IMG/VR virus record: IMGVR_UViG_3300045988_038418 | Coordinates: 1 to 41,274 of that record | Reading direction: 5' to 3' (one strand) | Length of the DNA: 41,274 bases | Source: a virus | Part shown: positions 1 through 41,274 of the stretch, in pieces | Layout of the letters: each line of letters begins with the position of its first letter | How positions within the stretch are numbered: position 1 is the stretch's first letter | The notes under the pieces: generated by a model | Told to the model about the DNA's origin: nothing | The model's input: the letters and a program-made list of their open reading frames with translations, nothing else | The model's database searches: none | Made by a program: the position numbers and the translations under genes

Positions 1-285
1 TATGCGAAGATCGGTTCTTCCGGTGACTATGCGAAGATCGGTTCTTCCGGTGACTCTGCGCAGATTTCGAGCACGGGAGAAGATTCCGTGATCTGCTGCG
101 CCGGACATGATTCTGCGGTTAAAGCAAAAAAAGGCAGTTGGATCACGCTTTCTGAATGGGAATATTCAGAAGAAAAGAACCGAGTTGTTCCGTTATGTGT
201 CAAGACGGAATATGTGGACGGAGAGCGAATAAAAGCAGACACGTTCTATCGCCTTGTAAAAGGAGAATTCAAGGAAGTTAACTGA
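1..285 (+). CDS. C-terminal part of the nonapeptide-repeat protein whose 5' part is 40442..41274. The gene spans the contig junction.
   Basis: Frame 1 is open from nt 1 (YAKIGSSGDYAKIGSSGDSAQISSTGEDSVICCAGHDSAVKAKKGSW...GEFKEVN*) and continues the 27-nt repeat frame. Nt 1-53 equal nt 41222-41274 in the same codon phase. The ORF-track Met at 88 is internal. Confidence 0.8.
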   Translation, partial: YAKIGSSGDYAKIGSSGDSAQISSTGEDSVICCAGHDSAVKAKKGSWITLSEWEYSEEKNRVVPLCVKTEYVDGERIKADTFYRLVKGEFKEVN

Positions 286-372
286 TCAATACTGTCAAAT
301 GCATAAGACAGTGCATTTTAACATATCACGAATAAACGAGCTGCCAAATGGCAGCTCAGGAGGTGTGAAGCA

Positions 373-804
373 ATGAGAGAAGAACTTAACGACAGCATAA
401 CAAAAACGGTAGTTAATTTTGTCACGCAATTACATGAAACAGAGGGCGAATTTATTTTTGAGACAATTAGTCCGTTTTGCACAGATATACTACATAGAAG
501 GATATCCAAGAAAGAATTGGAAGAAATGCTTTTAAGAGCAGAGCGAATGAAATGGATCCCGGCTGTGAATACTCCGGAAGTTAACGAAGAAGGTTACAGT
601 GAACGTATTCTTCTTAATTTTGCAAATGCTACTGTTCACGAAATTGGTCAATATGTCGTAGATAAATATAGTGGATGTGCCTATTATATCGGTAATGATA
701 CCAAACCGTGTTCAATTTACGGACTTTTTGTAGATGCCTGGATGCCACTTCCAGAACGGTATAAGGAGGATGATGGAGATGATTATACACTTGAAGATCA
801 ATGA
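373..804 (+). CDS. Hypothetical early protein with a DUF551-like C-terminal half
   Basis: A strong RBS (AGGAGGTG) lies upstream. The C-terminal pattern WIP...(26+ aa)...AWMPLPE resembles the DUF551 phage domain. This is recalled, not searched. Confidence 0.5.
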   Translation: MREELNDSITKTVVNFVTQLHETEGEFIFETISPFCTDILHRRISKKELEEMLLRAERMKWIPAVNTPEVNEEGYSERILLNFANATVHEIGQYVVDKYSGCAYYIGNDTKPCSIYGLFVDAWMPLPERYKEDDGDDYTLEDQ

Positions 805-1016
805 AGTGTGTGACTGCACAATCGGAGTCACGAAAAAAAATGAAAGATGACATGATATCGTGTGAAAATGGGTTTTCTGTCGAAAAATATCCTGATTGTA
901 AAAAGTGTTCATGGGATCATGTCAAGATTGGAAATGAAGACCTTTGCATGGTTCATAGAATCAGAGCTGCCGTTTTGAATAACGAAAGGAATGTTACATA
1001 CTATGGTGAACAGTAA
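801..1016 (+). CDS. Small hypothetical protein containing cysteines
   Basis: The start overlaps the upstream stop as ATGA. It is 71 aa with a CKKC pair and further Cys/His residues. No family was recognised. Confidence 0.4.
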   Translation: MKCVTAQSESRKKMKDDMISCENGFSVEKYPDCKKCSWDHVKIGNEDLCMVHRIRAAVLNNERNVTYYGEQ

Positions 1017-1362
1017 GCAAAAAGGAGCCAGATTTGAGAGGGAATTGTCCAAAATCTTTCAAAGTTACGGCTATGAAAATGCAAGAAGGACAGCACAATA
1101 TTGCGGAAATACCGGAGATGCTTCTGACGTAATCGGCCTTCCTGGCATCCATGTCGAGGCAAAGATGCAGGAACGTATGAGGCTATATGACTGGATGGCT
1201 CAGGCCGAAAATGACGCCTCAAATAACCGTGTGAAGCCTCTCCCGGCAGTGTTTCATAAGCAAAGTCGAAAAGAAATTCTTGTGTCCATGCGATTAGACG
1301 ACTGGATGAAGCTGTATCAGGGATATGCAGAGATTATGAGACTGGATGAAGGAGGTGATTAA
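991..1362 (+). CDS. PD-(D/E)XK nuclease resembling a phage Holliday-junction resolvase
   Basis: The N-terminal KGARFEREL motif followed by D-x-(11)-VEAK is typical of archaeal-Hjc/RecU-like phage resolvases. The position next to replication and recombination genes fits. The start could be ATG 991 or ATG 1003. Confidence 0.55.
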   Translation: MLHTMVNSKQKGARFERELSKIFQSYGYENARRTAQYCGNTGDASDVIGLPGIHVEAKMQERMRLYDWMAQAENDASNNRVKPLPAVFHKQSRKEILVSMRLDDWMKLYQGYAEIMRLDEGGD

Positions 1363-1364
1363 GA

Positions 1365-2258
1365 ATGGCCGAAAGGCGCATGTTTACTCAGAAAATCATT
1401 GATTCTGACGCTTTTCTTGATATGCCTCTGACGACTCAGGCCCTATATTTCCACCTTAACATGAGGGCAGATGATGACGGGTTCATCAACAACCCGAAGA
1501 AGATCTGCCGGATGATCGGGGCATCTGAGGATGATCTGAAGCTGCTGATTGCAAAAAGATTTGTGCTCGCATTCGAAAAAGGTGTGATCGTCATTAAGCA
1601 CTGGCGGATGCATAACCTGATTCGAAAGGATCGGTACAGTCCGACCCAGTACGAGGACGAATTCATGAGTTTGGACATTAAGGATAACGGATCATACACT
1701 GAAAAAATGCCGCAAATTCAAGGGATTGATGAGTATGGCAACCAAATGGCAACCAGTTGGCAACCAGTTGGCAACCAAATGGCAACCCAGGATAGGTTAG
1801 GTAAGGATAGTATAGGAGAGGTTAGTGTAGGTAAGAGTAGTATAGTTAAGGACAGTATAGGAGAGAAAGAAGAAGTAAAAGAAGAAAAAAACTCCACCAC
1901 CAACACCTGCAAGCAGGTGGCAGCCCTCTTCAATCAAATCTGTGTGTCATATCCTTCTGTTCAATCTCTCTCTGAGGCAAGAAAGAAAGCTATAAAAGCC
2001 AGATTTAAGACCTATACGCTAGAAGACTTTGAGATCTTGTTCGAGAAAGCGGAGGCATCCGACTTTTTGAAGGGCGGCAATGGCCGGAACTGGTCAGCAA
2101 ACTTCGACTGGCTTATCAGGGATTCCAACATGGCGAAAGTACTTGACGGCAATTATGACAATAAGTCTTGTTGCAGGAATCAAGCACCGAACAAGACAGC
2201 ACAGCAGTTAGATGATTTTTATGACATGGCTGCCAGATGGGCAGCAGAGGGGGAATGA
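1365..2258 (+). CDS. Phage replisome organizer / replication initiator (Phage_rep_org_N-like N-terminus, conserved phage C-terminal domain)
   Basis: The N-terminus (MFTQKIIDSDAFLDMPLTTQALYFHLNMRADDDGFINNPKKI) matches the replisome-organizer N-domain pattern. The C-terminus (NWSANFDWLIRDSNMAKVLDGNYDN) matches the conserved phage C-terminus family. The central linker is encoded by DNA iterons. Confidence 0.8.
   Translation: MAERRMFTQKIIDSDAFLDMPLTTQALYFHLNMRADDDGFINNPKKICRMIGASEDDLKLLIAKRFVLAFEKGVIVIKHWRMHNLIRKDRYSPTQYEDEFMSLDIKDNGSYTEKMPQIQGIDEYGNQMATSWQPVGNQMATQDRLGKDSIGEVSVGKSSIVKDSIGEKEEVKEEKNSTTNTCKQVAALFNQICVSYPSVQSLSEARKKAIKARFKTYTLEDFEILFEKAEASDFLKGGNGRNWSANFDWLIRDSNMAKVLDGNYDNKSCCRNQAPNKTAQQLDDFYDMAARWAAEGE
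1736..1866. repeat. Iteron cluster inside the replisome-organizer gene, a candidate origin of replication
   Basis: Five tandem 11-bp units TGGCAACCAnn occupy 1736-1790. A second set follows: GTTAG/GTAAG pentamers, three (T/C)AGTATAG boxes at 1808, 1838 and 1853, and AGTATAGGAGAG twice at 1809 and 1854. An A-rich tract lies at 1861-1890. Confidence 0.6.
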
Positions 2259-2262
2259 AGAC

Positions 2263-2841
2263 ATGGACAAGAATGAATTTTCGATGTTCTCGATGGCCTT
2301 AAAAACTTACTATCCACGAGAAAACCTGTTGCCGAACACACAGGCCATGGAGCTGTGGTTTAAGCAGTTACAGGATATTCCGTATGCGGTGGCAGAAACG
2401 ACACTGAACAAGTGGGTAGCTGTAAACAAGTGGTCGCCGTCGATTGCAGACATTAGGGCAGAGGCAGCAGAGATCAAGAACGGTGAGGCTCCTGACTGGG
2501 GCGAAGGCTGGGAGAGTGTGATCGCTGCCATCCGGCGATACGGCTCTTACCGGGTAGATGAGGCGATGGCGAGCTTTGATCCGGTAACCCGTAAGTGTGT
2601 TGAACGAATCGGGTTCTTAAACATCTGTCAATCGGAGAACATTGCTGCGGATCGGGCGAACTTCCGGACGCTGTACGAGCAACTGTCGGAGAAAGAGCAA
2701 AAAAATAAGCAGATGCCGAAGATGCTAAAGGCGTTGATTGAAAAAATACAGAGCGGAGAAATTGATGTTGACGCTCCTGAGACTCGTATGAGACAAATAG
2801 AGCGTCAAAATACAAAAGTCGATAAAATTATCGAGCATTAA
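2263..2841 (+). CDS. Replicative helicase loader-like protein (SPP1 G39P-like N-terminal domain)
   Basis: It lies immediately after the replisome organizer. The N-terminal pattern F..MALKTYYP...W...L.DIPY......L..WV....WSPSIADIR resembles the G39P family. ATG 2263 sits 5 nt after the upstream stop and has a GGGGGA RBS. Confidence 0.5.
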   Translation: MDKNEFSMFSMALKTYYPRENLLPNTQAMELWFKQLQDIPYAVAETTLNKWVAVNKWSPSIADIRAEAAEIKNGEAPDWGEGWESVIAAIRRYGSYRVDEAMASFDPVTRKCVERIGFLNICQSENIAADRANFRTLYEQLSEKEQKNKQMPKMLKALIEKIQSGEIDVDAPETRMRQIERQNTKVDKIIEH

Positions 2842-2878
2842 AATAAAAAGCCTTAAAATGGCGAGTAGGAGGTATAAA

Positions 2879-3067
2879 ATGGATTTTAAATTACTTGTTA
2901 CGACAAAAATGCTCATGGAGGTTTTATCAGCTGGCAAATCGTCAGCCGAGATCATCGGAGAAAAGGCGGAGGCGAAAGTCAGAGTGGGTTCCAGAATTTT
3001 CTGGTATCTGCCGAAGATTCAGAAATATCTTAAGGAGAATGCAAGTGATGATGGGAGGTTGAAATAA
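2879..3067 (+). CDS. Small hypothetical protein, possibly excisionase/HTH-like
   Basis: An AGGAGG RBS lies 5-6 nt upstream of ATG 2879. The ORF-track start at 2858 lacks an RBS. It is 62 aa with no confident family. Confidence 0.4.
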   Translation: MDFKLLVTTKMLMEVLSAGKSSAEIIGEKAEAKVRVGSRIFWYLPKIQKYLKENASDDGRLK

Positions 3068-3528
3068 TGCCGGCGGGATACAGTATCACCAACGATGAGA
3101 GAAAAAAGATTGTGCGAATGCATGATGAGGGAATGAGATACACTGATATAGCCTGTGTGCTCGCTCTGAGCAAATCTAGCGTTTATAACATCTGCCGTGA
3201 GGAAACTTACAGGAGACACAACAGAAACACTGTATTCAGCTATGAGGAGGCAAAAAAGGCGAATCAGGCAATTCACCCGGAGGATATCGACAAGCTGAAA
3301 AGAGAAACGTACATCGGCAGGACGGTAGTGATCAAGCAAAAATCGTATGAAAGCGATGGCGTCCGTGCAACCGGTATGACGGGAATCGAGGAGAAAAGAG
3401 GGCGGGTGTGTGCCCTCTATCGGGATTTCTTCGGGCTCATCATGGAAAATGGCGGATATCGGACGTCGGTGAGATGGGCGGACATGCTGAGTCACCATGC
3501 GGATTACGACATTGCTTTTGAGGGGTGA
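3067..3528 (+). CDS. DNA-binding protein with an N-terminal HTH and an unknown C-terminal domain
   Basis: The segment ERKKIVRMHDEGMRYTDIACVLALSKSSVYNI is a resolvase/IS30-type helix-turn-helix pattern. The start overlaps the upstream stop. Confidence 0.5.
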   Translation: MPAGYSITNDERKKIVRMHDEGMRYTDIACVLALSKSSVYNICREETYRRHNRNTVFSYEEAKKANQAIHPEDIDKLKRETYIGRTVVIKQKSYESDGVRATGMTGIEEKRGRVCALYRDFFGLIMENGGYRTSVRWADMLSHHADYDIAFEG

Positions 3529-3539
3529 GTGACGGGGGT

Positions 3540-3692
3540 ATGGCGTGCAAGTTGGAATGTATCGGAAATGCAAGTGACAAACATCAATGCTGCAAAATTT
3601 GCAATTGCAGAGACAAATGCAACATATTATGCGACTGCATGGATGAATTCGAATTCGCAGAGGATTGCGGCGAGTGGGAGGATGATGATTGA
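3540..3692 (+). CDS. 50-aa cysteine-rich ORF, too short for the ORF track
   Basis: The translation is MACKLECIGNASDKHQCCKICNCRDKCNILCDCMDEFEFAEDCGEWEDDD* with 11 Cys. A GGGGG RBS lies just upstream. Its TGA overlaps the ATG of the next gene (TGATG), which suggests translational coupling. Confidence 0.5.
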   Translation: MACKLECIGNASDKHQCCKICNCRDKCNILCDCMDEFEFAEDCGEWEDDD

Positions 3693-3994
3693 TGCCGTAT
3701 TATAAGAAGTATTATAAGCCACAGGTTATGGCGTGGATCAAGCATTTCAGAGATGGAAAGCAGCCTAAAACATTACAGGAAGCTGTACACTACTATGCTG
3801 TTAAGTGTGCAATTCATGATACTTTACAAATGGATGATGGCGTCGACAGAATGAGGTTGATTGAAATGTGCTACTTAAAAAAACGAAAAAGCATCATCGG
3901 GGCTGCCATGGAAGTCGGGGTATCAGAACGAACGGCATACAACTGGTGCTCCGATTTTGCAAAAATTGTAGAAGAAAAAGCAGGATATGTATGA
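3692..3994 (+). CDS. Candidate late-gene transcriptional activator (RinA/ArpU-like, C-terminal sigma region-4-type HTH)
   Basis: It is the last gene before the terS leader. The C-terminal segment IIGAAMEVGVSERTAYNWCSDFAKIV is HTH-like. Size and position match phage late activators. Confidence 0.5.
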   Translation: MPYYKKYYKPQVMAWIKHFRDGKQPKTLQEAVHYYAVKCAIHDTLQMDDGVDRMRLIEMCYLKKRKSIIGAAMEVGVSERTAYNWCSDFAKIVEEKAGYV

Positions 3995-3996
3995 AG

Positions 3997-4013
3997 TTTG
4001 CAGTTACAGTAGA
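3997..4013 (+). promoter_or_regulatory. Copy 1 of the conserved 17-mer TTTGCAGTTAC(A/G)GTA(G/C)A
   Basis: TTTGCAGTTACAGTAGA lies directly after the activator gene at the head of the terS leader. Near-identical copies are at 9320-9336 and 36068-36084. Confidence 0.4.
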
Positions 4014-4232
4014 AAATGTTTTTGTAGAATAGAGCGTGGATGGATGTCTTTTGACATTTTGTTTTTCCTCCTTACGATTATGCTGGGTGCGTAAAATCAG
4101 CAGTAGCGGACCGGATTCGCCGGCATGGCTATCGCCTTGAGATAGGTTGCACACTGTTTCATATTATTTCCTTTCTGAAGGGCTGTTCCGCTTTGACGGG
4201 CGGCCCTAAAGTTGTCTTACGAGGTGATTTTC

Positions 4233-5132
4233 TTGGCTAGAGCTCCAAATAAAAAAGTTGATAAAGCAAAAAAGTTATATTTGAAGGGCGAGAAGTTAAT
4301 TGATATCGCTAATGAGCTGGAGCTTCCGGAAGGCACCGTCAGAAGGTGGAAAAAAACGTATCAATGGGATAGCGAACGTTCGGAAAATAATAGCGAACGT
4401 TCGGTTAAAACGTCCGTTAAGAAAAAGAAAACCGTTGCAAAAGAAGTTAAACAGGTCATGAAAAACACTGAATTAACCGATAAACAGAGGCTTTTCTGTC
4501 TTCATTACATTAAGTGTTTTAATGCAACGAAGGCATATCAGAAAGCGTATGAATGTAGCTATGAAGTAGCAGCTTCGGCAAGTTATCGAATGTTGGACAA
4601 TGTTGGAATTCGAAATGAAATTCAGCATCTTAAACAGAACCGCTACCAGAGAGAATTTCTTTCCGAAGCAGATATCTTTCAAAAGTACATGGATATCGCC
4701 TTTGCGGATATCACAGATTTCCTTGATTTTGGAACTGAAGAAGTCCCGGTTATGGCATTGTACGGGCCTGTAAAAATCAAAGACCCTGAGACGGGGGAGG
4801 AGAAAATGCTGACAAAGACAGTGAACACGGTATACTTCAAGCCTTCAAGTGAGGTGGATGGTTCTATTCTAGCTGAAGTCAAGCAAGGGAAAGATGGCGC
4901 TAGCATTAAGCTTTCCGAGAGAATGAAGGCTCTTGACTGGCTATCGAAGCATATGAATATAGCTACAGACGAGCAGAAGGCTAGAATCGAGCAGATTCAT
5001 GCACAGACAGAGTTACTCAAGGCGAAAGCGCAGGCGGACGATATTGAAGAGGCTGCCGATGACGGATTTATAGAAGCATTGAAGGGAACCGCAGCGGATG
5101 ATTGGGAGGACGGACCGGATGAAGAGAATTAA
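4233..5132 (+). CDS. terS: Terminase small subunit (N-terminal HTH plus Terminase_2-like domain)
   Basis: The N-terminal segment LIDIANELELPEGTVRRWKKTYQWD is an HTH. LTDKQRLFCLHYIKCFNATKAYQKAY is the Terminase_2 signature. The start is TTG 4233, with a GAGGTG RBS 6 nt upstream. The gene lies directly upstream of terL. Confidence 0.85.
   Translation: MARAPNKKVDKAKKLYLKGEKLIDIANELELPEGTVRRWKKTYQWDSERSENNSERSVKTSVKKKKTVAKEVKQVMKNTELTDKQRLFCLHYIKCFNATKAYQKAYECSYEVAASASYRMLDNVGIRNEIQHLKQNRYQREFLSEADIFQKYMDIAFADITDFLDFGTEEVPVMALYGPVKIKDPETGEEKMLTKTVNTVYFKPSSEVDGSILAEVKQGKDGASIKLSERMKALDWLSKHMNIATDEQKARIEQIHAQTELLKAKAQADDIEEAADDGFIEALKGTAADDWEDGPDEEN
4370..4404. repeat. Two copies of TAGCGAACGTTCGG, each with the 10-bp palindrome CGAACGTTCG. 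Candidate pac-site element inside terS.
   Basis: Exact 14-bp direct repeats at 4370-4383 and 4391-4404, spaced 21 bp start to start. They lie in the linker between the terS HTH and its core domain. Confidence 0.35.
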
Positions 5133-6441
5133 GCAATTCTTCAAATTCCAGCCATTCTCGAAAAAGCAGCGAATGGTTCTTAACTGGTGGACGGACGGAT
5201 CGCCGGTTGAAGATCATGAAGGCATCATAGCAGACGGGGCGATTCGTTCAGGAAAGACGGTGTGCATGTCGCTGTCGTTCGTAATGTGGGCGATGTCGAG
5301 CTTTAACGGGCAGAATTTCGCAATGTGCGGAAAGACGATCGGCTCCTTCCGGAGAAACGTCCTTTTCTGGCTGAAACTGATGCTCAAGTCAAGAGGATAC
5401 AGAGTGACGGATCACCGTGCGGACAATCTTGTCGTAATATCCCGAGGGGATGTGGAGAATAACTTCTACGTCTTCGGCGGTAAAGATGAGCGGTCACAGG
5501 ATCTGATCCAGGGCATCACATTGGCCGGGGTCTTTTTTGATGAAGTGGCTCTGATGCCGGAATCTTTCGTCAATCAGGCGACCGGACGATGCTCTGTGGA
5601 TGGCTCAAAGTATTGGTTCAACTGCAATCCGGACGGTCCGAATCACTGGTTCAAAAAAAACTGGATAGACAACAGAAAAGCCAAGAGGCTGCTATATCTG
5701 CATTTCACGATGGACGATAACCTGAGCCTTACAGAGAAGATTAAGGCTAGATATCGAGCTATGTATGTAGGCATCTTCTATGCAAGATACATAGAGGGAC
5801 GCTGGGCGATGGCAGAGGGTGCGATTTACGACATGTTCGACGAGAATGTGCATGTTATAGATCAGCTTCCGGAGCTGGATGGCCCGTGGTTCATATCGTG
5901 TGACTTTGGTATCCAGAATGCAACTGTATTCCTTTTGTGGCGCAGAAAGAAAGGCACGAATACATGGGTATGCACGAACCAATACCGATACAGTGGACGC
6001 GAGAAGAAGCTACAAAAGTCTGTAAAGCAGCTTATAGACGGCATGGAAGAAACGTTCGGGCTGAGTTCGGACGAATACGACACAGAAAAGATATGCCCTA
6101 GGAACATTATCGTAGACCCTTCTGCAAGCGCGCTAATCGTAGAGCTTAGACAGAGGGGATACAGTGTCAGGAAGGCGAAAAATGATGTCCTGAATGGTAT
6201 CGCAGACGTACAGGTGATGCTTAAGGATGGCCGTCTGCTGTTCCTGAAACGATGCTGTAAGGAGACTATCGAGGAGATACAGGGGTACAGATGGGACGAA
6301 AAGAAAGCCGAGCGAGGAGAGGATGCACCGGTCAAAGAGGCCGACCATTCCTGTGATGCAATTCGATATTTCGTAAAAACAATGAAGCTTGTGAACAGAG
6401 ATGACACGGAGGACGATAATGAATATGAATTCTATCTATAG
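5119..6441 (+). CDS. terL: Terminase large subunit (PBSX/Terminase_3-like)
   Basis: A Walker A motif (GAIRSGKT) is present, with typical terL length and order. ATG 5119 has a GGGAGGA RBS and overlaps the end of terS. Confidence 0.9.
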   Translation: MKRIKQFFKFQPFSKKQRMVLNWWTDGSPVEDHEGIIADGAIRSGKTVCMSLSFVMWAMSSFNGQNFAMCGKTIGSFRRNVLFWLKLMLKSRGYRVTDHRADNLVVISRGDVENNFYVFGGKDERSQDLIQGITLAGVFFDEVALMPESFVNQATGRCSVDGSKYWFNCNPDGPNHWFKKNWIDNRKAKRLLYLHFTMDDNLSLTEKIKARYRAMYVGIFYARYIEGRWAMAEGAIYDMFDENVHVIDQLPELDGPWFISCDFGIQNATVFLLWRRKKGTNTWVCTNQYRYSGREKKLQKSVKQLIDGMEETFGLSSDEYDTEKICPRNIIVDPSASALIVELRQRGYSVRKAKNDVLNGIADVQVMLKDGRLLFLKRCCKETIEEIQGYRWDEKKAERGEDAPVKEADHSCDAIRYFVKTMKLVNRDDTEDDNEYEFYL

Positions 6442-6450
6442 AGGTGAGAT

Positions 6451-7899
6451 ATGAGAACGTATCAAGATTTAGAGAAGCTCGGCAAAAATGATATTGAACG
6501 GGGAAATTTCTGCCGATATGCTGTAAACTCTTTCATGGAATCGGAAGAATACAAAAATGCACGGTCTGGGGAAGCTTATTATTCGAAACATAACGAGACG
6601 ATAGAACGGTTTCAGAAGTTCCTGTACAGCCTGTCCGGCCGTAGGATTCCTGATCTGTTCAGTGCAAATTATAAGCTTAAAACGCTCTTTTTTAGACGTC
6701 TGATCATACAGCAGGTGCAGTATGTGCTAGGAAACGGCGTTACCTTGCAGAATAAGGACAACAAGGAGAAGCTTGGCCGAGATTTCGACTATAAGTTGCA
6801 GACTGCCGCAAAAAAGGCAATGGCTGCGGGTCGTGCCTTCGGGTTTTGGAACTACGATCATTTAGAGGTCTTCGGATATGCAGACACCCCTTCTTCTCCG
6901 GGCTTCTGTCCTCTCTACGACGAGGATACAGGAGAGCTGCGAGCTGGTATTCGATATTGGTTCAGAAACGAAGGAAAAAACAAGATTTTTAGAGCAACAC
7001 TCTATGAAGATGAAGGCTATACGGAATATATCAAGACAGGCAGCGAAGATGCGAAGGTTATGCAGCCTAGAAAGGGCTACAAGATCATCACGAAGTCTAC
7101 AGAGGTACAAGGCATTGATGATGTTTGTGAGGAAAACTATAGCAGCCTTCCAATCGTCTGCCTCTATGCGAATGATACGCATGAAAGCGAACTTGTAGGC
7201 ATCCGTGAAAACATCGACTGCTACGATTTTATCAAATCCGGCCTCGCAAATGATATTGATGATACATCCGGCTTCTACTGGATCCTTAAGAATGAGGGCG
7301 GAATGAAAGACGTTGACCTGGCTAAGTTCATACAGAGAATGAAGTCTGTACATGCTGCTGCCGTGGATGGGGATGAGGCAAGCATAGAAGCACATACCCT
7401 CGATGTGCCTTACGATGCACGAAAGACTATGCTTGAGCTACTCAGAAAGGACATCTATGAGGATTTTCAAGCTCTTGATGTGAATACTTTGTCAGCTGCA
7501 CAGAAGACAGCACAGGAGATTCAGGCAGCTTATCAGTCGCAGGATAACAAGTGCGCAGACTTCGAATACAACGTTATCGATTTCGTACAAAAAATTCTGG
7601 AACTGGCAGGCATCGACGATGAGCCAACTTTTGTTTGGAATAAGGTCACGAACCAGAACGAAGCACTGGATATGATCCTGAAAGCTGCAGCTTACCTGTC
7701 CGATGAGTGCATTATTAAGCACTTGCCTTTCCTGACTCCGGAAGAGGCCGACGAAGAGATTGACAAGCGAGAAAAAGAACAGCTGAATAGCTTCAATCTC
7801 GGTAACGGCGGACAGAACGGAGACGGAGAAGAAGGAGACGGTGAAACCGGCGAAGGTGATGATCAAGGCGGACGGGGTGACAATGGGGATGATGAATAA
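6451..7899 (+). CDS. Portal protein (SPP1 gp6-like)
   Basis: It is 482 aa and follows terL directly. It has an acidic, G/D/E-rich C-terminal tail. The order terL-portal-MuF fits. Confidence 0.85.
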   Translation: MRTYQDLEKLGKNDIERGNFCRYAVNSFMESEEYKNARSGEAYYSKHNETIERFQKFLYSLSGRRIPDLFSANYKLKTLFFRRLIIQQVQYVLGNGVTLQNKDNKEKLGRDFDYKLQTAAKKAMAAGRAFGFWNYDHLEVFGYADTPSSPGFCPLYDEDTGELRAGIRYWFRNEGKNKIFRATLYEDEGYTEYIKTGSEDAKVMQPRKGYKIITKSTEVQGIDDVCEENYSSLPIVCLYANDTHESELVGIRENIDCYDFIKSGLANDIDDTSGFYWILKNEGGMKDVDLAKFIQRMKSVHAAAVDGDEASIEAHTLDVPYDARKTMLELLRKDIYEDFQALDVNTLSAAQKTAQEIQAAYQSQDNKCADFEYNVIDFVQKILELAGIDDEPTFVWNKVTNQNEALDMILKAAAYLSDECIIKHLPFLTPEEADEEIDKREKEQLNSFNLGNGGQNGDGEEGDGETGEGDDQGGRGDNGDDE

Positions 7900-8867
7900 T
7901 GTCGTATATAGAGGACTGGACAGAAGAAGAACTGAAAGCCCTTGAAAGAAAGCTAGACAAGCAGTATCGAGAGGCGTGGAAAGACCTGAATGCAAAGGCC
8001 AGATCCCACTTCCTGCGGTATGCGAAACGATGGGAAAAGGAATACAAGGCCTATCAGGAAGGCAAGTATACAACCGACGAATTTCGGCTGTGGGAACAAT
8101 CCCAGTTGGCTAGAGGTCAGCACTGGGACGATCTTCGAGACAAGATGGCAGAACGTCTTACGAATACAAACGTCATTGCTGCGAGCTACATAGAGGATGC
8201 GATTATTAATATATATTGCGAAAACTATAACTACGCTGCCTACACGGTCGAAGGATATGCGCAGAATTATATATCTAATATCCATATGGGTGCCGACTTT
8301 GATTTGATGAATGAGGACGTCTTGCGCCGTTTGATTCTCAAAAATCCGCGTTTATTGCCGCTTCCTTCTGTTGACATTCCAATGGATCAGCAATGGAACA
8401 AGAAGAAGCTACAAGCCTGCCTCATGCAAAGCATCCTGCAAGGCGAAGGCATCGGGAGCATTGCAGACAGGTTCCAGCAGGTCGCGGCAATGAATCGCGC
8501 ATCTGCGATAAGGAGCGCAAGGACGGCGACGACAGGTGCACAGAACGGCGGAACATACGAAGCCTATACAGCTGCGGAGAAGATTGGCATACAGATTCAG
8601 GACGAGTGGATCGCTACACACGATTACCGCACCCGTGACAGCCACAGGGCATTGGACGGTACAAGGGTTAAGCACGGGGAACGGTTCGCAAACGGCCTGC
8701 GCTTTCCGGGGGACATGCTATTCGGTACAGCAAGAGAACTATATAACTGCCGATGCACTACACGGGCTATCATATCCGGCATCAATGACTCTGATCCCGT
8801 TGACCTGAGTCATTGGAGTGGCGGCGCAAAAGAATATGCAGCATGGAAAAGAGGAAAGAGGCGGTAA
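7899..8867 (+). CDS. Minor head / head morphogenesis protein (Phage_Mu_F, SPP1 gp7-like)
   Basis: The C-terminal motif HDYRTRDSHRALDGTRV...NCRCT is characteristic of the Mu F family. The start overlaps the portal stop as TAATG. Confidence 0.85.
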   Translation: MSYIEDWTEEELKALERKLDKQYREAWKDLNAKARSHFLRYAKRWEKEYKAYQEGKYTTDEFRLWEQSQLARGQHWDDLRDKMAERLTNTNVIAASYIEDAIINIYCENYNYAAYTVEGYAQNYISNIHMGADFDLMNEDVLRRLILKNPRLLPLPSVDIPMDQQWNKKKLQACLMQSILQGEGIGSIADRFQQVAAMNRASAIRSARTATTGAQNGGTYEAYTAAEKIGIQIQDEWIATHDYRTRDSHRALDGTRVKHGERFANGLRFPGDMLFGTARELYNCRCTTRAIISGINDSDPVDLSHWSGGAKEYAAWKRGKRR

Positions 8868-8868
8868 G

Positions 8869-9291
8869 ATGTCAGGATTCGAGATGGTTGACAATGTGGG
8901 GGCAGTAAAAGCCTTGTTCGAAGAGAAGTGCAATAAGGCGCTGGAAGAAATTGGACTGGCTGCGGAAGGGTATGCCAAGAAAAACATACAGAAAAAGATT
9001 ATAACCGGAGCTACAACGCCCCGAACAGGCCGGCTGATGTCTAGCGTAACACACATCGTTGACGGGAAAGACTGCTATATCGGAACTAATGTTTCGTACG
9101 CTATCTATTTCGAAATGGGAAGCGGTACTCAGTCACCATACGGCAGAAGAAAAACCCCGTGGAAGTATCAGGATGCTAACGGAAACTGGCACATGACACA
9201 CGGTATGCGTCCAAGGCCGTTTCTTAAACCGGCAGTGACGGAAAATTCAAGTAAATACGCAAACATCATAAAAGATATGATGGAAGGATAA
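8869..9291 (+). CDS. HK97 gp10-like phage protein
   Basis: The pattern TGRLMSSVTH...YIGTNVSYAIYFEMGSG...PRPFLKPAV resembles the gp10 family. Its placement before the scaffold gene is unusual. ATG 8869 lies 1 nt after the upstream stop. Confidence 0.45.
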   Translation: MSGFEMVDNVGAVKALFEEKCNKALEEIGLAAEGYAKKNIQKKIITGATTPRTGRLMSSVTHIVDGKDCYIGTNVSYAIYFEMGSGTQSPYGRRKTPWKYQDANGNWHMTHGMRPRPFLKPAVTENSSKYANIIKDMMEG

Positions 9292-9293
9292 GG

Positions 9294-9322
9294 GCTTCGG
9301 CGTTTTGCCGAGGCTCTTATTT
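9294..9322 (+). terminator. Candidate rho-independent terminator
   Basis: The hairpin GCTTCGGC-gtttt-GCCGAGGC has one G.U pair and is followed by TCTTATTT. Confidence 0.55.
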
Positions 9323-9336
9323 GCAGTTACGGTAGA
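9320..9336 (+). promoter_or_regulatory. Copy 2 of the conserved 17-mer, followed by the palindrome CACAGT-ac-ACTGTG
   Basis: TTTGCAGTTACGGTAGA is at 9320-9336. ACAGT starts 24 nt after the start of the motif, the same spacing as in copy 3. The element lies upstream of the scaffold/capsid operon. Confidence 0.4.
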
Positions 9337-9432
9337 TAAATACACAGTACACTGTGCTTATAGACTGCGAAGAATAGCGGTCGTTTTGCCCGTTAGCAAA
9401 GCGAAGCTACCAGAGAAGTGGAGGGAATAAAA

Positions 9433-10071
9433 ATGGCACTTAAAAGAAGTGAACTGAGAAAAATCGTCAAAGATGCCGACATGACAGATGAAGAAAAGCT
9501 GACGGCTGTGATGGACCTGCTGCACAGCGAGGTGGACGACCTCAAAGAAGAACAGGACGACTTAAAAGAACAGCTGAAGAAGGCACAGGCTGATCTGAAA
9601 GATGCACAGAAAAATGGCGGTGGCGATGATTCCGAATGGAAAAAGAAATACGAAAGCGAGCGCGACGCTTTCAAAAAATTCAAAGATGATCAGACTGCTA
9701 AGGACAGCAGAGCGGCTAAAGAAGCGGCTTACAAGAAGCTTCTTGAAGAGTCAAAGGTGAGCGCAAAAGCTATTGACAATGTGCTTAAAGTCACCAATTT
9801 TGATGAAATTGAACTGGACGAGAAAGGACAGATCAAAGACACTGCCGACGTGAAGAAAAAGATTGAATCAGATTGGTCTGGATTCATCGAGAAGAGTAAC
9901 ACCACGGGCGCAGATGTCAAAAATCCGCCAGCAAATGACGGTGGAACAGGATCATATGCAAGCAGAGAAGAGGCAAGAAAGGGCGTCAAATCAACAGCAG
10001 AAATGATGAAACGTATCCGCGAGAATCCTCAGCTCTATGCAACTACTAATAGTGTTAATTCAGGAGATTAA
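9433..10071 (+). CDS. Scaffolding protein (Phage_GP20-like)
   Basis: It is highly charged with coiled-coil character (EEQDDLKEQLKKAQADLKDAQ) and lies directly upstream of the capsid gene. ATG 9433 has a GGAGGG RBS. Confidence 0.7.
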   Translation: MALKRSELRKIVKDADMTDEEKLTAVMDLLHSEVDDLKEEQDDLKEQLKKAQADLKDAQKNGGGDDSEWKKKYESERDAFKKFKDDQTAKDSRAAKEAAYKKLLEESKVSAKAIDNVLKVTNFDEIELDEKGQIKDTADVKKKIESDWSGFIEKSNTTGADVKNPPANDGGTGSYASREEARKGVKSTAEMMKRIRENPQLYATTNSVNSGD

Positions 10072-10073
10072 AA

Positions 10074-10946
10074 ATGGCTACTGAAACAAATTTAATTAAA
10101 ACTACCGATCTGACAGATGCTCAGGTTAGGGAGATTGCTTTTACAGAGCTTTTCACAGAGAATCTTAAGAAGCTCATTGAGGCTCTCGGCGTGACTAGAA
10201 AAATCTCTAAACAGGCCGGAAGCGTTTTAAAGACATACAAAGCAACTGGTACCCTTGCGAGCGGAACTGTTGCCGAAGGTGAAGTGATTCCACTTTCTAA
10301 GTACAAAATGAAAGTGGTTAATTATGGAGAAATCACACTGGAAAAGTGGAGAAAGGCTACAACAGCGGAGGCTATCATTGGATCTGGTTTTGACCAGGCG
10401 GTGACCTTGACAACCGACAGGATGATGAAGGACATCCAGAACAACATTCGTACAAAGTTCTTTACGTTCTTAGGAACAGGAACAGGAACATCTACAGGCG
10501 TAGGCCTTCAGGCGACACTTGCACAGACGTGGGGGCAGTTGCAGACACTGTTCGAAGACAATGCTATCGAAGCGGTATACTTCATCAATCCGCTTGATAT
10601 TGCCGATTATCTCGCAACAGCAACGATCACTACACAGACAGCGTTTGGCATGACATATATTGAAAACTTCCTCGGAATGGGCACTGTATTTATGAACAGC
10701 TCTGTTCCGAAGGGTAAGGTATATGCGACAGCTAAGGACAACCTTGTTCTCTATTATATTCCGGTGAACGGTGCTGATTTAGGCAATGCATTCAGCTTCA
10801 CCGCTGATGAGCTTGGCCTGATCGGTATTCATGAGGATTCTGACTACAAGACGATGACATGTGAAGATGTTATTGTCAGTGGTCTGACACTGTTTGCAGA
10901 AATGATTTCCGGCGTTGTTGTAGGCACAATCACAGCGGCAGCCTAA
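10074..10946 (+). CDS. Major capsid protein
   Basis: It is 290 aa and follows the scaffold gene directly with a strong RBS. This is the typical position and size for SPP1-like siphovirus capsid proteins. Confidence 0.75.
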   Translation: MATETNLIKTTDLTDAQVREIAFTELFTENLKKLIEALGVTRKISKQAGSVLKTYKATGTLASGTVAEGEVIPLSKYKMKVVNYGEITLEKWRKATTAEAIIGSGFDQAVTLTTDRMMKDIQNNIRTKFFTFLGTGTGTSTGVGLQATLAQTWGQLQTLFEDNAIEAVYFINPLDIADYLATATITTQTAFGMTYIENFLGMGTVFMNSSVPKGKVYATAKDNLVLYYIPVNGADLGNAFSFTADELGLIGIHEDSDYKTMTCEDVIVSGLTLFAEMISGVVVGTITAAA

Positions 10947-10968
10947 GGATTAAGAGAGAGGAGGGTTA

Positions 10969-11385
10969 ATGATGATTTCTGAGGTAATGAGACATATCCG
11001 GAATTACTTCCCAACAGGGGAGTATATCGACGGGACCTATACGATTCAGGACGGCACCATTGACCTTCCTTTTATGATTGAAGGTCAGTATTTTTTGATC
11101 GAAGGCTCTGTCCTGAACGACGGTGTTTATCAGTATCCGCCGTTTGAACTGGATGACGAGACATTCACGGGGACTATAGTTCCTCTGAAGCCTCCGAAAG
11201 CTTTTCTTAACCTCTGCGAGAATATCGCACAGTATGTAGAGAAGTTTGGCGGCAGCAATGTTGGGCCGTACTCTAGCGAGTCATTCGGAGGATACACATA
11301 TACCCGCGCAACGAATCAGAATGGCTCTCCGCAGACATGGAAAGATGTGTTTGCGAGTCGCTTAAACGAATGGAGGAAGGTCTAA
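10969..11385 (+). CDS. Putative head-tail connector/adaptor protein
   Basis: It is the first of three small, translationally coupled genes between the capsid and major tail genes. The call rests on position only. Confidence 0.4.
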   Translation: MMISEVMRHIRNYFPTGEYIDGTYTIQDGTIDLPFMIEGQYFLIEGSVLNDGVYQYPPFELDDETFTGTIVPLKPPKAFLNLCENIAQYVEKFGGSNVGPYSSESFGGYTYTRATNQNGSPQTWKDVFASRLNEWRKV

Positions 11386-11735
11386 TGAGTTTGATCGAAA
11401 ACATGATGGTTCCTTTTTGCTTCATCGAAAAGAAACGTACACCAGACGGTGCAGGCGGCTTCCTTTCTGAGTGGACAGACGGCGCAGAATTCAATGCAGC
11501 TCTTACTCTTAACACCACCATGGAAGCCCGCAAGGCCGAACATGACGGCATGACGAGCGTATACACAGTGACTACAAGCAGAAACATTCATCTGGATTAT
11601 CACGATGTTATCCGCCGTCTCTCTGACGGCAAAACGTTCCGAATTACATCTGATTCTTCAGACAAGATGTCTCCGACTGTATCGACACTGGACATCGCAC
11701 AGTCAACGGCGGAGAGATGGGAGCTGACACAATGA
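11385..11735 (+). CDS. Putative head-closure / head-tail joining protein
   Basis: The start overlaps the upstream stop as TAATG. The size of about 116 aa and the position fit SPP1 gp16-like proteins. Confidence 0.45.
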   Translation: MSLIENMMVPFCFIEKKRTPDGAGGFLSEWTDGAEFNAALTLNTTMEARKAEHDGMTSVYTVTTSRNIHLDYHDVIRRLSDGKTFRITSDSSDKMSPTVSTLDIAQSTAERWELTQ

Positions 11736-12100
11736 CAACAGGCGAAGCATTATATAAGTTTTTTAACTCTTTTGGAATAACGGCATATCCTACGACATCT
11801 GTCCCGGATGATGTCGTTTTTCCGTATATGACATACGATTATTACGACGGCTTCTTCGGAGATGCAGAGCAACCTATAACTGCATCCCTGTGGTTCTATA
11901 CGACTTCTGAGCTGATTCCGAACAAGAAAGCGGATGAGATTGCAGCAGCTATCGGACGAGGCGGAAAAGTAGTAGCCTGCGATGGCGGAGCAGTATGGCT
12001 CAAGCGTGGGGAACCCTGGTGTAATGCCCTGTTAGATGATGGGGATACATCAATTAAGAGACGTCTACTTAATATTACAGCTGAATTTTTGAAGGGGTGA
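11732..12100 (+). CDS. Putative tail completion / tail terminator protein (DUF3168-like)
   Basis: ATGA overlap with the upstream gene. The N-terminal pattern LYKFFNSFGITAYPTTSVPDDVVFPYMTY resembles DUF3168. It lies directly upstream of the major tail protein. Confidence 0.45.
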   Translation: MTTGEALYKFFNSFGITAYPTTSVPDDVVFPYMTYDYYDGFFGDAEQPITASLWFYTTSELIPNKKADEIAAAIGRGGKVVACDGGAVWLKRGEPWCNALLDDGDTSIKRRLLNITAEFLKG

Positions 12101-12106
12101 TAGAAA

Positions 12107-12679
12107 ATGAAATTCACAAAAATTCCTGAAAATACATTTAAAGAATTGCAGATGAACACAGGCGTTCTGTGTGATACATTCACACCGGCAAGCGGCACTA
12201 TCGGGAATATTCTTGGTGCTACTACAGGAGGTATCAACTTCGCGGATGCCCTTACATTTACGGATTTCGGCGAAGATATCGACAATTGCCCGAAAAATAC
12301 GATGGAACTGAAGCGTCTGGACAGCCATGAAGTCACGCTATCCGGCACGTACGTTACGGCCACAGCGGCAAGCGTCAAAAAACTCATGGCTGTTGCGGAC
12401 ATCGACAGCGTAGACGAGACGAAGATCACGCCGAGAAACGACGTGAAGCTGGCGGACTATGGAGATGTCTGGTGGGTCGGCGACTATTCCGATAAAAACG
12501 ACGATTCAAACGGCGGTTTTATCGCTATACATCTGATTAACGCCCTTTCTACAGGCGGTTTTCAGCTGACTACAAGCGACAAATCAAAGGGACAGATGGC
12601 ATTCACATACACAGGACATTACAGCATCGACGAACCGGACAAAGTGCCTTACGAAGTGTATATATCTGCCGGTAAATAA
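12107..12679 (+). CDS. Major tail protein (siphovirus tube)
   Basis: It is 190 aa, has a strong RBS, and precedes the gpG/gpT-like chaperone pair and the tape measure gene. Confidence 0.7.
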   Translation: MKFTKIPENTFKELQMNTGVLCDTFTPASGTIGNILGATTGGINFADALTFTDFGEDIDNCPKNTMELKRLDSHEVTLSGTYVTATAASVKKLMAVADIDSVDETKITPRNDVKLADYGDVWWVGDYSDKNDDSNGGFIAIHLINALSTGGFQLTTSDKSKGQMAFTYTGHYSIDEPDKVPYEVYISAGK

Positions 12680-12696
12680 GAAAGGAATGAGATAAT

Positions 12697-13113
12697 ATGA
12701 AGAAGCTTTCAGAAATCACAATGGAGCAGGGACTTGATATCGTTGCAGATATCCTTGTTCCGATCATGAACATTGCCGAAGACGATACAGCAAGAGATTT
12801 TTTCACAAAGGAAAAGCCACAGGAAGGTGAAAATGCGATCCAGATGGCATTGCGCCGGATCAAGTCAAGCCTTCCAGTCCTTATCAAAAAGCATAAGGAA
12901 GACCTGATCGTCATCATGGCAGCTCTTAACACGCAGACTGTAGACGAATACAAGCATTCAAAAGGCTTCATGGGCCTTGTAAAAGACGTAGTGTCACTTG
13001 CGAATGATGAGGACTTACATGGGCTTTTTACATCAGCAGAGTCAGAGAATATCAGCGAATCGTCTGGCTCTGCGTCGGAGAATACAGAGGGCGCAGCGTT
13101 AAAGGTTTTATAG
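12697..13113 (+). CDS. Tail assembly chaperone (gpG-like)
   Basis: It is an acidic 138-aa protein between the major tail protein and the tape measure gene. The -1 frame stays open past its stop. Confidence 0.65.
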   Translation: MKKLSEITMEQGLDIVADILVPIMNIAEDDTARDFFTKEKPQEGENAIQMALRRIKSSLPVLIKKHKEDLIVIMAALNTQTVDEYKHSKGFMGLVKDVVSLANDEDLHGLFTSAESENISESSGSASENTEGAALKVL

Positions 13114-13337
13114 GCTTTACAGTAGCCCGTATTCAGCAAGATATTGAAATAAAGGCGTATAGAATATATGTGACAGACAGCCTCCTGTGTGGTCTCAACG
13201 CCTTCAGAAAAGAGCCAATCACGCAAAGATATGCTGACATTATAGAAGGGAAACAAAAAGAAGAAGACACGCGTTCCGGTGATGAGATTGTCGCTGATCT
13301 GATGAGAAGGGCGGGGTTAAAATTTGAATCTTCTTGA
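13110..13337 (+). CDS. gpT-like extension of the tail assembly chaperone, reached by a programmed -1 frameshift
   Basis: The -1 frame is open from 13011 to the TGA at 13335-13337 and has no credible start of its own. It encodes ...ARIQQDIEIKAYRIYVTDSLLCGLNAFRKEPITQRYADII.... The candidate slip site is G GTT TTA TAG at 13104-13113. Confidence 0.55.
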   Translation: MGFTVARIQQDIEIKAYRIYVTDSLLCGLNAFRKEPITQRYADIIEGKQKEEDTRSGDEIVADLMRRAGLKFESS

Positions 13338-13944
13338 GTTATATGCAAAGTTGAGCCTTGACACGGGAGAATACGACAAAGGCTTAGACGATTCTAAAAG
13401 CAAAGCAAAGTCGGCCGGCAGTTTCATCGCGTCCACTCTCGGGAAAGCGGCTGTCACGACTGCAAAGACAGTAGCGGCAGCATATGGAACGATTCAAGCC
13501 AGTATTGCTGTTATTACAAAAAAATCGCTCGATGCATATTCGAGCTATGAGCAGCTCACTGGCGGTGTCCAGACTCTGTTTGGGGCCGGAGGGCAGAGCC
13601 TGAAAGAATACGCAAAAAGTATAGATAGTACGGTCGATAACGCGAAAGACAAGTATAAAAGTCTCATGTCTGCGCAAAACGCAGTGATGAAAGCTGCTGC
13701 GCGAGCCTATAAGACGGCCGGCATGTCGGCAAACACCTACATGGAAACCGTCACAAGCTTCTCTGCGTCACTGATTCAAGGCCTTAGCGGAGACACCGAA
13801 GCGGCGGCGAAAGAAGCCGACAGAGCCATCACGGACATGAGCGACAACGCAAACAAGATGGGCACGAATATTCAGGATATCCAGAATGCGTATCAAGGAT
13901 TTGCGAAGATGAACTATACTATGCTGGATAACTTGAAGCTCGGT
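13324..13944 (+). CDS. Tape measure protein, exon 1
   Basis: The TTG start is at 13324. The sequence ends ...NAYQGFAKMNYTMLDNLKLG, which is the first half of the conserved TMP motif LDNLKLG|YGGT. The ORF-track tail RQCHCRAV* is intron read-through. Confidence 0.8.
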
Positions 13945-14831
13945 AGACAGTGCCATTGCCGAGCGGTATAAACCTCGTGAAAACGGTGAAACTCTAAACA
14001 TATAATATGTAGACAATACCGTGCGAAGCATAGCAAACATGTTGTAAATTCTTAATAAGTATTGTAAATTAAAATTAGATAATACTAGGAAAGAAGGAAG
14101 CAGCATGACGTGGAAAAAAATAAACGGATACAATAATTATTCTATCAATGAATTTGGTGAAGTTAGAAATGATTCGACTGGAAAAATAAAAACCCCTTTC
14201 GAAAATAAAGCTAACGGTTATATGACTATAGATTTATGGCAAAATAATAAATCAAAAAAACATACAATACATAGGTTACTTGCAGAAGCATTTTTACCGA
14301 ATCCTGAAAATAAGCCAACTGTAGACCATAAAGATGGTAATAGAAAGAATAATTCCCTTTCAAATTTACGTTGGGCTACTTATTCAGAACAGAATTCAAG
14401 ATTCAGGACAGCTGGCGTTCGAAGCGAACGTGTAAAAGTGATACACTATCCAGAGGTAAGAAAAAAACGTGGAGGTGGTCATGAAGCGTGGCTTGAACCA
14501 GATGATGTAATGTATTTTGACAGAATAACTGATGTAGCTAATTATTTTGGCAAAACTATCGGAAATATATCGCAACTCTTGAAAAGTGAGACGATTGGAA
14601 AAAGAGGAACAACAAGAGGATATAAATTCGAATATGTTGATAACCAGAGACGTGGCTATGAACGTGTAACGACTATCGAAAGCACACCAGAAGGTGGAAG
14701 CGAGTAGAGTACACCCAAGCGGGTGGAAGCGCGAGGGGTGCGAAAGCATCAAGAGATAGTCTAATCTGCATAGAAATATGCAGCAGCCGCAAGGCGGATA
14801 CGGAATAGCGAACCGTATCGAATGTATAATG
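13945..14831 (+). mobile_element. Group I self-splicing intron (887 nt) carrying an HNH homing endonuclease ORF and interrupting the tape measure gene
   Basis: The 5' exon ends in U at 13944. The intron segment GCCGAGC (13958-13964) pairs with the exon segment GCTCGGT (13938-13944), with a U.G pair at the splice site (P1). The adjacent GCCAT (13952-13956) pairs with exon-2 ATGGC (14833-14837) (P10). The intron ends in G at 14831. AAGAGATAGTC (14751-14761) resembles the conserved group I S element. The 3' part holds several GNRA-capped hairpins. Splicing restores ...NLKLG-YGGTQAEMVRLI in frame. Confidence 0.8.
14105..14707 (+). CDS. HNH homing endonuclease (NUMOD4 N-terminus plus HNH_3 domain), encoded in the intron
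   Basis: WKKINGYNNYSINEFGEVRN is NUMOD4-like. VDHKDGNRKNNSLSNLRWATYSEQN is the HNH_3 motif. The ORF is markedly more AT-rich than the flanking tape measure sequence. Confidence 0.85.
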   Translation: MTWKKINGYNNYSINEFGEVRNDSTGKIKTPFENKANGYMTIDLWQNNKSKKHTIHRLLAEAFLPNPENKPTVDHKDGNRKNNSLSNLRWATYSEQNSRFRTAGVRSERVKVIHYPEVRKKRGGGHEAWLEPDDVMYFDRITDVANYFGKTIGNISQLLKSETIGKRGTTRGYKFEYVDNQRRGYERVTTIESTPEGGSE

Positions 14832-16475
14832 TATGGCGGTACTCAGGCCGAAATGGTCAGACTGATCAACGATTCCGGCATCCTGAATAAGACCATCGAA
14901 GACTTAGACGGTATCACATTCGACCAGATTGTCGATGCAATTCACGAAGTCCAGACAAACATGGGAATCACGGGAACAACAGCGAAAGAAGCAGCAACCA
15001 CCATCGAGGGCTCTGTTAATTCTGCAAAAGCATCATGGGAAAATCTTGTGACCGGAATCGCCGATCAGAATCAAGACCTTTCAGAGCTGACATCTCAGTT
15101 CATTGAGAGTGTAGAAGTGGCAGCAAGCAATGTATTACCGAGAATTCTTCAGATTTTCAAGGGCATTGGAGAGGCAGCGCAGGACATTGGCCCTGTCATT
15201 GCAGAGAAGCTTCCCGGCGTTGTGACAGAAGTTATTCCGGCGTTCTTCAGTGCTGGCCAGTCGATGATGAAAGCTATCGGTTCGGCCATTGTCGAAAATG
15301 CACCTGATGTCATTGAATTCGGCATTGAGACCTTGTCCGACCTGTGGGAGTCCGGCGGAAAGGACTTCATCGAAACAGGAAAAGACACAGCTGTAGAGTT
15401 GCTTAAAAAGCTCAGCGATGGCCTAGTTGAAGGCATTCCGACATTATTAGAAAATGTGTTGCCGATGCTGGAACAGTTCACGGAGTACATTCGAGAGAAC
15501 GCCGGAACGGTTATAGATGCCGGATTGGAATTAATCAAGAATCTGGCACAAGGATTAATCAACAGCCTGCCGCTTCTTATCGAGTATGTGCCGCAAATTA
15601 TTATTAATATTGCGGAAATCATCAACGAAAATGCTCCGAAAATCCTTATGGCCGGCGTTGATTTGATCGTAATGCTTGTGACCGGTATCATTCAGGCTAT
15701 TCCGACTCTGATCGAGAATATCCCGAAAATTATTGAAGCTATCGTGTCTGTATGGACGGCGTTCAATTGGCTGAATCTCGGTAAGAACGTCTTAGACGGC
15801 GTTATCAACGGTATTAAGTCACTACCTTCAAAGGCGAAAGGAATCATCAAAAATGCTGTATCTAACATCAAGTCAACATTCACGGGAGCAGGTATAGAAG
15901 GCGTTGTGAGTCGTATCTTTTCGAATGTGAAAAACTTCATCACGTCTCCTATTAAAAATGCGATAGCGACAGTTAAGAGCACTGTAGCAACTGTTACAAA
16001 TCCGTTTGAGACAACCTTCACAAAGGCTTTCAATATCGTCAAGGGTGCAATTGACAAGATTAAGGGCGTCTTTAAATTCAGTTGGAGCCTTCCACATTTG
16101 AAACTGCCTCATCTGTCGATCACCGGCAAATTTGGCCTGACTCCACCGAGCGTGCCGCATTTCAGCATCGAATGGTACAAAAAGGCCATGGATAACGCAA
16201 TGATTCTTAGCGATGCAACCATTTTTGGGGCATCAGGAGGCCATCTGCTAGGCGGTGGAGAGGCAGGAAATGAGGTTGTGGCAGGAGAAGACCACCTGAT
16301 GAACATGATTCGTGAGGCTTCCGCAGAAGCTTCCAGTGACGTTCTTTCGGCCATCCTGTCGGAGCTGATCAAGCTCAATAACGGACTCTATGACAAGATT
16401 GTGAACGCTCTCAGGTCGATGAACATTAAATTTGACGAGCGAGAGCTCGCAAGACTGGTGAAAAAATATGCTTGA
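14832..16475 (+). CDS. Tape measure protein, exon 2
   Basis: It begins YGGTQAEMVRLINDSG...ITFDQIVDAIHEVQTNMGITGTTAKEA, the canonical TMP continuation. The ORF-track N-terminus MQQPQGGYGIANRIECIM (14778-14831) is intron sequence. Confidence 0.85.
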   Translation, partial: YGGTQAEMVRLINDSGILNKTIEDLDGITFDQIVDAIHEVQTNMGITGTTAKEAATTIEGSVNSAKASWENLVTGIADQNQDLSELTSQFIESVEVAASNVLPRILQIFKGIGEAAQDIGPVIAEKLPGVVTEVIPAFFSAGQSMMKAIGSAIVENAPDVIEFGIETLSDLWESGGKDFIETGKDTAVELLKKLSDGLVEGIPTLLENVLPMLEQFTEYIRENAGTVIDAGLELIKNLAQGLINSLPLLIEYVPQIIINIAEIINENAPKILMAGVDLIVMLVTGIIQAIPTLIENIPKIIEAIVSVWTAFNWLNLGKNVLDGVINGIKSLPSKAKGIIKNAVSNIKSTFTGAGIEGVVSRIFSNVKNFITSPIKNAIATVKSTVATVTNPFETTFTKAFNIVKGAIDKIKGVFKFSWSLPHLKLPHLSITGKFGLTPPSVPHFSIEWYKKAMDNAMILSDATIFGASGGHLLGGGEAGNEVVAGEDHLMNMIREASAEASSDVLSAILSELIKLNNGLYDKIVNALRSMNIKFDERELARLVKKYA

Positions 16476-17433
16476 TAAATTTTTTTACGAAAATAATAAC
16501 GGTAAACGGGTCGTCTTCGGTGAAGGCGGCCTGTATGCTAATTATAATGACCTACGAGATTATGAGTGGTCGTATTCGGATGATAACAATATCATAGGCG
16601 GATTCTATAAGGAACCCGTTAAAAAGAGCCTTCCAGTTGTGATTGTAAAAAACTCCCTTGCTGAAAGAATAGCTGTTCGGAATAACCTTTTTGAAGTTTT
16701 CGAAAGTGATATTTTAGCAGGCAAAAAAGGACGTATATATATTGGCAAATGGTATCTAAAATGCTGGATTACAGCTATCGAGAACAGTAGCTACCTTGCT
16801 CACAGGGATTTCACGAAGGCAGATTTGAAGATTGTTACTGATGAACCGTTCTGGATAAAAGAAGGGCTATATTCTTACGGGGCTTTGAACACTTCCGCAA
16901 GCGGCGGTGTTGATTTTCCTTTCGATCTCCCGGTCGACTTGCGGTCGGTGAATGTTGGACAGAATACCGTTTCAAATTCTCAAATCTTTCCTGCTGCATT
17001 CAAGATCACTGTGTACGGTCCATGCTCTAATCCGGTGATGATCAAGATTGGCGGCCATACTTATCAGGTCAACGTCGGTCTTAACTCCGGCGAAAACCTC
17101 GTTATTGACTCTATGAACAAGACGATCACTAAGGTTCTGCAAGACCGTGCTGAGACATCCGTGATGCGTTACAGGTATAAGAAGGAAAGTGTCTTCGAAG
17201 AGATTCAGCCTGGTCAAAACGAACTTATATGGTCCGGAGATTTTGGATTTGACGTACTCTTATATCACAAGCGAAGTGAACCCGATTGGGAATCTTTGAC
17301 TGGCAATATCGGAAGCAGTGATACACCTACACCGGCACCCGGTGGCAGTGAAACAGAAGATATGAGCGTTTACTTGCTCGATTCAAGCGGAGATCCGATT
17401 CTTGATTCTAATAACAATCGTATTGAATTGTAA
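16468..17433 (+). CDS. Distal tail protein (Dit; Sipho_tail-like)
   Basis: It overlaps the end of the tape measure gene, is 321 aa, and sits in the canonical post-TMP position. Confidence 0.6.
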   Translation: MLDKFFYENNNGKRVVFGEGGLYANYNDLRDYEWSYSDDNNIIGGFYKEPVKKSLPVVIVKNSLAERIAVRNNLFEVFESDILAGKKGRIYIGKWYLKCWITAIENSSYLAHRDFTKADLKIVTDEPFWIKEGLYSYGALNTSASGGVDFPFDLPVDLRSVNVGQNTVSNSQIFPAAFKITVYGPCSNPVMIKIGGHTYQVNVGLNSGENLVIDSMNKTITKVLQDRAETSVMRYRYKKESVFEEIQPGQNELIWSGDFGFDVLLYHKRSEPDWESLTGNIGSSDTPTPAPGGSETEDMSVYLLDSSGDPILDSNNNRIEL

Positions 17434-17444
17434 GGGGGTACATC

Positions 17445-18443
17445 ATGGATTTTTACATGACAGATAAGGATAGATATGACATGATGCCTCTCTCTGATAA
17501 GTGCTCTTTTGATTTTGAAATCGGAAGTGAAAATGATTTTGAAATTAGAATACCTGTGTCACTGTATGATTCAGAAATCTATGAAAAAGGACACTATATC
17601 TACTGCGACGGAACAGAATACGGCGGACGGATAGAAGGAATTAAGTCAGATACATCTGATGGGATCGTAAAAGTATACGGAGAGACATTCCGGGGAATGC
17701 TCAAGGACAAGGTTGTTGAGCCGCCGACCGGAGAGGCTTATCTATACGTCTCAGGCGATCTGACGAACTGCCTTAAGGCTTTGCTTGGCGGACAGTATAC
17801 AGATGTGTTCAAAGTCTCTGACACCCTCACAGGAGTTTCTGTGAGCAATTATAAAGTTAACAGATATGATTACATTCTCAATGCGATGGAATCCTTGCTT
17901 GAGTCTAAAGGCTATCGACTGGACATCAGCGTGGTAAACGAAGAGGCACAATTTTTTGTTGAATTGTCAGCGAAACCGAACGAGGTTGATGATGAGATAT
18001 CGCAGGACTATGATTTCAATTTCAGTATTGACAAAAAAATTCTGAAATACAACTACATGATCGCACTTGGTGGCGGACAGCTCGAAAAAAGAACGGTTTT
18101 GTATCTGCATCAAAAAGAAGATGGCACGATTGAACAGGTTTCGGGCATCCCGAACGGTGACGATATTCGGGTGTATAAATATGATTACAGCTCATCTGAC
18201 TCATCCGAAAATGAAACAGAGCTGCTTGACAGTGCTGCAAAGAAATTTGACGAGATCAACGAATCAGACAGTCAGGCGATGACTATTTCTGACGGATCAC
18301 AGATTGAGTTAGAGCTTGGCAGCATCGTTTCGGGACGCGATTATATCACCGGCATCACGATTCAAGAACCAGTAACTAGAAAAATTTTAAAAGTAAAAAA
18401 TGGGATAGCATCTGTATCGTACAAAATAGGAGATGATAAATAA
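17445..18443 (+). CDS. Tail hub protein (siphovirus ReqiPepy6 Gp37-like)
   Basis: The pattern TEYGGRIEGIKSDTSDGIVKVYGETFRGMLKDKVVEPPTGEAYLYVSGDL matches the Sipho_Gp37 pattern as recalled. It follows Dit. Confidence 0.65.
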   Translation: MDFYMTDKDRYDMMPLSDKCSFDFEIGSENDFEIRIPVSLYDSEIYEKGHYIYCDGTEYGGRIEGIKSDTSDGIVKVYGETFRGMLKDKVVEPPTGEAYLYVSGDLTNCLKALLGGQYTDVFKVSDTLTGVSVSNYKVNRYDYILNAMESLLESKGYRLDISVVNEEAQFFVELSAKPNEVDDEISQDYDFNFSIDKKILKYNYMIALGGGQLEKRTVLYLHQKEDGTIEQVSGIPNGDDIRVYKYDYSSSDSSENETELLDSAAKKFDEINESDSQAMTISDGSQIELELGSIVSGRDYITGITIQEPVTRKILKVKNGIASVSYKIGDDK

Positions 18444-19504
18444 TGGCAAAAATAGTTACCGGACACACAGGAAGTGCACACATTACAGCAGATGACTGGG
18501 CTTCTTTCAACGCGGGGCTTCTGAGTAGTTCTGACGTTGTGCTTGCATTTGATATGCCTGAAGCAAAAGAGACAACCTCCGGCGTTGTGACATTGCCGAA
18601 GCTTGAGATCGTCATTCAGGGCGTGCATTGCCGAACGGATGGTACAGAAAAAGTGACTATTGAAACGGGGTCGCAAGGACTTTACAGAAACGATTTAATC
18701 ATTGGACGGTATCAAAAAAATGCATCATCCGGTATTGAATCTTTTGCGGTTGATATCGTAAAAGGGACAGCATCATCTTCACCGTCTGATCCATCTTTAA
18801 CTCAGAACGATATTAGATCAGGCGGAACGCTTCGAGAAGTCCCGCTTTACAGAATCGTTTTATACGGCTCAACGATTCAGAAAATCGAGCCAGTGATATC
18901 GAATATCAAGAATCTGTTGAATCTTCAGAAAGATGTTAATGCTGCAAACGATATTGCCAAGGCGGCAGATTCTCGGGCAGAAGCGAATTCTGACGATATC
19001 ACAAAGTTAGGCACAAGGGCCACAAACCTTGAAAAGAAGCTTGATTTCAAAGGCACCTTGAGGGCTTTCAGCGATAATGCAAAAGCGGCGCTGATGAGCT
19101 GGGTAAGTTCTTTCAATTCTTCATCTGGGAAGCCAGAGGTAGTCGGTGCAGGCGTTGCTGTTCAGGATACAAATGGAAATGAAAAATCATCGTTTAGAAT
19201 TTATTCAGACGGTAAAATGCAGTTCAATCATGGCGATAATAGTTATAATGTACCTATCGTTCAGCGAGGTTCGCAGTCAATGACTGTAGAAAAAGCGAAT
19301 ACTCCTTCAAAAAAAGAAATTACATTTCCAAAATCATACAAGTCCATTCCGAATGTTTTTGTCACGATCCATGCGAGCGATCCGCTCAAATACGGCGTTT
19401 CGGTTGGAGGGGTAACTGCAAAAGGCTTTACATTGTATTTCAACGCAACTAGTGCCACAACGGCAACGATCGAATGGTGTTCAATCGGTCGCATTGACCA
19501 GTAA
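18443..19504 (+). CDS. Tail fibre / receptor-binding candidate with a C-terminal domain resembling an H-type lectin
   Basis: The start overlaps the upstream stop as TAATG. The C-terminal segment ITFPKSYKSIPNVFVTIHASD...GVTAKGFTLYFNA...ATIEWCSIG resembles the H_lectin pattern. Confidence 0.45.
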   Translation: MAKIVTGHTGSAHITADDWASFNAGLLSSSDVVLAFDMPEAKETTSGVVTLPKLEIVIQGVHCRTDGTEKVTIETGSQGLYRNDLIIGRYQKNASSGIESFAVDIVKGTASSSPSDPSLTQNDIRSGGTLREVPLYRIVLYGSTIQKIEPVISNIKNLLNLQKDVNAANDIAKAADSRAEANSDDITKLGTRATNLEKKLDFKGTLRAFSDNAKAALMSWVSSFNSSSGKPEVVGAGVAVQDTNGNEKSSFRIYSDGKMQFNHGDNSYNVPIVQRGSQSMTVEKANTPSKKEITFPKSYKSIPNVFVTIHASDPLKYGVSVGGVTAKGFTLYFNATSATTATIEWCSIGRIDQ

Positions 19505-19515
19505 GGAGGAAAGCC

Positions 19516-19803
19516 ATGTCAAAAATCAGTGCTTACGAAAAGATACAGGAGTTCAACGGCTCTGAGGTATTCATTGTTGATACATCGGACGGAACAAGGA
19601 CGGTCACATATCAGCAGCTCGTAGACCTTATCAAGTCAACCGGCGGTAATGTTGTAGCACAGCAGAAGAGTGTGACTCCGGCAGCAAATGAACAGGTTGT
19701 CGAGCCCGATTCTGGCTATAATGCCCTTTCGAAGGTGACGGTTAATGCTATCCCAATATCGAGAGACGAAAACGCAAACGGGACGACCGTAACGATCGGA
19801 TAG
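19516..19803 (+). CDS. Small tail-fibre-associated hypothetical protein
   Basis: Strong AAGGAGG RBS, 95 aa, located inside the fibre cluster. Confidence 0.45.
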   Translation: MSKISAYEKIQEFNGSEVFIVDTSDGTRTVTYQQLVDLIKSTGGNVVAQQKSVTPAANEQVVEPDSGYNALSKVTVNAIPISRDENANGTTVTIG

Positions 19804-19813
19804 GAGGGCAAAA

Positions 19814-20425
19814 ATGGCAGTAAATAAGGTTATATACGGCTCTGATGTGCTGATTGACCTGACGGATGACACGGTTAATGCATTGTCCTTGAAGAAGGGA
19901 TATACAGCACACGATTGTCACGGAAATTTAATCACGGGTGAGCATGTTGAGTCCGGTGACAGTTCCGGCGCCGGACTTCCTGATATAATCGAAGCTGGCA
20001 ATACACCTATTTGGATGCACTTGCAAACTGTTTCAACAAGAAGTAATTCGAGTAGCGAATCTTATAAATTAGGATCAGGCCGTTTCATAGCGCCAAAAAA
20101 TGGCACATACAGATTTACTTTCGTCGGATGGACGAATGCTGCGTCAAGCGGCAACGGAAACAAAGCTAAAGTATATCTTAGTACAGCATCTAATAAACTG
20201 AATAGTGACGGTTTAGACGGCACACAAGTTGTCGAACTACCTTATAACGATGCTGATATCAGATCTGTGCATATGGATGTGAAACTGAAAGCGGGGCAAG
20301 TAATCTACTTCTTCGGACGTACAGCAGCGTCTAACGTTTCGTCGTATGTTGCAGGCTCAACCGGAACAGTTCATGCATTTTTAGTTAGTGTTGCATGGGA
20401 TAATGGTTGTAACAATGTTGGATAG
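19814..20425 (+). CDS. Tail fibre / receptor-binding candidate with a C1q/TNF-like C-terminal jelly roll
   Basis: The N-terminal pattern VIYGSDVLIDLTDDTVNALSLKKGYTAHDCHGNLITG is common in fibre proteins of Firmicutes phages. The C-terminal GTYRFTFVGW...VKLKAGQVIYF resembles C1q-like domains. Confidence 0.45.
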   Translation: MAVNKVIYGSDVLIDLTDDTVNALSLKKGYTAHDCHGNLITGEHVESGDSSGAGLPDIIEAGNTPIWMHLQTVSTRSNSSSESYKLGSGRFIAPKNGTYRFTFVGWTNAASSGNGNKAKVYLSTASNKLNSDGLDGTQVVELPYNDADIRSVHMDVKLKAGQVIYFFGRTAASNVSSYVAGSTGTVHAFLVSVAWDNGCNNVG

Positions 20426-20439
20426 AAGGGGCATGTTAT

Positions 20440-21216
20440 ATGATTAGAGGAAAAGTGACCGGACAGGTTCTGCAGCTTGCGAAAAATACGACCGTAAGCG
20501 ACAGCAAAAACTATATATCAGCCAGATTCGTCTTTTCCCTCGACTGGCTTGGTCTGACTAAAACGGTGCATTTCAAGAATGGCGAGAATCAGGCGGATGT
20601 AACCCTTGTGGATGACGGCATCACACAGGACAGAGGAATTGACCTGAGCGCCGGAACATGGGACGTGTGGCTGCATGGGGCAGCTTATAACGAGTCTACA
20701 GGAGAGCTTGAAGAGAGAATTACAACTACTAGCGCAAAGCTTGTAGTCCTTCCGTATCAGACCACAACCGGGGAACCTTTTAGAGGCAATAATGCCAGTG
20801 CGGTTGAAATTGAAGTCGGGAAAGCGGTTGTTGCCGCATCAAAAGCAGAAACGGCCAGAGACGCTGCGGAAGCATCGGCAAATTCCGCTGCCTTTTCCGA
20901 AAAAAATGCTGCATCATCGGCAGCAGAGGTGAAACGGAATAAAGAAGCGGTTGACAAGAATTTTAAATTAACAGAAACAGCGAAGAAAGAAGCGAAGGCC
21001 TGGGCGATCGGTGACAGCGACATTCCTGAGACGGTCGATAACAATGCAAGATTCTATTCGGAAGCAGCGAAGCAGGTTGCAACAAAAAACGGATTCTGTC
21101 ACCTGAGCATTGACGATTCAGGTCATTTGATTCTTGACCGTACGGAAAACATCAAAGACGAATTGAACTTCGAATTAACAGATAGCGGTCATTTGGAGGT
21201 TATATTTAATGATTAG
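20440..21216 (+). CDS. Tail fibre protein (Ala-rich helical C-terminal segment)
   Basis: The segment AETARDAAEASANSAAFSEKNAASSAAEVKRNKEAV is typical of fibre shafts. The gene overlaps the next fibre gene. Confidence 0.5.
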   Translation: MIRGKVTGQVLQLAKNTTVSDSKNYISARFVFSLDWLGLTKTVHFKNGENQADVTLVDDGITQDRGIDLSAGTWDVWLHGAAYNESTGELEERITTTSAKLVVLPYQTTTGEPFRGNNASAVEIEVGKAVVAASKAETARDAAEASANSAAFSEKNAASSAAEVKRNKEAVDKNFKLTETAKKEAKAWAIGDSDIPETVDNNARFYSEAAKQVATKNGFCHLSIDDSGHLILDRTENIKDELNFELTDSGHLEVIFND

Positions 21217-22981
21217 AACAGATTTAGGCATCGCAACGGCCTATGCTGAGGCCGTGAGCAAGGGATACACCGGAACAAGAGACGAATTCGGACAGATGTT
21301 TGCTGATTTCGGAAAAGCAGCTGAGAAGGTCACAGAGGACAAAAAGGCAGTCGAACAGATGAAGTTGTCTGTTGAAGAGACAAAGAGTTCTGTTGATACA
21401 ACGGCGGCTGAATTCGGACAGAATGTCGCAGATAAGAAAGCAGAGGCTAAAGCAGCCATCACAGAGCATGCAAATACGGAAAAAGAATCAGCTACAGCGG
21501 CTATATCTGAAGCGAAAGACGATGCAACAGGCGCGATCACGGAAGCGCAGACATCTGCGACGGATGCAATTGCTTCGGCAAAGGATTCAGCTACTGCTGA
21601 AATCGCAAAAAAGGGGACTGATACGCTTGCGACGATTCCGGAAGATTACACAACGTTAACTGGACAGGTTGGTTCACTAAAGGAATATATAGGTGATTTT
21701 GATAATGAAAAAATCAACAAGAATTTTTTGTACGAAATTGATGGGTCGAATGAACAGTTATCTAGCACGAAAATGATGGATGTGTCCGGAAATGGAGAAA
21801 TCGCAAAAGTAGTTGCTGATTCTGTTTACCGGGATAATCTTATCCTAATTCCTGATATTAAAGAAAATACAGTCAACGGATTGACGTATAGTGTTGTTGA
21901 TGGAATTGTTTCTGTATCAGGAACCGCAAGTACATATACACTAATCAATCTTGGTGTTAATCTTGCGATGATGGACAGAATTAACGGAATCGGATATAAA
22001 ATATTTATATTTGACGGCACTATGCCAACCGGAGTGTCTATTATTCTTGGTATAGCTATAAATGGAAATACAAAAACGATAACCAGTACAGTTCAAGAAA
22101 ACGCATCTACAGGATTAGTTACATACAATAACAAAAATATTGGTGTATCTGTTAACAATGGCACAACAGTGAATTTTAAGTTCGGTGTCGTTATAATTCC
22201 CGTGAATATAATACCTTCTAAATTCTTAAATGGATACAAGTACATTGGTAAATCACTTGACGAGTTGCTATGCTTATCAAATATGTGGGCATTTGGTAAT
22301 GAGGTATCAAAAATATTTTTGAACACAACATATCGATTTAAAAAGAACAATTTATACGGAAAAAGTCTTTTTGTTGCAGGAGATAGCGTTGCATATGGTT
22401 ATGGAAGTAATAGCACATCTTTCGGAGAAATTATCGCTAAAAAGAATAATATGCGTCTTACAAAAGTAGCAATAAGCGGAACTACATTTGCAAAACGTGA
22501 CGGGTTAACAAATAGTATTTTGGAACAAGTAGAGTCTATTGACAAAGAATACGATTATATCATTGTAGAGGGCGGGTTTAACGATTATTTTCAAATGAAC
22601 AATGGAGTATCTATTGGAACAATGCCTAAAAACATGAACTCTAGCAGAGACGATAAAACAACATACGGCGCATTAGATAGTATTTGTTTATGGCTTAAAC
22701 AGAATTATCCTGCAAGTAAGATTTTGTTTGTTGTTCCCCATAAAATAATGACAATAACTGGTGTAATTGACAGTGAGTTTTATCCATATTTGCAAGCAAT
22801 TAGAAATGTATGTGAAAAGTATAGTATTCGTTATGCAGACATTGCCTTAAAAGGTGGATGTACTCCTTTTTATCAATCGTTTAGAGATAAATACTTCGGT
22901 AGTGACGGAATACATCCTAATTTAGACGGATACAAGACTTTTTATGTGCCAGTAATCGAATCTGAAATGGAAATGATGTAA
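21209..22981 (+). CDS. Tail fibre/spike with a C-terminal SGNH (GDSL) hydrolase domain
   Basis: The N-terminal segment is an Ala/Thr-rich helical shaft. All four SGNH blocks are present: FVAGDSVAYG, ISGTT, GGFNDY and DGIHPN. The part from about 21660 onward is visibly more AT-rich. Confidence 0.75.
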   Translation: MIRTDLGIATAYAEAVSKGYTGTRDEFGQMFADFGKAAEKVTEDKKAVEQMKLSVEETKSSVDTTAAEFGQNVADKKAEAKAAITEHANTEKESATAAISEAKDDATGAITEAQTSATDAIASAKDSATAEIAKKGTDTLATIPEDYTTLTGQVGSLKEYIGDFDNEKINKNFLYEIDGSNEQLSSTKMMDVSGNGEIAKVVADSVYRDNLILIPDIKENTVNGLTYSVVDGIVSVSGTASTYTLINLGVNLAMMDRINGIGYKIFIFDGTMPTGVSIILGIAINGNTKTITSTVQENASTGLVTYNNKNIGVSVNNGTTVNFKFGVVIIPVNIIPSKFLNGYKYIGKSLDELLCLSNMWAFGNEVSKIFLNTTYRFKKNNLYGKSLFVAGDSVAYGYGSNSTSFGEIIAKKNNMRLTKVAISGTTFAKRDGLTNSILEQVESIDKEYDYIIVEGGFNDYFQMNNGVSIGTMPKNMNSSRDDKTTYGALDSICLWLKQNYPASKILFVVPHKIMTITGVIDSEFYPYLQAIRNVCEKYSIRYADIALKGGCTPFYQSFRDKYFGSDGIHPNLDGYKTFYVPVIESEMEMM

Positions 22982-23046
22982 TCAGCTAAAGAGGGCTTTA
23001 GTTAACTAGATAATATCAAAAAATCAAAAAGAAAGAAGGTCTTTTA

Positions 23047-23379
23047 ATGAGAAAAAAATTAATTCTACTGATTTTATCAGCCGTTCTTGTAGTGGCAATG
23101 GCACTGCCGGCACTCGCTTGTACGCCGCCGCTACACCCTCCAAAAACGCCAGACATGCAGTCAGCTTATGACGCTGCCTACGAAGCTGGGAAGAAGGCTG
23201 CTGAGAATGTAGTGATTCCGGATTCATATTTCAAAAACAAGACGGAAAGCGAGACCGAGACCGAAACGGTAATTGAGACAGAGACGGAATCCGAACAGGT
23301 CAATGAATATTATTTCGGATGGGGAAAATATATCCCCAAATCACTAAAAAACAGGTGGGCTAGCTTTCTCAGGAGGTGA
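23047..23379 (+). CDS. Phage-encoded lipoprotein with an acidic T/E repeat
   Basis: It has a signal peptide with the lipobox LPALA-C. A TESETETETVIETETESE stretch is present. It lies between the tail fibre and lysis genes. Confidence 0.6.
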   Translation: MRKKLILLILSAVLVVAMALPALACTPPLHPPKTPDMQSAYDAAYEAGKKAAENVVIPDSYFKNKTESETETETVIETETESEQVNEYYFGWGKYIPKSLKNRWASFLRR

Positions 23380-23437
23380 TCCAGTTTATCTCCCTTGCCG
23401 GGGTCAAGGCAAATACGTACAATTGAGGTATACAGAT

Positions 23438-23704
23438 ATGACCGATGCAATGATAACCGGAGTTGTAGCTATAACCGTGTGCATGATTAACAATGCATTT
23501 CAACAGTATCGTGTAAAATTACATCATGACGAGACAACGACGATGATAACTTACAAGATTGACGAGCTCACTAAGCGAGTTGACAAACATAACAGCATCA
23601 TCGAACGCACATATGCATTAGAGAAGCAGATGGCTACAATGGATGAAAAAGTCCGTGTAGCCAACCACCGAATAGCGGATTTAGAGGAAAAGGAGCGTGT
23701 ATAG
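23438..23704 (+). CDS. Membrane-anchored coiled-coil lysis accessory protein (XhlA/BhlA-like)
   Basis: It has an N-terminal transmembrane segment (ITGVVAITVCMINNAF) followed by a coiled coil. It lies directly upstream of the holin. ATG 23438 has a GAGGT RBS. Confidence 0.45.
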   Translation: MTDAMITGVVAITVCMINNAFQQYRVKLHHDETTTMITYKIDELTKRVDKHNSIIERTYALEKQMATMDEKVRVANHRIADLEEKERV

Positions 23705-23705
23705 A

Positions 23706-23933
23706 ATGTTTAAAAATTGCGTATTAAAACCCGATGTAAATACAGTTAAGTGGTTCAAAGCGGCCGGGGTAAGAGCCATCAAGACGATGGCTCAGACAGC
23801 TGTGGCACTGATCGGGACTAACGCGTTCATCACTGCTGTAGATTGGAAGATGATCATCTCTGGTGCTGTGATGGCCGGATTGGTGAGCATCCTGACAAGT
23901 GTTGCAGGCATTCCGGAAGTAGAAGCAGAATAG
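23706..23933 (+). CDS. Holin
   Basis: It is 75 aa with two hydrophobic segments. The pattern RAIKTMAQTAVALIG...SILTSVAGIPE resembles the r1t/LL-H-type holin pattern. It lies directly upstream of the endolysin. Confidence 0.65.
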   Translation: MFKNCVLKPDVNTVKWFKAAGVRAIKTMAQTAVALIGTNAFITAVDWKMIISGAVMAGLVSILTSVAGIPEVEAE

Positions 23934-23950
23934 AGAGGAGATAGACTGAT

Positions 23951-24718
23951 ATGAGTAAGACGTTTAAACAGAAAGAATGGGGAACACTGCATGGAATTTC
24001 CATGGCTGCTTCTGGCTGTGGCCCTTGCAGTATTGCATCCATCGTTGCCAACCTGGTTAAGGACATTACCCCAAAAAAGGTTGCCGAGTGGCTCTACGCA
24101 AACGGCGATTTCTTTTCATCCGGTACGACCCGTGCCGGCGTAACTGCTGCTTTTGAACATTACGGCTTCGACGTCGTTGGATATTACAAACCAGAACATT
24201 CCGGCGGCACAATCTGGAAAAACGCAATGGCTAAGATGAAGTCATTAAAAGGTGATTGGTGGGCCGTGTTCCTGACGGTCGGAAAGGTCAACGGGGCAAA
24301 GGACAATTTTTGGACATCCGGCGGTCATTACTTAGCCATCACGGACTACAAGGACGGAAAGCTGTATGTTCGTGATTCTGGTGCAAGAAACAACACCGGA
24401 TATTTCAGCCCTGAAAAGCTCAGATACGATACCAACGTCATCTGGATTGTTCAGAAGAAATCAGGCAAAAAGGCTTATACAGGCGAGTTCCCGACTCTTC
24501 CGTCAAAAGGCTATATCGGTGAAGGTGACACTGGATCAGAAGTTAAGAAGGTGCAGCTGTTTCTGAAGTGGTATGGCACATACAAGGACAGAGTAGACGG
24601 AAAATGCCTTGGAAGGACTGTAGCAGCTATTAAGGCGTTTCAGATTGCAGAGGGAGAGACAACTGATCTGAAATTCGGACCATCCTGTTTGAGAAAAGCA
24701 AAAACTGTCAGAAAGTAA
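23951..24718 (+). CDS. Endolysin: papain-fold cysteine peptidase (C39-like) plus a C-terminal PG_binding_1 domain
   Basis: The candidate catalytic Cys is in ASGCGPCS and the candidate His in SGGHYLAI. The C-terminal segment GDTGSEVKKVQLFLKWYG...DGKCLGRTVAAIKAFQ is the PG_binding_1 pattern. Confidence 0.75.
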   Translation: MSKTFKQKEWGTLHGISMAASGCGPCSIASIVANLVKDITPKKVAEWLYANGDFFSSGTTRAGVTAAFEHYGFDVVGYYKPEHSGGTIWKNAMAKMKSLKGDWWAVFLTVGKVNGAKDNFWTSGGHYLAITDYKDGKLYVRDSGARNNTGYFSPEKLRYDTNVIWIVQKKSGKKAYTGEFPTLPSKGYIGEGDTGSEVKKVQLFLKWYGTYKDRVDGKCLGRTVAAIKAFQIAEGETTDLKFGPSCLRKAKTVRK

Positions 24719-24726
24719 ACAAGAAT

Positions 24727-24879
24727 ATGAAAAAAGCAAAGGAAATGCTGCTAGAAGATGCATTATCTTCCGCTATTCATTCAGAGAAACGCAATATTCA
24801 TTTAAAAAAGGCTCTTACTCTTTCAGCCTTTTTCAACATCGTGTGTATTGTATATTGTGCATTAAAAAAGCATGGATAG
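24727..24879 (+). CDS. 50-aa tail-anchored membrane peptide, too short for the ORF track
   Basis: The translation is MKKAKEMLLEDALSSAIHSEKRNIHLKKALTLSAFFNIVCIVYCALKKHG*. It overlaps the next gene by 8 nt. The RBS is weak. Confidence 0.3.
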   Translation: MKKAKEMLLEDALSSAIHSEKRNIHLKKALTLSAFFNIVCIVYCALKKHG

Positions 24880-25132
24880 AGGCTTAATCAAATACTTTTG
24901 GGATTGCGGGGATAGCCAGATCATCGAATTTGCGATAATTCGGGCACGGCTGAACAGAAGAGAGAAAGAGGCTGTCAGCCTTCTTCTGGACGAATGTTAT
25001 ACACAGGAAAAGGCGGCAGAAGTGATGGACATTTCAGTTCGTAATGTTCAGAAGATCTGGTACAGTGCTGCGGACAAGCTCCTGTCGATTCCTTGGGTTG
25101 TAGCCTATGCAAAAGAGCTGAAAAATAAATAA
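24872..25132 (+). CDS. Small transcriptional regulator resembling sigma-70 region 4
   Basis: The segment LNRREKEAVSLLLDECYTQEKAAEVMDISVRNVQKIWYSAADKL is a region-4/LuxR-type HTH pattern. It is followed by a strong terminator. Confidence 0.5.
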   Translation: MDRGLIKYFWDCGDSQIIEFAIIRARLNRREKEAVSLLLDECYTQEKAAEVMDISVRNVQKIWYSAADKLLSIPWVVAYAKELKNK

Positions 25133-25140
25133 TATGCGTA

Positions 25141-25181
25141 AATATAGCGTATCTGATTCGTTGGATACGCTATATTTTTTT
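25141..25181 (+). terminator. Rho-independent terminator
   Basis: A 13-bp stem (AATATAGCGTATC / GATACGCTATATT) with a 10-nt loop, followed by a T7 run. Confidence 0.8.
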
Positions 25182-25212
25182 GCTTAAATATACAGTAGAA
25201 AGGGGGATGCCG

Positions 25213-25599
25213 ATGTATAAGCGATACAACCCCAATCCGATAGCAGCGAGAGTCGGCGACTGTACAGTTCGGGCAATCAGTAAGGCGACAGATCAGAGTT
25301 GGCAATACACTTATGTGCAGCTGTGCTTGTACGGTCTGTTAATGTCCGATATGCCGTCATCCAACAGTGTGTGGGGCGCATATCTGTTAGATATAGGATT
25401 TTCAAGGAATATGGTTCCAGACGTATACGGTAAGATATATACCGTCTCAGATTTCGCCAGAGAGCATCAGAAAGGCATCTATATATTAGCCTTATCCGGG
25501 CATGTGGTGGCACTAGTCGACGGTGATTGGTATGACACATGGGATTCCGGGCAAGAAATCCCGCTGTATTATTGGCACAAAAAGGAGGAGAGCGCATGA
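25213..25599 (+). CDS. Hypothetical protein with a Cys/His/Asp arrangement (possible papain-like fold)
   Basis: The motifs are YNPNPIAARVGDCTVRAI, then LSGHVVALVDGDWYDTWDSG. ATG 25213 lies 6 nt after a GGGGGA RBS. Confidence 0.5.
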   Translation: MYKRYNPNPIAARVGDCTVRAISKATDQSWQYTYVQLCLYGLLMSDMPSSNSVWGAYLLDIGFSRNMVPDVYGKIYTVSDFAREHQKGIYILALSGHVVALVDGDWYDTWDSGQEIPLYYWHKKEESA

Positions 25600-26060
25600 A
25601 TTATCCATACGGAAACATGAACATGAATAGTTATTCACAGTATCCGAATTTTGGTGTCGGATATAATCCACCTGTTCCTGATCAGCTGAGTCAGCTTCGG
25701 ATGCAGAACGCATTCAACCAGATGAATCAACCGGTTCAGCAGCAGCCGACCAATCCAGATGAACGGATCTGGGTACAGGGAGAGGGAGCAGCGCAGGCTT
25801 ATCTAGTAGCACCGAACGGATTTGTTCGATTGTGGGACAGCACGGCCCCGGTATTCTACGAAAAGAGAGCCGATCAGACGGGAAAACCGTATATGGAAGT
25901 GTTCGAATACACCCGAAAAGGTGCACAGACTCCGAATCCAGAGCCTAAACGGATGGATGCGGATAATGTTATAGAAAAACAGCTTAAGTCATTAGAAGAG
26001 CGTGTAGGCGTTCTTGAAAAGAGAGGAGCGATGACAAATGATGCAGCAGATTCCGAATAA
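25596..26060 (+). CDS. Hypothetical protein with a Q/N/P-rich low-complexity N-terminus
   Basis: ATGA overlap with the upstream gene. The first ~60 aa are Q/N/P-rich (MNYPYGNMNMNSYSQYPNFGVGYNPPVPDQ...). A globular segment and a short coiled coil follow. Confidence 0.55.
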   Translation: MNYPYGNMNMNSYSQYPNFGVGYNPPVPDQLSQLRMQNAFNQMNQPVQQQPTNPDERIWVQGEGAAQAYLVAPNGFVRLWDSTAPVFYEKRADQTGKPYMEVFEYTRKGAQTPNPEPKRMDADNVIEKQLKSLEERVGVLEKRGAMTNDAADSE

Positions 26061-26235
26061 TCCAATGCAGATGATACAGCAGTTCAATCAGTTCAAAAAC
26101 TCTTTCACGGGAGACCCGAAGCAGGCGGTTATGAACCTTTTGCAAAGTGGTCAAATGAATCAGGATCAGTTGAATCAGCTACAGTCGATGGCAAAGCAGT
26201 TCCAGTCCATCATGGGTGGAATGGAACATAAATGA
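26038..26235 (+). CDS. Small Q-rich hypothetical protein
   Basis: A GAGAGGAG RBS lies 9 nt upstream. It is 65 aa and 17 residues are Gln. Confidence 0.5.
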   Translation: MMQQIPNNPMQMIQQFNQFKNSFTGDPKQAVMNLLQSGQMNQDQLNQLQSMAKQFQSIMGGMEHK

Positions 26236-26282
26236 AAAAATCATGGCCAATGGTTTAATAGATAAAAAAGGAGTGTGTTTGA

Positions 26283-27038
26283 ATGAGCTTAACAACAAGT
26301 GAAATGACCCCTGCCGACTTTGCGGCGGTGACAGGCAATAACAACAATGGAACATGGGGCGACGGCGGTGCGTGGTGGATTATTATCCTTTTCCTCTTCG
26401 TTTTTTGCGGATGGGGCGGCAACGGCTTCGGAGGCAACAGAAACGGTGGCGGAGTAGTAGACGGATACGTCCTGACATCCGACTTCGCGAACATTGAAAG
26501 AAAAATTGACAACGTCAACAATGGCTTGTGCGACGGATTCTACGGACAGGCTCAGCTTGTGAACGGTGTGCAGCAGAATTTGAGCAACGGTTTCATGTCT
26601 GCGGAGATTTCCAGAGCCAACCAGCAGGCCGGACTGATGCAGCAGCTTAATGCTATGCAGATGCAGCAGGCTAATTGCTGCTGTGAGACAAGAGAAGCTA
26701 TTCAGGGCGTGAACTACAACCTTGCACAGCAGTCTTGCGAGACACGACAGAGTGTCAATACAGCCGCAAGAGATATCATCGACAATCAGAACGCCAACGC
26801 AAGAGCCATTCTCGATGCTATGACCGCACAGAGAATCGAAGCGAAGGATGCGAAGATTGCAGAGCAGAGCCAGCAGCTTTTTGCAGCACAGCTTGCAGCA
26901 AGTCAGGCGGCTCAGAATGATACGCTTAAAGCGTACATGACAGGCCAGTTTGCTTACTACAATCCAAGACCTGTTCCGGCATTCCCAGTTCCGGCACCTT
27001 ATCAGTACGGCAACTGTGGGAATGGCTGCGGATGCTAA
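26283..27038 (+). CDS. Membrane protein with a Gly-rich juxtamembrane segment, a Q-rich helical region and Cys clusters
   Basis: The transmembrane segment is WWIIILFLFVFCGW, followed by GGNGFGGNRNGGG. An internal NCCCETR...SCETR pair is present. The C-terminus is YGNCGNGCGC. No family was recognised. Confidence 0.6.
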   Translation: MSLTTSEMTPADFAAVTGNNNNGTWGDGGAWWIIILFLFVFCGWGGNGFGGNRNGGGVVDGYVLTSDFANIERKIDNVNNGLCDGFYGQAQLVNGVQQNLSNGFMSAEISRANQQAGLMQQLNAMQMQQANCCCETREAIQGVNYNLAQQSCETRQSVNTAARDIIDNQNANARAILDAMTAQRIEAKDAKIAEQSQQLFAAQLAASQAAQNDTLKAYMTGQFAYYNPRPVPAFPVPAPYQYGNCGNGCGC

Positions 27039-27106
27039 TTGAATAATGACATAAGGCAGCTTGTCGCATGACGACATGGTCAGCACTCCTCCGCTGATAC
27101 TGCTTA

Positions 27107-27138
27107 AGTGGCGGGGTGTTGCCCTGCCACTTTTTATT
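27107..27138 (+). terminator. Rho-independent terminator
   Basis: A 10-bp stem (AGTGGCGGGG / CCCTGCCACT, one G.U pair) with a 5-nt loop, followed by TTTTTATTT. Confidence 0.7.
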
Positions 27139-27155
27139 TAAAGGAGCGTGAAAAA

Positions 27156-27578
27156 ATGGCAGAATATACAAATTCTAATACAGTTCTAGTCGCCGCTGGC
27201 CAGAACATTCCTCTTACAGAGACAGCGGTCAAAGGTGGATGCGGCATTATTCACAGAGAGGGTGCCGGCATCGTAACACTAAGAGGCACGACGAATCAGT
27301 GCAAGGCCCGCTATAGAGTCAGCTTTGGCGGCAATATCGCTATACCTACAGGCGGCACAGTTGAAGCTATCTCCGTGGCTCTGGCGATTGACGGGGAGCC
27401 TCTTAATTCAGCAACTGCGATCGTCACACCGGCTGCGGTAGAAAACTTTTTCAACGTCTATGTTGCGTCTTATATCGACGTACCTAGAGGGTGCTGCGTG
27501 ACGGTTGCATTAGAGAATGTATCCACAGAGGCTATTAATATCAGCAACGCGAACATGATCGTTGAGCGAGTTGCATAA
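27156..27578 (+). CDS. Beta-rich protein resembling the BclA C-terminal (TNF/C1q-like) exosporium domain
   Basis: It is 140 aa with alternating hydrophobic beta-strand patterns. The C-terminus NANMIVERVA resembles the B. anthracis BclA end ...SASIIIEKVA as recalled from memory. There is no collagen-like region. Confidence 0.45.
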   Translation: MAEYTNSNTVLVAAGQNIPLTETAVKGGCGIIHREGAGIVTLRGTTNQCKARYRVSFGGNIAIPTGGTVEAISVALAIDGEPLNSATAIVTPAAVENFFNVYVASYIDVPRGCCVTVALENVSTEAINISNANMIVERVA

Positions 27579-27591
27579 TGGAGGTGTGAAC

Positions 27592-28008
27592 ATGAACAAA
27601 AATACATTGTATGACCTGAAAGAAATGCTCTGCAAAGAGCTTGATGAGATTGCTAAGAAAGGCGAAATGAGTGCCGGAGACCTTGAGACAGTGCATAAGC
27701 TTACTGATACCGTCAAGAACATTGAAAAAATCATGTATATCGACGACAACGGTTATTCGATGGACGGCGATTGGAGATCATCCGGCACATATGCCCGTGA
27801 TGGAATGCGGATGGACGACCGAGGTATGAGTTATGCGAACAGAGGACGTCACTATGTTCGAGGCCATTATTCCAGGGGAGACGGACGAGAAATGAGTAGA
27901 TGTCGTGACTATCTTTCTGATCAGATCAGAGATATGATGGACCGTGACGATCTCTCTCAGACGGATAGAGCGTCGCTTAAAAGGGCACTGGAAGAATTAC
28001 AGGGATAG
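27592..28008 (+). CDS. Hypothetical protein with a helical N-terminus and an R/G/D/Y-rich middle
   Basis: ATG 27592 follows a GGAGGTG RBS. It is 138 aa with no family recognised. Confidence 0.55.
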   Translation: MNKNTLYDLKEMLCKELDEIAKKGEMSAGDLETVHKLTDTVKNIEKIMYIDDNGYSMDGDWRSSGTYARDGMRMDDRGMSYANRGRHYVRGHYSRGDGREMSRCRDYLSDQIRDMMDRDDLSQTDRASLKRALEELQG

Positions 28009-28011
28009 GCG

Positions 28012-28362
28012 GTGAAAGGCGTGGATTTGAACGAGATTAATGCTGAGATTGCGAAGCTTGAAGCGGGCGGCACAAATTATGCAGTCTGCGAAAAACTGGC
28101 GTGCCTCTATACGGTCCGTGACGGGCTTCAGAATGTAAGAGAGCCGGAACGGACAAGGAATGAATACAGCTATGCTTCAAATCCACGCCAGATAGTCGCA
28201 GACGAGCCTCAGAGCGAATTCTCTCAGGCTGCTTACAGTGTGCCTGTAGATGCGCTTATATCCGTCATGGATGAGCACATGGAAGCGATACGGGCTATAT
28301 ACCCGAAAGAATACAGCGCCATTGTTGAGCGCCTGAAAAACGAAAGAAGGGCGGGAGATTAG
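28012..28362 (+). CDS. Hypothetical protein
   Basis: GTG 28012 lies 4 nt after the upstream stop. TTG 28027 is an alternative start. The gene ends inside a terminator hairpin. Confidence 0.5.
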   Translation: MKGVDLNEINAEIAKLEAGGTNYAVCEKLACLYTVRDGLQNVREPERTRNEYSYASNPRQIVADEPQSEFSQAAYSVPVDALISVMDEHMEAIRAIYPKEYSAIVERLKNERRAGD

Positions 28363-28376
28363 TCCCGTCCTTTTTA
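28349..28376 (+). terminator. Rho-independent terminator at a convergent gene junction
   Basis: The stem GGGCGGGA / TCCCGTCC has one G.U pair and is followed by TTTTTA. It closes the + strand cassette opposite the end of the - strand operon. Confidence 0.65.
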
Positions 28377-28382
28377 TAGTTG

Positions 28383-28745
28383 TTAAGCTCTAACGGCTTC
28401 CCTCATAAGCTTCCAGACACCCTGAGTCATTACTTCTATAAGTTCGCCGTTTGATTCCTCAAGCTGGTTATATCCCTCTTCGAAAGAATCTAAAAGACTG
28501 TCCACGAAATTCTGATCGGAGTAACTGAGAGTTTTATAATCCACCAGTTCCCCGTCGTGGTAAATTTCGATCACTTTTGAAGGGTCAGAATAGTATTTTT
28601 CGCCCTTTGAGGCATCCCCGTTCCACGTCTCTCTTTCTATGAGCTTGCTGTAATCAATCGGTTCTTCCGGTTCCAATTCTTCGGACATTCTTTTTAATGC
28701 CCCAATCATTTTGTCATCTATTTGCATCTTTTCACCATTAGCCAT
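28383..28745 (-). CDS. Acidic hypothetical protein (121 aa), last gene of leftward operon 2
   Basis: The start is the internal Met of the 154-aa track ORF. It lies 1 nt after the upstream TAA, which suggests translational coupling. Confidence 0.55.
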   Translation of the reverse strand: MANGEKMQIDDKMIGALKRMSEELEPEEPIDYSKLIERETWNGDASKGEKYYSDPSKVIEIYHDGELVDYKTLSYSDQNFVDSLLDSFEEGYNQLEESNGELIEVMTQGVWKLMREAVRA

Positions 28746-28746
28746 T

Positions 28747-28977
28747 TTATTTACCCCATCCGTTAAGTGTGCAAGCGTTCCCCATTCCATCTTCCCAACC
28801 ATCGCTGATTGGTTCAAAACCTGCATCCAATCTTTCGATACAGGCATTCATATCATCAACGGTCTCGGGATATACAGTCCCAAGATAATTTCCTTTATAC
28901 ACTTTGAAGCAGTGTACGTTATGGTCGTACTCGCTTTCGTATACTTCGATTCCATTCTCAAATTTCCATTCTTTCAT
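28747..28977 (-). CDS. Small acidic hypothetical protein (76 aa)
   Basis: A GAGGAGG RBS is present and the gene is tightly coupled to its neighbours. A DGWEDGMGN motif is present. No family was recognised. Confidence 0.55.
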   Translation of the reverse strand: MKEWKFENGIEVYESEYDHNVHCFKVYKGNYLGTVYPETVDDMNACIERLDAGFEPISDGWEDGMGNACTLNGWGK

Positions 28978-28980
28978 TTT

Positions 28981-29178
28981 TTATTCCTCCTCTATATTTC
29001 TATATTCTGTAATGAAGTTTTTTTCATCACATTCAGAAAGTATGCCATTAGGTACATACTTCCATTCTCTAGTATATGGAAGAATAGTTCCTCCGAAATA
29101 GGCCTCCGTAACAATTCCGCATCCGACCGCTTCGCGATTATTAACCGCAGTAGTTCTAATTTCGTATTTCATCTTCAT
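28981..29178 (-). CDS. Small hypothetical protein (65 aa), first gene of leftward operon 2
   Basis: An AAGGAGG RBS is present, about 25 nt downstream of the predicted promoter. Confidence 0.55.
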   Translation of the reverse strand: MKMKYEIRTTAVNNREAVGCGIVTEAYFGGTILPYTREWKYVPNGILSECDEKNFITEYRNIEEE

Positions 29179-29201
29179 TTCCTCCTTGGTTTCTCTTCTT
29201 C

Positions 29202-29241
29202 AACTGTCTTTATTATATCATAGTGGACACCACTAGTCAAG
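29202..29241 (-). promoter_or_regulatory. Consensus sigma-70-type promoter (copy 2) with a palindromic operator in the spacer
   Basis: On the - strand: TTGACT (29240-29235), a 17-nt spacer, TATAAT (29217-29212). The spacer contains the palindrome TAGTGG-n3-CCACTA (29221-29235). The 40-bp block matches 30380-30419 at 39 of 40 positions. Confidence 0.7.
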
Positions 29242-29424
29242 CGCTTTTTTGTCCTTTTCTATGATTATTTTACCATCCTCTAAGGTCATCAAAACGCCTC
29301 TGTCTTCTTCAGTGATCCCAAGTGCCCTTACCATGGCAACTGGGATGGAAACGCGGTAGTTTTTTGTGTCTTTGCCGGATGTCCCTCCGGCTTTGTTTAT
29401 CATTATATTTCTATTTACTTTCAT
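29233..29424 (-). CDS. AbrB/MazE/SpoVT-type DNA-binding protein (63 aa)
   Basis: The segment YRVSIPVAMVRALGITEEDRGVLMTLEDGKIIIEK is the swapped-hairpin AbrB-like pattern. ATG 29424 has a GAGGG RBS. Its last codons overlap the -35 and operator of the downstream promoter. Confidence 0.65.
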   Translation of the reverse strand: MKVNRNIMINKAGGTSGKDTKNYRVSIPVAMVRALGITEEDRGVLMTLEDGKIIIEKDKKALD

Positions 29425-29950
29425 CTTTTTTGCCCTCATTATATTTTTTTCTCGCATTGTTCTCTTCGCTCCAAGATAGCAGTATCCAACCTTTGTATTG
29501 AGAATAGCCACGTTTTCTCTTTCCAAGAAAAGTTCTTTTTATATCTATAATTCCTCCATAAAACCTGATAGGTGATGACGGCAAGATCTCCTCATTATCT
29601 CTTGCCCATTTTTTTAAATTGTCGATTTCATACACAACTCCTTCAGGCGATCGTATCACCCAGCTTTTTGCTTGGGTATTTGTCTCAAATCGTCCACTAT
29701 TCGGACTTTTAGAAGCTGCTTCGTGAGCCAAAATGAGCCTTTTGGCTGACGATCTCGTTCTTCCGATTTTGGATCTTTCCAAATGCTCGCAAGCCTTACT
29801 ACATGTTTTCTTCTCGGATGACGGGCTTGCGTAAAATTTTTTCCCACATACTACGCAAGTTTTCATATTTTTTATATATGAAACCCTGCATTCCTGGGAA
29901 CAGTAGTATTTATTTCTACCGGTATCTTTTCCGCAGTTTAAACATTTCAT
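29411..29950 (-). CDS. Zinc-ribbon protein (two CxxC...C..C units) with a NUMOD-like C-terminal segment
   Basis: The zinc-ribbon units are CLNCGK...YCSQEC and CVVCGKKF...CSKAC. KSWVIRSPEGVVYEIDNLKKWARDN resembles DNA-binding modules associated with homing endonucleases. Confidence 0.5.
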   Translation of the reverse strand: MKCLNCGKDTGRNKYYCSQECRVSYIKNMKTCVVCGKKFYASPSSEKKTCSKACEHLERSKIGRTRSSAKRLILAHEAASKSPNSGRFETNTQAKSWVIRSPEGVVYEIDNLKKWARDNEEILPSSPIRFYGGIIDIKRTFLGKRKRGYSQYKGWILLSWSEENNARKKYNEGKKDESK

Positions 29951-29964
29951 AATATATCCCCGGA

Positions 29965-30348
29965 TTAAAACTCATAATTAGCTACGAACCATTTCATTGT
30001 TTCAAAAAAATCACCTTTTGAGAATTCACTTACAATCTGATTGTTGTTATTGCAGTTGATGTAACCAACAGTACGGTTTTTGTAATCAGATACATAAACT
30101 CTTTTGTGACCATATTTTTCCCACATTTTGAAAGTGAGATAGTTGCTTTCGTCGTCATTGTTTGTTCCGCAATTTGGATTACATTCTCCGTTTGCGTCTA
30201 CGATAGCAACTTCGGATTTTCCTTCGAATTTGATCATTGTATGCTTTGCTTCCTCCCATGCTTTTTTGAGGCCAGAAGAAATTGTCATACCCATTTTCTT
30301 AACCAGTTCCCAAGCTCTTTTCATGATTTTTGATAAATTGTATTTCAT
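29965..30348 (-). CDS. Hypothetical protein (127 aa), first gene of leftward operon 1
   Basis: An AAGGAGGAAG RBS is present, about 35 nt downstream of promoter copy 1. Confidence 0.55.
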   Translation of the reverse strand: MKYNLSKIMKRAWELVKKMGMTISSGLKKAWEEAKHTMIKFEGKSEVAIVDANGECNPNCGTNNDDESNYLTFKMWEKYGHKRVYVSDYKNRTVGYINCNNNNQIVSEFSKGDFFETMKWFVANYEF

Positions 30349-30379
30349 AATTTCTTCCTCCTTGAATGTTGTCTTCCTT

Positions 30380-30419
30380 AACTGTCTTTATTATACCATA
30401 GTGGACACCACTAGTCAAG
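30380..30419 (-). promoter_or_regulatory. Consensus sigma-70-type promoter (copy 1) with the same palindromic operator
   Basis: On the - strand: TTGACT (30418-30413), a 17-nt spacer, TATAAT (30395-30390). The operator TAGTGG-n3-CCACTA is at 30399-30413. Confidence 0.7.
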
Positions 30420-30448
30420 GGGTAAAACCAAAAAAATATAAAAATATA

Positions 30449-30490
30449 TACAACATGAGTATGCAGATGAATCCGAATACTCATGATGTA
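30449..30490. repeat. Imperfect 14-bp inverted repeat with a 14-bp spacer just downstream of int. It is either the int terminator or a candidate attP.
   Basis: TACAACATGAGTAT (30449-30462) and ATACTCATGATGTA (30477-30490) are complementary at 13 of 14 positions. On the - strand the hairpin is followed by a T-rich tract. Confidence 0.4.
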
Positions 30491-30502
30491 TATCTGAAAG
30501 CG

Positions 30503-32008
30503 TCAAATTAAAAGCTCTATATCGAGCGCGTATGATGGTTTTTCTTTTCTGCCTAAAAATATATAATCTATCCTTTTCACAGCGTTTTTGAGAAGTATAT
30601 TTTTCTCTTCCGCTGAAAGATCATCGTTCCTGAGTCCATCAACCGCGGCTCGTAATCTAATAACTTGATCATTGTAATTTATACGCTTCGGCCGGTTCTT
30701 CTTTAATGCGTCTATCTTTTGACTCAGATCATTCATCTCCGCCCTGATAGAGCTGTTACGCTCTAAAAAAACATCTTCCGAATAGATTCCCTTTTCAAGG
30801 AGGTCATATTGCTTCTTTTCTTGCTCTGCCATCGATTGTAGTTCATCTTCCATCCTCTGTATCTGCTTTGTGTAAATGCTGTCATCGTCCGAATCACTGC
30901 TGTTTGTTCTTGCTTCTAATTCTATAGAAATCGACTCAAGCGAATTGGAGACGTTCTTTATCGCTTCGTCCAGGTAAGCAGACTTTCCTCCACACCCTTT
31001 TGTCCGGCATTCTATACGGTCCTTCGTGTTTCCCTTGTAAGGGTGCCGCGTCATTGATCGGCCACATTCAGAACAGTATACCAGTCCAGCTAGCGGGTTT
31101 TTGATCGCGTGATCTATGTGTGCACGAGGATCGTTTCTCAGCATTTCCTGTACACCGTCATATACATATTCTTTTACAAGGCCCTTGTGTCTCCCTTTTA
31201 CTAATACAACGTCTTCGGGGTCGGCCGTGCTTTTCTTTCTTACAAGATGCCCGTCTTCGTATGAAAATTCGGTTTTTGTATACGCAAAACGGACGTATCC
31301 TTTGTAATGAGGATTCTGAAGAATGAAACTCACAGAAGAACGCTCCCACTTTTTGCCTCGTGGCGGCTTGACGTTTATGCTGTTTAGATAGAACGCAATT
31401 CGTCCCAGACTTTTGTGTTCAAAAAATTTCATGTCAAAAATTTTCGTTACGACCCAACCGAACTCACCGACTTCCAGTGTCGGGCCGATTTCGTCATTCG
31501 CCTTTTCATAACCGTATGGCGGTATGCTGCCGATAAAATTCCCCTTCTGAGCCGACAGGACTCGACCTCGCCAAAGTATTTCTTTCGTATACTCAAGATA
31601 GTCATTCCCTCGCATTAGTTCCTGTTCAAAAAATTTACGCTGCATTTTGTTCGACAGGTCGTATTCCATCTGAAGGGTTATAATGCGTGTGTTCGAGTAC
31701 CTGAAAGCGTTTTCGACCTTTCCACAGTCTTCCAGATCACCTCTTGTGAGTCGCTGCGGTTCGACAGTAAGAACAGCCTTAACATTGTCAGATTCGATGA
31801 TCCGCAGCAGCTCTATCATCTTCGGACGTTCAATGATAGTTTCGCCGGATACGACTTCGCGAAGAATGTGATCTTCGCGGATGCGATAGCCGAGCTTTTT
31901 CAGTGCCAGTTCCTGAAGCATAGTTTCGTGCCTGGCAAGTACATCCTCTACAGATTCAAGAGGACTGTCAGCCCGACTTTTTCTTAGATATATATAATAT
32001 TCGTACAT
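30503..32008 (-). CDS. int: Large serine recombinase (integrase)
   Basis: The N-terminal resolvase domain (YIYLRKSRADS with the catalytic Ser context), a recombinase domain, the zinc ribbon CSECGRSM...C...C and a C-terminal coiled coil are present. Length is 501 aa. Confidence 0.9.
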   Translation of the reverse strand: MYEYYIYLRKSRADSPLESVEDVLARHETMLQELALKKLGYRIREDHILREVVSGETIIERPKMIELLRIIESDNVKAVLTVEPQRLTRGDLEDCGKVENAFRYSNTRIITLQMEYDLSNKMQRKFFEQELMRGNDYLEYTKEILWRGRVLSAQKGNFIGSIPPYGYEKANDEIGPTLEVGEFGWVVTKIFDMKFFEHKSLGRIAFYLNSINVKPPRGKKWERSSVSFILQNPHYKGYVRFAYTKTEFSYEDGHLVRKKSTADPEDVVLVKGRHKGLVKEYVYDGVQEMLRNDPRAHIDHAIKNPLAGLVYCSECGRSMTRHPYKGNTKDRIECRTKGCGGKSAYLDEAIKNVSNSLESISIELEARTNSSDSDDDSIYTKQIQRMEDELQSMAEQEKKQYDLLEKGIYSEDVFLERNSSIRAEMNDLSQKIDALKKNRPKRINYNDQVIRLRAAVDGLRNDDLSAEEKNILLKNAVKRIDYIFLGRKEKPSYALDIELLI

Positions 32009-32196
32009 TTTATTTTTCCTCTTTTTTGTTGTAATTTTTAATTTTCACAGTATAATAAAAATTGAGGTAAGTTTTCATCTTTTCTCTTATTGTAATCAAA
32101 TACATACATTTACTTCCAGCTACATGCTTATTTTTCGTACATTTTATGTCATGTAGAAACTCCTTTCGATAGAAGCCCCGACGCCAAACGGGGCTT

Positions 32197-32817
32197 TTAT
32201 TTTTTCCCTTTTTCACCAATCTCGTTCTCGTTTGGGAGCACAATTGTGTAACACCCTTTTCCGTCAATAACTGCCTGCCGTCCCCGCTTGATCGCAAGAT
32301 TCAGAAGGCTCATGTTCGGTTGCACGTGTGCCGGATTGTTCAAGATGTCTTTCGATTCTGACACTTCATAACTTATCGCTATGCTTGCGGCGATGTTTAA
32401 CCTGTATTCCAGCGGTGTCTGCAAGTAGGCCGTCAGCATTTCTAGGATACAGATCGGGGACGATCCGTGGCAGCCTTGCAGGATGTATAGAAGTTTCCGT
32501 TTCTGATCCACAGTTAGATTAGATACAAGCGTCAGAAGCGCAATCCCGACATCCTTTTCATTCGCACCGGGTTCGATCCGATCAAATTCGTACGGATAGA
32601 GAAGCTTCAAATAATACGGCATCGGCTGGACACCGAGAACCATGAACCACTCAAAACCCATTTGCTGAGACGGGCAAGACGTCCCGTTCTCCCAGTTCTG
32701 GACCGTCTTTTTACTTACTCCCAGAGCTTTTGCCATATAATCCTGACTTTTCCCTGCAGATTCCCTTGATTTTCTCCACATTTTTGCAAACTTTTCCGAA
32801 ATGTCATATTTTTTCAT
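32197..32817 (-). CDS. XRE-family HTH regulator with an uncharacterised C-terminal domain of about 140 aa
   Basis: The HTH is SQDYMAKALGVSKKTVQNWENG. No S24 peptidase motif is visible. It is divergent from a small + strand ORF. Confidence 0.7.
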   Translation of the reverse strand: MKKYDISEKFAKMWRKSRESAGKSQDYMAKALGVSKKTVQNWENGTSCPSQQMGFEWFMVLGVQPMPYYLKLLYPYEFDRIEPGANEKDVGIALLTLVSNLTVDQKRKLLYILQGCHGSSPICILEMLTAYLQTPLEYRLNIAASIAISYEVSESKDILNNPAHVQPNMSLLNLAIKRGRQAVIDGKGCYTIVLPNENEIGEKGKK

Positions 32818-32949
32818 ATTAAAGCACTTCCTTAAACTGTCATATTTCGGCGTAAATTATTTCCCTCTTTTTTGCATTAAATTGATAATTATGCAAATCC
32901 GACTGATTTGATAGAATATAAGCGTAACTAATATATAGAAACGTTAAAA

Positions 32950-33144
32950 ATGATTGGGATGGTGCACATGAACAAGAAGAAGCAGATCAGGGAGATTGAG
33001 CAGATGCTCCTTGATGCGGACTGTGACACCGTAACGGCTGTTCACAGTGTATTGTCGAGGCTCAGGAAGCCTCGTGATGAACGAACGTGTTGGTTTTTTA
33101 AGCTTGCGGGCAAAATTGGCAAGCGATTCAGAAAGCGGGTTTAA
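32950..33144 (+). CDS. Small basic hypothetical protein
   Basis: It is divergent from the XRE gene. The start could be 32950 or 32968. No family was recognised. Confidence 0.35.
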   Translation: MIGMVHMNKKKQIREIEQMLLDADCDTVTAVHSVLSRLRKPRDERTCWFFKLAGKIGKRFRKRV

Positions 33145-33150
33145 TAGTAT

Positions 33151-33291
33151 ATGAGTAACGATGACCTAAAAATGTACATTAAGAAGCACATTGACGAGAT
33201 AGAAGACAGCTCGCTGCTGCTTTTCATCTACAAGTTGATAATCAACTTGATATCGTTGTATCAACTCAATTCAGTTGATGAATTCAGTTGA
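33151..33291 (+). CDS. Possible 46-aa ORF, too short for the ORF track
   Basis: The translation is MSNDDLKMYIKKHIDEIEDSSLLLFIYKLIINLISLYQLNSVDEFS*. Its 3' half coincides with a dense GTTGAT/ATCAAC motif cluster, so the open frame may be incidental. Confidence 0.25.
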   Translation: MSNDDLKMYIKKHIDEIEDSSLLLFIYKLIINLISLYQLNSVDEFS

Positions 33292-33292
33292 T
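33234..33292. repeat. Cluster of GTTGAT/ATCAAC motifs (palindromes and tandem direct repeats), function unknown
   Basis: GTTGAT-A-ATCAAC (33234-33246) is a perfect palindrome. TTGATA...TATCAA spans 33247-33264. ATCAACT-n6-AGTTGAT spans 33260-33279. AATTCAGTTGAT occurs in tandem at 33268-33279 and 33281-33292. Confidence 0.6.
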
Positions 33293-33305
33293 ATATAAGC
33301 AACAA

Positions 33306-33335
33306 GGCCCCTCACGAACTGTGAGAGGCCTTTTG
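33306..33335. terminator. Bidirectional rho-independent terminator between convergent genes
   Basis: The stem GGCCCCTCAC / GTGAGAGGCC pairs at 9 of 10 positions with a 5-nt loop. TTTT follows on the + strand. Confidence 0.6.
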
Positions 33336-33359
33336 TCTAGCTGTAATACCTCAATGCTG

Positions 33360-33914
33360 TTACTCTTCGATTGTGATTAACTGTGTATCTTTTGCACCGT
33401 CGAAAGAAATCCAGTCAGATACTTCAATGTCTACATCGCTTGTATCCTGCAACTCGAACGGTTCGCAAACGTCAATAGATCCTCCTGGCTGAATATCCTT
33501 CATATAATTTTCATATTCAGGAATTTCATAGTCTATATAAGCCAATTCGTTTTCTACACCGTTCTGGAAGCACTGGATCTGTGCTGAAGCCATAGCGCTT
33601 GTGTTTTCGTCGCCGTTATTCGTGAATGTGTAATAATACAGAAGACATGGATTTCCGTCCATATCCTTTTTGATCTCATGCTTCGAATATGTGATGACAT
33701 ATTTGTCTGTTTCAAAATTGATAGTGCCGTCATCGGCTGCTTCTGTCTCAGGAGCTTCTGTGGTAGCCTCCTTTGTTGTTACAGGAGCTTCTGTTGCTGC
33801 CTCAGTTGCGGCTGGTGCCTGCGTTTCTTTTGGTGCATCTGATGAGCTGCCGCACGCCATGATAGACATAGACATAGCGGCAACCATCATTGCTGCAGTG
33901 ATTTTCTTTTTCAT
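33360..33914 (-). CDS. Lipoprotein (DUF5067/DUF4352-like Ig-fold domain) in the lysogeny module
   Basis: It has a signal peptide with the lipobox SIMA-C, an A/T/E-rich linker, and then KDMDGNPCLLYYYTFTNNGDENTS...FQNGVE...IQPGGS, typical of DUF5067-type lipoproteins. Confidence 0.65.
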   Translation of the reverse strand: MKKKITAAMMVAAMSMSIMACGSSSDAPKETQAPAATEAATEAPVTTKEATTEAPETEAADDGTINFETDKYVITYSKHEIKKDMDGNPCLLYYYTFTNNGDENTSAMASAQIQCFQNGVENELAYIDYEIPEYENYMKDIQPGGSIDVCEPFELQDTSDVDIEVSDWISFDGAKDTQLITIEE

Positions 33915-33981
33915 GTTCCCTCTACTTCCTTTCTTTTATATATCAGGAATAGCCCCGGAACAATCCGGGGATTCCCAACTA

Positions 33982-34371
33982 TCATTCTTCTGGCGTTGCC
34001 GCTTCAGCAAGCCTTTTTACGAAGCTGGCGAACACCATCAGCTGTTCGTCTGTCATCTTCTCCATTGACCTGCAAAGCTCCAAAGACATTTTATATCTCA
34101 TAGAACCTTTATCCTTATAGAGCCTTCCGACAAGCTCAGCCAATTCATCGGCAGAACCTTTTATATAAGGTTCGCCTTCTCCCGTCCTGAGCCAATGCTC
34201 GTTGACGGAGAATTCTCTGCAGATTGCCAAGGCAACCTGATTTGTCAATGCTCGTCTGTCTTTTTCTACTAATGATAATGCCGAACCCGAAAGACCTAAA
34301 TGCTTTCCAAAATCTTCTTGATTTAGTCCGCGTTCCTTTCGGATGGTTCGAACTCTATCACCCTGTGACAT
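33982..34371 (-). CDS. CI-like repressor (XRE-family HTH)
   Basis: The segment IRKERGLNQEDFGKHLGLSGSALSLVEKDRRALTNQVALAICREFSVNEHWLRTGEG is an XRE HTH pattern. It is divergent from the early rightward operon across a three-operator region. Confidence 0.75.
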   Translation of the reverse strand: MSQGDRVRTIRKERGLNQEDFGKHLGLSGSALSLVEKDRRALTNQVALAICREFSVNEHWLRTGEGEPYIKGSADELAELVGRLYKDKGSMRYKMSLELCRSMEKMTDEQLMVFASFVKRLAEAATPEE

Positions 34372-34394
34372 TTCATCACCTCTTTTCTGTTTAT

Positions 34395-34496
34395 ATTATA
34401 TCACCTATAAAATGAAAAATCAACAAAAAACTTTACAGAGTCAAAAATAATTCTTGACATTCTTAACAGAGTAAAGTATAATTATTACAGAGTCAA
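34395..34496. promoter_or_regulatory. Genetic switch: divergent promoters plus three operator repeats
   Basis: Rightward promoter: TTGACA (34454-34459), 17 nt, TATAAT (34477-34482). Leftward promoter on the - strand: TTGATT (34423-34418), 17 nt, TATAAT (34400-34395). Operators: TTACAGAGTCAA at 34433-34444 and 34485-34496, and TTAACAGAGTAAA at 34463-34475. Confidence 0.7.
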
Positions 34497-34530
34497 GAAA
34501 ACACAAACAACAACAAGGAGGAAATAAAAA

Positions 34531-34758
34531 ATGACAGTAGCAGAAATCAAAGCAAGAAACATGATTAAGGAAAAGAGCACAGAGCAATTGCTTGATCTGT
34601 GGATGATGATAAGCAATACAGTAAGTGTTGATGCCGCAATGGTTCGCGGCTGGCTGATGGATGAGCTTGAGGCCAGAAACCCAGAAGGGTTCGACAAATG
34701 GCTTGACACTGACGAATGCAAGGACGAAGAGTTGGCACAGTACATTTTAAATAAATAG
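34531..34758 (+). CDS. First early gene, small hypothetical protein
   Basis: AAGGAGG RBS, 75 aa. Confidence 0.55.
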   Translation: MTVAEIKARNMIKEKSTEQLLDLWMMISNTVSVDAAMVRGWLMDELEARNPEGFDKWLDTDECKDEELAQYILNK

Positions 34759-34797
34759 AGATAAGGGAGGCGTCAGGCCTCCCGGAAAGGAGAAAAT

Positions 34798-35055
34798 ATG
34801 AAAAAGTATGTTGGAATTTCTGAAAGTAATGAAGGATCAGTTTATTTCATCGGAAAAACAGATGAAATAAAGGCACTATACAAAAGTATTTCCAGACACG
34901 GAGATAATATAGGTCCATTGTACAACGGAAACACGCTTTTCTCTCCGTATAAATATGTCTATTGTATCTGCATAGACGTTGATGGATGGATGACCATAAC
35001 GACAAGCGATGATTTTGCATTGATGCTTGTCAATGGAGAGATTGAAGAGGAATAG
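34798..35055 (+). CDS. Hypothetical early protein
   Basis: AAAGGAG RBS, 85 aa. Confidence 0.5.
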   Translation: MKKYVGISESNEGSVYFIGKTDEIKALYKSISRHGDNIGPLYNGNTLFSPYKYVYCICIDVDGWMTITTSDDFALMLVNGEIEEE

Positions 35056-35110
35056 GGAATATGAGAATGACCACCCGGCACTGATGATGGCAGGTCAGAA
35101 AGGAGAAAAC

Positions 35111-35359
35111 ATGAAGATATCTAAGAAAGAATATTGTGAAATGATTCGCAACGCTTTTGAATGTTCGAGGGAGTACCTTTATAAAGGCAAATACAAAGAC
35201 GCCTATTTCCAGCTGGGGCTTGCAAGAGGAATCATTATCGTTATGAGTTCAGAAGAAGTAATTACACAGGATGAGTTTAATAAGCTTTTGAAAGCCACAT
35301 TTGACATTGAAAGATGCGCAGATGGTTACACAGAAGCATTGAAAGCACTGGAGGAATAG
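35111..35359 (+). CDS. Hypothetical early protein
   Basis: ATG 35111 follows an AAAGGAG RBS. The ORF-track start at 35027 lacks an RBS. Confidence 0.5.
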   Translation: MKISKKEYCEMIRNAFECSREYLYKGKYKDAYFQLGLARGIIIVMSSEEVITQDEFNKLLKATFDIERCADGYTEALKALEE

Positions 35360-35361
35360 AG

Positions 35362-35502
35362 ATGGTATTGAAAATCTTATGTTTTGCCATGTGGCTGTAC
35401 TGGTGGTTTAAATTCAATCAGGCAACAAAAGAACACAATAATACTAAGCAGATTGAATATGGAGTTTGGTGGCTGTCAATGTTTATATTACTTTTGAGAT
35501 GA
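35362..35502 (+). CDS. Small membrane protein (46 aa, two hydrophobic segments)
   Basis: ATG 35362 lies 2 nt after the upstream stop. The translation begins MVLKILCFAMWLYWWF and continues ...VWWLSMFILLL. Confidence 0.45.
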   Translation: MVLKILCFAMWLYWWFKFNQATKEHNNTKQIEYGVWWLSMFILLLR

Positions 35503-35576
35503 GTATCCCGGCGTCGGTTAAGCCGTAGCGTCAAAGCAAGCGCCGGATTTAAAAATATAAGAAAGGAGGCCTTTGA

Positions 35577-35747
35577 ATGGCTGAGAAAATGACAAAGATG
35601 GAGCGCCATCAGGCGTATGATGACATTTTGGAATATTGCGATAAAATTCAGAGCCTGTATGACCTCGGAAGAGTATCCGGGACAGCTGGAACGCTCGCAA
35701 TGATGGCTGAAGCGGCAGAGATTCAGAAGAAAGAAAGAGGTGCATAA
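35577..35747 (+). CDS. 56-aa hypothetical ORF, too short for the ORF track
   Basis: A GAAAGGAGG RBS lies 7 nt upstream. The translation is MAEKMTKMERHQAYDDILEYCDKIQSLYDLGRVSGTAGTLAMMAEAAEIQKKERGA*. Confidence 0.5.
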   Translation: MAEKMTKMERHQAYDDILEYCDKIQSLYDLGRVSGTAGTLAMMAEAAEIQKKERGA

Positions 35748-35748
35748 G

Positions 35749-36030
35749 ATGTTTTTATTTAAGAATGTTGACGAAAAACTGGCAGAGATTGGATTCAAAA
35801 AAATCGAAGAAAACAGGCATTGTGTTGAATATGAAAGACATAACGATAATCATGGATATACCCAGTGTGTTTCTATTCTGCATAAATCTTCTGGAAAGCA
35901 CATTTTACAGTCTTATGACAAGGATTTGTCTGACAGCAAAGGCATCGGTAATACTTGTGTAGGCCTTACAGGGTATGAAATGGAGCTCTTCTATAAAAAA
36001 ATGAAGAAAATTGGCTATGTCACTAAATAA
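35749..36030 (+). CDS. Hypothetical early protein flanked by 17-bp direct repeats
   Basis: ATG 35749 follows an AGAGGTG RBS. GAAAGAGGTGCATAAGA occurs at 35733-35749 and at 36043-36059. Confidence 0.5.
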   Translation: MFLFKNVDEKLAEIGFKKIEENRHCVEYERHNDNHGYTQCVSILHKSSGKHILQSYDKDLSDSKGIGNTCVGLTGYEMELFYKKMKKIGYVTK

Positions 36031-36067
36031 GGAGGCAGGAATGAAAGAGGTGCATAAGAATTTAATT

Positions 36068-36107
36068 TTTGCAGTTACGGTACATCAATTAACAGTATAA
36101 CTGTTAA
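36068..36107 (+). promoter_or_regulatory. Copy 3 of the conserved 17-mer plus the palindrome TTAACAGT-ata-ACTGTTAA
   Basis: TTTGCAGTTACGGTACA is at 36068-36084. The palindrome is at 36089-36107, with ACAGT starting 24 nt after the start of the motif, as at 9320. It lies upstream of the Cro-like/antirepressor genes. Confidence 0.4.
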
Positions 36108-36134
36108 TAACAATAAACGAAAGGAGATGAAAAG

Positions 36135-36332
36135 ATGAAGCTCAGTAGAGACAAAGTCAGAATTTCTATGATTAGAAAGAAGATGACCATTGACGAGCTG
36201 GCGAAGACTTACGGCTGTTCGAGAAGCCGAATTTATGTGCTTCTGAACAGTCAGAACATAAGACAGAGCAGCGCCGAAAAATTTGCAAAGGCGCTCGGAT
36301 GCGAAACAGTAGATATTCTTGAGGAGGCATAG
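36135..36332 (+). CDS. Small HTH (XRE/Cro-like) regulator
   Basis: The segment IRKKMTIDELAKTYGCSRSRIYVLLNSQN is an HTH pattern. It is 65 aa with an AAAGGAG RBS. Confidence 0.6.
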   Translation: MKLSRDKVRISMIRKKMTIDELAKTYGCSRSRIYVLLNSQNIRQSSAEKFAKALGCETVDILEEA

Positions 36333-36333
36333 C

Positions 36334-37068
36334 ATGAACGAAATTTTAACAGTCAATTATGAGGCAGAACAGCCGACCGTGTCGGCGAGAGAGCTGCACG
36401 ATGCTCTGGGCGTTCAATCTCGGTTCAGCAGATGGTTCGAATCTAATAAAGAATTATTCGTAGAAGGCGAGGATTATAACAAGTGTACATCGAGTACGGT
36501 TGTTAATAATGGAGCAGTTAGAGAACTGGATGACTACACTATTACTGTATTGATGGCAAAGCACTTATCTATGATGTCTCGTACAGAAAAGGGCAAACAG
36601 ATCAGAGATTACCTCATTGACCTTGAAAAAGCATGGAACACGCCGGAACAGGTGATGGCCAGAGCTTTGAAACTGGCAGATAAAGAGATTGACCGTTTAA
36701 AGGCTGACAACAAGGTACTTCTTGAGGATACAGCCAGAATGAAGCCGAAGGAAATCTTTGCTGATGCAGTAGCCGCAAGCAGCACAACGATTCTGATCGG
36801 AGAGCTTGCTAAGCTCTTGAGACAGAACGGCATCGATATCGGACAGAACAGACTATTTTCGTGGCTTCGCGAAAATGGTTACTTGATAAGGCAAAAAGGC
36901 AGCGCTTACAATACGCCGACACAGCGAAGCGCCGACCTTGGCATCCTGACAACAAAAGAGACTGTGATCGTCCGTTCGGATGGATCTACAGAAGTCAAAA
37001 AGACAGTCAAAGTCACAGGAAAAGGGCAGCAGTATTTCATCAATAAGTTTTTGAAGGCTGCCAGCTAA
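36334..37068 (+). CDS. Antirepressor (AntA N-terminal domain plus KilAC/ANT C-terminal domain)
   Basis: The AntA pattern is SARELHDALGVQSRFSRWFESN...DYTITVLMAKHLSMMSRTEKGKQIRDYLIDLEKAW. The KilAC pattern is ILIGELAKLLRQNGIDIGQNRLFSWLRENGYL. Confidence 0.8.
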   Translation: MNEILTVNYEAEQPTVSARELHDALGVQSRFSRWFESNKELFVEGEDYNKCTSSTVVNNGAVRELDDYTITVLMAKHLSMMSRTEKGKQIRDYLIDLEKAWNTPEQVMARALKLADKEIDRLKADNKVLLEDTARMKPKEIFADAVAASSTTILIGELAKLLRQNGIDIGQNRLFSWLRENGYLIRQKGSAYNTPTQRSADLGILTTKETVIVRSDGSTEVKKTVKVTGKGQQYFINKFLKAAS

Positions 37069-37087
37069 TCGGAAGGATGGTGAGCAC

Positions 37088-37312
37088 ATGAAACGAAAAG
37101 GTAATGATGACGATCTATATCTCGCAAACGTGCTTCATTTCGAGAACTGTACGGTCTATCTCTATAGACCGATACTGACACCGGAAGAGAGGGAACGCCG
37201 GTATGAAAATATTCGCAGGGCACTGCGGAGAATAGGGCCGTCGCTTATTGCGGCGGAAGAAAGAAGAAAGAAAAAGGAGATGGAGAAAAATGAGCAATCT
37301 GCAAATTCCTGA
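37088..37312 (+). CDS. Small basic hypothetical protein
   Basis: GGAAGGA RBS, 74 aa. Confidence 0.45.
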   Translation: MKRKGNDDDLYLANVLHFENCTVYLYRPILTPEERERRYENIRRALRRIGPSLIAAEERRKKKEMEKNEQSANS

Positions 37313-37565
37313 GTGGGAGAAGAGAGAAAAGACGATCTATGTCGAATGTGAAGAGGTTGACGACCGCCCGGCTATCAGCCCGATCAAAGCGGCAGCGTGT
37401 GAGGTAGCGTGTGGTATGCATCTGCTGGCGTTCCTCGCATCGGCTTGTATCTTCGTGAATACGAGCTTTAACATATCAACACTTCTGTTCACTTTATATT
37501 GTGCCTTTGGGGCGTTCTGGTTCGGATCCACTGCAAGCAGCATTGGAGGTCTGGATGAAGAATAG
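37290..37565 (+). CDS. Membrane protein (two transmembrane segments)
   Basis: ATG 37290 follows a GGAGATGGAG RBS. The hydrophobic segments are HLLAFLASACIFV and LLFTLYCAFGAFWF. Confidence 0.45.
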   Translation: MSNLQIPEWEKREKTIYVECEEVDDRPAISPIKAAACEVACGMHLLAFLASACIFVNTSFNISTLLFTLYCAFGAFWFGSTASSIGGLDEE

Positions 37566-37788
37566 AAGAAATGACAAGTGGATTGATGAGCTTGCTTACA
37601 AGATAGCGCTTTCTGCTCCGTGCGTATGCATGGGGACCCTAGTTGCTTTAGTGTGGGCGGTTATCTTGAAACTTTTGAATTCAATGGTTTTCAAGATTAT
37701 TGTGTCAATTCCGGCGGTCATCCTGCTTGTATCCATTGCCATTCTCTTATACGAGATATGGAGAGGCGATTTTGAAGACGATTATTAA
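37555..37788 (+). CDS. Membrane protein (two transmembrane segments)
   Basis: ATG 37555 overlaps the end of the upstream gene. The hydrophobic segments are GTLVALVWAVILKLL and IIVSIPAVILLVSIAILL. Confidence 0.45.
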   Translation: MKNRRNDKWIDELAYKIALSAPCVCMGTLVALVWAVILKLLNSMVFKIIVSIPAVILLVSIAILLYEIWRGDFEDDY

Positions 37789-37805
37789 TTTTAGGAGGAA
37801 ACAAA

Positions 37806-38069
37806 ATGGTTATCAAAAATGAAAAGGCCAACTGGTCTGCCAACCAGTCAGCCGAAAAAAATGAAAAAATCACTCATCGTGATTATATCACAGCGTTGCC
37901 GGTTTTGAAAGAGACTGTTGAAATCTATGTTGAAGATTTCGAAAATCTTGTCAGATCAGACACAAAAATGATGATTTTGACAGAGCTTTTTGAGAACAAA
38001 GCAACTGTCACGCAAGACGTTCTGCTTACGATCCTCGGAGTTGGCGGGAAGAAAAAAGATAATGGTTAA
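37806..38069 (+). CDS. Hypothetical early protein
   Basis: TAGGAGG RBS, 87 aa. Confidence 0.5.
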   Translation: MVIKNEKANWSANQSAEKNEKITHRDYITALPVLKETVEIYVEDFENLVRSDTKMMILTELFENKATVTQDVLLTILGVGGKKKDNG

Positions 38070-38718
38070 GCTTACGATATTAAAAAACCGTGAGGAATGG
38101 CTGAAAGCCAGGACAAGGATAGGTGGATCGGATGCTTCGGCGGTTGTCGGAAAAAATCCATACAGGAGCAACGTCGATCTGTGGCTTGAGAAGACGGGTC
38201 AGACAATTGCAGAGGATATTTCTGATAAGCCCTATGTCAAGTATGGAACAGATGCAGAACCCCATCTGCGGGCTTTGTTCGCTCTTGATTTTCCTGAGTA
38301 CAGAGTAGGCTACAAAGAAAACAACATGTTCACCAACGATAAATATCCATGGGCACATGCTTCTCTTGATGGGTGGCTGATGGATGCGGATGGCCGTATG
38401 GGGATTCTTGAAATTAAGACAACAGAAATTCTGCAATCTATGCAGAGAGAAAAATGGAATCACAGGATCCCTGATAATTATTACATACAGGTATTGCATT
38501 ACCTGATGGTCACGGAATTTGATTTTGTTGTGCTGAAAGCGCAGCTTAAGAGTCAGTTTGGTGATGAAGAGGTCTATTTACAGACAAGACATTACCGAAT
38601 TGAGCGGTCAGAGGTTCAGGAAGACATTGATTATCTGATAAATGCCGAGAAAAAGTTCTGGCAGCAGGTCCAGGAGCGGAAGAAGCCAAACATGATATTA
38701 CCAAACATAAATATATGA
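38062..38718 (+). CDS. YqaJ-type viral recombinase exonuclease (lambda Exo-like)
   Basis: The motifs are WLKARTRIGGSDASAVVGKNPYRSNVDLWLEKTG, then ASLDG...ILEIKT. ATG 38062 overlaps the upstream stop. Confidence 0.8.
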   Translation: MVKLTILKNREEWLKARTRIGGSDASAVVGKNPYRSNVDLWLEKTGQTIAEDISDKPYVKYGTDAEPHLRALFALDFPEYRVGYKENNMFTNDKYPWAHASLDGWLMDADGRMGILEIKTTEILQSMQREKWNHRIPDNYYIQVLHYLMVTEFDFVVLKAQLKSQFGDEEVYLQTRHYRIERSEVQEDIDYLINAEKKFWQQVQERKKPNMILPNINI

Positions 38719-38742
38719 CAGACAGAAAAGGAGAGATAACAA

Positions 38743-39624
38743 ATGGAATTAAGAATTGTACCATATAAGATTCCGGAGAAGATTGAATTCAATTATGAAG
38801 AAATTATACGGGAAATCGAACCCGTTGTTAATGAAAAAGCTAGCATTTATTATTCAGATGAAGATATTCCTGTTGCAAAGAAAGATAGGGCTAAATTTAA
38901 CACCTTTAAAAAAGCAATAAATGATGAAAGAATCCGCATGAAAAAGGAATATATGAAACCTTTTGAAGAATTTGAAGCAAAGGTGAAAGATATCAACGCT
39001 CTTGCAGACAAGGCGGTCATTGCTATTGATAAGCAGATCAAGGAATATGAGGACAATCAGAAGCGTGAGAAGCTGGATAAAATCAAAGCTCTTTGGACGC
39101 AAATGGCTGTTCCTGAAGGTCTGACAATGGACAAAGTTTACGAGGAAAGAATGCTGAATACGTCTTTCAGTATGAAGAAAGTTGAAACATGCTTTGAGCT
39201 TGCTATTTGCAAATTTAACAGAGACATGGCTACACTGGCGGCGTTGCCTGAATTTGGTTTCGAAGCACAGCAGGTATACATTTCTACTTTCGACATCAAT
39301 AAAGCGCTTGCTGAGGGGCAGAGAATGGCACAGATCCAGAGGCAGAAGGCTCAATATGAGGCAGAACAGGCAAGAAGAAAAGCAGAGGAAGAGGCAAAGA
39401 AAGCTGCAGAACAGGTGCCGGTTGAAGTGGTTACAGCTGAAGAGATTGCTCAGTCAAAGCAGGAATATATTGATGCTGCTTCAGCAAATGGTATTCACGT
39501 GATGGATGATCCTTCAAAACAGTGGGTAGGATTCAAGGCGCTTCTGTCAACAGAAGATGCGATTGCACTGCGTGATTTCTTCAAGAGTAGGAATATTCAG
39601 TTTAAAGCATTAGGGGAAAATTAG
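38743..39624 (+). CDS. DUF1351-like protein (recombination-module accessory)
   Basis: The N-terminal segment PEKIEFNYEEI...AKKDRAKFNTFKKAINDERIRMKKEYMKPFEEFEAKVK fits the DUF1351 pattern. It lies between the exonuclease and RecT. Confidence 0.6.
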   Translation: MELRIVPYKIPEKIEFNYEEIIREIEPVVNEKASIYYSDEDIPVAKKDRAKFNTFKKAINDERIRMKKEYMKPFEEFEAKVKDINALADKAVIAIDKQIKEYEDNQKREKLDKIKALWTQMAVPEGLTMDKVYEERMLNTSFSMKKVETCFELAICKFNRDMATLAALPEFGFEAQQVYISTFDINKALAEGQRMAQIQRQKAQYEAEQARRKAEEEAKKAAEQVPVEVVTAEEIAQSKQEYIDAASANGIHVMDDPSKQWVGFKALLSTEDAIALRDFFKSRNIQFKALGEN

Positions 39625-39643
39625 AAAGGAATAGGTGAATAAC

Positions 39644-40420
39644 ATGGCAGTAAATAACAGATTAGCAGCAAAGACAGCAAAAAACAGCAACGCAGTTGAG
39701 TATGAAGTAGGAGGCATGAAGGTCAGACTGACACCGGAGATTGTAAGAAATTACCTTGTCAGCGGCAATAAAGAGGCCGTATCCATGCAGGAATTGGCTA
39801 TGTTCATGAATCTCTGCAAGTACAGCCAGCTCAATCCGTGGGCAAAAGAAGCGTACTGCATCAAGTACGGCTCTGAACCAGCAGCGATGGTTGTAGGTAA
39901 AGAAGCCTTCCAGAAGAGAGCCGAAGCCAATCCGAACTATGATGGCTCTGAAGCTGGCATTGTTGTTCTGGATGAATCCGGAGAAATTGTTTACAGGAAA
40001 GGTACGATTAAGCTTCCGGGCGATGAAATCGTTGGTGGCTATGCGGAAGTTTGGAGGAAAGACCGCACACACAGTACACGAATTGAAGTGAGCTTTGATG
40101 AATACGCCGGCAGAAAGAAAGACGGTTCACTGAATAGTCAGTGGTCAAAAAAGCCGTCCACAATGATTAGAAAGGTTGCCCTGGTGCAAGCTCTCAGAGA
40201 AACATTTCCATCAGCTTTCGGTGGTATGTATACAGCAGAAGAACATGGAACAGAGGAGCCAGAAGCATATGCTATGACTCTACCAGTAGAGGAAGCAGCC
40301 GCTGTGCAAGCTCAGGTGCAGGCAGAAACTGAAAAGGCAGAGCAGATTGAGCAGAAGCACGAAATCAATGCAGCAGGAGCTGTTGTGGACGCCAAAGAGG
40401 CATTATTTGGAAATAATTAA
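39644..40420 (+). CDS. recT: RecT-family single-strand annealing protein
   Basis: The pattern is LAMFMNLCKYSQLNPWAKEAYCIKYG...GYAEVWRKDRTH...WSKKPSTMIRKVALVQALRETFP. It pairs with the YqaJ exonuclease. Confidence 0.85.
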   Translation: MAVNNRLAAKTAKNSNAVEYEVGGMKVRLTPEIVRNYLVSGNKEAVSMQELAMFMNLCKYSQLNPWAKEAYCIKYGSEPAAMVVGKEAFQKRAEANPNYDGSEAGIVVLDESGEIVYRKGTIKLPGDEIVGGYAEVWRKDRTHSTRIEVSFDEYAGRKKDGSLNSQWSKKPSTMIRKVALVQALRETFPSAFGGMYTAEEHGTEEPEAYAMTLPVEEAAAVQAQVQAETEKAEQIEQKHEINAAGAVVDAKEALFGNN

Positions 40421-40441
40421 TTTCAGGAGGAATAAGAAAGA

Positions 40442-41274
40442 ATGAAAGGCTACAAAGGATTTAGAAAAGGTCTTATATGCAAAGGAAAACAATATGCAGA
40501 GAATACTGTTTTTGAAGAAGAAGAAGCCGTGATTTGTAAAAAGGGGATGCATTTTTGCAAAAATCCGTTTGACGTTCTTGATTATTACGGCTTCGTAGAT
40601 AAAAAAGGAAGTATGAACGAATTTGCAGAAGTTGAATCGTTAAATGACACATACACATATACAAACGATGATAAAAAGTATTGCACGACCAAACTGAAGG
40701 TAGGTGCAAAGCTGTCGTTTGCCGGATTTGTTAAGACGTGCGTTGATTTTGTTCTCGAAAAAACGACGGTAGAGATAGGAGATGCTGACGAAAATAAGAT
40801 TGTGTCTTCCGGTGACTCTGCGAAGATTGTGTCTTCCGGTAACTATGCGCAGATCGGTTCTTCCGGTTACTCTGCGAAGATCGGTTCTTCCGGTGACTAT
40901 GCGAAGATCGGTTCTTCCGGTTACTCTGCGAAGATCGGTTCTTCCGGTTACTCTGCGCAGATCGGTTCTTCCGGTTACTCTGCGCAGATCGGTTCTTCCG
41001 GTTACTATGCGCAGATCGGTTCTTCCGGTGACTATGCGCAGATCGGTTCTTCCGGTGACTATGCGAAGATCGGTTCTTCCGGTGACTATGCGCAGATCGG
41101 TTCTTCCGGTTACTCTGCGCAGATCGGTTCTTCCGGGAACTCTGCGCAGATCGGTTCTTCCGGTTACTCTGCGCAGATCGGTTCTTCCGGTTACTATGCG
41201 AAGATCGGTTCTTCCGGTGACTATGCGAAGATCGGTTCTTCCGGTGACTATGCGAAGATCGGTTCTTCCGGTGA
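40442..41274 (+). CDS. DUF7666-like N-terminal domain fused to a long nonapeptide (27-nt) repeat array. It runs off the contig end and continues at 1..285.
   Basis: It is absent from the ORF track because it has no stop before the contig end. An AGGAGG RBS is present. The N-terminal segment KGYKGFRKGLICKGKQYAENTVFEEEEAVICKKGMHFCKNPFDVLDYY matches DUF7666 as recalled. About 18 SSG[DYN][YS]A[KQ]IG units follow. Confidence 0.8.
   Translation, partial: MKGYKGFRKGLICKGKQYAENTVFEEEEAVICKKGMHFCKNPFDVLDYYGFVDKKGSMNEFAEVESLNDTYTYTNDDKKYCTTKLKVGAKLSFAGFVKTCVDFVLEKTTVEIGDADENKIVSSGDSAKIVSSGNYAQIGSSGYSAKIGSSGDYAKIGSSGYSAKIGSSGYSAQIGSSGYSAQIGSSGYYAQIGSSGDYAQIGSSGDYAKIGSSGDYAQIGSSGYSAQIGSSGNSAQIGSSGYSAQIGSSGYYAKIGSSGDYAKIGSSGDYAKIGSSG
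40805..41274 (+). repeat. In-frame 27-nt tandem repeat array (17.4 units in this stretch, continuing into 1..69)
   Basis: The unit is TCTTCCGGT-(G/T/A)AC-T(A/C)T-GCG-(A/C)AG-ATCGGT. Units 2-17 are identical except at those three nucleotide positions and one synonymous GGT>GGG change. Confidence 0.95.

Follow-up and report, generated by a model that had tools for sequence, protein, structure and literature searches.

Organization of the nine-gene region

Nine plus-strand ORFs (P1–P9, 24727–28362) lie between the endolysin and the convergent leftward genes of the 41,274-nt viral window analysed here (positions 1 to 41,274 of IMG/VR record IMGVR_UViG_3300045988_038418), which raises the question of whether they form a functional unit and what that unit would do. 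An initial annotation, made from the letters alone, had tentatively described them as a terminator-delimited module modifying the host cell or spore surface or, more loosely, as the source of an uncharacterised assembled structure. All nine ORFs and three terminator-like hairpins with T-runs were recovered (Table 1; the second is listed as leader hairpin H3). Its impression that no described system has such a composition also held, as P1–P9 matched none in Pfam, NCBIfam, PADLOC, PDB sequences or Rfam. Transmembrane-like segments were found by composition analysis of the nine ORFs in P1 and P6 only, and signal peptides were absent from all cassette proteins. Of P3–P9, every member except P9 matched a PHROG family of unknown function; P1 and P9 matched none, and P2 matched a PHROG sigma factor.

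Table 1. Coordinates of features in and around the nine-gene region of the window.
Feature	Position	Strand	Description
Endolysin	23951–24718		Peptidase_C39_2 + PG_binding_1
P1	24727–24879	+	50 aa; C-terminal hydrophobic anchor (residues 28–46); stop overlaps P2 start
P2	24872–25132	+	86 aa; sigma-70 region-4-like helix-turn-helix protein
Terminator 1	25140–25177	+	17-bp hairpin + T-run
Extended −10-like element	25181–25189	+	TGCTTAAAT; tentative, read from sequence; directly 3′ of terminator 1 T-run
P3	25213–25599	+	128 aa; minimal papain-like cysteine peptidase candidate (Cys17, His97, Asp108)
P4	25596–26060	+	154 aa; Tyr/Gln/Asn/Pro-rich N-terminus, conserved core, helical C-terminus
P5	26038–26235	+	65 aa; small Gln-rich protein
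P6	26283–27038	+	251 aa; predicted single-pass membrane protein
Leader of P7	27055–27158	+	conserved three-hairpin RNA, ~100 nt
Leader hairpin H1	27061–27076
Leader hairpin H2	27080–27097
Leader hairpin H3	27106–27132		followed by U-run to 27139
P7	27156–27578	+	140 aa; free-standing TNF/C1q-like beta jelly roll (predicted)
P8	27592–28008	+	138 aa; N-terminal helix, low-complexity middle, helical C-terminus
P9	28012–28362	+	116 aa; least conserved cassette member (23–47% identity)
Terminator 3	28344–28375	.	bidirectional hairpin, common to cassette and convergent leftward genes

The cassette is widespread in phages of gut Clostridia

P3–P9 (25213–28362) form a seven-gene cassette that was strictly collinear in approximately 60 of 80 related loci, and collinearity extended over most of the ~80 independent loci at amino-acid identities of 27–75%. 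Co-occurrence outside this phage, on which the initial annotation had made its module depend, is wide. It is carried by siphoviruses whose hosts are Clostridia of the gut and rumen, chiefly Oscillospirales and in some cases Lachnospiraceae. The lysis genes ahead of the cassette vary, with at least nine types of endolysin and several of holin, which indicates that it travels as a unit; it was always co-stranded with late genes and accompanied different tail modules. It usually has the lysis genes on one side and the integrase or prophage end on the other. Other settings were also observed: Butyrivibrio virus Ceridwen, isolated as lytic and apparently virulent, carries the complete cassette and no integrase; in Dulem virus 35 the cassette is inside the head-morphogenesis module, between MuF-like and scaffold/capsid genes, and is still preceded by XhlA-like, transmembrane and P2-like genes and a terminator; and in two MAGs (L014 and L026) P6, the RNA leader, P7 and P8 stand alone between host metabolic genes. 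In addition, two independent HNH homing-endonuclease insertions were found within the cassette.

A sigma-region-4-like gene and a terminator precede the cassette

P2 had been likened to sigma region 4, a resemblance borne out by matches to Sigma70_r4 (E = 9.5e-5) and Sigma70_r4_2 (E = 1.1e-4), both below Pfam cut-offs, to the PHROG sigma factor family (E = 6e-5) and to TIGR02937 (E = 1.5e-4), as well as by a recurring P2-like family. Judged from its sequence, P2 holds region 4 only, which excludes a complete sigma factor. By iterated HMM, 42 of 57 loci had a P2-like ORF (66–90 aa) within the 400 nt preceding P3; the set behind this family was small, and HTH proteins of a generic kind may be among its members. 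Three upstream ORFs matched Sigma70_r4_2, the best at E = 1.3e-9. The initial annotation had counted both P1 and P2 in the cassette: both are present and neither is conserved at the level of sequence identity, yet the P2-like family recurs upstream of P3. P1, which matched no family in Pfam or PHROG, may be a membrane partner of P2, and a small transmembrane ORF is located directly 5′ of the P2-like gene in both Ceridwen (L079:6463-6657) and Dulem virus 35 (L082:4687-4968).

Terminator 1 closes the late/lysis transcription unit. In 38 of 39 loci the P2-like gene lies within the late operon, 5′ of a conserved terminator, and a hairpin (−14 to −30 kcal/mol) with a T-run separates it from the next gene, the hairpin sequence itself being unconserved across loci. 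A diverged sigma70-region-4-like gene with a strong terminator ahead of P3–P9 is the arrangement in most loci. TGnTAtAAT-like elements comparable to the tentative extended −10-like element of this window were present in 11 of 35 loci versus 1.3% of random 32-mers, a comparison that used a post hoc motif and a control covering more than intergenic DNA. At the other end, 26 of 55 loci have a hairpin resembling a terminator after the last cassette gene detected.

The cassette encodes a peptidase candidate, a cysteine-rich membrane protein and a TNF/C1q-like protein

The papain-like fold suspected for P3 (phrog_3754, E = 3e-25) agrees with the topology of its AF2 model (pLDDT 92.8), in which the Cys begins a helix and His and Asp are on neighbouring strands, and with the conservation of these residues: C17, H97 and D108 were invariant in 36 homologues and reached at least 90% conservation across 56 locus copies. 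Foldseek gave weak matches to Josephin-type deubiquitinases only (E = 0.13, TM 0.45–0.47). The P3 family also occurs without the rest of the cassette in Bacillus, Geobacillus and Lak phages, and in other phages it is found in early, host-takeover regions adjoining an Ocr-like gene; since it works alone in unrelated phages, P3 may have its target outside the cassette. In a variant form (L047, L059 and L069), the cassette has no P3 but a terminal small HExxH metallopeptidase-like gene, which is consistent with a proteolytic step belonging to the system.

P6 (phrog_16490, E = 1e-43) accounts for at least 7,994 public clusters (90% identity), all unnamed and without a Pfam match. From its N-terminus it comprises an acidic Gly/Asn-rich tail, one W-flanked hydrophobic helix (residues 28–46, between Gly/Asn-rich flanks) and a Gly/Asn-rich linker. 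A Gln/Ala-rich region containing an invariant CCC comes next, then a Pro-rich tail, and the protein ends in GCGC; its motifs are CCCETR, SCETR and the C-terminal GNCGNGCGC. C132–134, C249 and C251 were at least 90% conserved, and the Pro-rich tail (P239) preceding C249/C251 is conserved as well. Flank charges (0.66 K/R and 2.8 D/E on the N side, 1.26 K/R on the C side) give a weak indication of an N-out/C-in topology.

P7 (phrog_20016, E = 2e-63) is the most conserved cassette gene. Public data contain at least 7,925 clusters of it at 90% identity, all without a name, and 711 representatives at 50% identity. Among the 150 representatives listed, lengths range from 72 to 196 aa (full-length ~135–157 aa), leaving no space for a fused domain. 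The all-beta AF2 model (pLDDT 86, pTM 0.79) supports the earlier comparison with the BclA C-terminal domain: Foldseek matched it in the PDB to the F-BclA C-domain, ExsF/ExsFA/BxpB, BclA and TNF ligands (E = 6e-7 to 1e-5, TM 0.67–0.75), with BclA, ExsFA/BxpB and F-BclA as the best matches. Free-standing phage relatives, some bearing the name BclA protein, were found in BFVD, and the BFVD and PDB matches also include tail fibres, cyanophages A4 and A-1(L), and collagen-like proteins. As modelled, the likeness to BclA/ExsF is at the fold level only, without sequence homology, and collagen repeats, a BclA_C Pfam match and the exosporium leader peptide (TIGR03720) were all absent from the cassette proteins. 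ExsF, a free-standing trimer, has clefts at its trimer interfaces in which Pro-rich leader peptides are bound (PMC12357932), and P7 is likewise free-standing in every representative among those listed. Its cysteines C49 and CC113–114 are conserved.

The remaining members are of low complexity or poorly conserved. In P4 (phrog_21718, E = 9e-22), Q, N and P make up 45% of the first 60 residues, followed by a conserved core of ~45 aa (IWVxGE..YLVAPN..LWDS..Y.KSAD); a 48-sequence profile of P4 found no match among PDB sequences. P5 (phrog_22984, E = 1.4e-16), collinear in 46 loci, contains 23% Gln, slightly below the 26% first given. P8 (phrog_28802, E = 5e-8), also without a match in PDB sequences, has a middle part rich in Arg/Gly/Asp/Ser/Tyr with an HYVRGHYSR motif. 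P9 was collinear downstream of P8 in 33 loci and shows conserved KLA.LY.IRD and VMDELM motifs, with no family match in Pfam, PHROG or NCBIfam.

A conserved three-hairpin RNA precedes P7

The second terminator of the initial annotation does exist as a hairpin (H3), but it belongs to a larger RNA element that is itself conserved. Covariance model R1 matched the leader of this window with 49.8 bits (E = 2e-10), and was found as a single copy directly 5′ of P7, or of a small ORF inserted before P7, in approximately 60 of 76 sources. In the alignment, 97.2% of cells were paired and compensatory changes occurred at all 23 pairs, with 281 double-change cells versus 75 ± 7 in shuffles; the MFE was −37.6 kcal/mol (z = −3.8). 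The leader, which had no match in Rfam, is a structured RNA not described before. Directly 3′ of it come the ribosome-binding site and start codon of P7, and the space between the U-run and the ribosome-binding site is too short for a promoter.

Candidate functions of the operon

The reading that we tentatively favour, as possible rather than probable, is a separately regulated late operon building a membrane-tethered, cysteine-cross-linkable protein assembly with a P7 trimer as docking hub. The putatively DNA-binding P2, possibly with P1 as its partner, would be the product of the last gene in the late/lysis operon, and beyond the strong terminator P3–P9 would be transcribed separately, perhaps helped by P2 and, in some relatives, driven by an extended −10 promoter immediately past the terminator. 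Because a membrane segment is present only in P6 and signal peptides are absent, the cassette products would meet in the cytoplasm, where they may self-assemble into a membrane-tethered structure in the manner of the exosporium nap. By analogy with ExsF/BxpB, the P7 trimer would hold a proline-rich peptide of a partner, the likeliest being the tail of the P6 stalk, which is Pro-rich and ends in Cys; P3 would trim a partner, and the low-complexity P4, P5 and P8 would form a matrix. Disulfide or metal bridges through CCC and GCGC of P6 and C49 and CC113–114 of P7 could fix the assembly after the cell opens. The leader, with its last hairpin as an intrinsic terminator, would set the dosage or timing of P7–P9, and the structure would be produced as the lytic cycle ends and set free by lysis. 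Gene content, synteny, abundance, both folds, the conserved residues, the terminators and the RNA structure are shown here, whereas timing, docking, proteolysis, cross-linking and the biological purpose are inferred. This reading is favoured by collinearity retained down to 27–50% identity, by the P2-like gene in the late operon, by the leader covariation, and by the lytic-cycle association seen in Ceridwen and at the head-operon site of Dulem virus 35. Against it, the integrase or prophage-end site and the terminator-promoter-terminator layout are moron-like and fit expression in a lysogen equally; the host-gene-flanked copies in two MAGs could mean a host-beneficial function; the P7 fold likeness comes without sequence homology, TIGR03720 leader or collagen repeats; the P6 topology call is weak; and the P3 family is also solitary elsewhere.

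The main idea of the initial annotation, a lysogenic-conversion moron expressed from the prophage and altering the host cell or, in sporulating hosts, a coat- or exosporium-like spore surface, appears rather unlikely. It draws on the same usual site, on insulation by the strong upstream terminator in 38 of 39 loci, on the sigma-A-type extended −10-like element in about a third of loci, and on the retention of P6-RNA-P7-P8 among host metabolic genes. The P7 fold is that of exosporium proteins, and spore-coat and exosporium proteins (B. cereus-group exosporium, B. subtilis coat assembly) likewise have no signal peptides and are Cys-, Gln- or Tyr-rich. The hosts are mostly Clostridia, and one neighbouring host gene encodes GerA. 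However, Ceridwen, with its complete cassette, lacks an integrase and has been observed only as a lytic phage, and its host B. fibrisolvens is not known to sporulate, the Ceridwen paper being silent on spores; the named hosts include Subdoligranulum and Oscillibacter, genera likewise not known to sporulate. The cassette of Dulem virus 35 within the head operon, 5′ of the scaffold and capsid genes, the putative regulator gene inside the late operon, and the absence of an exosporium leader, collagen repeat or BclA_C signature further weaken the spore-surface part of that annotation, of which the folds, the sigma-region-4 likeness and the co-occurrence stand.

It is unlikely that P7 trimers with P6, P4 or P8 are virion accessories, that is, head or tail decorations or fibres adding adhesion or stability. 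TNF/C1q-like knobs are common at phage and giant-virus fibre tips, as the BFVD and PDB matches illustrate, and the constant late-gene strand, the MuF-like to scaffold/capsid position in Dulem virus 35 and the two HNH insertions would suit such a role. The tail modules that accompany the cassette nevertheless differ, as do the endolysins, of which there are at least nine types, and the capsid type of this window is common to ~100 Streptococcus, Staphylococcus and Enterococcus phages without P7. P7 has no N-terminal attachment domain and no fibre fusion among the representatives listed, and a membrane anchor (P6) and terminator insulation are unusual among virion proteins.

A membrane-associated defence, superinfection-exclusion or lysis-accessory system working from the inner face of the membrane seems improbable. 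The site is typical for prophage defence and exclusion genes, P6 is membrane-anchored, linkage to holin and XhlA-like genes persists even in Dulem virus 35, and the P3 family adjoins an Ocr-like gene in early host-takeover regions elsewhere. PADLOC, however, matched 0 of 9 proteins, nuclease, NTPase and sensor domains were absent in Pfam and NCBIfam, seven mostly low-complexity or structural-looking proteins are atypical of defence, and the window already holds a complete XhlA-like/holin/endolysin set and a DUF5067 protein beside the repressor. A chance cluster of unrelated morons without joint function, as solitary P3 and poorly conserved P1 and P9 might suggest, is scarcely credible given the strict gene order in ~60 loci down to 27–50% identity behind many lysis modules and the conserved intergenic RNA that ties P6 to P7.

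The looser alternative of the initial annotation, an uncharacterised assembled structure, is our best, though tentative, reading, and the region is best explained as a self-contained accessory operon. The operon is real, uncharacterised and very widespread among phages of gut Clostridia, and its products may assemble at the membrane late in infection.

The cassette lies behind the lysis genes of a temperate siphovirus

The window represents a complete temperate siphovirus genome of ~41 kb. As described in the initial annotation, nine ORFs (P1–P9) were found on the plus strand between the endolysin and the convergent leftward genes, and the terminators claimed there were all recovered as hairpins with T-runs. 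The Q/N/P-rich N-terminus of P4 was confirmed (45% Q+N+P), as were the single W-flanked hydrophobic helix, Gly/Asn-rich flanks, CCCETR and SCETR motifs and GNCGNGCGC end of P6; the Gln content of P5 proved to be 23% rather than the 26% claimed. Membrane-like segments were present in P1 and P6 only, and none of the other proteins of the region carries a signal-like N-terminal segment.

Positions of the features discussed, in window coordinates
Feature	Position	Remark
Large terminase	5098-6441	
SPP1-type portal and MuF-like protein		
Capsid gene	10074-10946	
Tail genes, including GDSL-esterase fibre	21209-22981	position of the fibre
XhlA-like gene	23423-23704	
r1t-type holin	23697-23933	
Endolysin	23951-24718	Peptidase_C39_2-like domain and PG_binding_1
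P1	24727-24879	
P2	24872-25132	
Terminator 1	25140-25177	hairpin with T-run, between P2 and P3
P3	25213-25599	
P4	25596-26060	
P5	26038-26235	
P6	26283-27038	
RNA leader	27055-27158	before P7
Second terminator	27106-27132	hairpin with T-run
P7	27156-27578	
P8	27592-28008	
P9	28012-28362	
Third terminator	28344-28375	hairpin with T-run
Leftward genes	29233-29526 (-), 29411-29950 (-), 33360-33914 (-)	including MazE/AbrB-like, treble-clef Zn-ribbon and DUF5067 proteins
Serine recombinase	30503-32008	opposite strand, as are the HTH repressors

Elsewhere in the window, the tail-fibre-like protein (590 aa) carries at its C-terminus a GDSL/SGNH esterase domain, possibly a receptor-deacetylating enzyme, and the DUF5067 protein adjoins the repressor and is a plausible candidate for superinfection exclusion. 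The endolysin contains the pattern GCGPC...GGHYLAI...D, in which Cys, His and Asp follow the same order as in P3 (GDC...GHVVA...D).

P3–P9 form a conserved gene unit

By scanning one genome per species, 73 loci were obtained, nearly all from MAGs or isolates of Oscillospirales and other Clostridia, with Acutalibacter, Pseudoflavonifractor, Oscillibacter, Lawsonibacter, Subdoligranulum, Ruminococcus and Butyricicoccus among the genera; a few ~40-kb contigs binned to Bacteroidota or Collinsella are probably mis-binned phage. Tblastn of P1–P9 against all loci showed that the order P3-P4-P5-P6-P7-P8-(P9) is kept in ~60 of them (identities 44–75% for P7, 43–69% for P3, 27–72% for P6 and 23–47% for P9), and the synteny that had been put forward as a check on the cassette (P3–P9) thus holds outside the window phage. 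The unit is preceded by holins and by endolysins that represent at least nine catalytic types; on its downstream side lie tyrosine integrases (13), serine recombinases (3), HTH repressors or host genes. Contigs with a P7 relative show the same gene run (125, 149, 75, 252, 140, 133 and 110 aa), here following a GH25 lysin and another kind of tail module, and in Dulem virus 33 the run follows a PGRP-type lysin and precedes a tyrosine integrase. The cassette is a conserved unit rather than a chance cluster.

At 90% identity, the P7 and P6 families comprise at least 7,925 and at least 7,994 clusters, respectively, which come from public gut and rumen data and have neither a named member nor a Pfam family nor a role suggested for them. 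Clustering of P7 at 50% left 711 representatives; the 150 of these that were listed span 72–196 aa, with full-length copies of ~135–157 aa and many truncated gene calls, and all are free-standing and too short for a fused domain, so that they provide no fusion (“Rosetta stone”) evidence for P7. PHROG profiles, all of unknown function, match P3, P4, P5, P6, P7 and P8, and the source annotations of the relatives read “hypothetical protein” throughout. Searches of all nine proteins against Pfam, NCBIfam and PADLOC returned nothing besides weak sigma region-4 matches of P2, with no PADLOC defence component matching P1–P9 better than E 0.01, and PDB sequences gave no useful match to single sequences of P3, P6 and P7 or to a P7 profile, and no match to the P4 and P8 profiles.

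The capsid type of the window is common to Dulem virus 33, MT835551 and Ceridwen. A role of P7 as the partner of one capsid type was rejected, since the same capsid family is found in ~100 Streptococcus, Staphylococcus and Enterococcus phages without P7.

A sigma-like gene and a terminator precede P3

P1 and P2 show no conservation at the identity level, and tblastn found P2 in one locus only (L011). P2, its L011 copy and an ORF of Ceridwen served as seeds for an HMM that was iterated on ORFs upstream of P3, by which a sigma-region-4-like ORF of 66–90 aa was identified at most 400 nt from P3 in 42 of 57 loci, a small set in which the model could have drifted to generic HTH proteins. Three of the ORFs upstream of P3 match Sigma70_r4_2 on their own (best E 1.3e-9; Sigma70_r4, E 2.4e-10). 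P2 itself, a protein of 86 aa, matches region 4 models through residues 25–70 (E ~1e-4, below curated cut-offs), and no sigma region 2 (−10 recognition, core binding) was found in it. The resemblance to sigma region 4 noted earlier is therefore retained as a weak match, but P2 is no complete sigma factor because it contains region 4 only.

Between the P2-like gene and the next gene, a strong hairpin (−14 to −30 kcal/mol) with a T-run was present in 38 of 39 loci, its sequence not being conserved among them. The regulator and this first terminator belong to the cassette unit. Right after the T-run, an extended −10-like TGnTAtAAT, a motif chosen post hoc, was found in 11 of 35 loci versus 1.3% of random 32-mers, and the window has only TGCTTAAAT at that site (4/6 match). 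In the window, Ceridwen and Dulem virus 35, a tiny membrane ORF is located immediately before the sigma-like gene; in the window this ORF is P1, the stop of which overlaps the start of P2. Many loci (L001, L008, L027, L031, L048, L079:6878-7084 and others) contain an extra ORF of ~60–70 aa after terminator 1 and before P3, often with a Y.RLIAAG-like motif, which is absent from the window.

A structured RNA separates P6 from P7

The P6–P7 spacer is 115–140 nt long in most loci, the remaining gaps in the cassette being 0–30 nt, and its nucleotide sequence is conserved even in loci whose proteins share only 50–70% identity. From 5′ to 3′ it comprises a hairpin of variable sequence (H1), a conserved linker AAUG(U/G)UC and a second hairpin (H2), UCGGC...GCCGA, with G-C to A-U swaps; next come a GAUAcU spacer and a third hairpin (H3), GCGGCGGGG...CCCCGCCGC, with a U-run, and the ribosome-binding site GAAAGGA and the P7 start follow immediately. 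H2 and H3 were recovered with compensatory changes by RNAalifold, and H1, which plain MAFFT alignment left out of register, was placed by a covariance model built from ten sequences. Exactly one copy was found by this model in ~60 of 76 sources, including Dulem virus 35, immediately before P7 or before a small ORF inserted in front of it; for the window copy, the model score was 49.8 bits (E 2e-10) and the folding energy −37.6 kcal/mol (z −3.8). In the alignment of 64 matches, 97.2% of cells are paired, 23/23 pairs are changed on both sides, and double-change cells number 281, compared with 75 ± 7 in shuffles and at most 60 in slid controls; this alignment was fitted to the covariance model and hence favours structure, but the margin is nevertheless large. 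For the H3 terminator hairpin, compensatory changes occur in 10/10 pairs. A permissive E-value scan of 24600–28500 with Rfam 15 (4,227 families) returned nothing on the plus strand at 27039–27155.

The second terminator of the initial annotation is thus a conserved terminator-like hairpin that forms part of a larger three-hairpin structured RNA. Because the stretch from the U-run to the ribosome-binding site is too short to hold a promoter, either P7–P9 are read through H3 or the RNA serves as a leader or processing site. We regard the RNA as a candidate for a new cis-regulatory leader or attenuator that would act on P7–P9. A mutually exclusive pairing, in which the loop and 3′ arm of H2 would bind the 5′ arm of H3 as an antiterminator, is possible: 84% of its cells are paired versus 80.6% in shuffles, and it has 21 double changes versus 7.4, a degree of covariation that is no more than suggestive. 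Two further readings were rejected: a leader peptide from the conserved AUG between H1 and H2, because the H2 loop varies by non-multiples of three, which breaks the frame, and the ORF differs in frame and length; and an extra closing helix (P0) around H1 and H2, present in the window MFE fold and by eye unconserved elsewhere.

The leader is missing where P6 and P7 abut (Ceridwen, L033, L043, L047, L059 and L069). Five loci (L007, L022, L032, L038 and L060) have an additional ORF of ~65–75 aa (e.g. MATCKELKEKFIDYLMDVDLD...) that starts at the ribosome-binding site of the leader, with P7 coming ~200 nt further on, and seven (L010, L025, L027, L032, L045, L048 and L077) have a fourth short hairpin (e.g. 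CCGGGTCGATTTCGACCCC) between the H3 U-run and the P7 ribosome-binding site. Weak second matches to the RNA model (27.6 bits) lie on the opposite strand and away from P7 at L075:6113-6220 (-) and L070:11135-11242 (-).

P7 is predicted to adopt the fold of exosporium proteins

The AlphaFold2 model of P7, built from a 33-sequence alignment, is all-beta (pLDDT 86, pTM 0.79) and corresponds to a compact beta jelly-roll sandwich of ~130–150 residues. Its top Foldseek matches in the PDB were the C-terminal head of F-BclA (9h38), ExsF and ExsFA/BxpB (9h3d, 7r1m, 8d02) and BclA (1wck, 2z5w), at E 6e-7 to 1e-5, TM 0.67–0.75 and a Foldseek probability of 1.0, with the TNF ligands EDA and 4-1BBL interleaved among these exosporium proteins. 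Among predicted viral structures, the best matches were free-standing proteins of 130–145 aa from uncultured phages, some annotated “BclA protein”, followed by the C1q-like tips of collagen-like proteins and tail fibres. The BclA-C-like nature proposed for P7 was borne out at the fold level only: neither the single P7 sequence nor a 66-sequence profile found BclA or ExsF among PDB sequences, and Pfam BclA_C (PF18573) gave no match at E ≤ 1. On its predicted structure, P7 would work like ExsF/BclA-C at the level of the fold, and it may be distantly related to them.

P3 has a conserved Cys-His-Asp triad, and P6 a conserved Cys-rich architecture

Residues C17, H97 and D108 of P3 are invariant in 36 homologues. 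In the P3 model (pLDDT 92.8), C17 starts a helix (17–26), H97 starts a strand (97–102) and D108 ends a strand (105–108), and this predicted placing of a Cys-helix with His and Asp on adjacent strands is the papain-like (clan CA) arrangement. The best Foldseek matches, Josephin-type BpJOS and Josephin-2, were non-significant (E 0.13, probability 0.63–0.69, TM 0.45–0.47), and further weak neighbours were herpesvirus and Burkholderia deubiquitinases, all neighbours being papain-like; P3 is smaller than these Josephin/papain-like proteins, with which it shares the order of Cys-helix and His/Asp strands, at only ~125 aa. No Pfam or NCBIfam model matched P3. The papain-like fold suggested earlier therefore agrees with the topology and the conserved triad, the match to any named family being non-significant. 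A Tgl-like transglutaminase acting on the Gln-rich partners was dropped as speculation, since neither Tgl nor NlpC/P60 was among the Foldseek matches.

Members of the P3 family are also encountered by themselves: in Tsamsa-like Bacillus phages, where the gene is annotated as a putative peptidase and adjoins an Ocr-like gene, in Geobacillus phage GBK2 (L080), where it precedes RecE/RecT, and in Lak phages. Such solitary members, among them those of GBK2, Bacillus phage Izhevsk (L081) and Lak phages, are located in early regions of unrelated phages, by RecE/RecT or by an Ocr-like anti-restriction gene and a Ser/Thr kinase, which suggests that the family has an independent role as well.

Conserved features of P6 comprise the hydrophobic helix, G43/G45, a GLCDGFY motif, CCC at 132–134, LAASQAAQN, a Pro-rich tail and terminal C249/C251. 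Its acidic N-tail holds 0.66 Lys/Arg per protein, compared with 1.26 in the 30 residues that follow the helix; this weakly suggests that the bulk of P6, on the C-terminal side, is cytoplasmic, alongside the signal-less products. P4, P5, P8 and P9 have short conserved cores with variable low-complexity flanks.

Variant cassettes and unusual contexts

Butyrivibrio virus Ceridwen was the only cultured carrier found, with the sigma-like gene, a terminator and P3 through P9 behind its endolysin. To our knowledge, its host B. fibrisolvens is non-sporulating. On B. fibrisolvens DSM 3071 only lytic growth was observed, no integrase is annotated, and the phage was judged probably virulent by its authors, whose paper does not mention spores (PMC7372960). 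Between P7 and P8 of Ceridwen, an HNH endonuclease (PHROG match, L079:9449-10312) is inserted, and between P5 and P6 of Dulem virus 33 a gene annotated only “endonuclease” (L001:9069-9620 (-)); these are two independent events.

In Dulem virus 35 the cassette genes lie within the head module, in the order MuF-like, Zn ribbon, P3, XhlA-like, transmembrane protein, sigma-like gene, terminator, P4, P5, P6, RNA leader, P7, P8, scaffold-like and major capsid. This position indicates that the cassette is not tied to the prophage end and that it is transcribed there with or before the capsid genes.

A variant cassette without P3 (L047, L059 and L069) has a longer P8-like protein (~200 aa) and ends in a gene for an HExxH protein of 100–130 aa (L047:7012-7401, L059:7028-7252, L069:7039-7344), which weakly matches SprT-like, M78 and DUF6782 metallopeptidases (below cut-offs) and phrog_1233, and which may be a non-orthologous replacement of the P3 peptidase. 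In two Oscillospiraceae MAGs (L014:5336-6818 and L026:5132-6832), P6-RNA-P7-P8 stands alone between host metabolic genes, flanked in L014 by a sulfatase and an aminotransferase at one end and by PNP, nucleoside hydrolase and AraC at the opposite end, and in L026 by two MFS transporters at one end and by LuxR and SBP at the opposite end. The L014 copy looks like a remnant because its P6 is N-terminally truncated; the two islands may be either remnants or a domesticated minimal unit.

Discussion

The co-inherited unit consists of a regulator, a terminator and seven genes. Their products include a protein whose predicted TNF/C1q fold comes closest to those of the exosporium, a minimal papain-like protein with conserved Cys, His and Asp, a stalk protein that is rich in Cys and crosses the membrane once, and three low-complexity proteins; the cassette is devoid of export signals and contains an internal RNA leader with a terminator. 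That a conserved eight-gene unit with its own regulator and structured RNA is dispensable ballast is unlikely. We know of no described system of this composition, and a search of the literature on prophages, exosporium and BclA in these hosts found nothing relevant. By exclusion, the cassette appears to be a phage accessory system of a new kind, although its folds are known ones.

Like its best fold match in the ExsF/BxpB-BclA system of the Bacillus cereus group (7r1m, 8d02, 9h3d, 1wck, 9h38), P7 is a free-standing jelly roll of ~140 aa, and the cassette proteins, as those of the exosporium, are without signal peptides and have Cys-rich partners among them. The free-standing ExsF trimer holds the Pro-rich leader peptides of BclA and F-Anchor in clefts between its subunits (PMC12357932); P6, for its part, ends in a conserved Pro-rich, Cys-terminated tail. 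In contrast to the exosporium nap, the cassette is phage-encoded and has no ExsY/CotY-type protein, P1–P9 gave no match to the exosporium leader TIGR03720 or to collagen, and no GXY repeats are visible in their translations. Nor does it appear to be confined to endospore- or exosporium-forming hosts, being complete in Ceridwen on B. fibrisolvens DSM 3071 and otherwise found in mixed Oscillospirales. Lacking a collagen-like partner, a leader peptide and sequence homology, and with a cultured host that is not known to sporulate, the cassette is not a member of the exosporium nap. These results and the carriage by Ceridwen weaken the initial idea of a spore-surface module, and a spore-only function was rejected on the evidence of Ceridwen.

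Spore-coat maturation employs the YabG cysteine protease, the Tgl transglutaminase with Gln-rich GerQ, Tyr-rich CotC/CotU and Cys-rich CotY/CotZ, and the cassette likewise joins a small cysteine-triad protein with Gln-, Tyr/Arg- and Cys-rich low-complexity proteins devoid of export signals. However, this likeness is one of composition, P3 has weak neighbours of Josephin type rather than Tgl or YabG, and Pfam and NCBIfam gave no sequence or profile match of the cassette to spore-coat maturation families. As for the RNA, riboswitches, T-boxes, protein-mediated attenuators and HK022 put-type RNAs share with it several hairpins and an intrinsic terminator just before the ribosome-binding site, but the P7 leader is intercistronic (P6/P7) rather than placed at an operon start.

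Our preferred, though tentative, reading is that the gene products come together in the cytoplasm to form a structure that is tethered to the membrane and put together as the exosporium is. By analogy with ExsF and its leaders, trimers of P7 would bind either the Pro-rich P6 tail with its terminal Cys or the Pro-rich P4 head; P3 would trim a partner protein; P4, P5 and P8 would form a matrix; and the conserved cysteines would lock the assembly on leaving the reducing cytoplasm. Synthesis at the end of the lytic cycle is favoured because the sigma-like gene lies at the tail of the late operon, because Ceridwen carries the cassette and because Dulem virus 35 has it in the head operon.

A somewhat unlikely alternative is that the cassette is a moron expressed in lysogens, altering the cell or spore surface. 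With morons (terminator-promoter-gene-terminator) it has in common its place between lysis genes and integrase, flanking terminators and possibly a promoter of its own, and this position, the insulation and the solitary chromosomal copies speak for such a role; yet it is eight genes long, brings its own regulator and has an RNA leader inside it, is conserved as a unit across thousands of phages, and occurs in an apparently virulent phage (Ceridwen) and inside a head operon (Dulem virus 35), both of which count against it. Decoration of the virion is a less probable role, in view of the modular distribution, the membrane anchor of P6 and the absence of fusions, and a function in defence, exclusion or as a lysis accessory is doubtful to a slightly greater degree, there being no PADLOC or enzymatic signature. 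A chance cluster of genes is hardly credible.

A more specific form of the membrane-tethered structure can be imagined as a “very late” programme, which we regard as improbable as a whole. In it, the sigma-region-4-like factor, made from the end of the late operon, would switch on a cytoplasmic, membrane-nucleated, exosporium-like matrix, in which TNF-fold trimers sit on Cys-rich stalks amid prion-like low-complexity proteins and a minimal cysteine peptidase carries out the maturation, with the dosage of P7–P9 set through a new class of attenuator RNA; at lysis, this matrix would coat or embed virions or virion-carrying cell remnants. If true, such a programme would give bacterial viruses a counterpart of occlusion or coat structures, one that aids both survival and transmission in the gut.

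With ~60 covarying examples, the RNA leader is a candidate for a new cis-regulatory motif, and because Ceridwen, a carrier of the cassette, has been isolated on a culturable host, the question of what the cassette does is directly testable. If the cassette builds a structure from exosporium-like parts in cells infected by phage, then TNF-fold docking combined with a Cys-rich, low-complexity matrix would be a general construction principle of bacteria and phages, beyond spores, and the cassette would point to an as yet undescribed step by which the temperate phages that dominate in gut Clostridia complete their life cycle or are transmitted.

Follow-up and report, generated by a model that had tools for sequence, protein, structure and literature searches.

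The question raised by this locus is why a single phage genome should carry one strong promoter twice, each time with the same palindrome embedded in it and each time at the head of a small leftward operon, next to the integrase gene. The window analysed here is the whole 41,274-nt stretch of DNA (positions 1 to 41,274 of IMG/VR record IMGVR_UViG_3300045988_038418). The answer considered probable is that a temperate phage of Lachnospiraceae carries here an accessory-gene island that limits its own expression, which is repressed by its own 63-residue AbrB-type protein (AbrB63) and whose cargo most likely inhibits host functions; the regulatory logic of this island is well supported.

Promoter-Operator Units and Gene Content

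A repeat search of the window returned a 51-nt direct repeat (29191-29241 versus 30369-30419, identity 47/51), the 40-nt core of which is identical at 39 of 40 positions, thereby confirming the original observation of a 40-bp block present twice. The likeness continues at 80% through the ribosome-binding site (RBS) up to the start codon (29164-29188 versus 30340-30364). On the minus strand, both copies read TTGACT, 17 nt and TATAAT, corresponding to 11 of the 12 consensus positions, with a TG extended -10 (TGnTATAAT); sites of this score number four in the entire window, versus a mean of 1.2 in shuffles. The spacer of each promoter holds the palindrome TAGTGG-TGT-CCACTA, and this 15-nt element, TAGTGGnnnCCACTA, occurs exactly twice in the window (29221-29235 and 30399-30413), while any further match needs three mismatches, which is chance level. 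The predicted consensus promoter with an embedded palindrome is therefore real in both copies, and the palindrome is found only at these two promoters. The two blocks, which are supported as promoter-operator units heading two small operons, are as follows:

30369-30419, minus strand: promoter-operator unit P1 (repeat, promoter and palindrome searches); -35 TTGACT at 30418-30413, operator at 30413-30399, TG extended -10 with TATAAT at 30395-30390, and a conserved initial transcribed block, AAAGACAGTTAAG, with the predicted transcription start near 30383
29191-29241, minus strand: promoter-operator unit P2 (repeat, promoter and palindrome searches); -35 at 29240-29235, operator at 29235-29221, -10 at 29217-29212, predicted transcription start near 29205

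Taken as a whole, the conserved unit is about 75 nt long and comprises an A/T-rich upstream stretch, TTGACT, the 17-nt spacer with TAGTGG-nnn-CCACTA, TGnTATAAT, a conserved 5' leader and a GGAGG RBS. As had been noticed earlier, the second copy overlaps the end of abrB: the last codons and stop of the gene (CTT GAC TAG) share letters with the -35 box of P2 and with the first half-site of its operator. The operator was also considered as an RNA hairpin and rejected as such, its fold (-6.7 kcal/mol, z -0.11) representing no notable RNA structure.

Both operons are encoded co-directionally on the minus strand, operon 1 running from P1 through g127, g179 and abrB63, and operon 2 from P2 through g63/65, g76 and g120:

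29965-30348, minus strand: g127, basic 127-aa protein
29411-29950, minus strand: g179, basic 179-aa protein
29233-29424, minus strand: abrB63, 63-aa protein consisting, by sequence, of an AbrB/MazE/SpoVT swapped-hairpin DNA-binding domain only, predicted autorepressor of P1 and P2
28981-29178, minus strand: g65, small acidic protein, annotated as 65 aa, likely 63 aa
28747-28977, minus strand: g76, acidic 76-aa protein, pI 4.4
28383-28745, minus strand: g120, acidic 120-aa protein, pI 4.4, net charge -14, starting MANGEK

This gene content is as originally described, except that the last open reading frame encodes 120 and not 121 residues and that the "65-aa" frame most likely encodes 63, its start most likely being the second ATG at 29172 (MKYEI...), because the RBS spacing is proper there and public gene calls use 63 aa. 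The isoelectric points are 8.7, 9.7 and 9.5 for the proteins of operon 1, and 4.9, 4.4 and 4.4 for those of operon 2, so that the acidity ascribed to the latter holds. Across a family of 387 protein clusters, the N-terminal 35 residues of g127 (MKYNLSKIMKRAWELVKKMGMTISSGLKKAWEEAK) hardly vary, and other phages have g127 as the leading gene of islands under AbrB or HTH regulators. The g179 protein carries two N-terminal zinc ribbons (Pfam DUF2116 and DZR_2, both weak), matches phrog_1271 at 9e-13, and over residues 75-123 matches PDB 9KJA, an "HNH endonuclease", at 4e-6, with a central segment resembling the DNA-binding regions of homing endonucleases; by these likenesses it looks like a DNA binder and could serve as a second regulator. 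Its 3' end overlaps the start of abrB63 by 14 nt, and in one related locus (L110) the g179 homolog comes after the AbrB gene. In operon 2, g65 has no family match in Pfam, PHROGs or NCBIfam, and its presence varies among close relatives; in locus L002, g76 stands directly first after P2.

The Proposed AbrB-Type Regulator and Its Operator

The assignment of AbrB63 is supported by several profiles: its PF04014 score of 28.1 bits (E 2e-6) exceeds the curated cut-off of 24.7, it matches phrog_2329 at 1.8e-17, its homologs carry precomputed PF04014, and its family profile matches the AbrB N-domain structures 1Z0R, 2K1N and 1YFB at about 8e-4. Proteins of this family are 58-65 aa long and end right after the DNA-binding domain.

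The promoter-operator unit is shared far beyond the window. Altogether, about 140 related loci of phages and prophages in gut metagenomes (Lachnospiraceae) were found to contain it, with 195 palindromic copies in all and one to three in any one genome; the 41-nt block of P1 is conserved in 93 copies among the viral loci. When viral loci were retrieved by AbrB alone, nearly all of the 53 contained the unit; conversely, a scan by the DNA pattern returned 47 viral contigs, 45 of which are the AbrB contigs. A degenerate scan of metagenomes gave 102 promoter matches, 94 of them palindromic versus an expected 25%, and the AbrB gene is present in 28/28 metagenome loci with at least 1.5 kb of flanking DNA on both sides. 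The register of the palindrome inside the consensus promoter is fixed in 195 of 195 copies. Among GenBank phages and plasmids, the search returned nothing beyond gut contigs without annotation and distant homologs of AbrB in different settings (e.g., Clostridium scindens phage phiCs5676-1). By sequence comparison, the unit is thus a widespread, multi-copy and portable module with four putative operator specificities, and not a private duplication, points that had escaped the earlier reading.

These specificities are defined by four symmetric half-site variants, AGTGG, ACTGG, ATTGG and AATGG, around a free centre triplet, and each variant tracks a residue signature in the AbrB loop that follows KAGG. 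Residue 15 is T in 38/38 proteins of the G class, N or H in 9/9 of the C class, and S in the A class, while the T class is marked by residues 16 and 20, a co-variation that is partly confounded by shared descent. A near-isogenic pair is provided by locus L187, the promoter of which equals that of the window's group except for a symmetric G>A and C>T change in the operator, and the AbrB protein of which differs at T15S. Tight co-occurrence together with this co-variation strongly supports AbrB63 as the autorepressor predicted to bind the palindrome of P1 and P2, with TAGTGGTGTCCACTA as its predicted target; the earlier proposal of the AbrB-type protein as cognate regulator is upheld on the same comparative grounds.

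Cargo Genes

The genes behind the unit vary from phage to phage. In a mosaic arrangement, 30 first-gene families follow it, their products being mostly of 47-140 aa and pI 4.1-5.2 and devoid of known domains, and cassettes are gained or lost between phages whose AbrB proteins are 94-97% identical. Identifiable cargo in relatives includes an ADP-ribosylarginine hydrolase-like enzyme and a ParE toxin with its partner. Some of this cargo elsewhere, such as ParE, is not obviously counter-defence, and in the window g127 and g179 are basic, unlike the mostly acidic cargo. Six window proteins and about 25 cargo proteins of relatives were compared with Pfam, PHROGs, NCBIfam, PADLOC and PDB sequences, and apart from DUF4417, ADP_ribosyl_GH, ParE and HA no match passed the threshold; the window cargo matched no known anti-defence, defence or toxin family.

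The one lead concerned g120, the founding member of a small family that shares the motif DSFE(D/E)GYNxLEE.(D/N)G. Like AcrIIA4, the Cas9 inhibitor of Listeria prophages, it is small and very acidic and contains the local motif F(E/K)xG(Y/W)NQ; its scores against AcrIIA4 models lie below threshold, both for Pfam PF24304 (14.0 bits against a cut-off of 27, E 0.066) and for NCBIfam NF033946 (16.7 bits against a cut-off of 40, E 0.0055). Alignment by hhalign to AcrIIA4, for which the reference sequence was checked against PDB 5VZL_C, gave a probability of 1-2% with shallow and deep family alignments alike, and the search of the g120 family profile against PDB did not retrieve AcrIIA4. A first AF2 model was too poor for use (pLDDT 51); the second (pLDDT 82) is confident over residues 50-120 and is beta-rich after the helix. 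Foldseek of this second model against PDB returned no solved-structure match and no AcrIIA4 entry (best E 0.32, TM below 0.3). Homology of g120 to AcrIIA4 is accordingly rejected by hhalign, the PDB profile search and Foldseek. The anti-defence function originally suggested for the small proteins did not find backing, in that none matches a known anti-defence family and the g120 lead failed both profile and fold tests.

Genomic Setting

Three features delimit the island:

30503-32008, minus strand: large serine recombinase (integrase, int), immediately upstream of the island, with Resolvase, Recombinase and Zn_ribbon_recom domains
30446-30493, minus strand: inverted repeat with 23-nt arms followed by a T-run, between the int stop codon and P1
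28344-28375, both strands: bidirectional hairpin terminator where the island meets the convergent plus-strand genes

The integrase domains occur in the order PF00239, PF07508 and PF13408, all above cut-offs, which identifies a large serine recombinase. The inverted repeat, conserved in loci L001-L003, folds as RNA at -22.5 kcal/mol (z -5.4), and could act as the int terminator that shields P1, as attP for the serine integrase, or as both. An integrated form of this phage was sought for its att site, and int adjoins P1, i.e., the circular or attP arrangement, in all eight contigs listed, of 20. The distance from the prophage end to the first promoter is about 140 nt in relatives, where this promoter points inward, and the Group B relatives insert into sigG. 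At the other border, the minus-strand RNA of the terminator folds at -12.2 kcal/mol (z -3.05) and is followed by a U-rich tail. The island had been placed between the lysis genes and int; it does adjoin int and the attachment site, but about 3.6 kb with plus-strand genes (25180-28362) separates it from the endolysin (23951-24718). Rfam and tRNA scans of the window found nothing.

A CI site was likewise considered for the operator and rejected, as the cI/cro region is free of the TAGTGG palindrome and has different repeats of its own (TTACAGAGTCAA, three copies). Since the cI/cro operators differ from those of P1 and P2, both promoters probably escape CI control and, judged from these sites, may also be expressed, self-limited, in lysogens, which the earlier reading had likewise overlooked.

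Proposed Working and Competing Readings

The proposed working starts from one portable regulatory unit present in two copies, each heading a small operon. Upon DNA entry, both promoters would be fired by the sigma-A RNA polymerase of the host without phage help, because their sequence is near consensus. AbrB63, encoded as the last gene of operon 1 downstream of cargo, would then bind as a dimer to the palindrome between -35 and -10 of P1 and P2 and occlude the polymerase, two steps for which the support is comparative. Shut-off of its own and of the second promoter would turn expression into a burst followed by silence, and in the lysogen the differing CI operators would leave the island at a low, autoregulated level. 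In this scheme, g127, g179, g63/65, g76 and g120 would be interchangeable payload, mostly small acidic cytoplasmic proteins, and by analogy are most likely inhibitors of functions of the host, defence systems among them. At about 75 nt, the conserved unit may also offer joints for homologous recombination, which would account for the different cassettes found behind one promoter in related phages.

A different and unlikely purpose for the same genes would be that of a lysogenic-conversion or "moron" island, expressed mainly from the prophage at the level set by AbrB and serving the lysogen, not the infecting phage, through superinfection exclusion, defence against other phages, or changes in host physiology including sporulation. 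The inward first promoter about 140 nt inside the prophage end of relatives agrees with it, as do the lack of CI-type operators at P1 and P2, so that CI should silence neither, the steady expression expected from negative autoregulation, the ParE toxin pair carried as cargo by one relative, the sigG insertion site of Group B, and the proposal that phage abrB-like genes act as sporulation modulators (PMC10075063). However, no PADLOC defence match was obtained, signal peptides and membrane proteins typical of exclusion factors are not evident on reading the cargo sequences, without use of a predictor, and the tiny acidic cargo fits inhibitors better than effectors. Moreover, a consensus promoter with a repressor on the same transcript gives an early burst in acr-aca loci and plasmid establishment regulons (PMC8708921, PMC13551039). 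Judged by the escape from CI alone, the island could as well be a lysogen-expressed "moron" of benefit to the host, and the conversion and host-takeover readings are not mutually exclusive.

It is improbable that the palindrome is bound by another factor (g179, one of the HTH proteins of 206 and 129 aa, or a regulator of the host, e.g., its own AbrB) or is a recombination or structural DNA element, with a different role for AbrB63. Proteins like g179, or other DNA-binding proteins (AP2-like, HA-domain), often lie just upstream of AbrB, and the repeated unit clearly marks cassette boundaries; still, most loci that keep the operator do so without g179 and the HTH genes, leaving AbrB as the sole constant partner, the AbrB loop residues shift with the operator class, the L187 pair included, the register of the palindrome in the promoter is invariant, and the CI-type repeats differ from it.

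A toxin-antitoxin module, raised earlier as a MazE-like alternative and now disfavoured, in which AbrB63 would be a MazE/VapB-type antitoxin neutralising a neighbouring toxin and autoregulating its operon, is very improbable. In its favour stand the name of MazE in PF04014, weak NCBIfam matches to PrlF and MazE, the palindrome in the own promoter, which is typical of type II systems, and the ParE gene within the AbrB operon of locus L148, but the AbrB63 family is a bare domain of 58-65 aa free of any C-terminal toxin-binding tail, its profile matches the AbrB N-domain and C56 and not MazE, its neighbours vary by locus with no conserved adjacent toxin gene, the window is without a toxin domain in Pfam, NCBIfam and PADLOC, the L148 ParE has its own 68-aa partner sited between ParE and AbrB, and the operator would also control a second and sometimes a third promoter.

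Comparison with Known Systems

The accessory island presumably repressed by AbrB63 can be compared with acr-aca operons, with which the originally proposed parallel is supported: an operator-gated strong promoter carries an inverted repeat, small, fast-evolving and often acidic genes come first, a small DNA-binding protein, here a predicted autorepressor, comes last in the same operon, and both lie in accessory regions of temperate phages. The RHH protein Aca14 is also reported to control a neighbouring operon, making two in all (PMC13551039). The differences are that the regulator here is assigned by sequence to the AbrB/SpoVT swapped-hairpin fold, whereas the named Aca1-13 are HTH proteins and Aca14 is RHH; that the island holds no validated Acr or clear homolog above threshold; and that as many as three copies of its promoter-operator unit stand in one genome, each as the conserved head of a cassette. 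The AbrB fold is not mentioned in a 2026 Aca survey, and on the best reading an AbrB-type regulator at an acr-aca-like accessory island has not yet been described for such loci.

Similarly, in the establishment regulon of p576 and pLS20 clade II plasmids, Reg576 controls its own and several further strong promoters through repeated sequences, resulting in transient expression of anti-restriction and other establishment genes upon entry into a new cell (PMC8708921). A small autorepressor, here a predicted one, acting on its own and additional strong promoters is common to both; however, p576 is a conjugative plasmid with an RHH repressor, its direct heptamer repeats lie beside the -35 in place of a spacer palindrome, and its cargo includes a recognisable anti-restriction gene (PMC8708921). 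In archaeal rudiviruses and lipothrixviruses, which have Aca8, a shared promoter-plus-regulatory motif (ADG motifs, consensus early regulatory sequences) before small unrelated terminal genes successfully predicted anti-defence genes (PMC11065993). There too a shared regulatory motif precedes many small unrelated genes, but with BRE/TATA promoters, a wHTH regulator and linear genome termini (PMC11065993). By sequence profile, AbrB63 falls in the same fold family as the AbrB N-domain of Bacillus subtilis and C68 and C56 of Sulfolobus plasmid-viruses, of which C68, likewise domain-only and encoded by a mobile element, binds DNA in the promoter region of its own gene (PMC5569661). The AbrB of Bacillus subtilis also possesses a C-terminal domain for tetramerisation and lacks a clear consensus site, whereas AbrB63 is domain-only, with an extended GGxSGxxT loop, and is paired with a sharply defined 5+3+5 palindrome.

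Implications

A broader proposal is advanced tentatively, as a possibility that falls short of the probable: the AbrB fold may represent an unrecognised Aca-like repressor class, whose cassette marks a large and nearly uncharacterised reservoir of counter-defence or host-takeover genes, with at least 30 first-gene families, in temperate phages of Lachnospiraceae from the human gut. If the island model holds, AbrB/SpoVT would become the third DNA-binding fold among regulators of phage accessory and anti-defence islands. Among gut bacteria, Lachnospiraceae are dominant and poorly tractable, and almost no phage-host conflict genes are known from them so far; the search handle TTGAC-N-AxTGG-NNN-CCAx'T-N4-TAnnnT, combined with an AbrB gene of about 60 aa, would then yield dozens of candidate host-inhibitor families from their phages. 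Four orthogonal specificities may exist because the repressor of a resident prophage can silence in advance the island of a related phage that enters, adding a layer of immunity above the anti-defence genes. The four natural operator/repressor pairs would also form a ready system for the study of swapped-hairpin DNA recognition, as well as orthogonal and very compact repressor-promoter parts for Firmicutes; they include one in which the change is confined to one residue and a single symmetric base pair.

Layout of the island and its two promoter units

As read from the sequence, the island consists of two co-directional operons, each preceded by a copy of one consensus promoter that has a palindrome within it, and abrB63, the gene for a 63-aa AbrB/MazE/SpoVT-domain protein, lies between them.

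Features of the island, in window coordinates
30503-32008, - strand: int, large serine recombinase
30446-30493, - strand: long hairpin with a T-run
30369-30419, - strand: promoter unit P1
29965-30348, - strand: g127
29411-29950, - strand: g179
29233-29424, - strand: abrB63
29191-29241, - strand: promoter unit P2
28981-29172 or 28981-29178, - strand: g65, probably 63 aa
28747-28977, - strand: g76
28383-28745, - strand: g120
28344-28375: bidirectional terminator

A repeat search returned P1 and P2 as a 51-nt direct repeat (identity 47/51), and the likeness extends at 80% across the ribosome-binding site up to the ATG. The 40-nt block that the original prediction had described as duplicated is recovered, its core agreeing at 39 of 40 positions, as is the proposed promoter in both copies (TTGACT, 17 nt, TATAAT), to which the TG of an extended -10 box can be added. 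At least 11 of the 12 consensus positions are attained by just four sites in the 41-kb window, against a mean of 1.2 in shuffles; besides P1 and P2, these are the perfect consensus promoter of the cI/cro switch and a promoter-like site at 38831 on the - strand. The postulated palindromic operator, TAGTGGnnnCCACTA, occurs exactly twice in the window, once in each promoter spacer, and the remaining matches are at chance level. In operon 2, the last ORF, previously given as 121 aa, is 120 aa long; the 65-aa ORF exists, but its start is most likely the second ATG, in agreement with public gene calls. The proteins of operon 2 are acidic (pI 4.9, 4.4 and 4.4), as had been proposed for at least the last two, and those of operon 1 are basic.

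Spread of the promoter-operator unit

Searching IMG/VR with the AbrB protein alone yielded 53 loci, in nearly all of which TTGACTAGTGG(ACA/TGT)CCACTATGnTATAAT is present in 1-3 copies on the gene strand; in 93 copies, conservation extends from the -35 box to roughly +13 (…TATAATAAAGACAGTTAAG), after which comes GGAGG. Searching in the opposite direction, with only the DNA pattern as query, gave 47 viral contigs; 45 were AbrB contigs already found, and the remaining two have their match at the edge of the sequence examined. The module is common to two phage lineages differing in genome layout: in the window's group (~41 kb) the island converges on late genes, and in a 50-55 kb group DUF4417, terS and terL come after it on the same strand. 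Relatives are assigned by GTDB genomes to Lachnospiraceae (Fusicatenibacter, Mediterraneibacter and Oliverpabstia).

Pairing of the operator with AbrB

At distant AbrB loci the promoter frame is unchanged and the operator variants are symmetric, for instance ACTGG-TGT-CCAGT at loci L005, L053 and L109-L111, and ATTGG-TGT-CCAAT at L112. In a metagenome scan whose pattern left the variable half-site position free on either side, 94 of 102 promoter matches were palindromic, compared with 25% expected, as were 35 of the 43 distinct 29-mers. The half-sites fall into four classes, designated G, T, C and A (AGTGG, ATTGG, ACTGG and AATGG), and the centre triplet is free (TGT, ACA, TAA, TTA, GTA, TAC or TAT); symmetric variants around a free centre are to be expected of a symmetric dimer that touches a pair of 5-bp half-sites separated by one helical turn.

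AbrB is present in all 28 metagenome loci that combine a palindromic promoter with flanks of at least 1.5 kb on each side, and in two of the eight loci with a non-palindromic match only. Moreover, the AbrB loop residues past KAGG vary with operator class: position 15 is T in 38/38 distinct G-class proteins, N or H in 9/9 C-class proteins and S in the one A-class protein, and the T class is set apart by positions 16 and 20. Such correlations are generally confounded by shared descent. The cleanest case of co-variation is locus L187, whose promoter and leader are those of the window's group over the -35 to +22 core, barring two operator changes, one per half-site (G>A and C>T), and whose AbrB is the window-group protein carrying T15S. 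Since this near-isogenic pair and the strict symmetry are hard to explain otherwise, they argue for direct recognition of the operator by AbrB. Folded as RNA, the operator does not stand out (-6.7 kcal/mol, z -0.11), and its position is upstream of the predicted transcription start.

CI is not the expected ligand of the palindrome, because the cI/cro switch (34372-34530) uses an unlike repeat, TTACAGAGTCAA, in three copies around its perfect consensus promoter. That promoter (TTGACA-17-TATAAT, 34454-34482, + strand) lies just past the cI-like gene and is flanked or overlapped by three direct TTACAGAGTCAA-like copies (34433, 34463 and 34485); the copies at 34430-34500 are likely a CI/Cro operator set unrelated to the AbrB palindrome.

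Cargo behind the promoters

Judged by comparison across loci, operator and AbrB strictly co-occur and co-vary, with rapid turnover of the cargo, that is, the genes driven by the promoter units. Behind 195 palindromic promoter copies stand 30 unrelated first-gene families, mostly of 47-140 aa and pI 4.1-5.2. Among close relatives of the window phage, whose AbrB is 94-97% identical, P2 is followed by g120 alone (L001), by g76 first (L002) or by other small acidic genes (L003 and L230); the cassettes thus change quickly, and the promoter unit and regulator stay. Within the cargo, the window proteins have no match in Pfam, PHROGs with function, NCBIfam, PADLOC or PDB sequences, and the same holds for almost all of ~25 relatives' cargo proteins. 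The cargo that can be identified is informative yet heterogeneous, comprising an ADP-ribosylglycohydrolase at loci L160 and L164 (PF03747, 2e-60; best NCBIfam match, ADP-ribosylarginine hydrolase Tri1), a ParE pair and an HA-domain protein. At L160 (643-1690) and L164 (1523-2571), an ATTGG-class unit, AbrB and the 271-aa glycohydrolase stand directly in line, just downstream of a head protein whose C-terminus carries an ADP-ribosyltransferase exoenzyme domain.

Among the partners, g127 is conserved most widely; its family comprises 387 clusters, all unnamed. Its N-terminal 35 residues (MKKYNLSKIMKRAWELVKKAGMTISSGLKKAWEEAK), forming two similar amphipathic helices, are almost invariant across hundreds of proteins, and the remainder diverges or is swapped for unrelated domains (loci L053, L111, L112, L113 and L117 besides the window). 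The N-terminus is found fused to at least three different C-terminal parts. Third codon positions drift, and the constraint therefore acts on the protein. Genes similar to g127 also come first in islands of other phages, with other regulators and other palindromes at the same promoter position: L113 has a TTGACA-CACCACCAAATTGGTGG-TATTAT promoter with HTH proteins downstream, and L117 has four copies of CACTATTTTTAGTG and a divergent HTH gene. The design is thus general, and the islands with AbrB are one realisation of it.

With the product of g120, each of the two AcrIIA4 models gave a sub-threshold match, and the matches cover the same segment. Its close homologs form a shallow set, to which a full-library HMM search added a distant 82-97-aa family with the motif DSFEDGYNxLEE.DG..YEV; the resulting family (with proteins P0089-P0098) is thin, divergent and acidic, at 82-120 aa. 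Profile-sequence comparison with AcrIIA4, whose sequence was verified against PDB 5VZL_C, gave a probability of 1-2%, and a PDB search with the family profile did not bring up AcrIIA4. An AlphaFold model from the deeper alignment (pLDDT 82, exceeding 90 across residues 50-120) shows four short strands, a single helix and, at the C-terminus, a sheet of three strands; a Foldseek search with it gave no significant match in the PDB, and no AcrIIA4 entry came up. On these comparisons g120 is not classed as AcrIIA4-like; it is an acidic protein whose fold is apparently unmatched. At locus L054, a distant member of the family adjoins an SNF2 helicase and a PAPS-reductase-like gene.

Proposed circuit and its alternatives

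A consensus promoter with the optimal 17-nt spacer requires no activator, and a protein seated in the spacer, between the -35 and -10 boxes, would be expected to repress it. There is good support for an AbrB63 dimer that binds the palindrome and represses both promoters, and it probably does so, whereby the island would limit its own expression. Tentatively, and by analogy, the cargo could be mainly proteins that inhibit host functions, defence systems above all, and that are produced in a burst when the DNA enters. As CI-type operators are absent, the same circuit would give low, steady expression in lysogens, which keeps alive the rival view of the island as a "moron" serving the lysogen; this is compatible with a burst of inhibitors. 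That the four operator/repressor specificities reflect selection for orthogonality among co-infecting or resident relatives is speculation.

A MazE-like antitoxin role for AbrB63, offered earlier as an alternative, fares worse. The protein scores above the Pfam threshold for PF04014, and its family profile matches the AbrB N-terminal DNA-binding domain (1Z0R, 2K1N and 1YFB) and the archaeal plasmid-virus protein C56, and did not retrieve MazE. All family members are 58-65 aa long and end directly past the domain, without a tail able to wrap a toxin. The genes adjoining abrB also vary: g179 in the window, an AP2-like protein in L003, an HA-domain protein in L187 and unrelated 108-127-aa proteins in L005, L053 and L112; in L160 and L164, AbrB is the first gene past the promoter, with nothing between. 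A ParE toxin does occur at L148, upstream of AbrB, together with its own 68-aa partner, and this toxin-antitoxin pair is cargo of the module. Taken together, the sequences argue for AbrB63 as a dedicated transcription regulator rather than a toxin-antitoxin part.

The L148 locus (reverse strand, 271-995) reads promoter unit, ParE-family toxin (86 aa), 68-aa acidic partner and AbrB. In L003 (3154-4189), a 292-aa protein immediately upstream of the regular 63-aa AbrB gene shows, when read by eye, zinc ribbons, an AP2-like segment and a second, divergent AbrB-like domain at its C-terminus. The centre of g179 (residues 75-123) matches PDB chain 9KJA, "HNH endonuclease" (E 4e-6), and the N-terminus of g179 has a match in the middle of PHROG 1271 (HNH endonuclease); g179 may be a degenerate homing-endonuclease relative retained as a DNA binder.

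The logic of the island is that of acr-aca operons, of the p576/pLS20 establishment regulon (PMC8708921) and of the early regulatory motif shared by archaeal viruses (PMC11065993). In a September 2026 survey, the Aca families are still HTH proteins, plus one RHH family, Aca14, which controls two operons, and AbrB/SpoVT is unmentioned (PMC13551039). Our literature search found no AbrB-type regulator of such islands in a bacterial phage. The island is not assigned to the acr-aca class, as it has no known Acr and no member of a known Aca family. Its regulatory side is solid and useful as a discovery handle; the role of the cargo is suggested by analogy.

Genome position and attachment site

The window has the appearance of a complete temperate phage genome.

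Gene order in the window
5098-6441: terL
to ~23 kb: structural genes
23951-24718: endolysin
up to 28362, + strand: five unknown genes
thereafter: island, int, HTH protein, DUF5067 protein, cI-like HTH, rightward early genes

In all eight listed public contigs of this phage, one of them of 41,276 nt, int adjoins P1 in a circular arrangement, and no integrated copy was found among them. Both circular-form and prophage-form contigs occur among the 50-55 kb relatives: int precedes the first promoter in the former and a truncated host sigG in the latter, and the two forms become identical ~140 nt upstream of that promoter. In these relatives the island is the first transcription unit within the prophage end.

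Between the int stop codon and P1 lies a conserved inverted repeat with 23-nt arms (30446-30493), which folds at -22.5 kcal/mol (z -5.4) and is followed by a U-run. It could be the attP of the serine integrase, the int terminator, or both; it is a very good intrinsic terminator for int, and by analogy with the 50-55 kb relatives it may be attP.

The prophages of these relatives lie inside the host sporulation sigma-factor gene sigG, fragments of which form the first ~350 nt of contigs L013, L017, L021, L023, L027, L031, L039, L042 and L052 (best match, SigG equivalog model, 1.3e-43). The junction falls past ...KFSTYAVP, the phage side adds just a short out-of-context tail, and sigG looks disrupted unless the prophage excises. 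Elsewhere in the window, a 590-aa late protein (21209-22981) with a GDSL/SGNH lipase-acylhydrolase domain at its C-terminus may act on the host surface as a tail-associated esterase. A DUF5067 protein (33360-33914) is encoded on the lysogeny strand, flanked by the genes for the cI-like repressor and the second HTH protein, a slot that often holds prophage-expressed surface or exclusion proteins.
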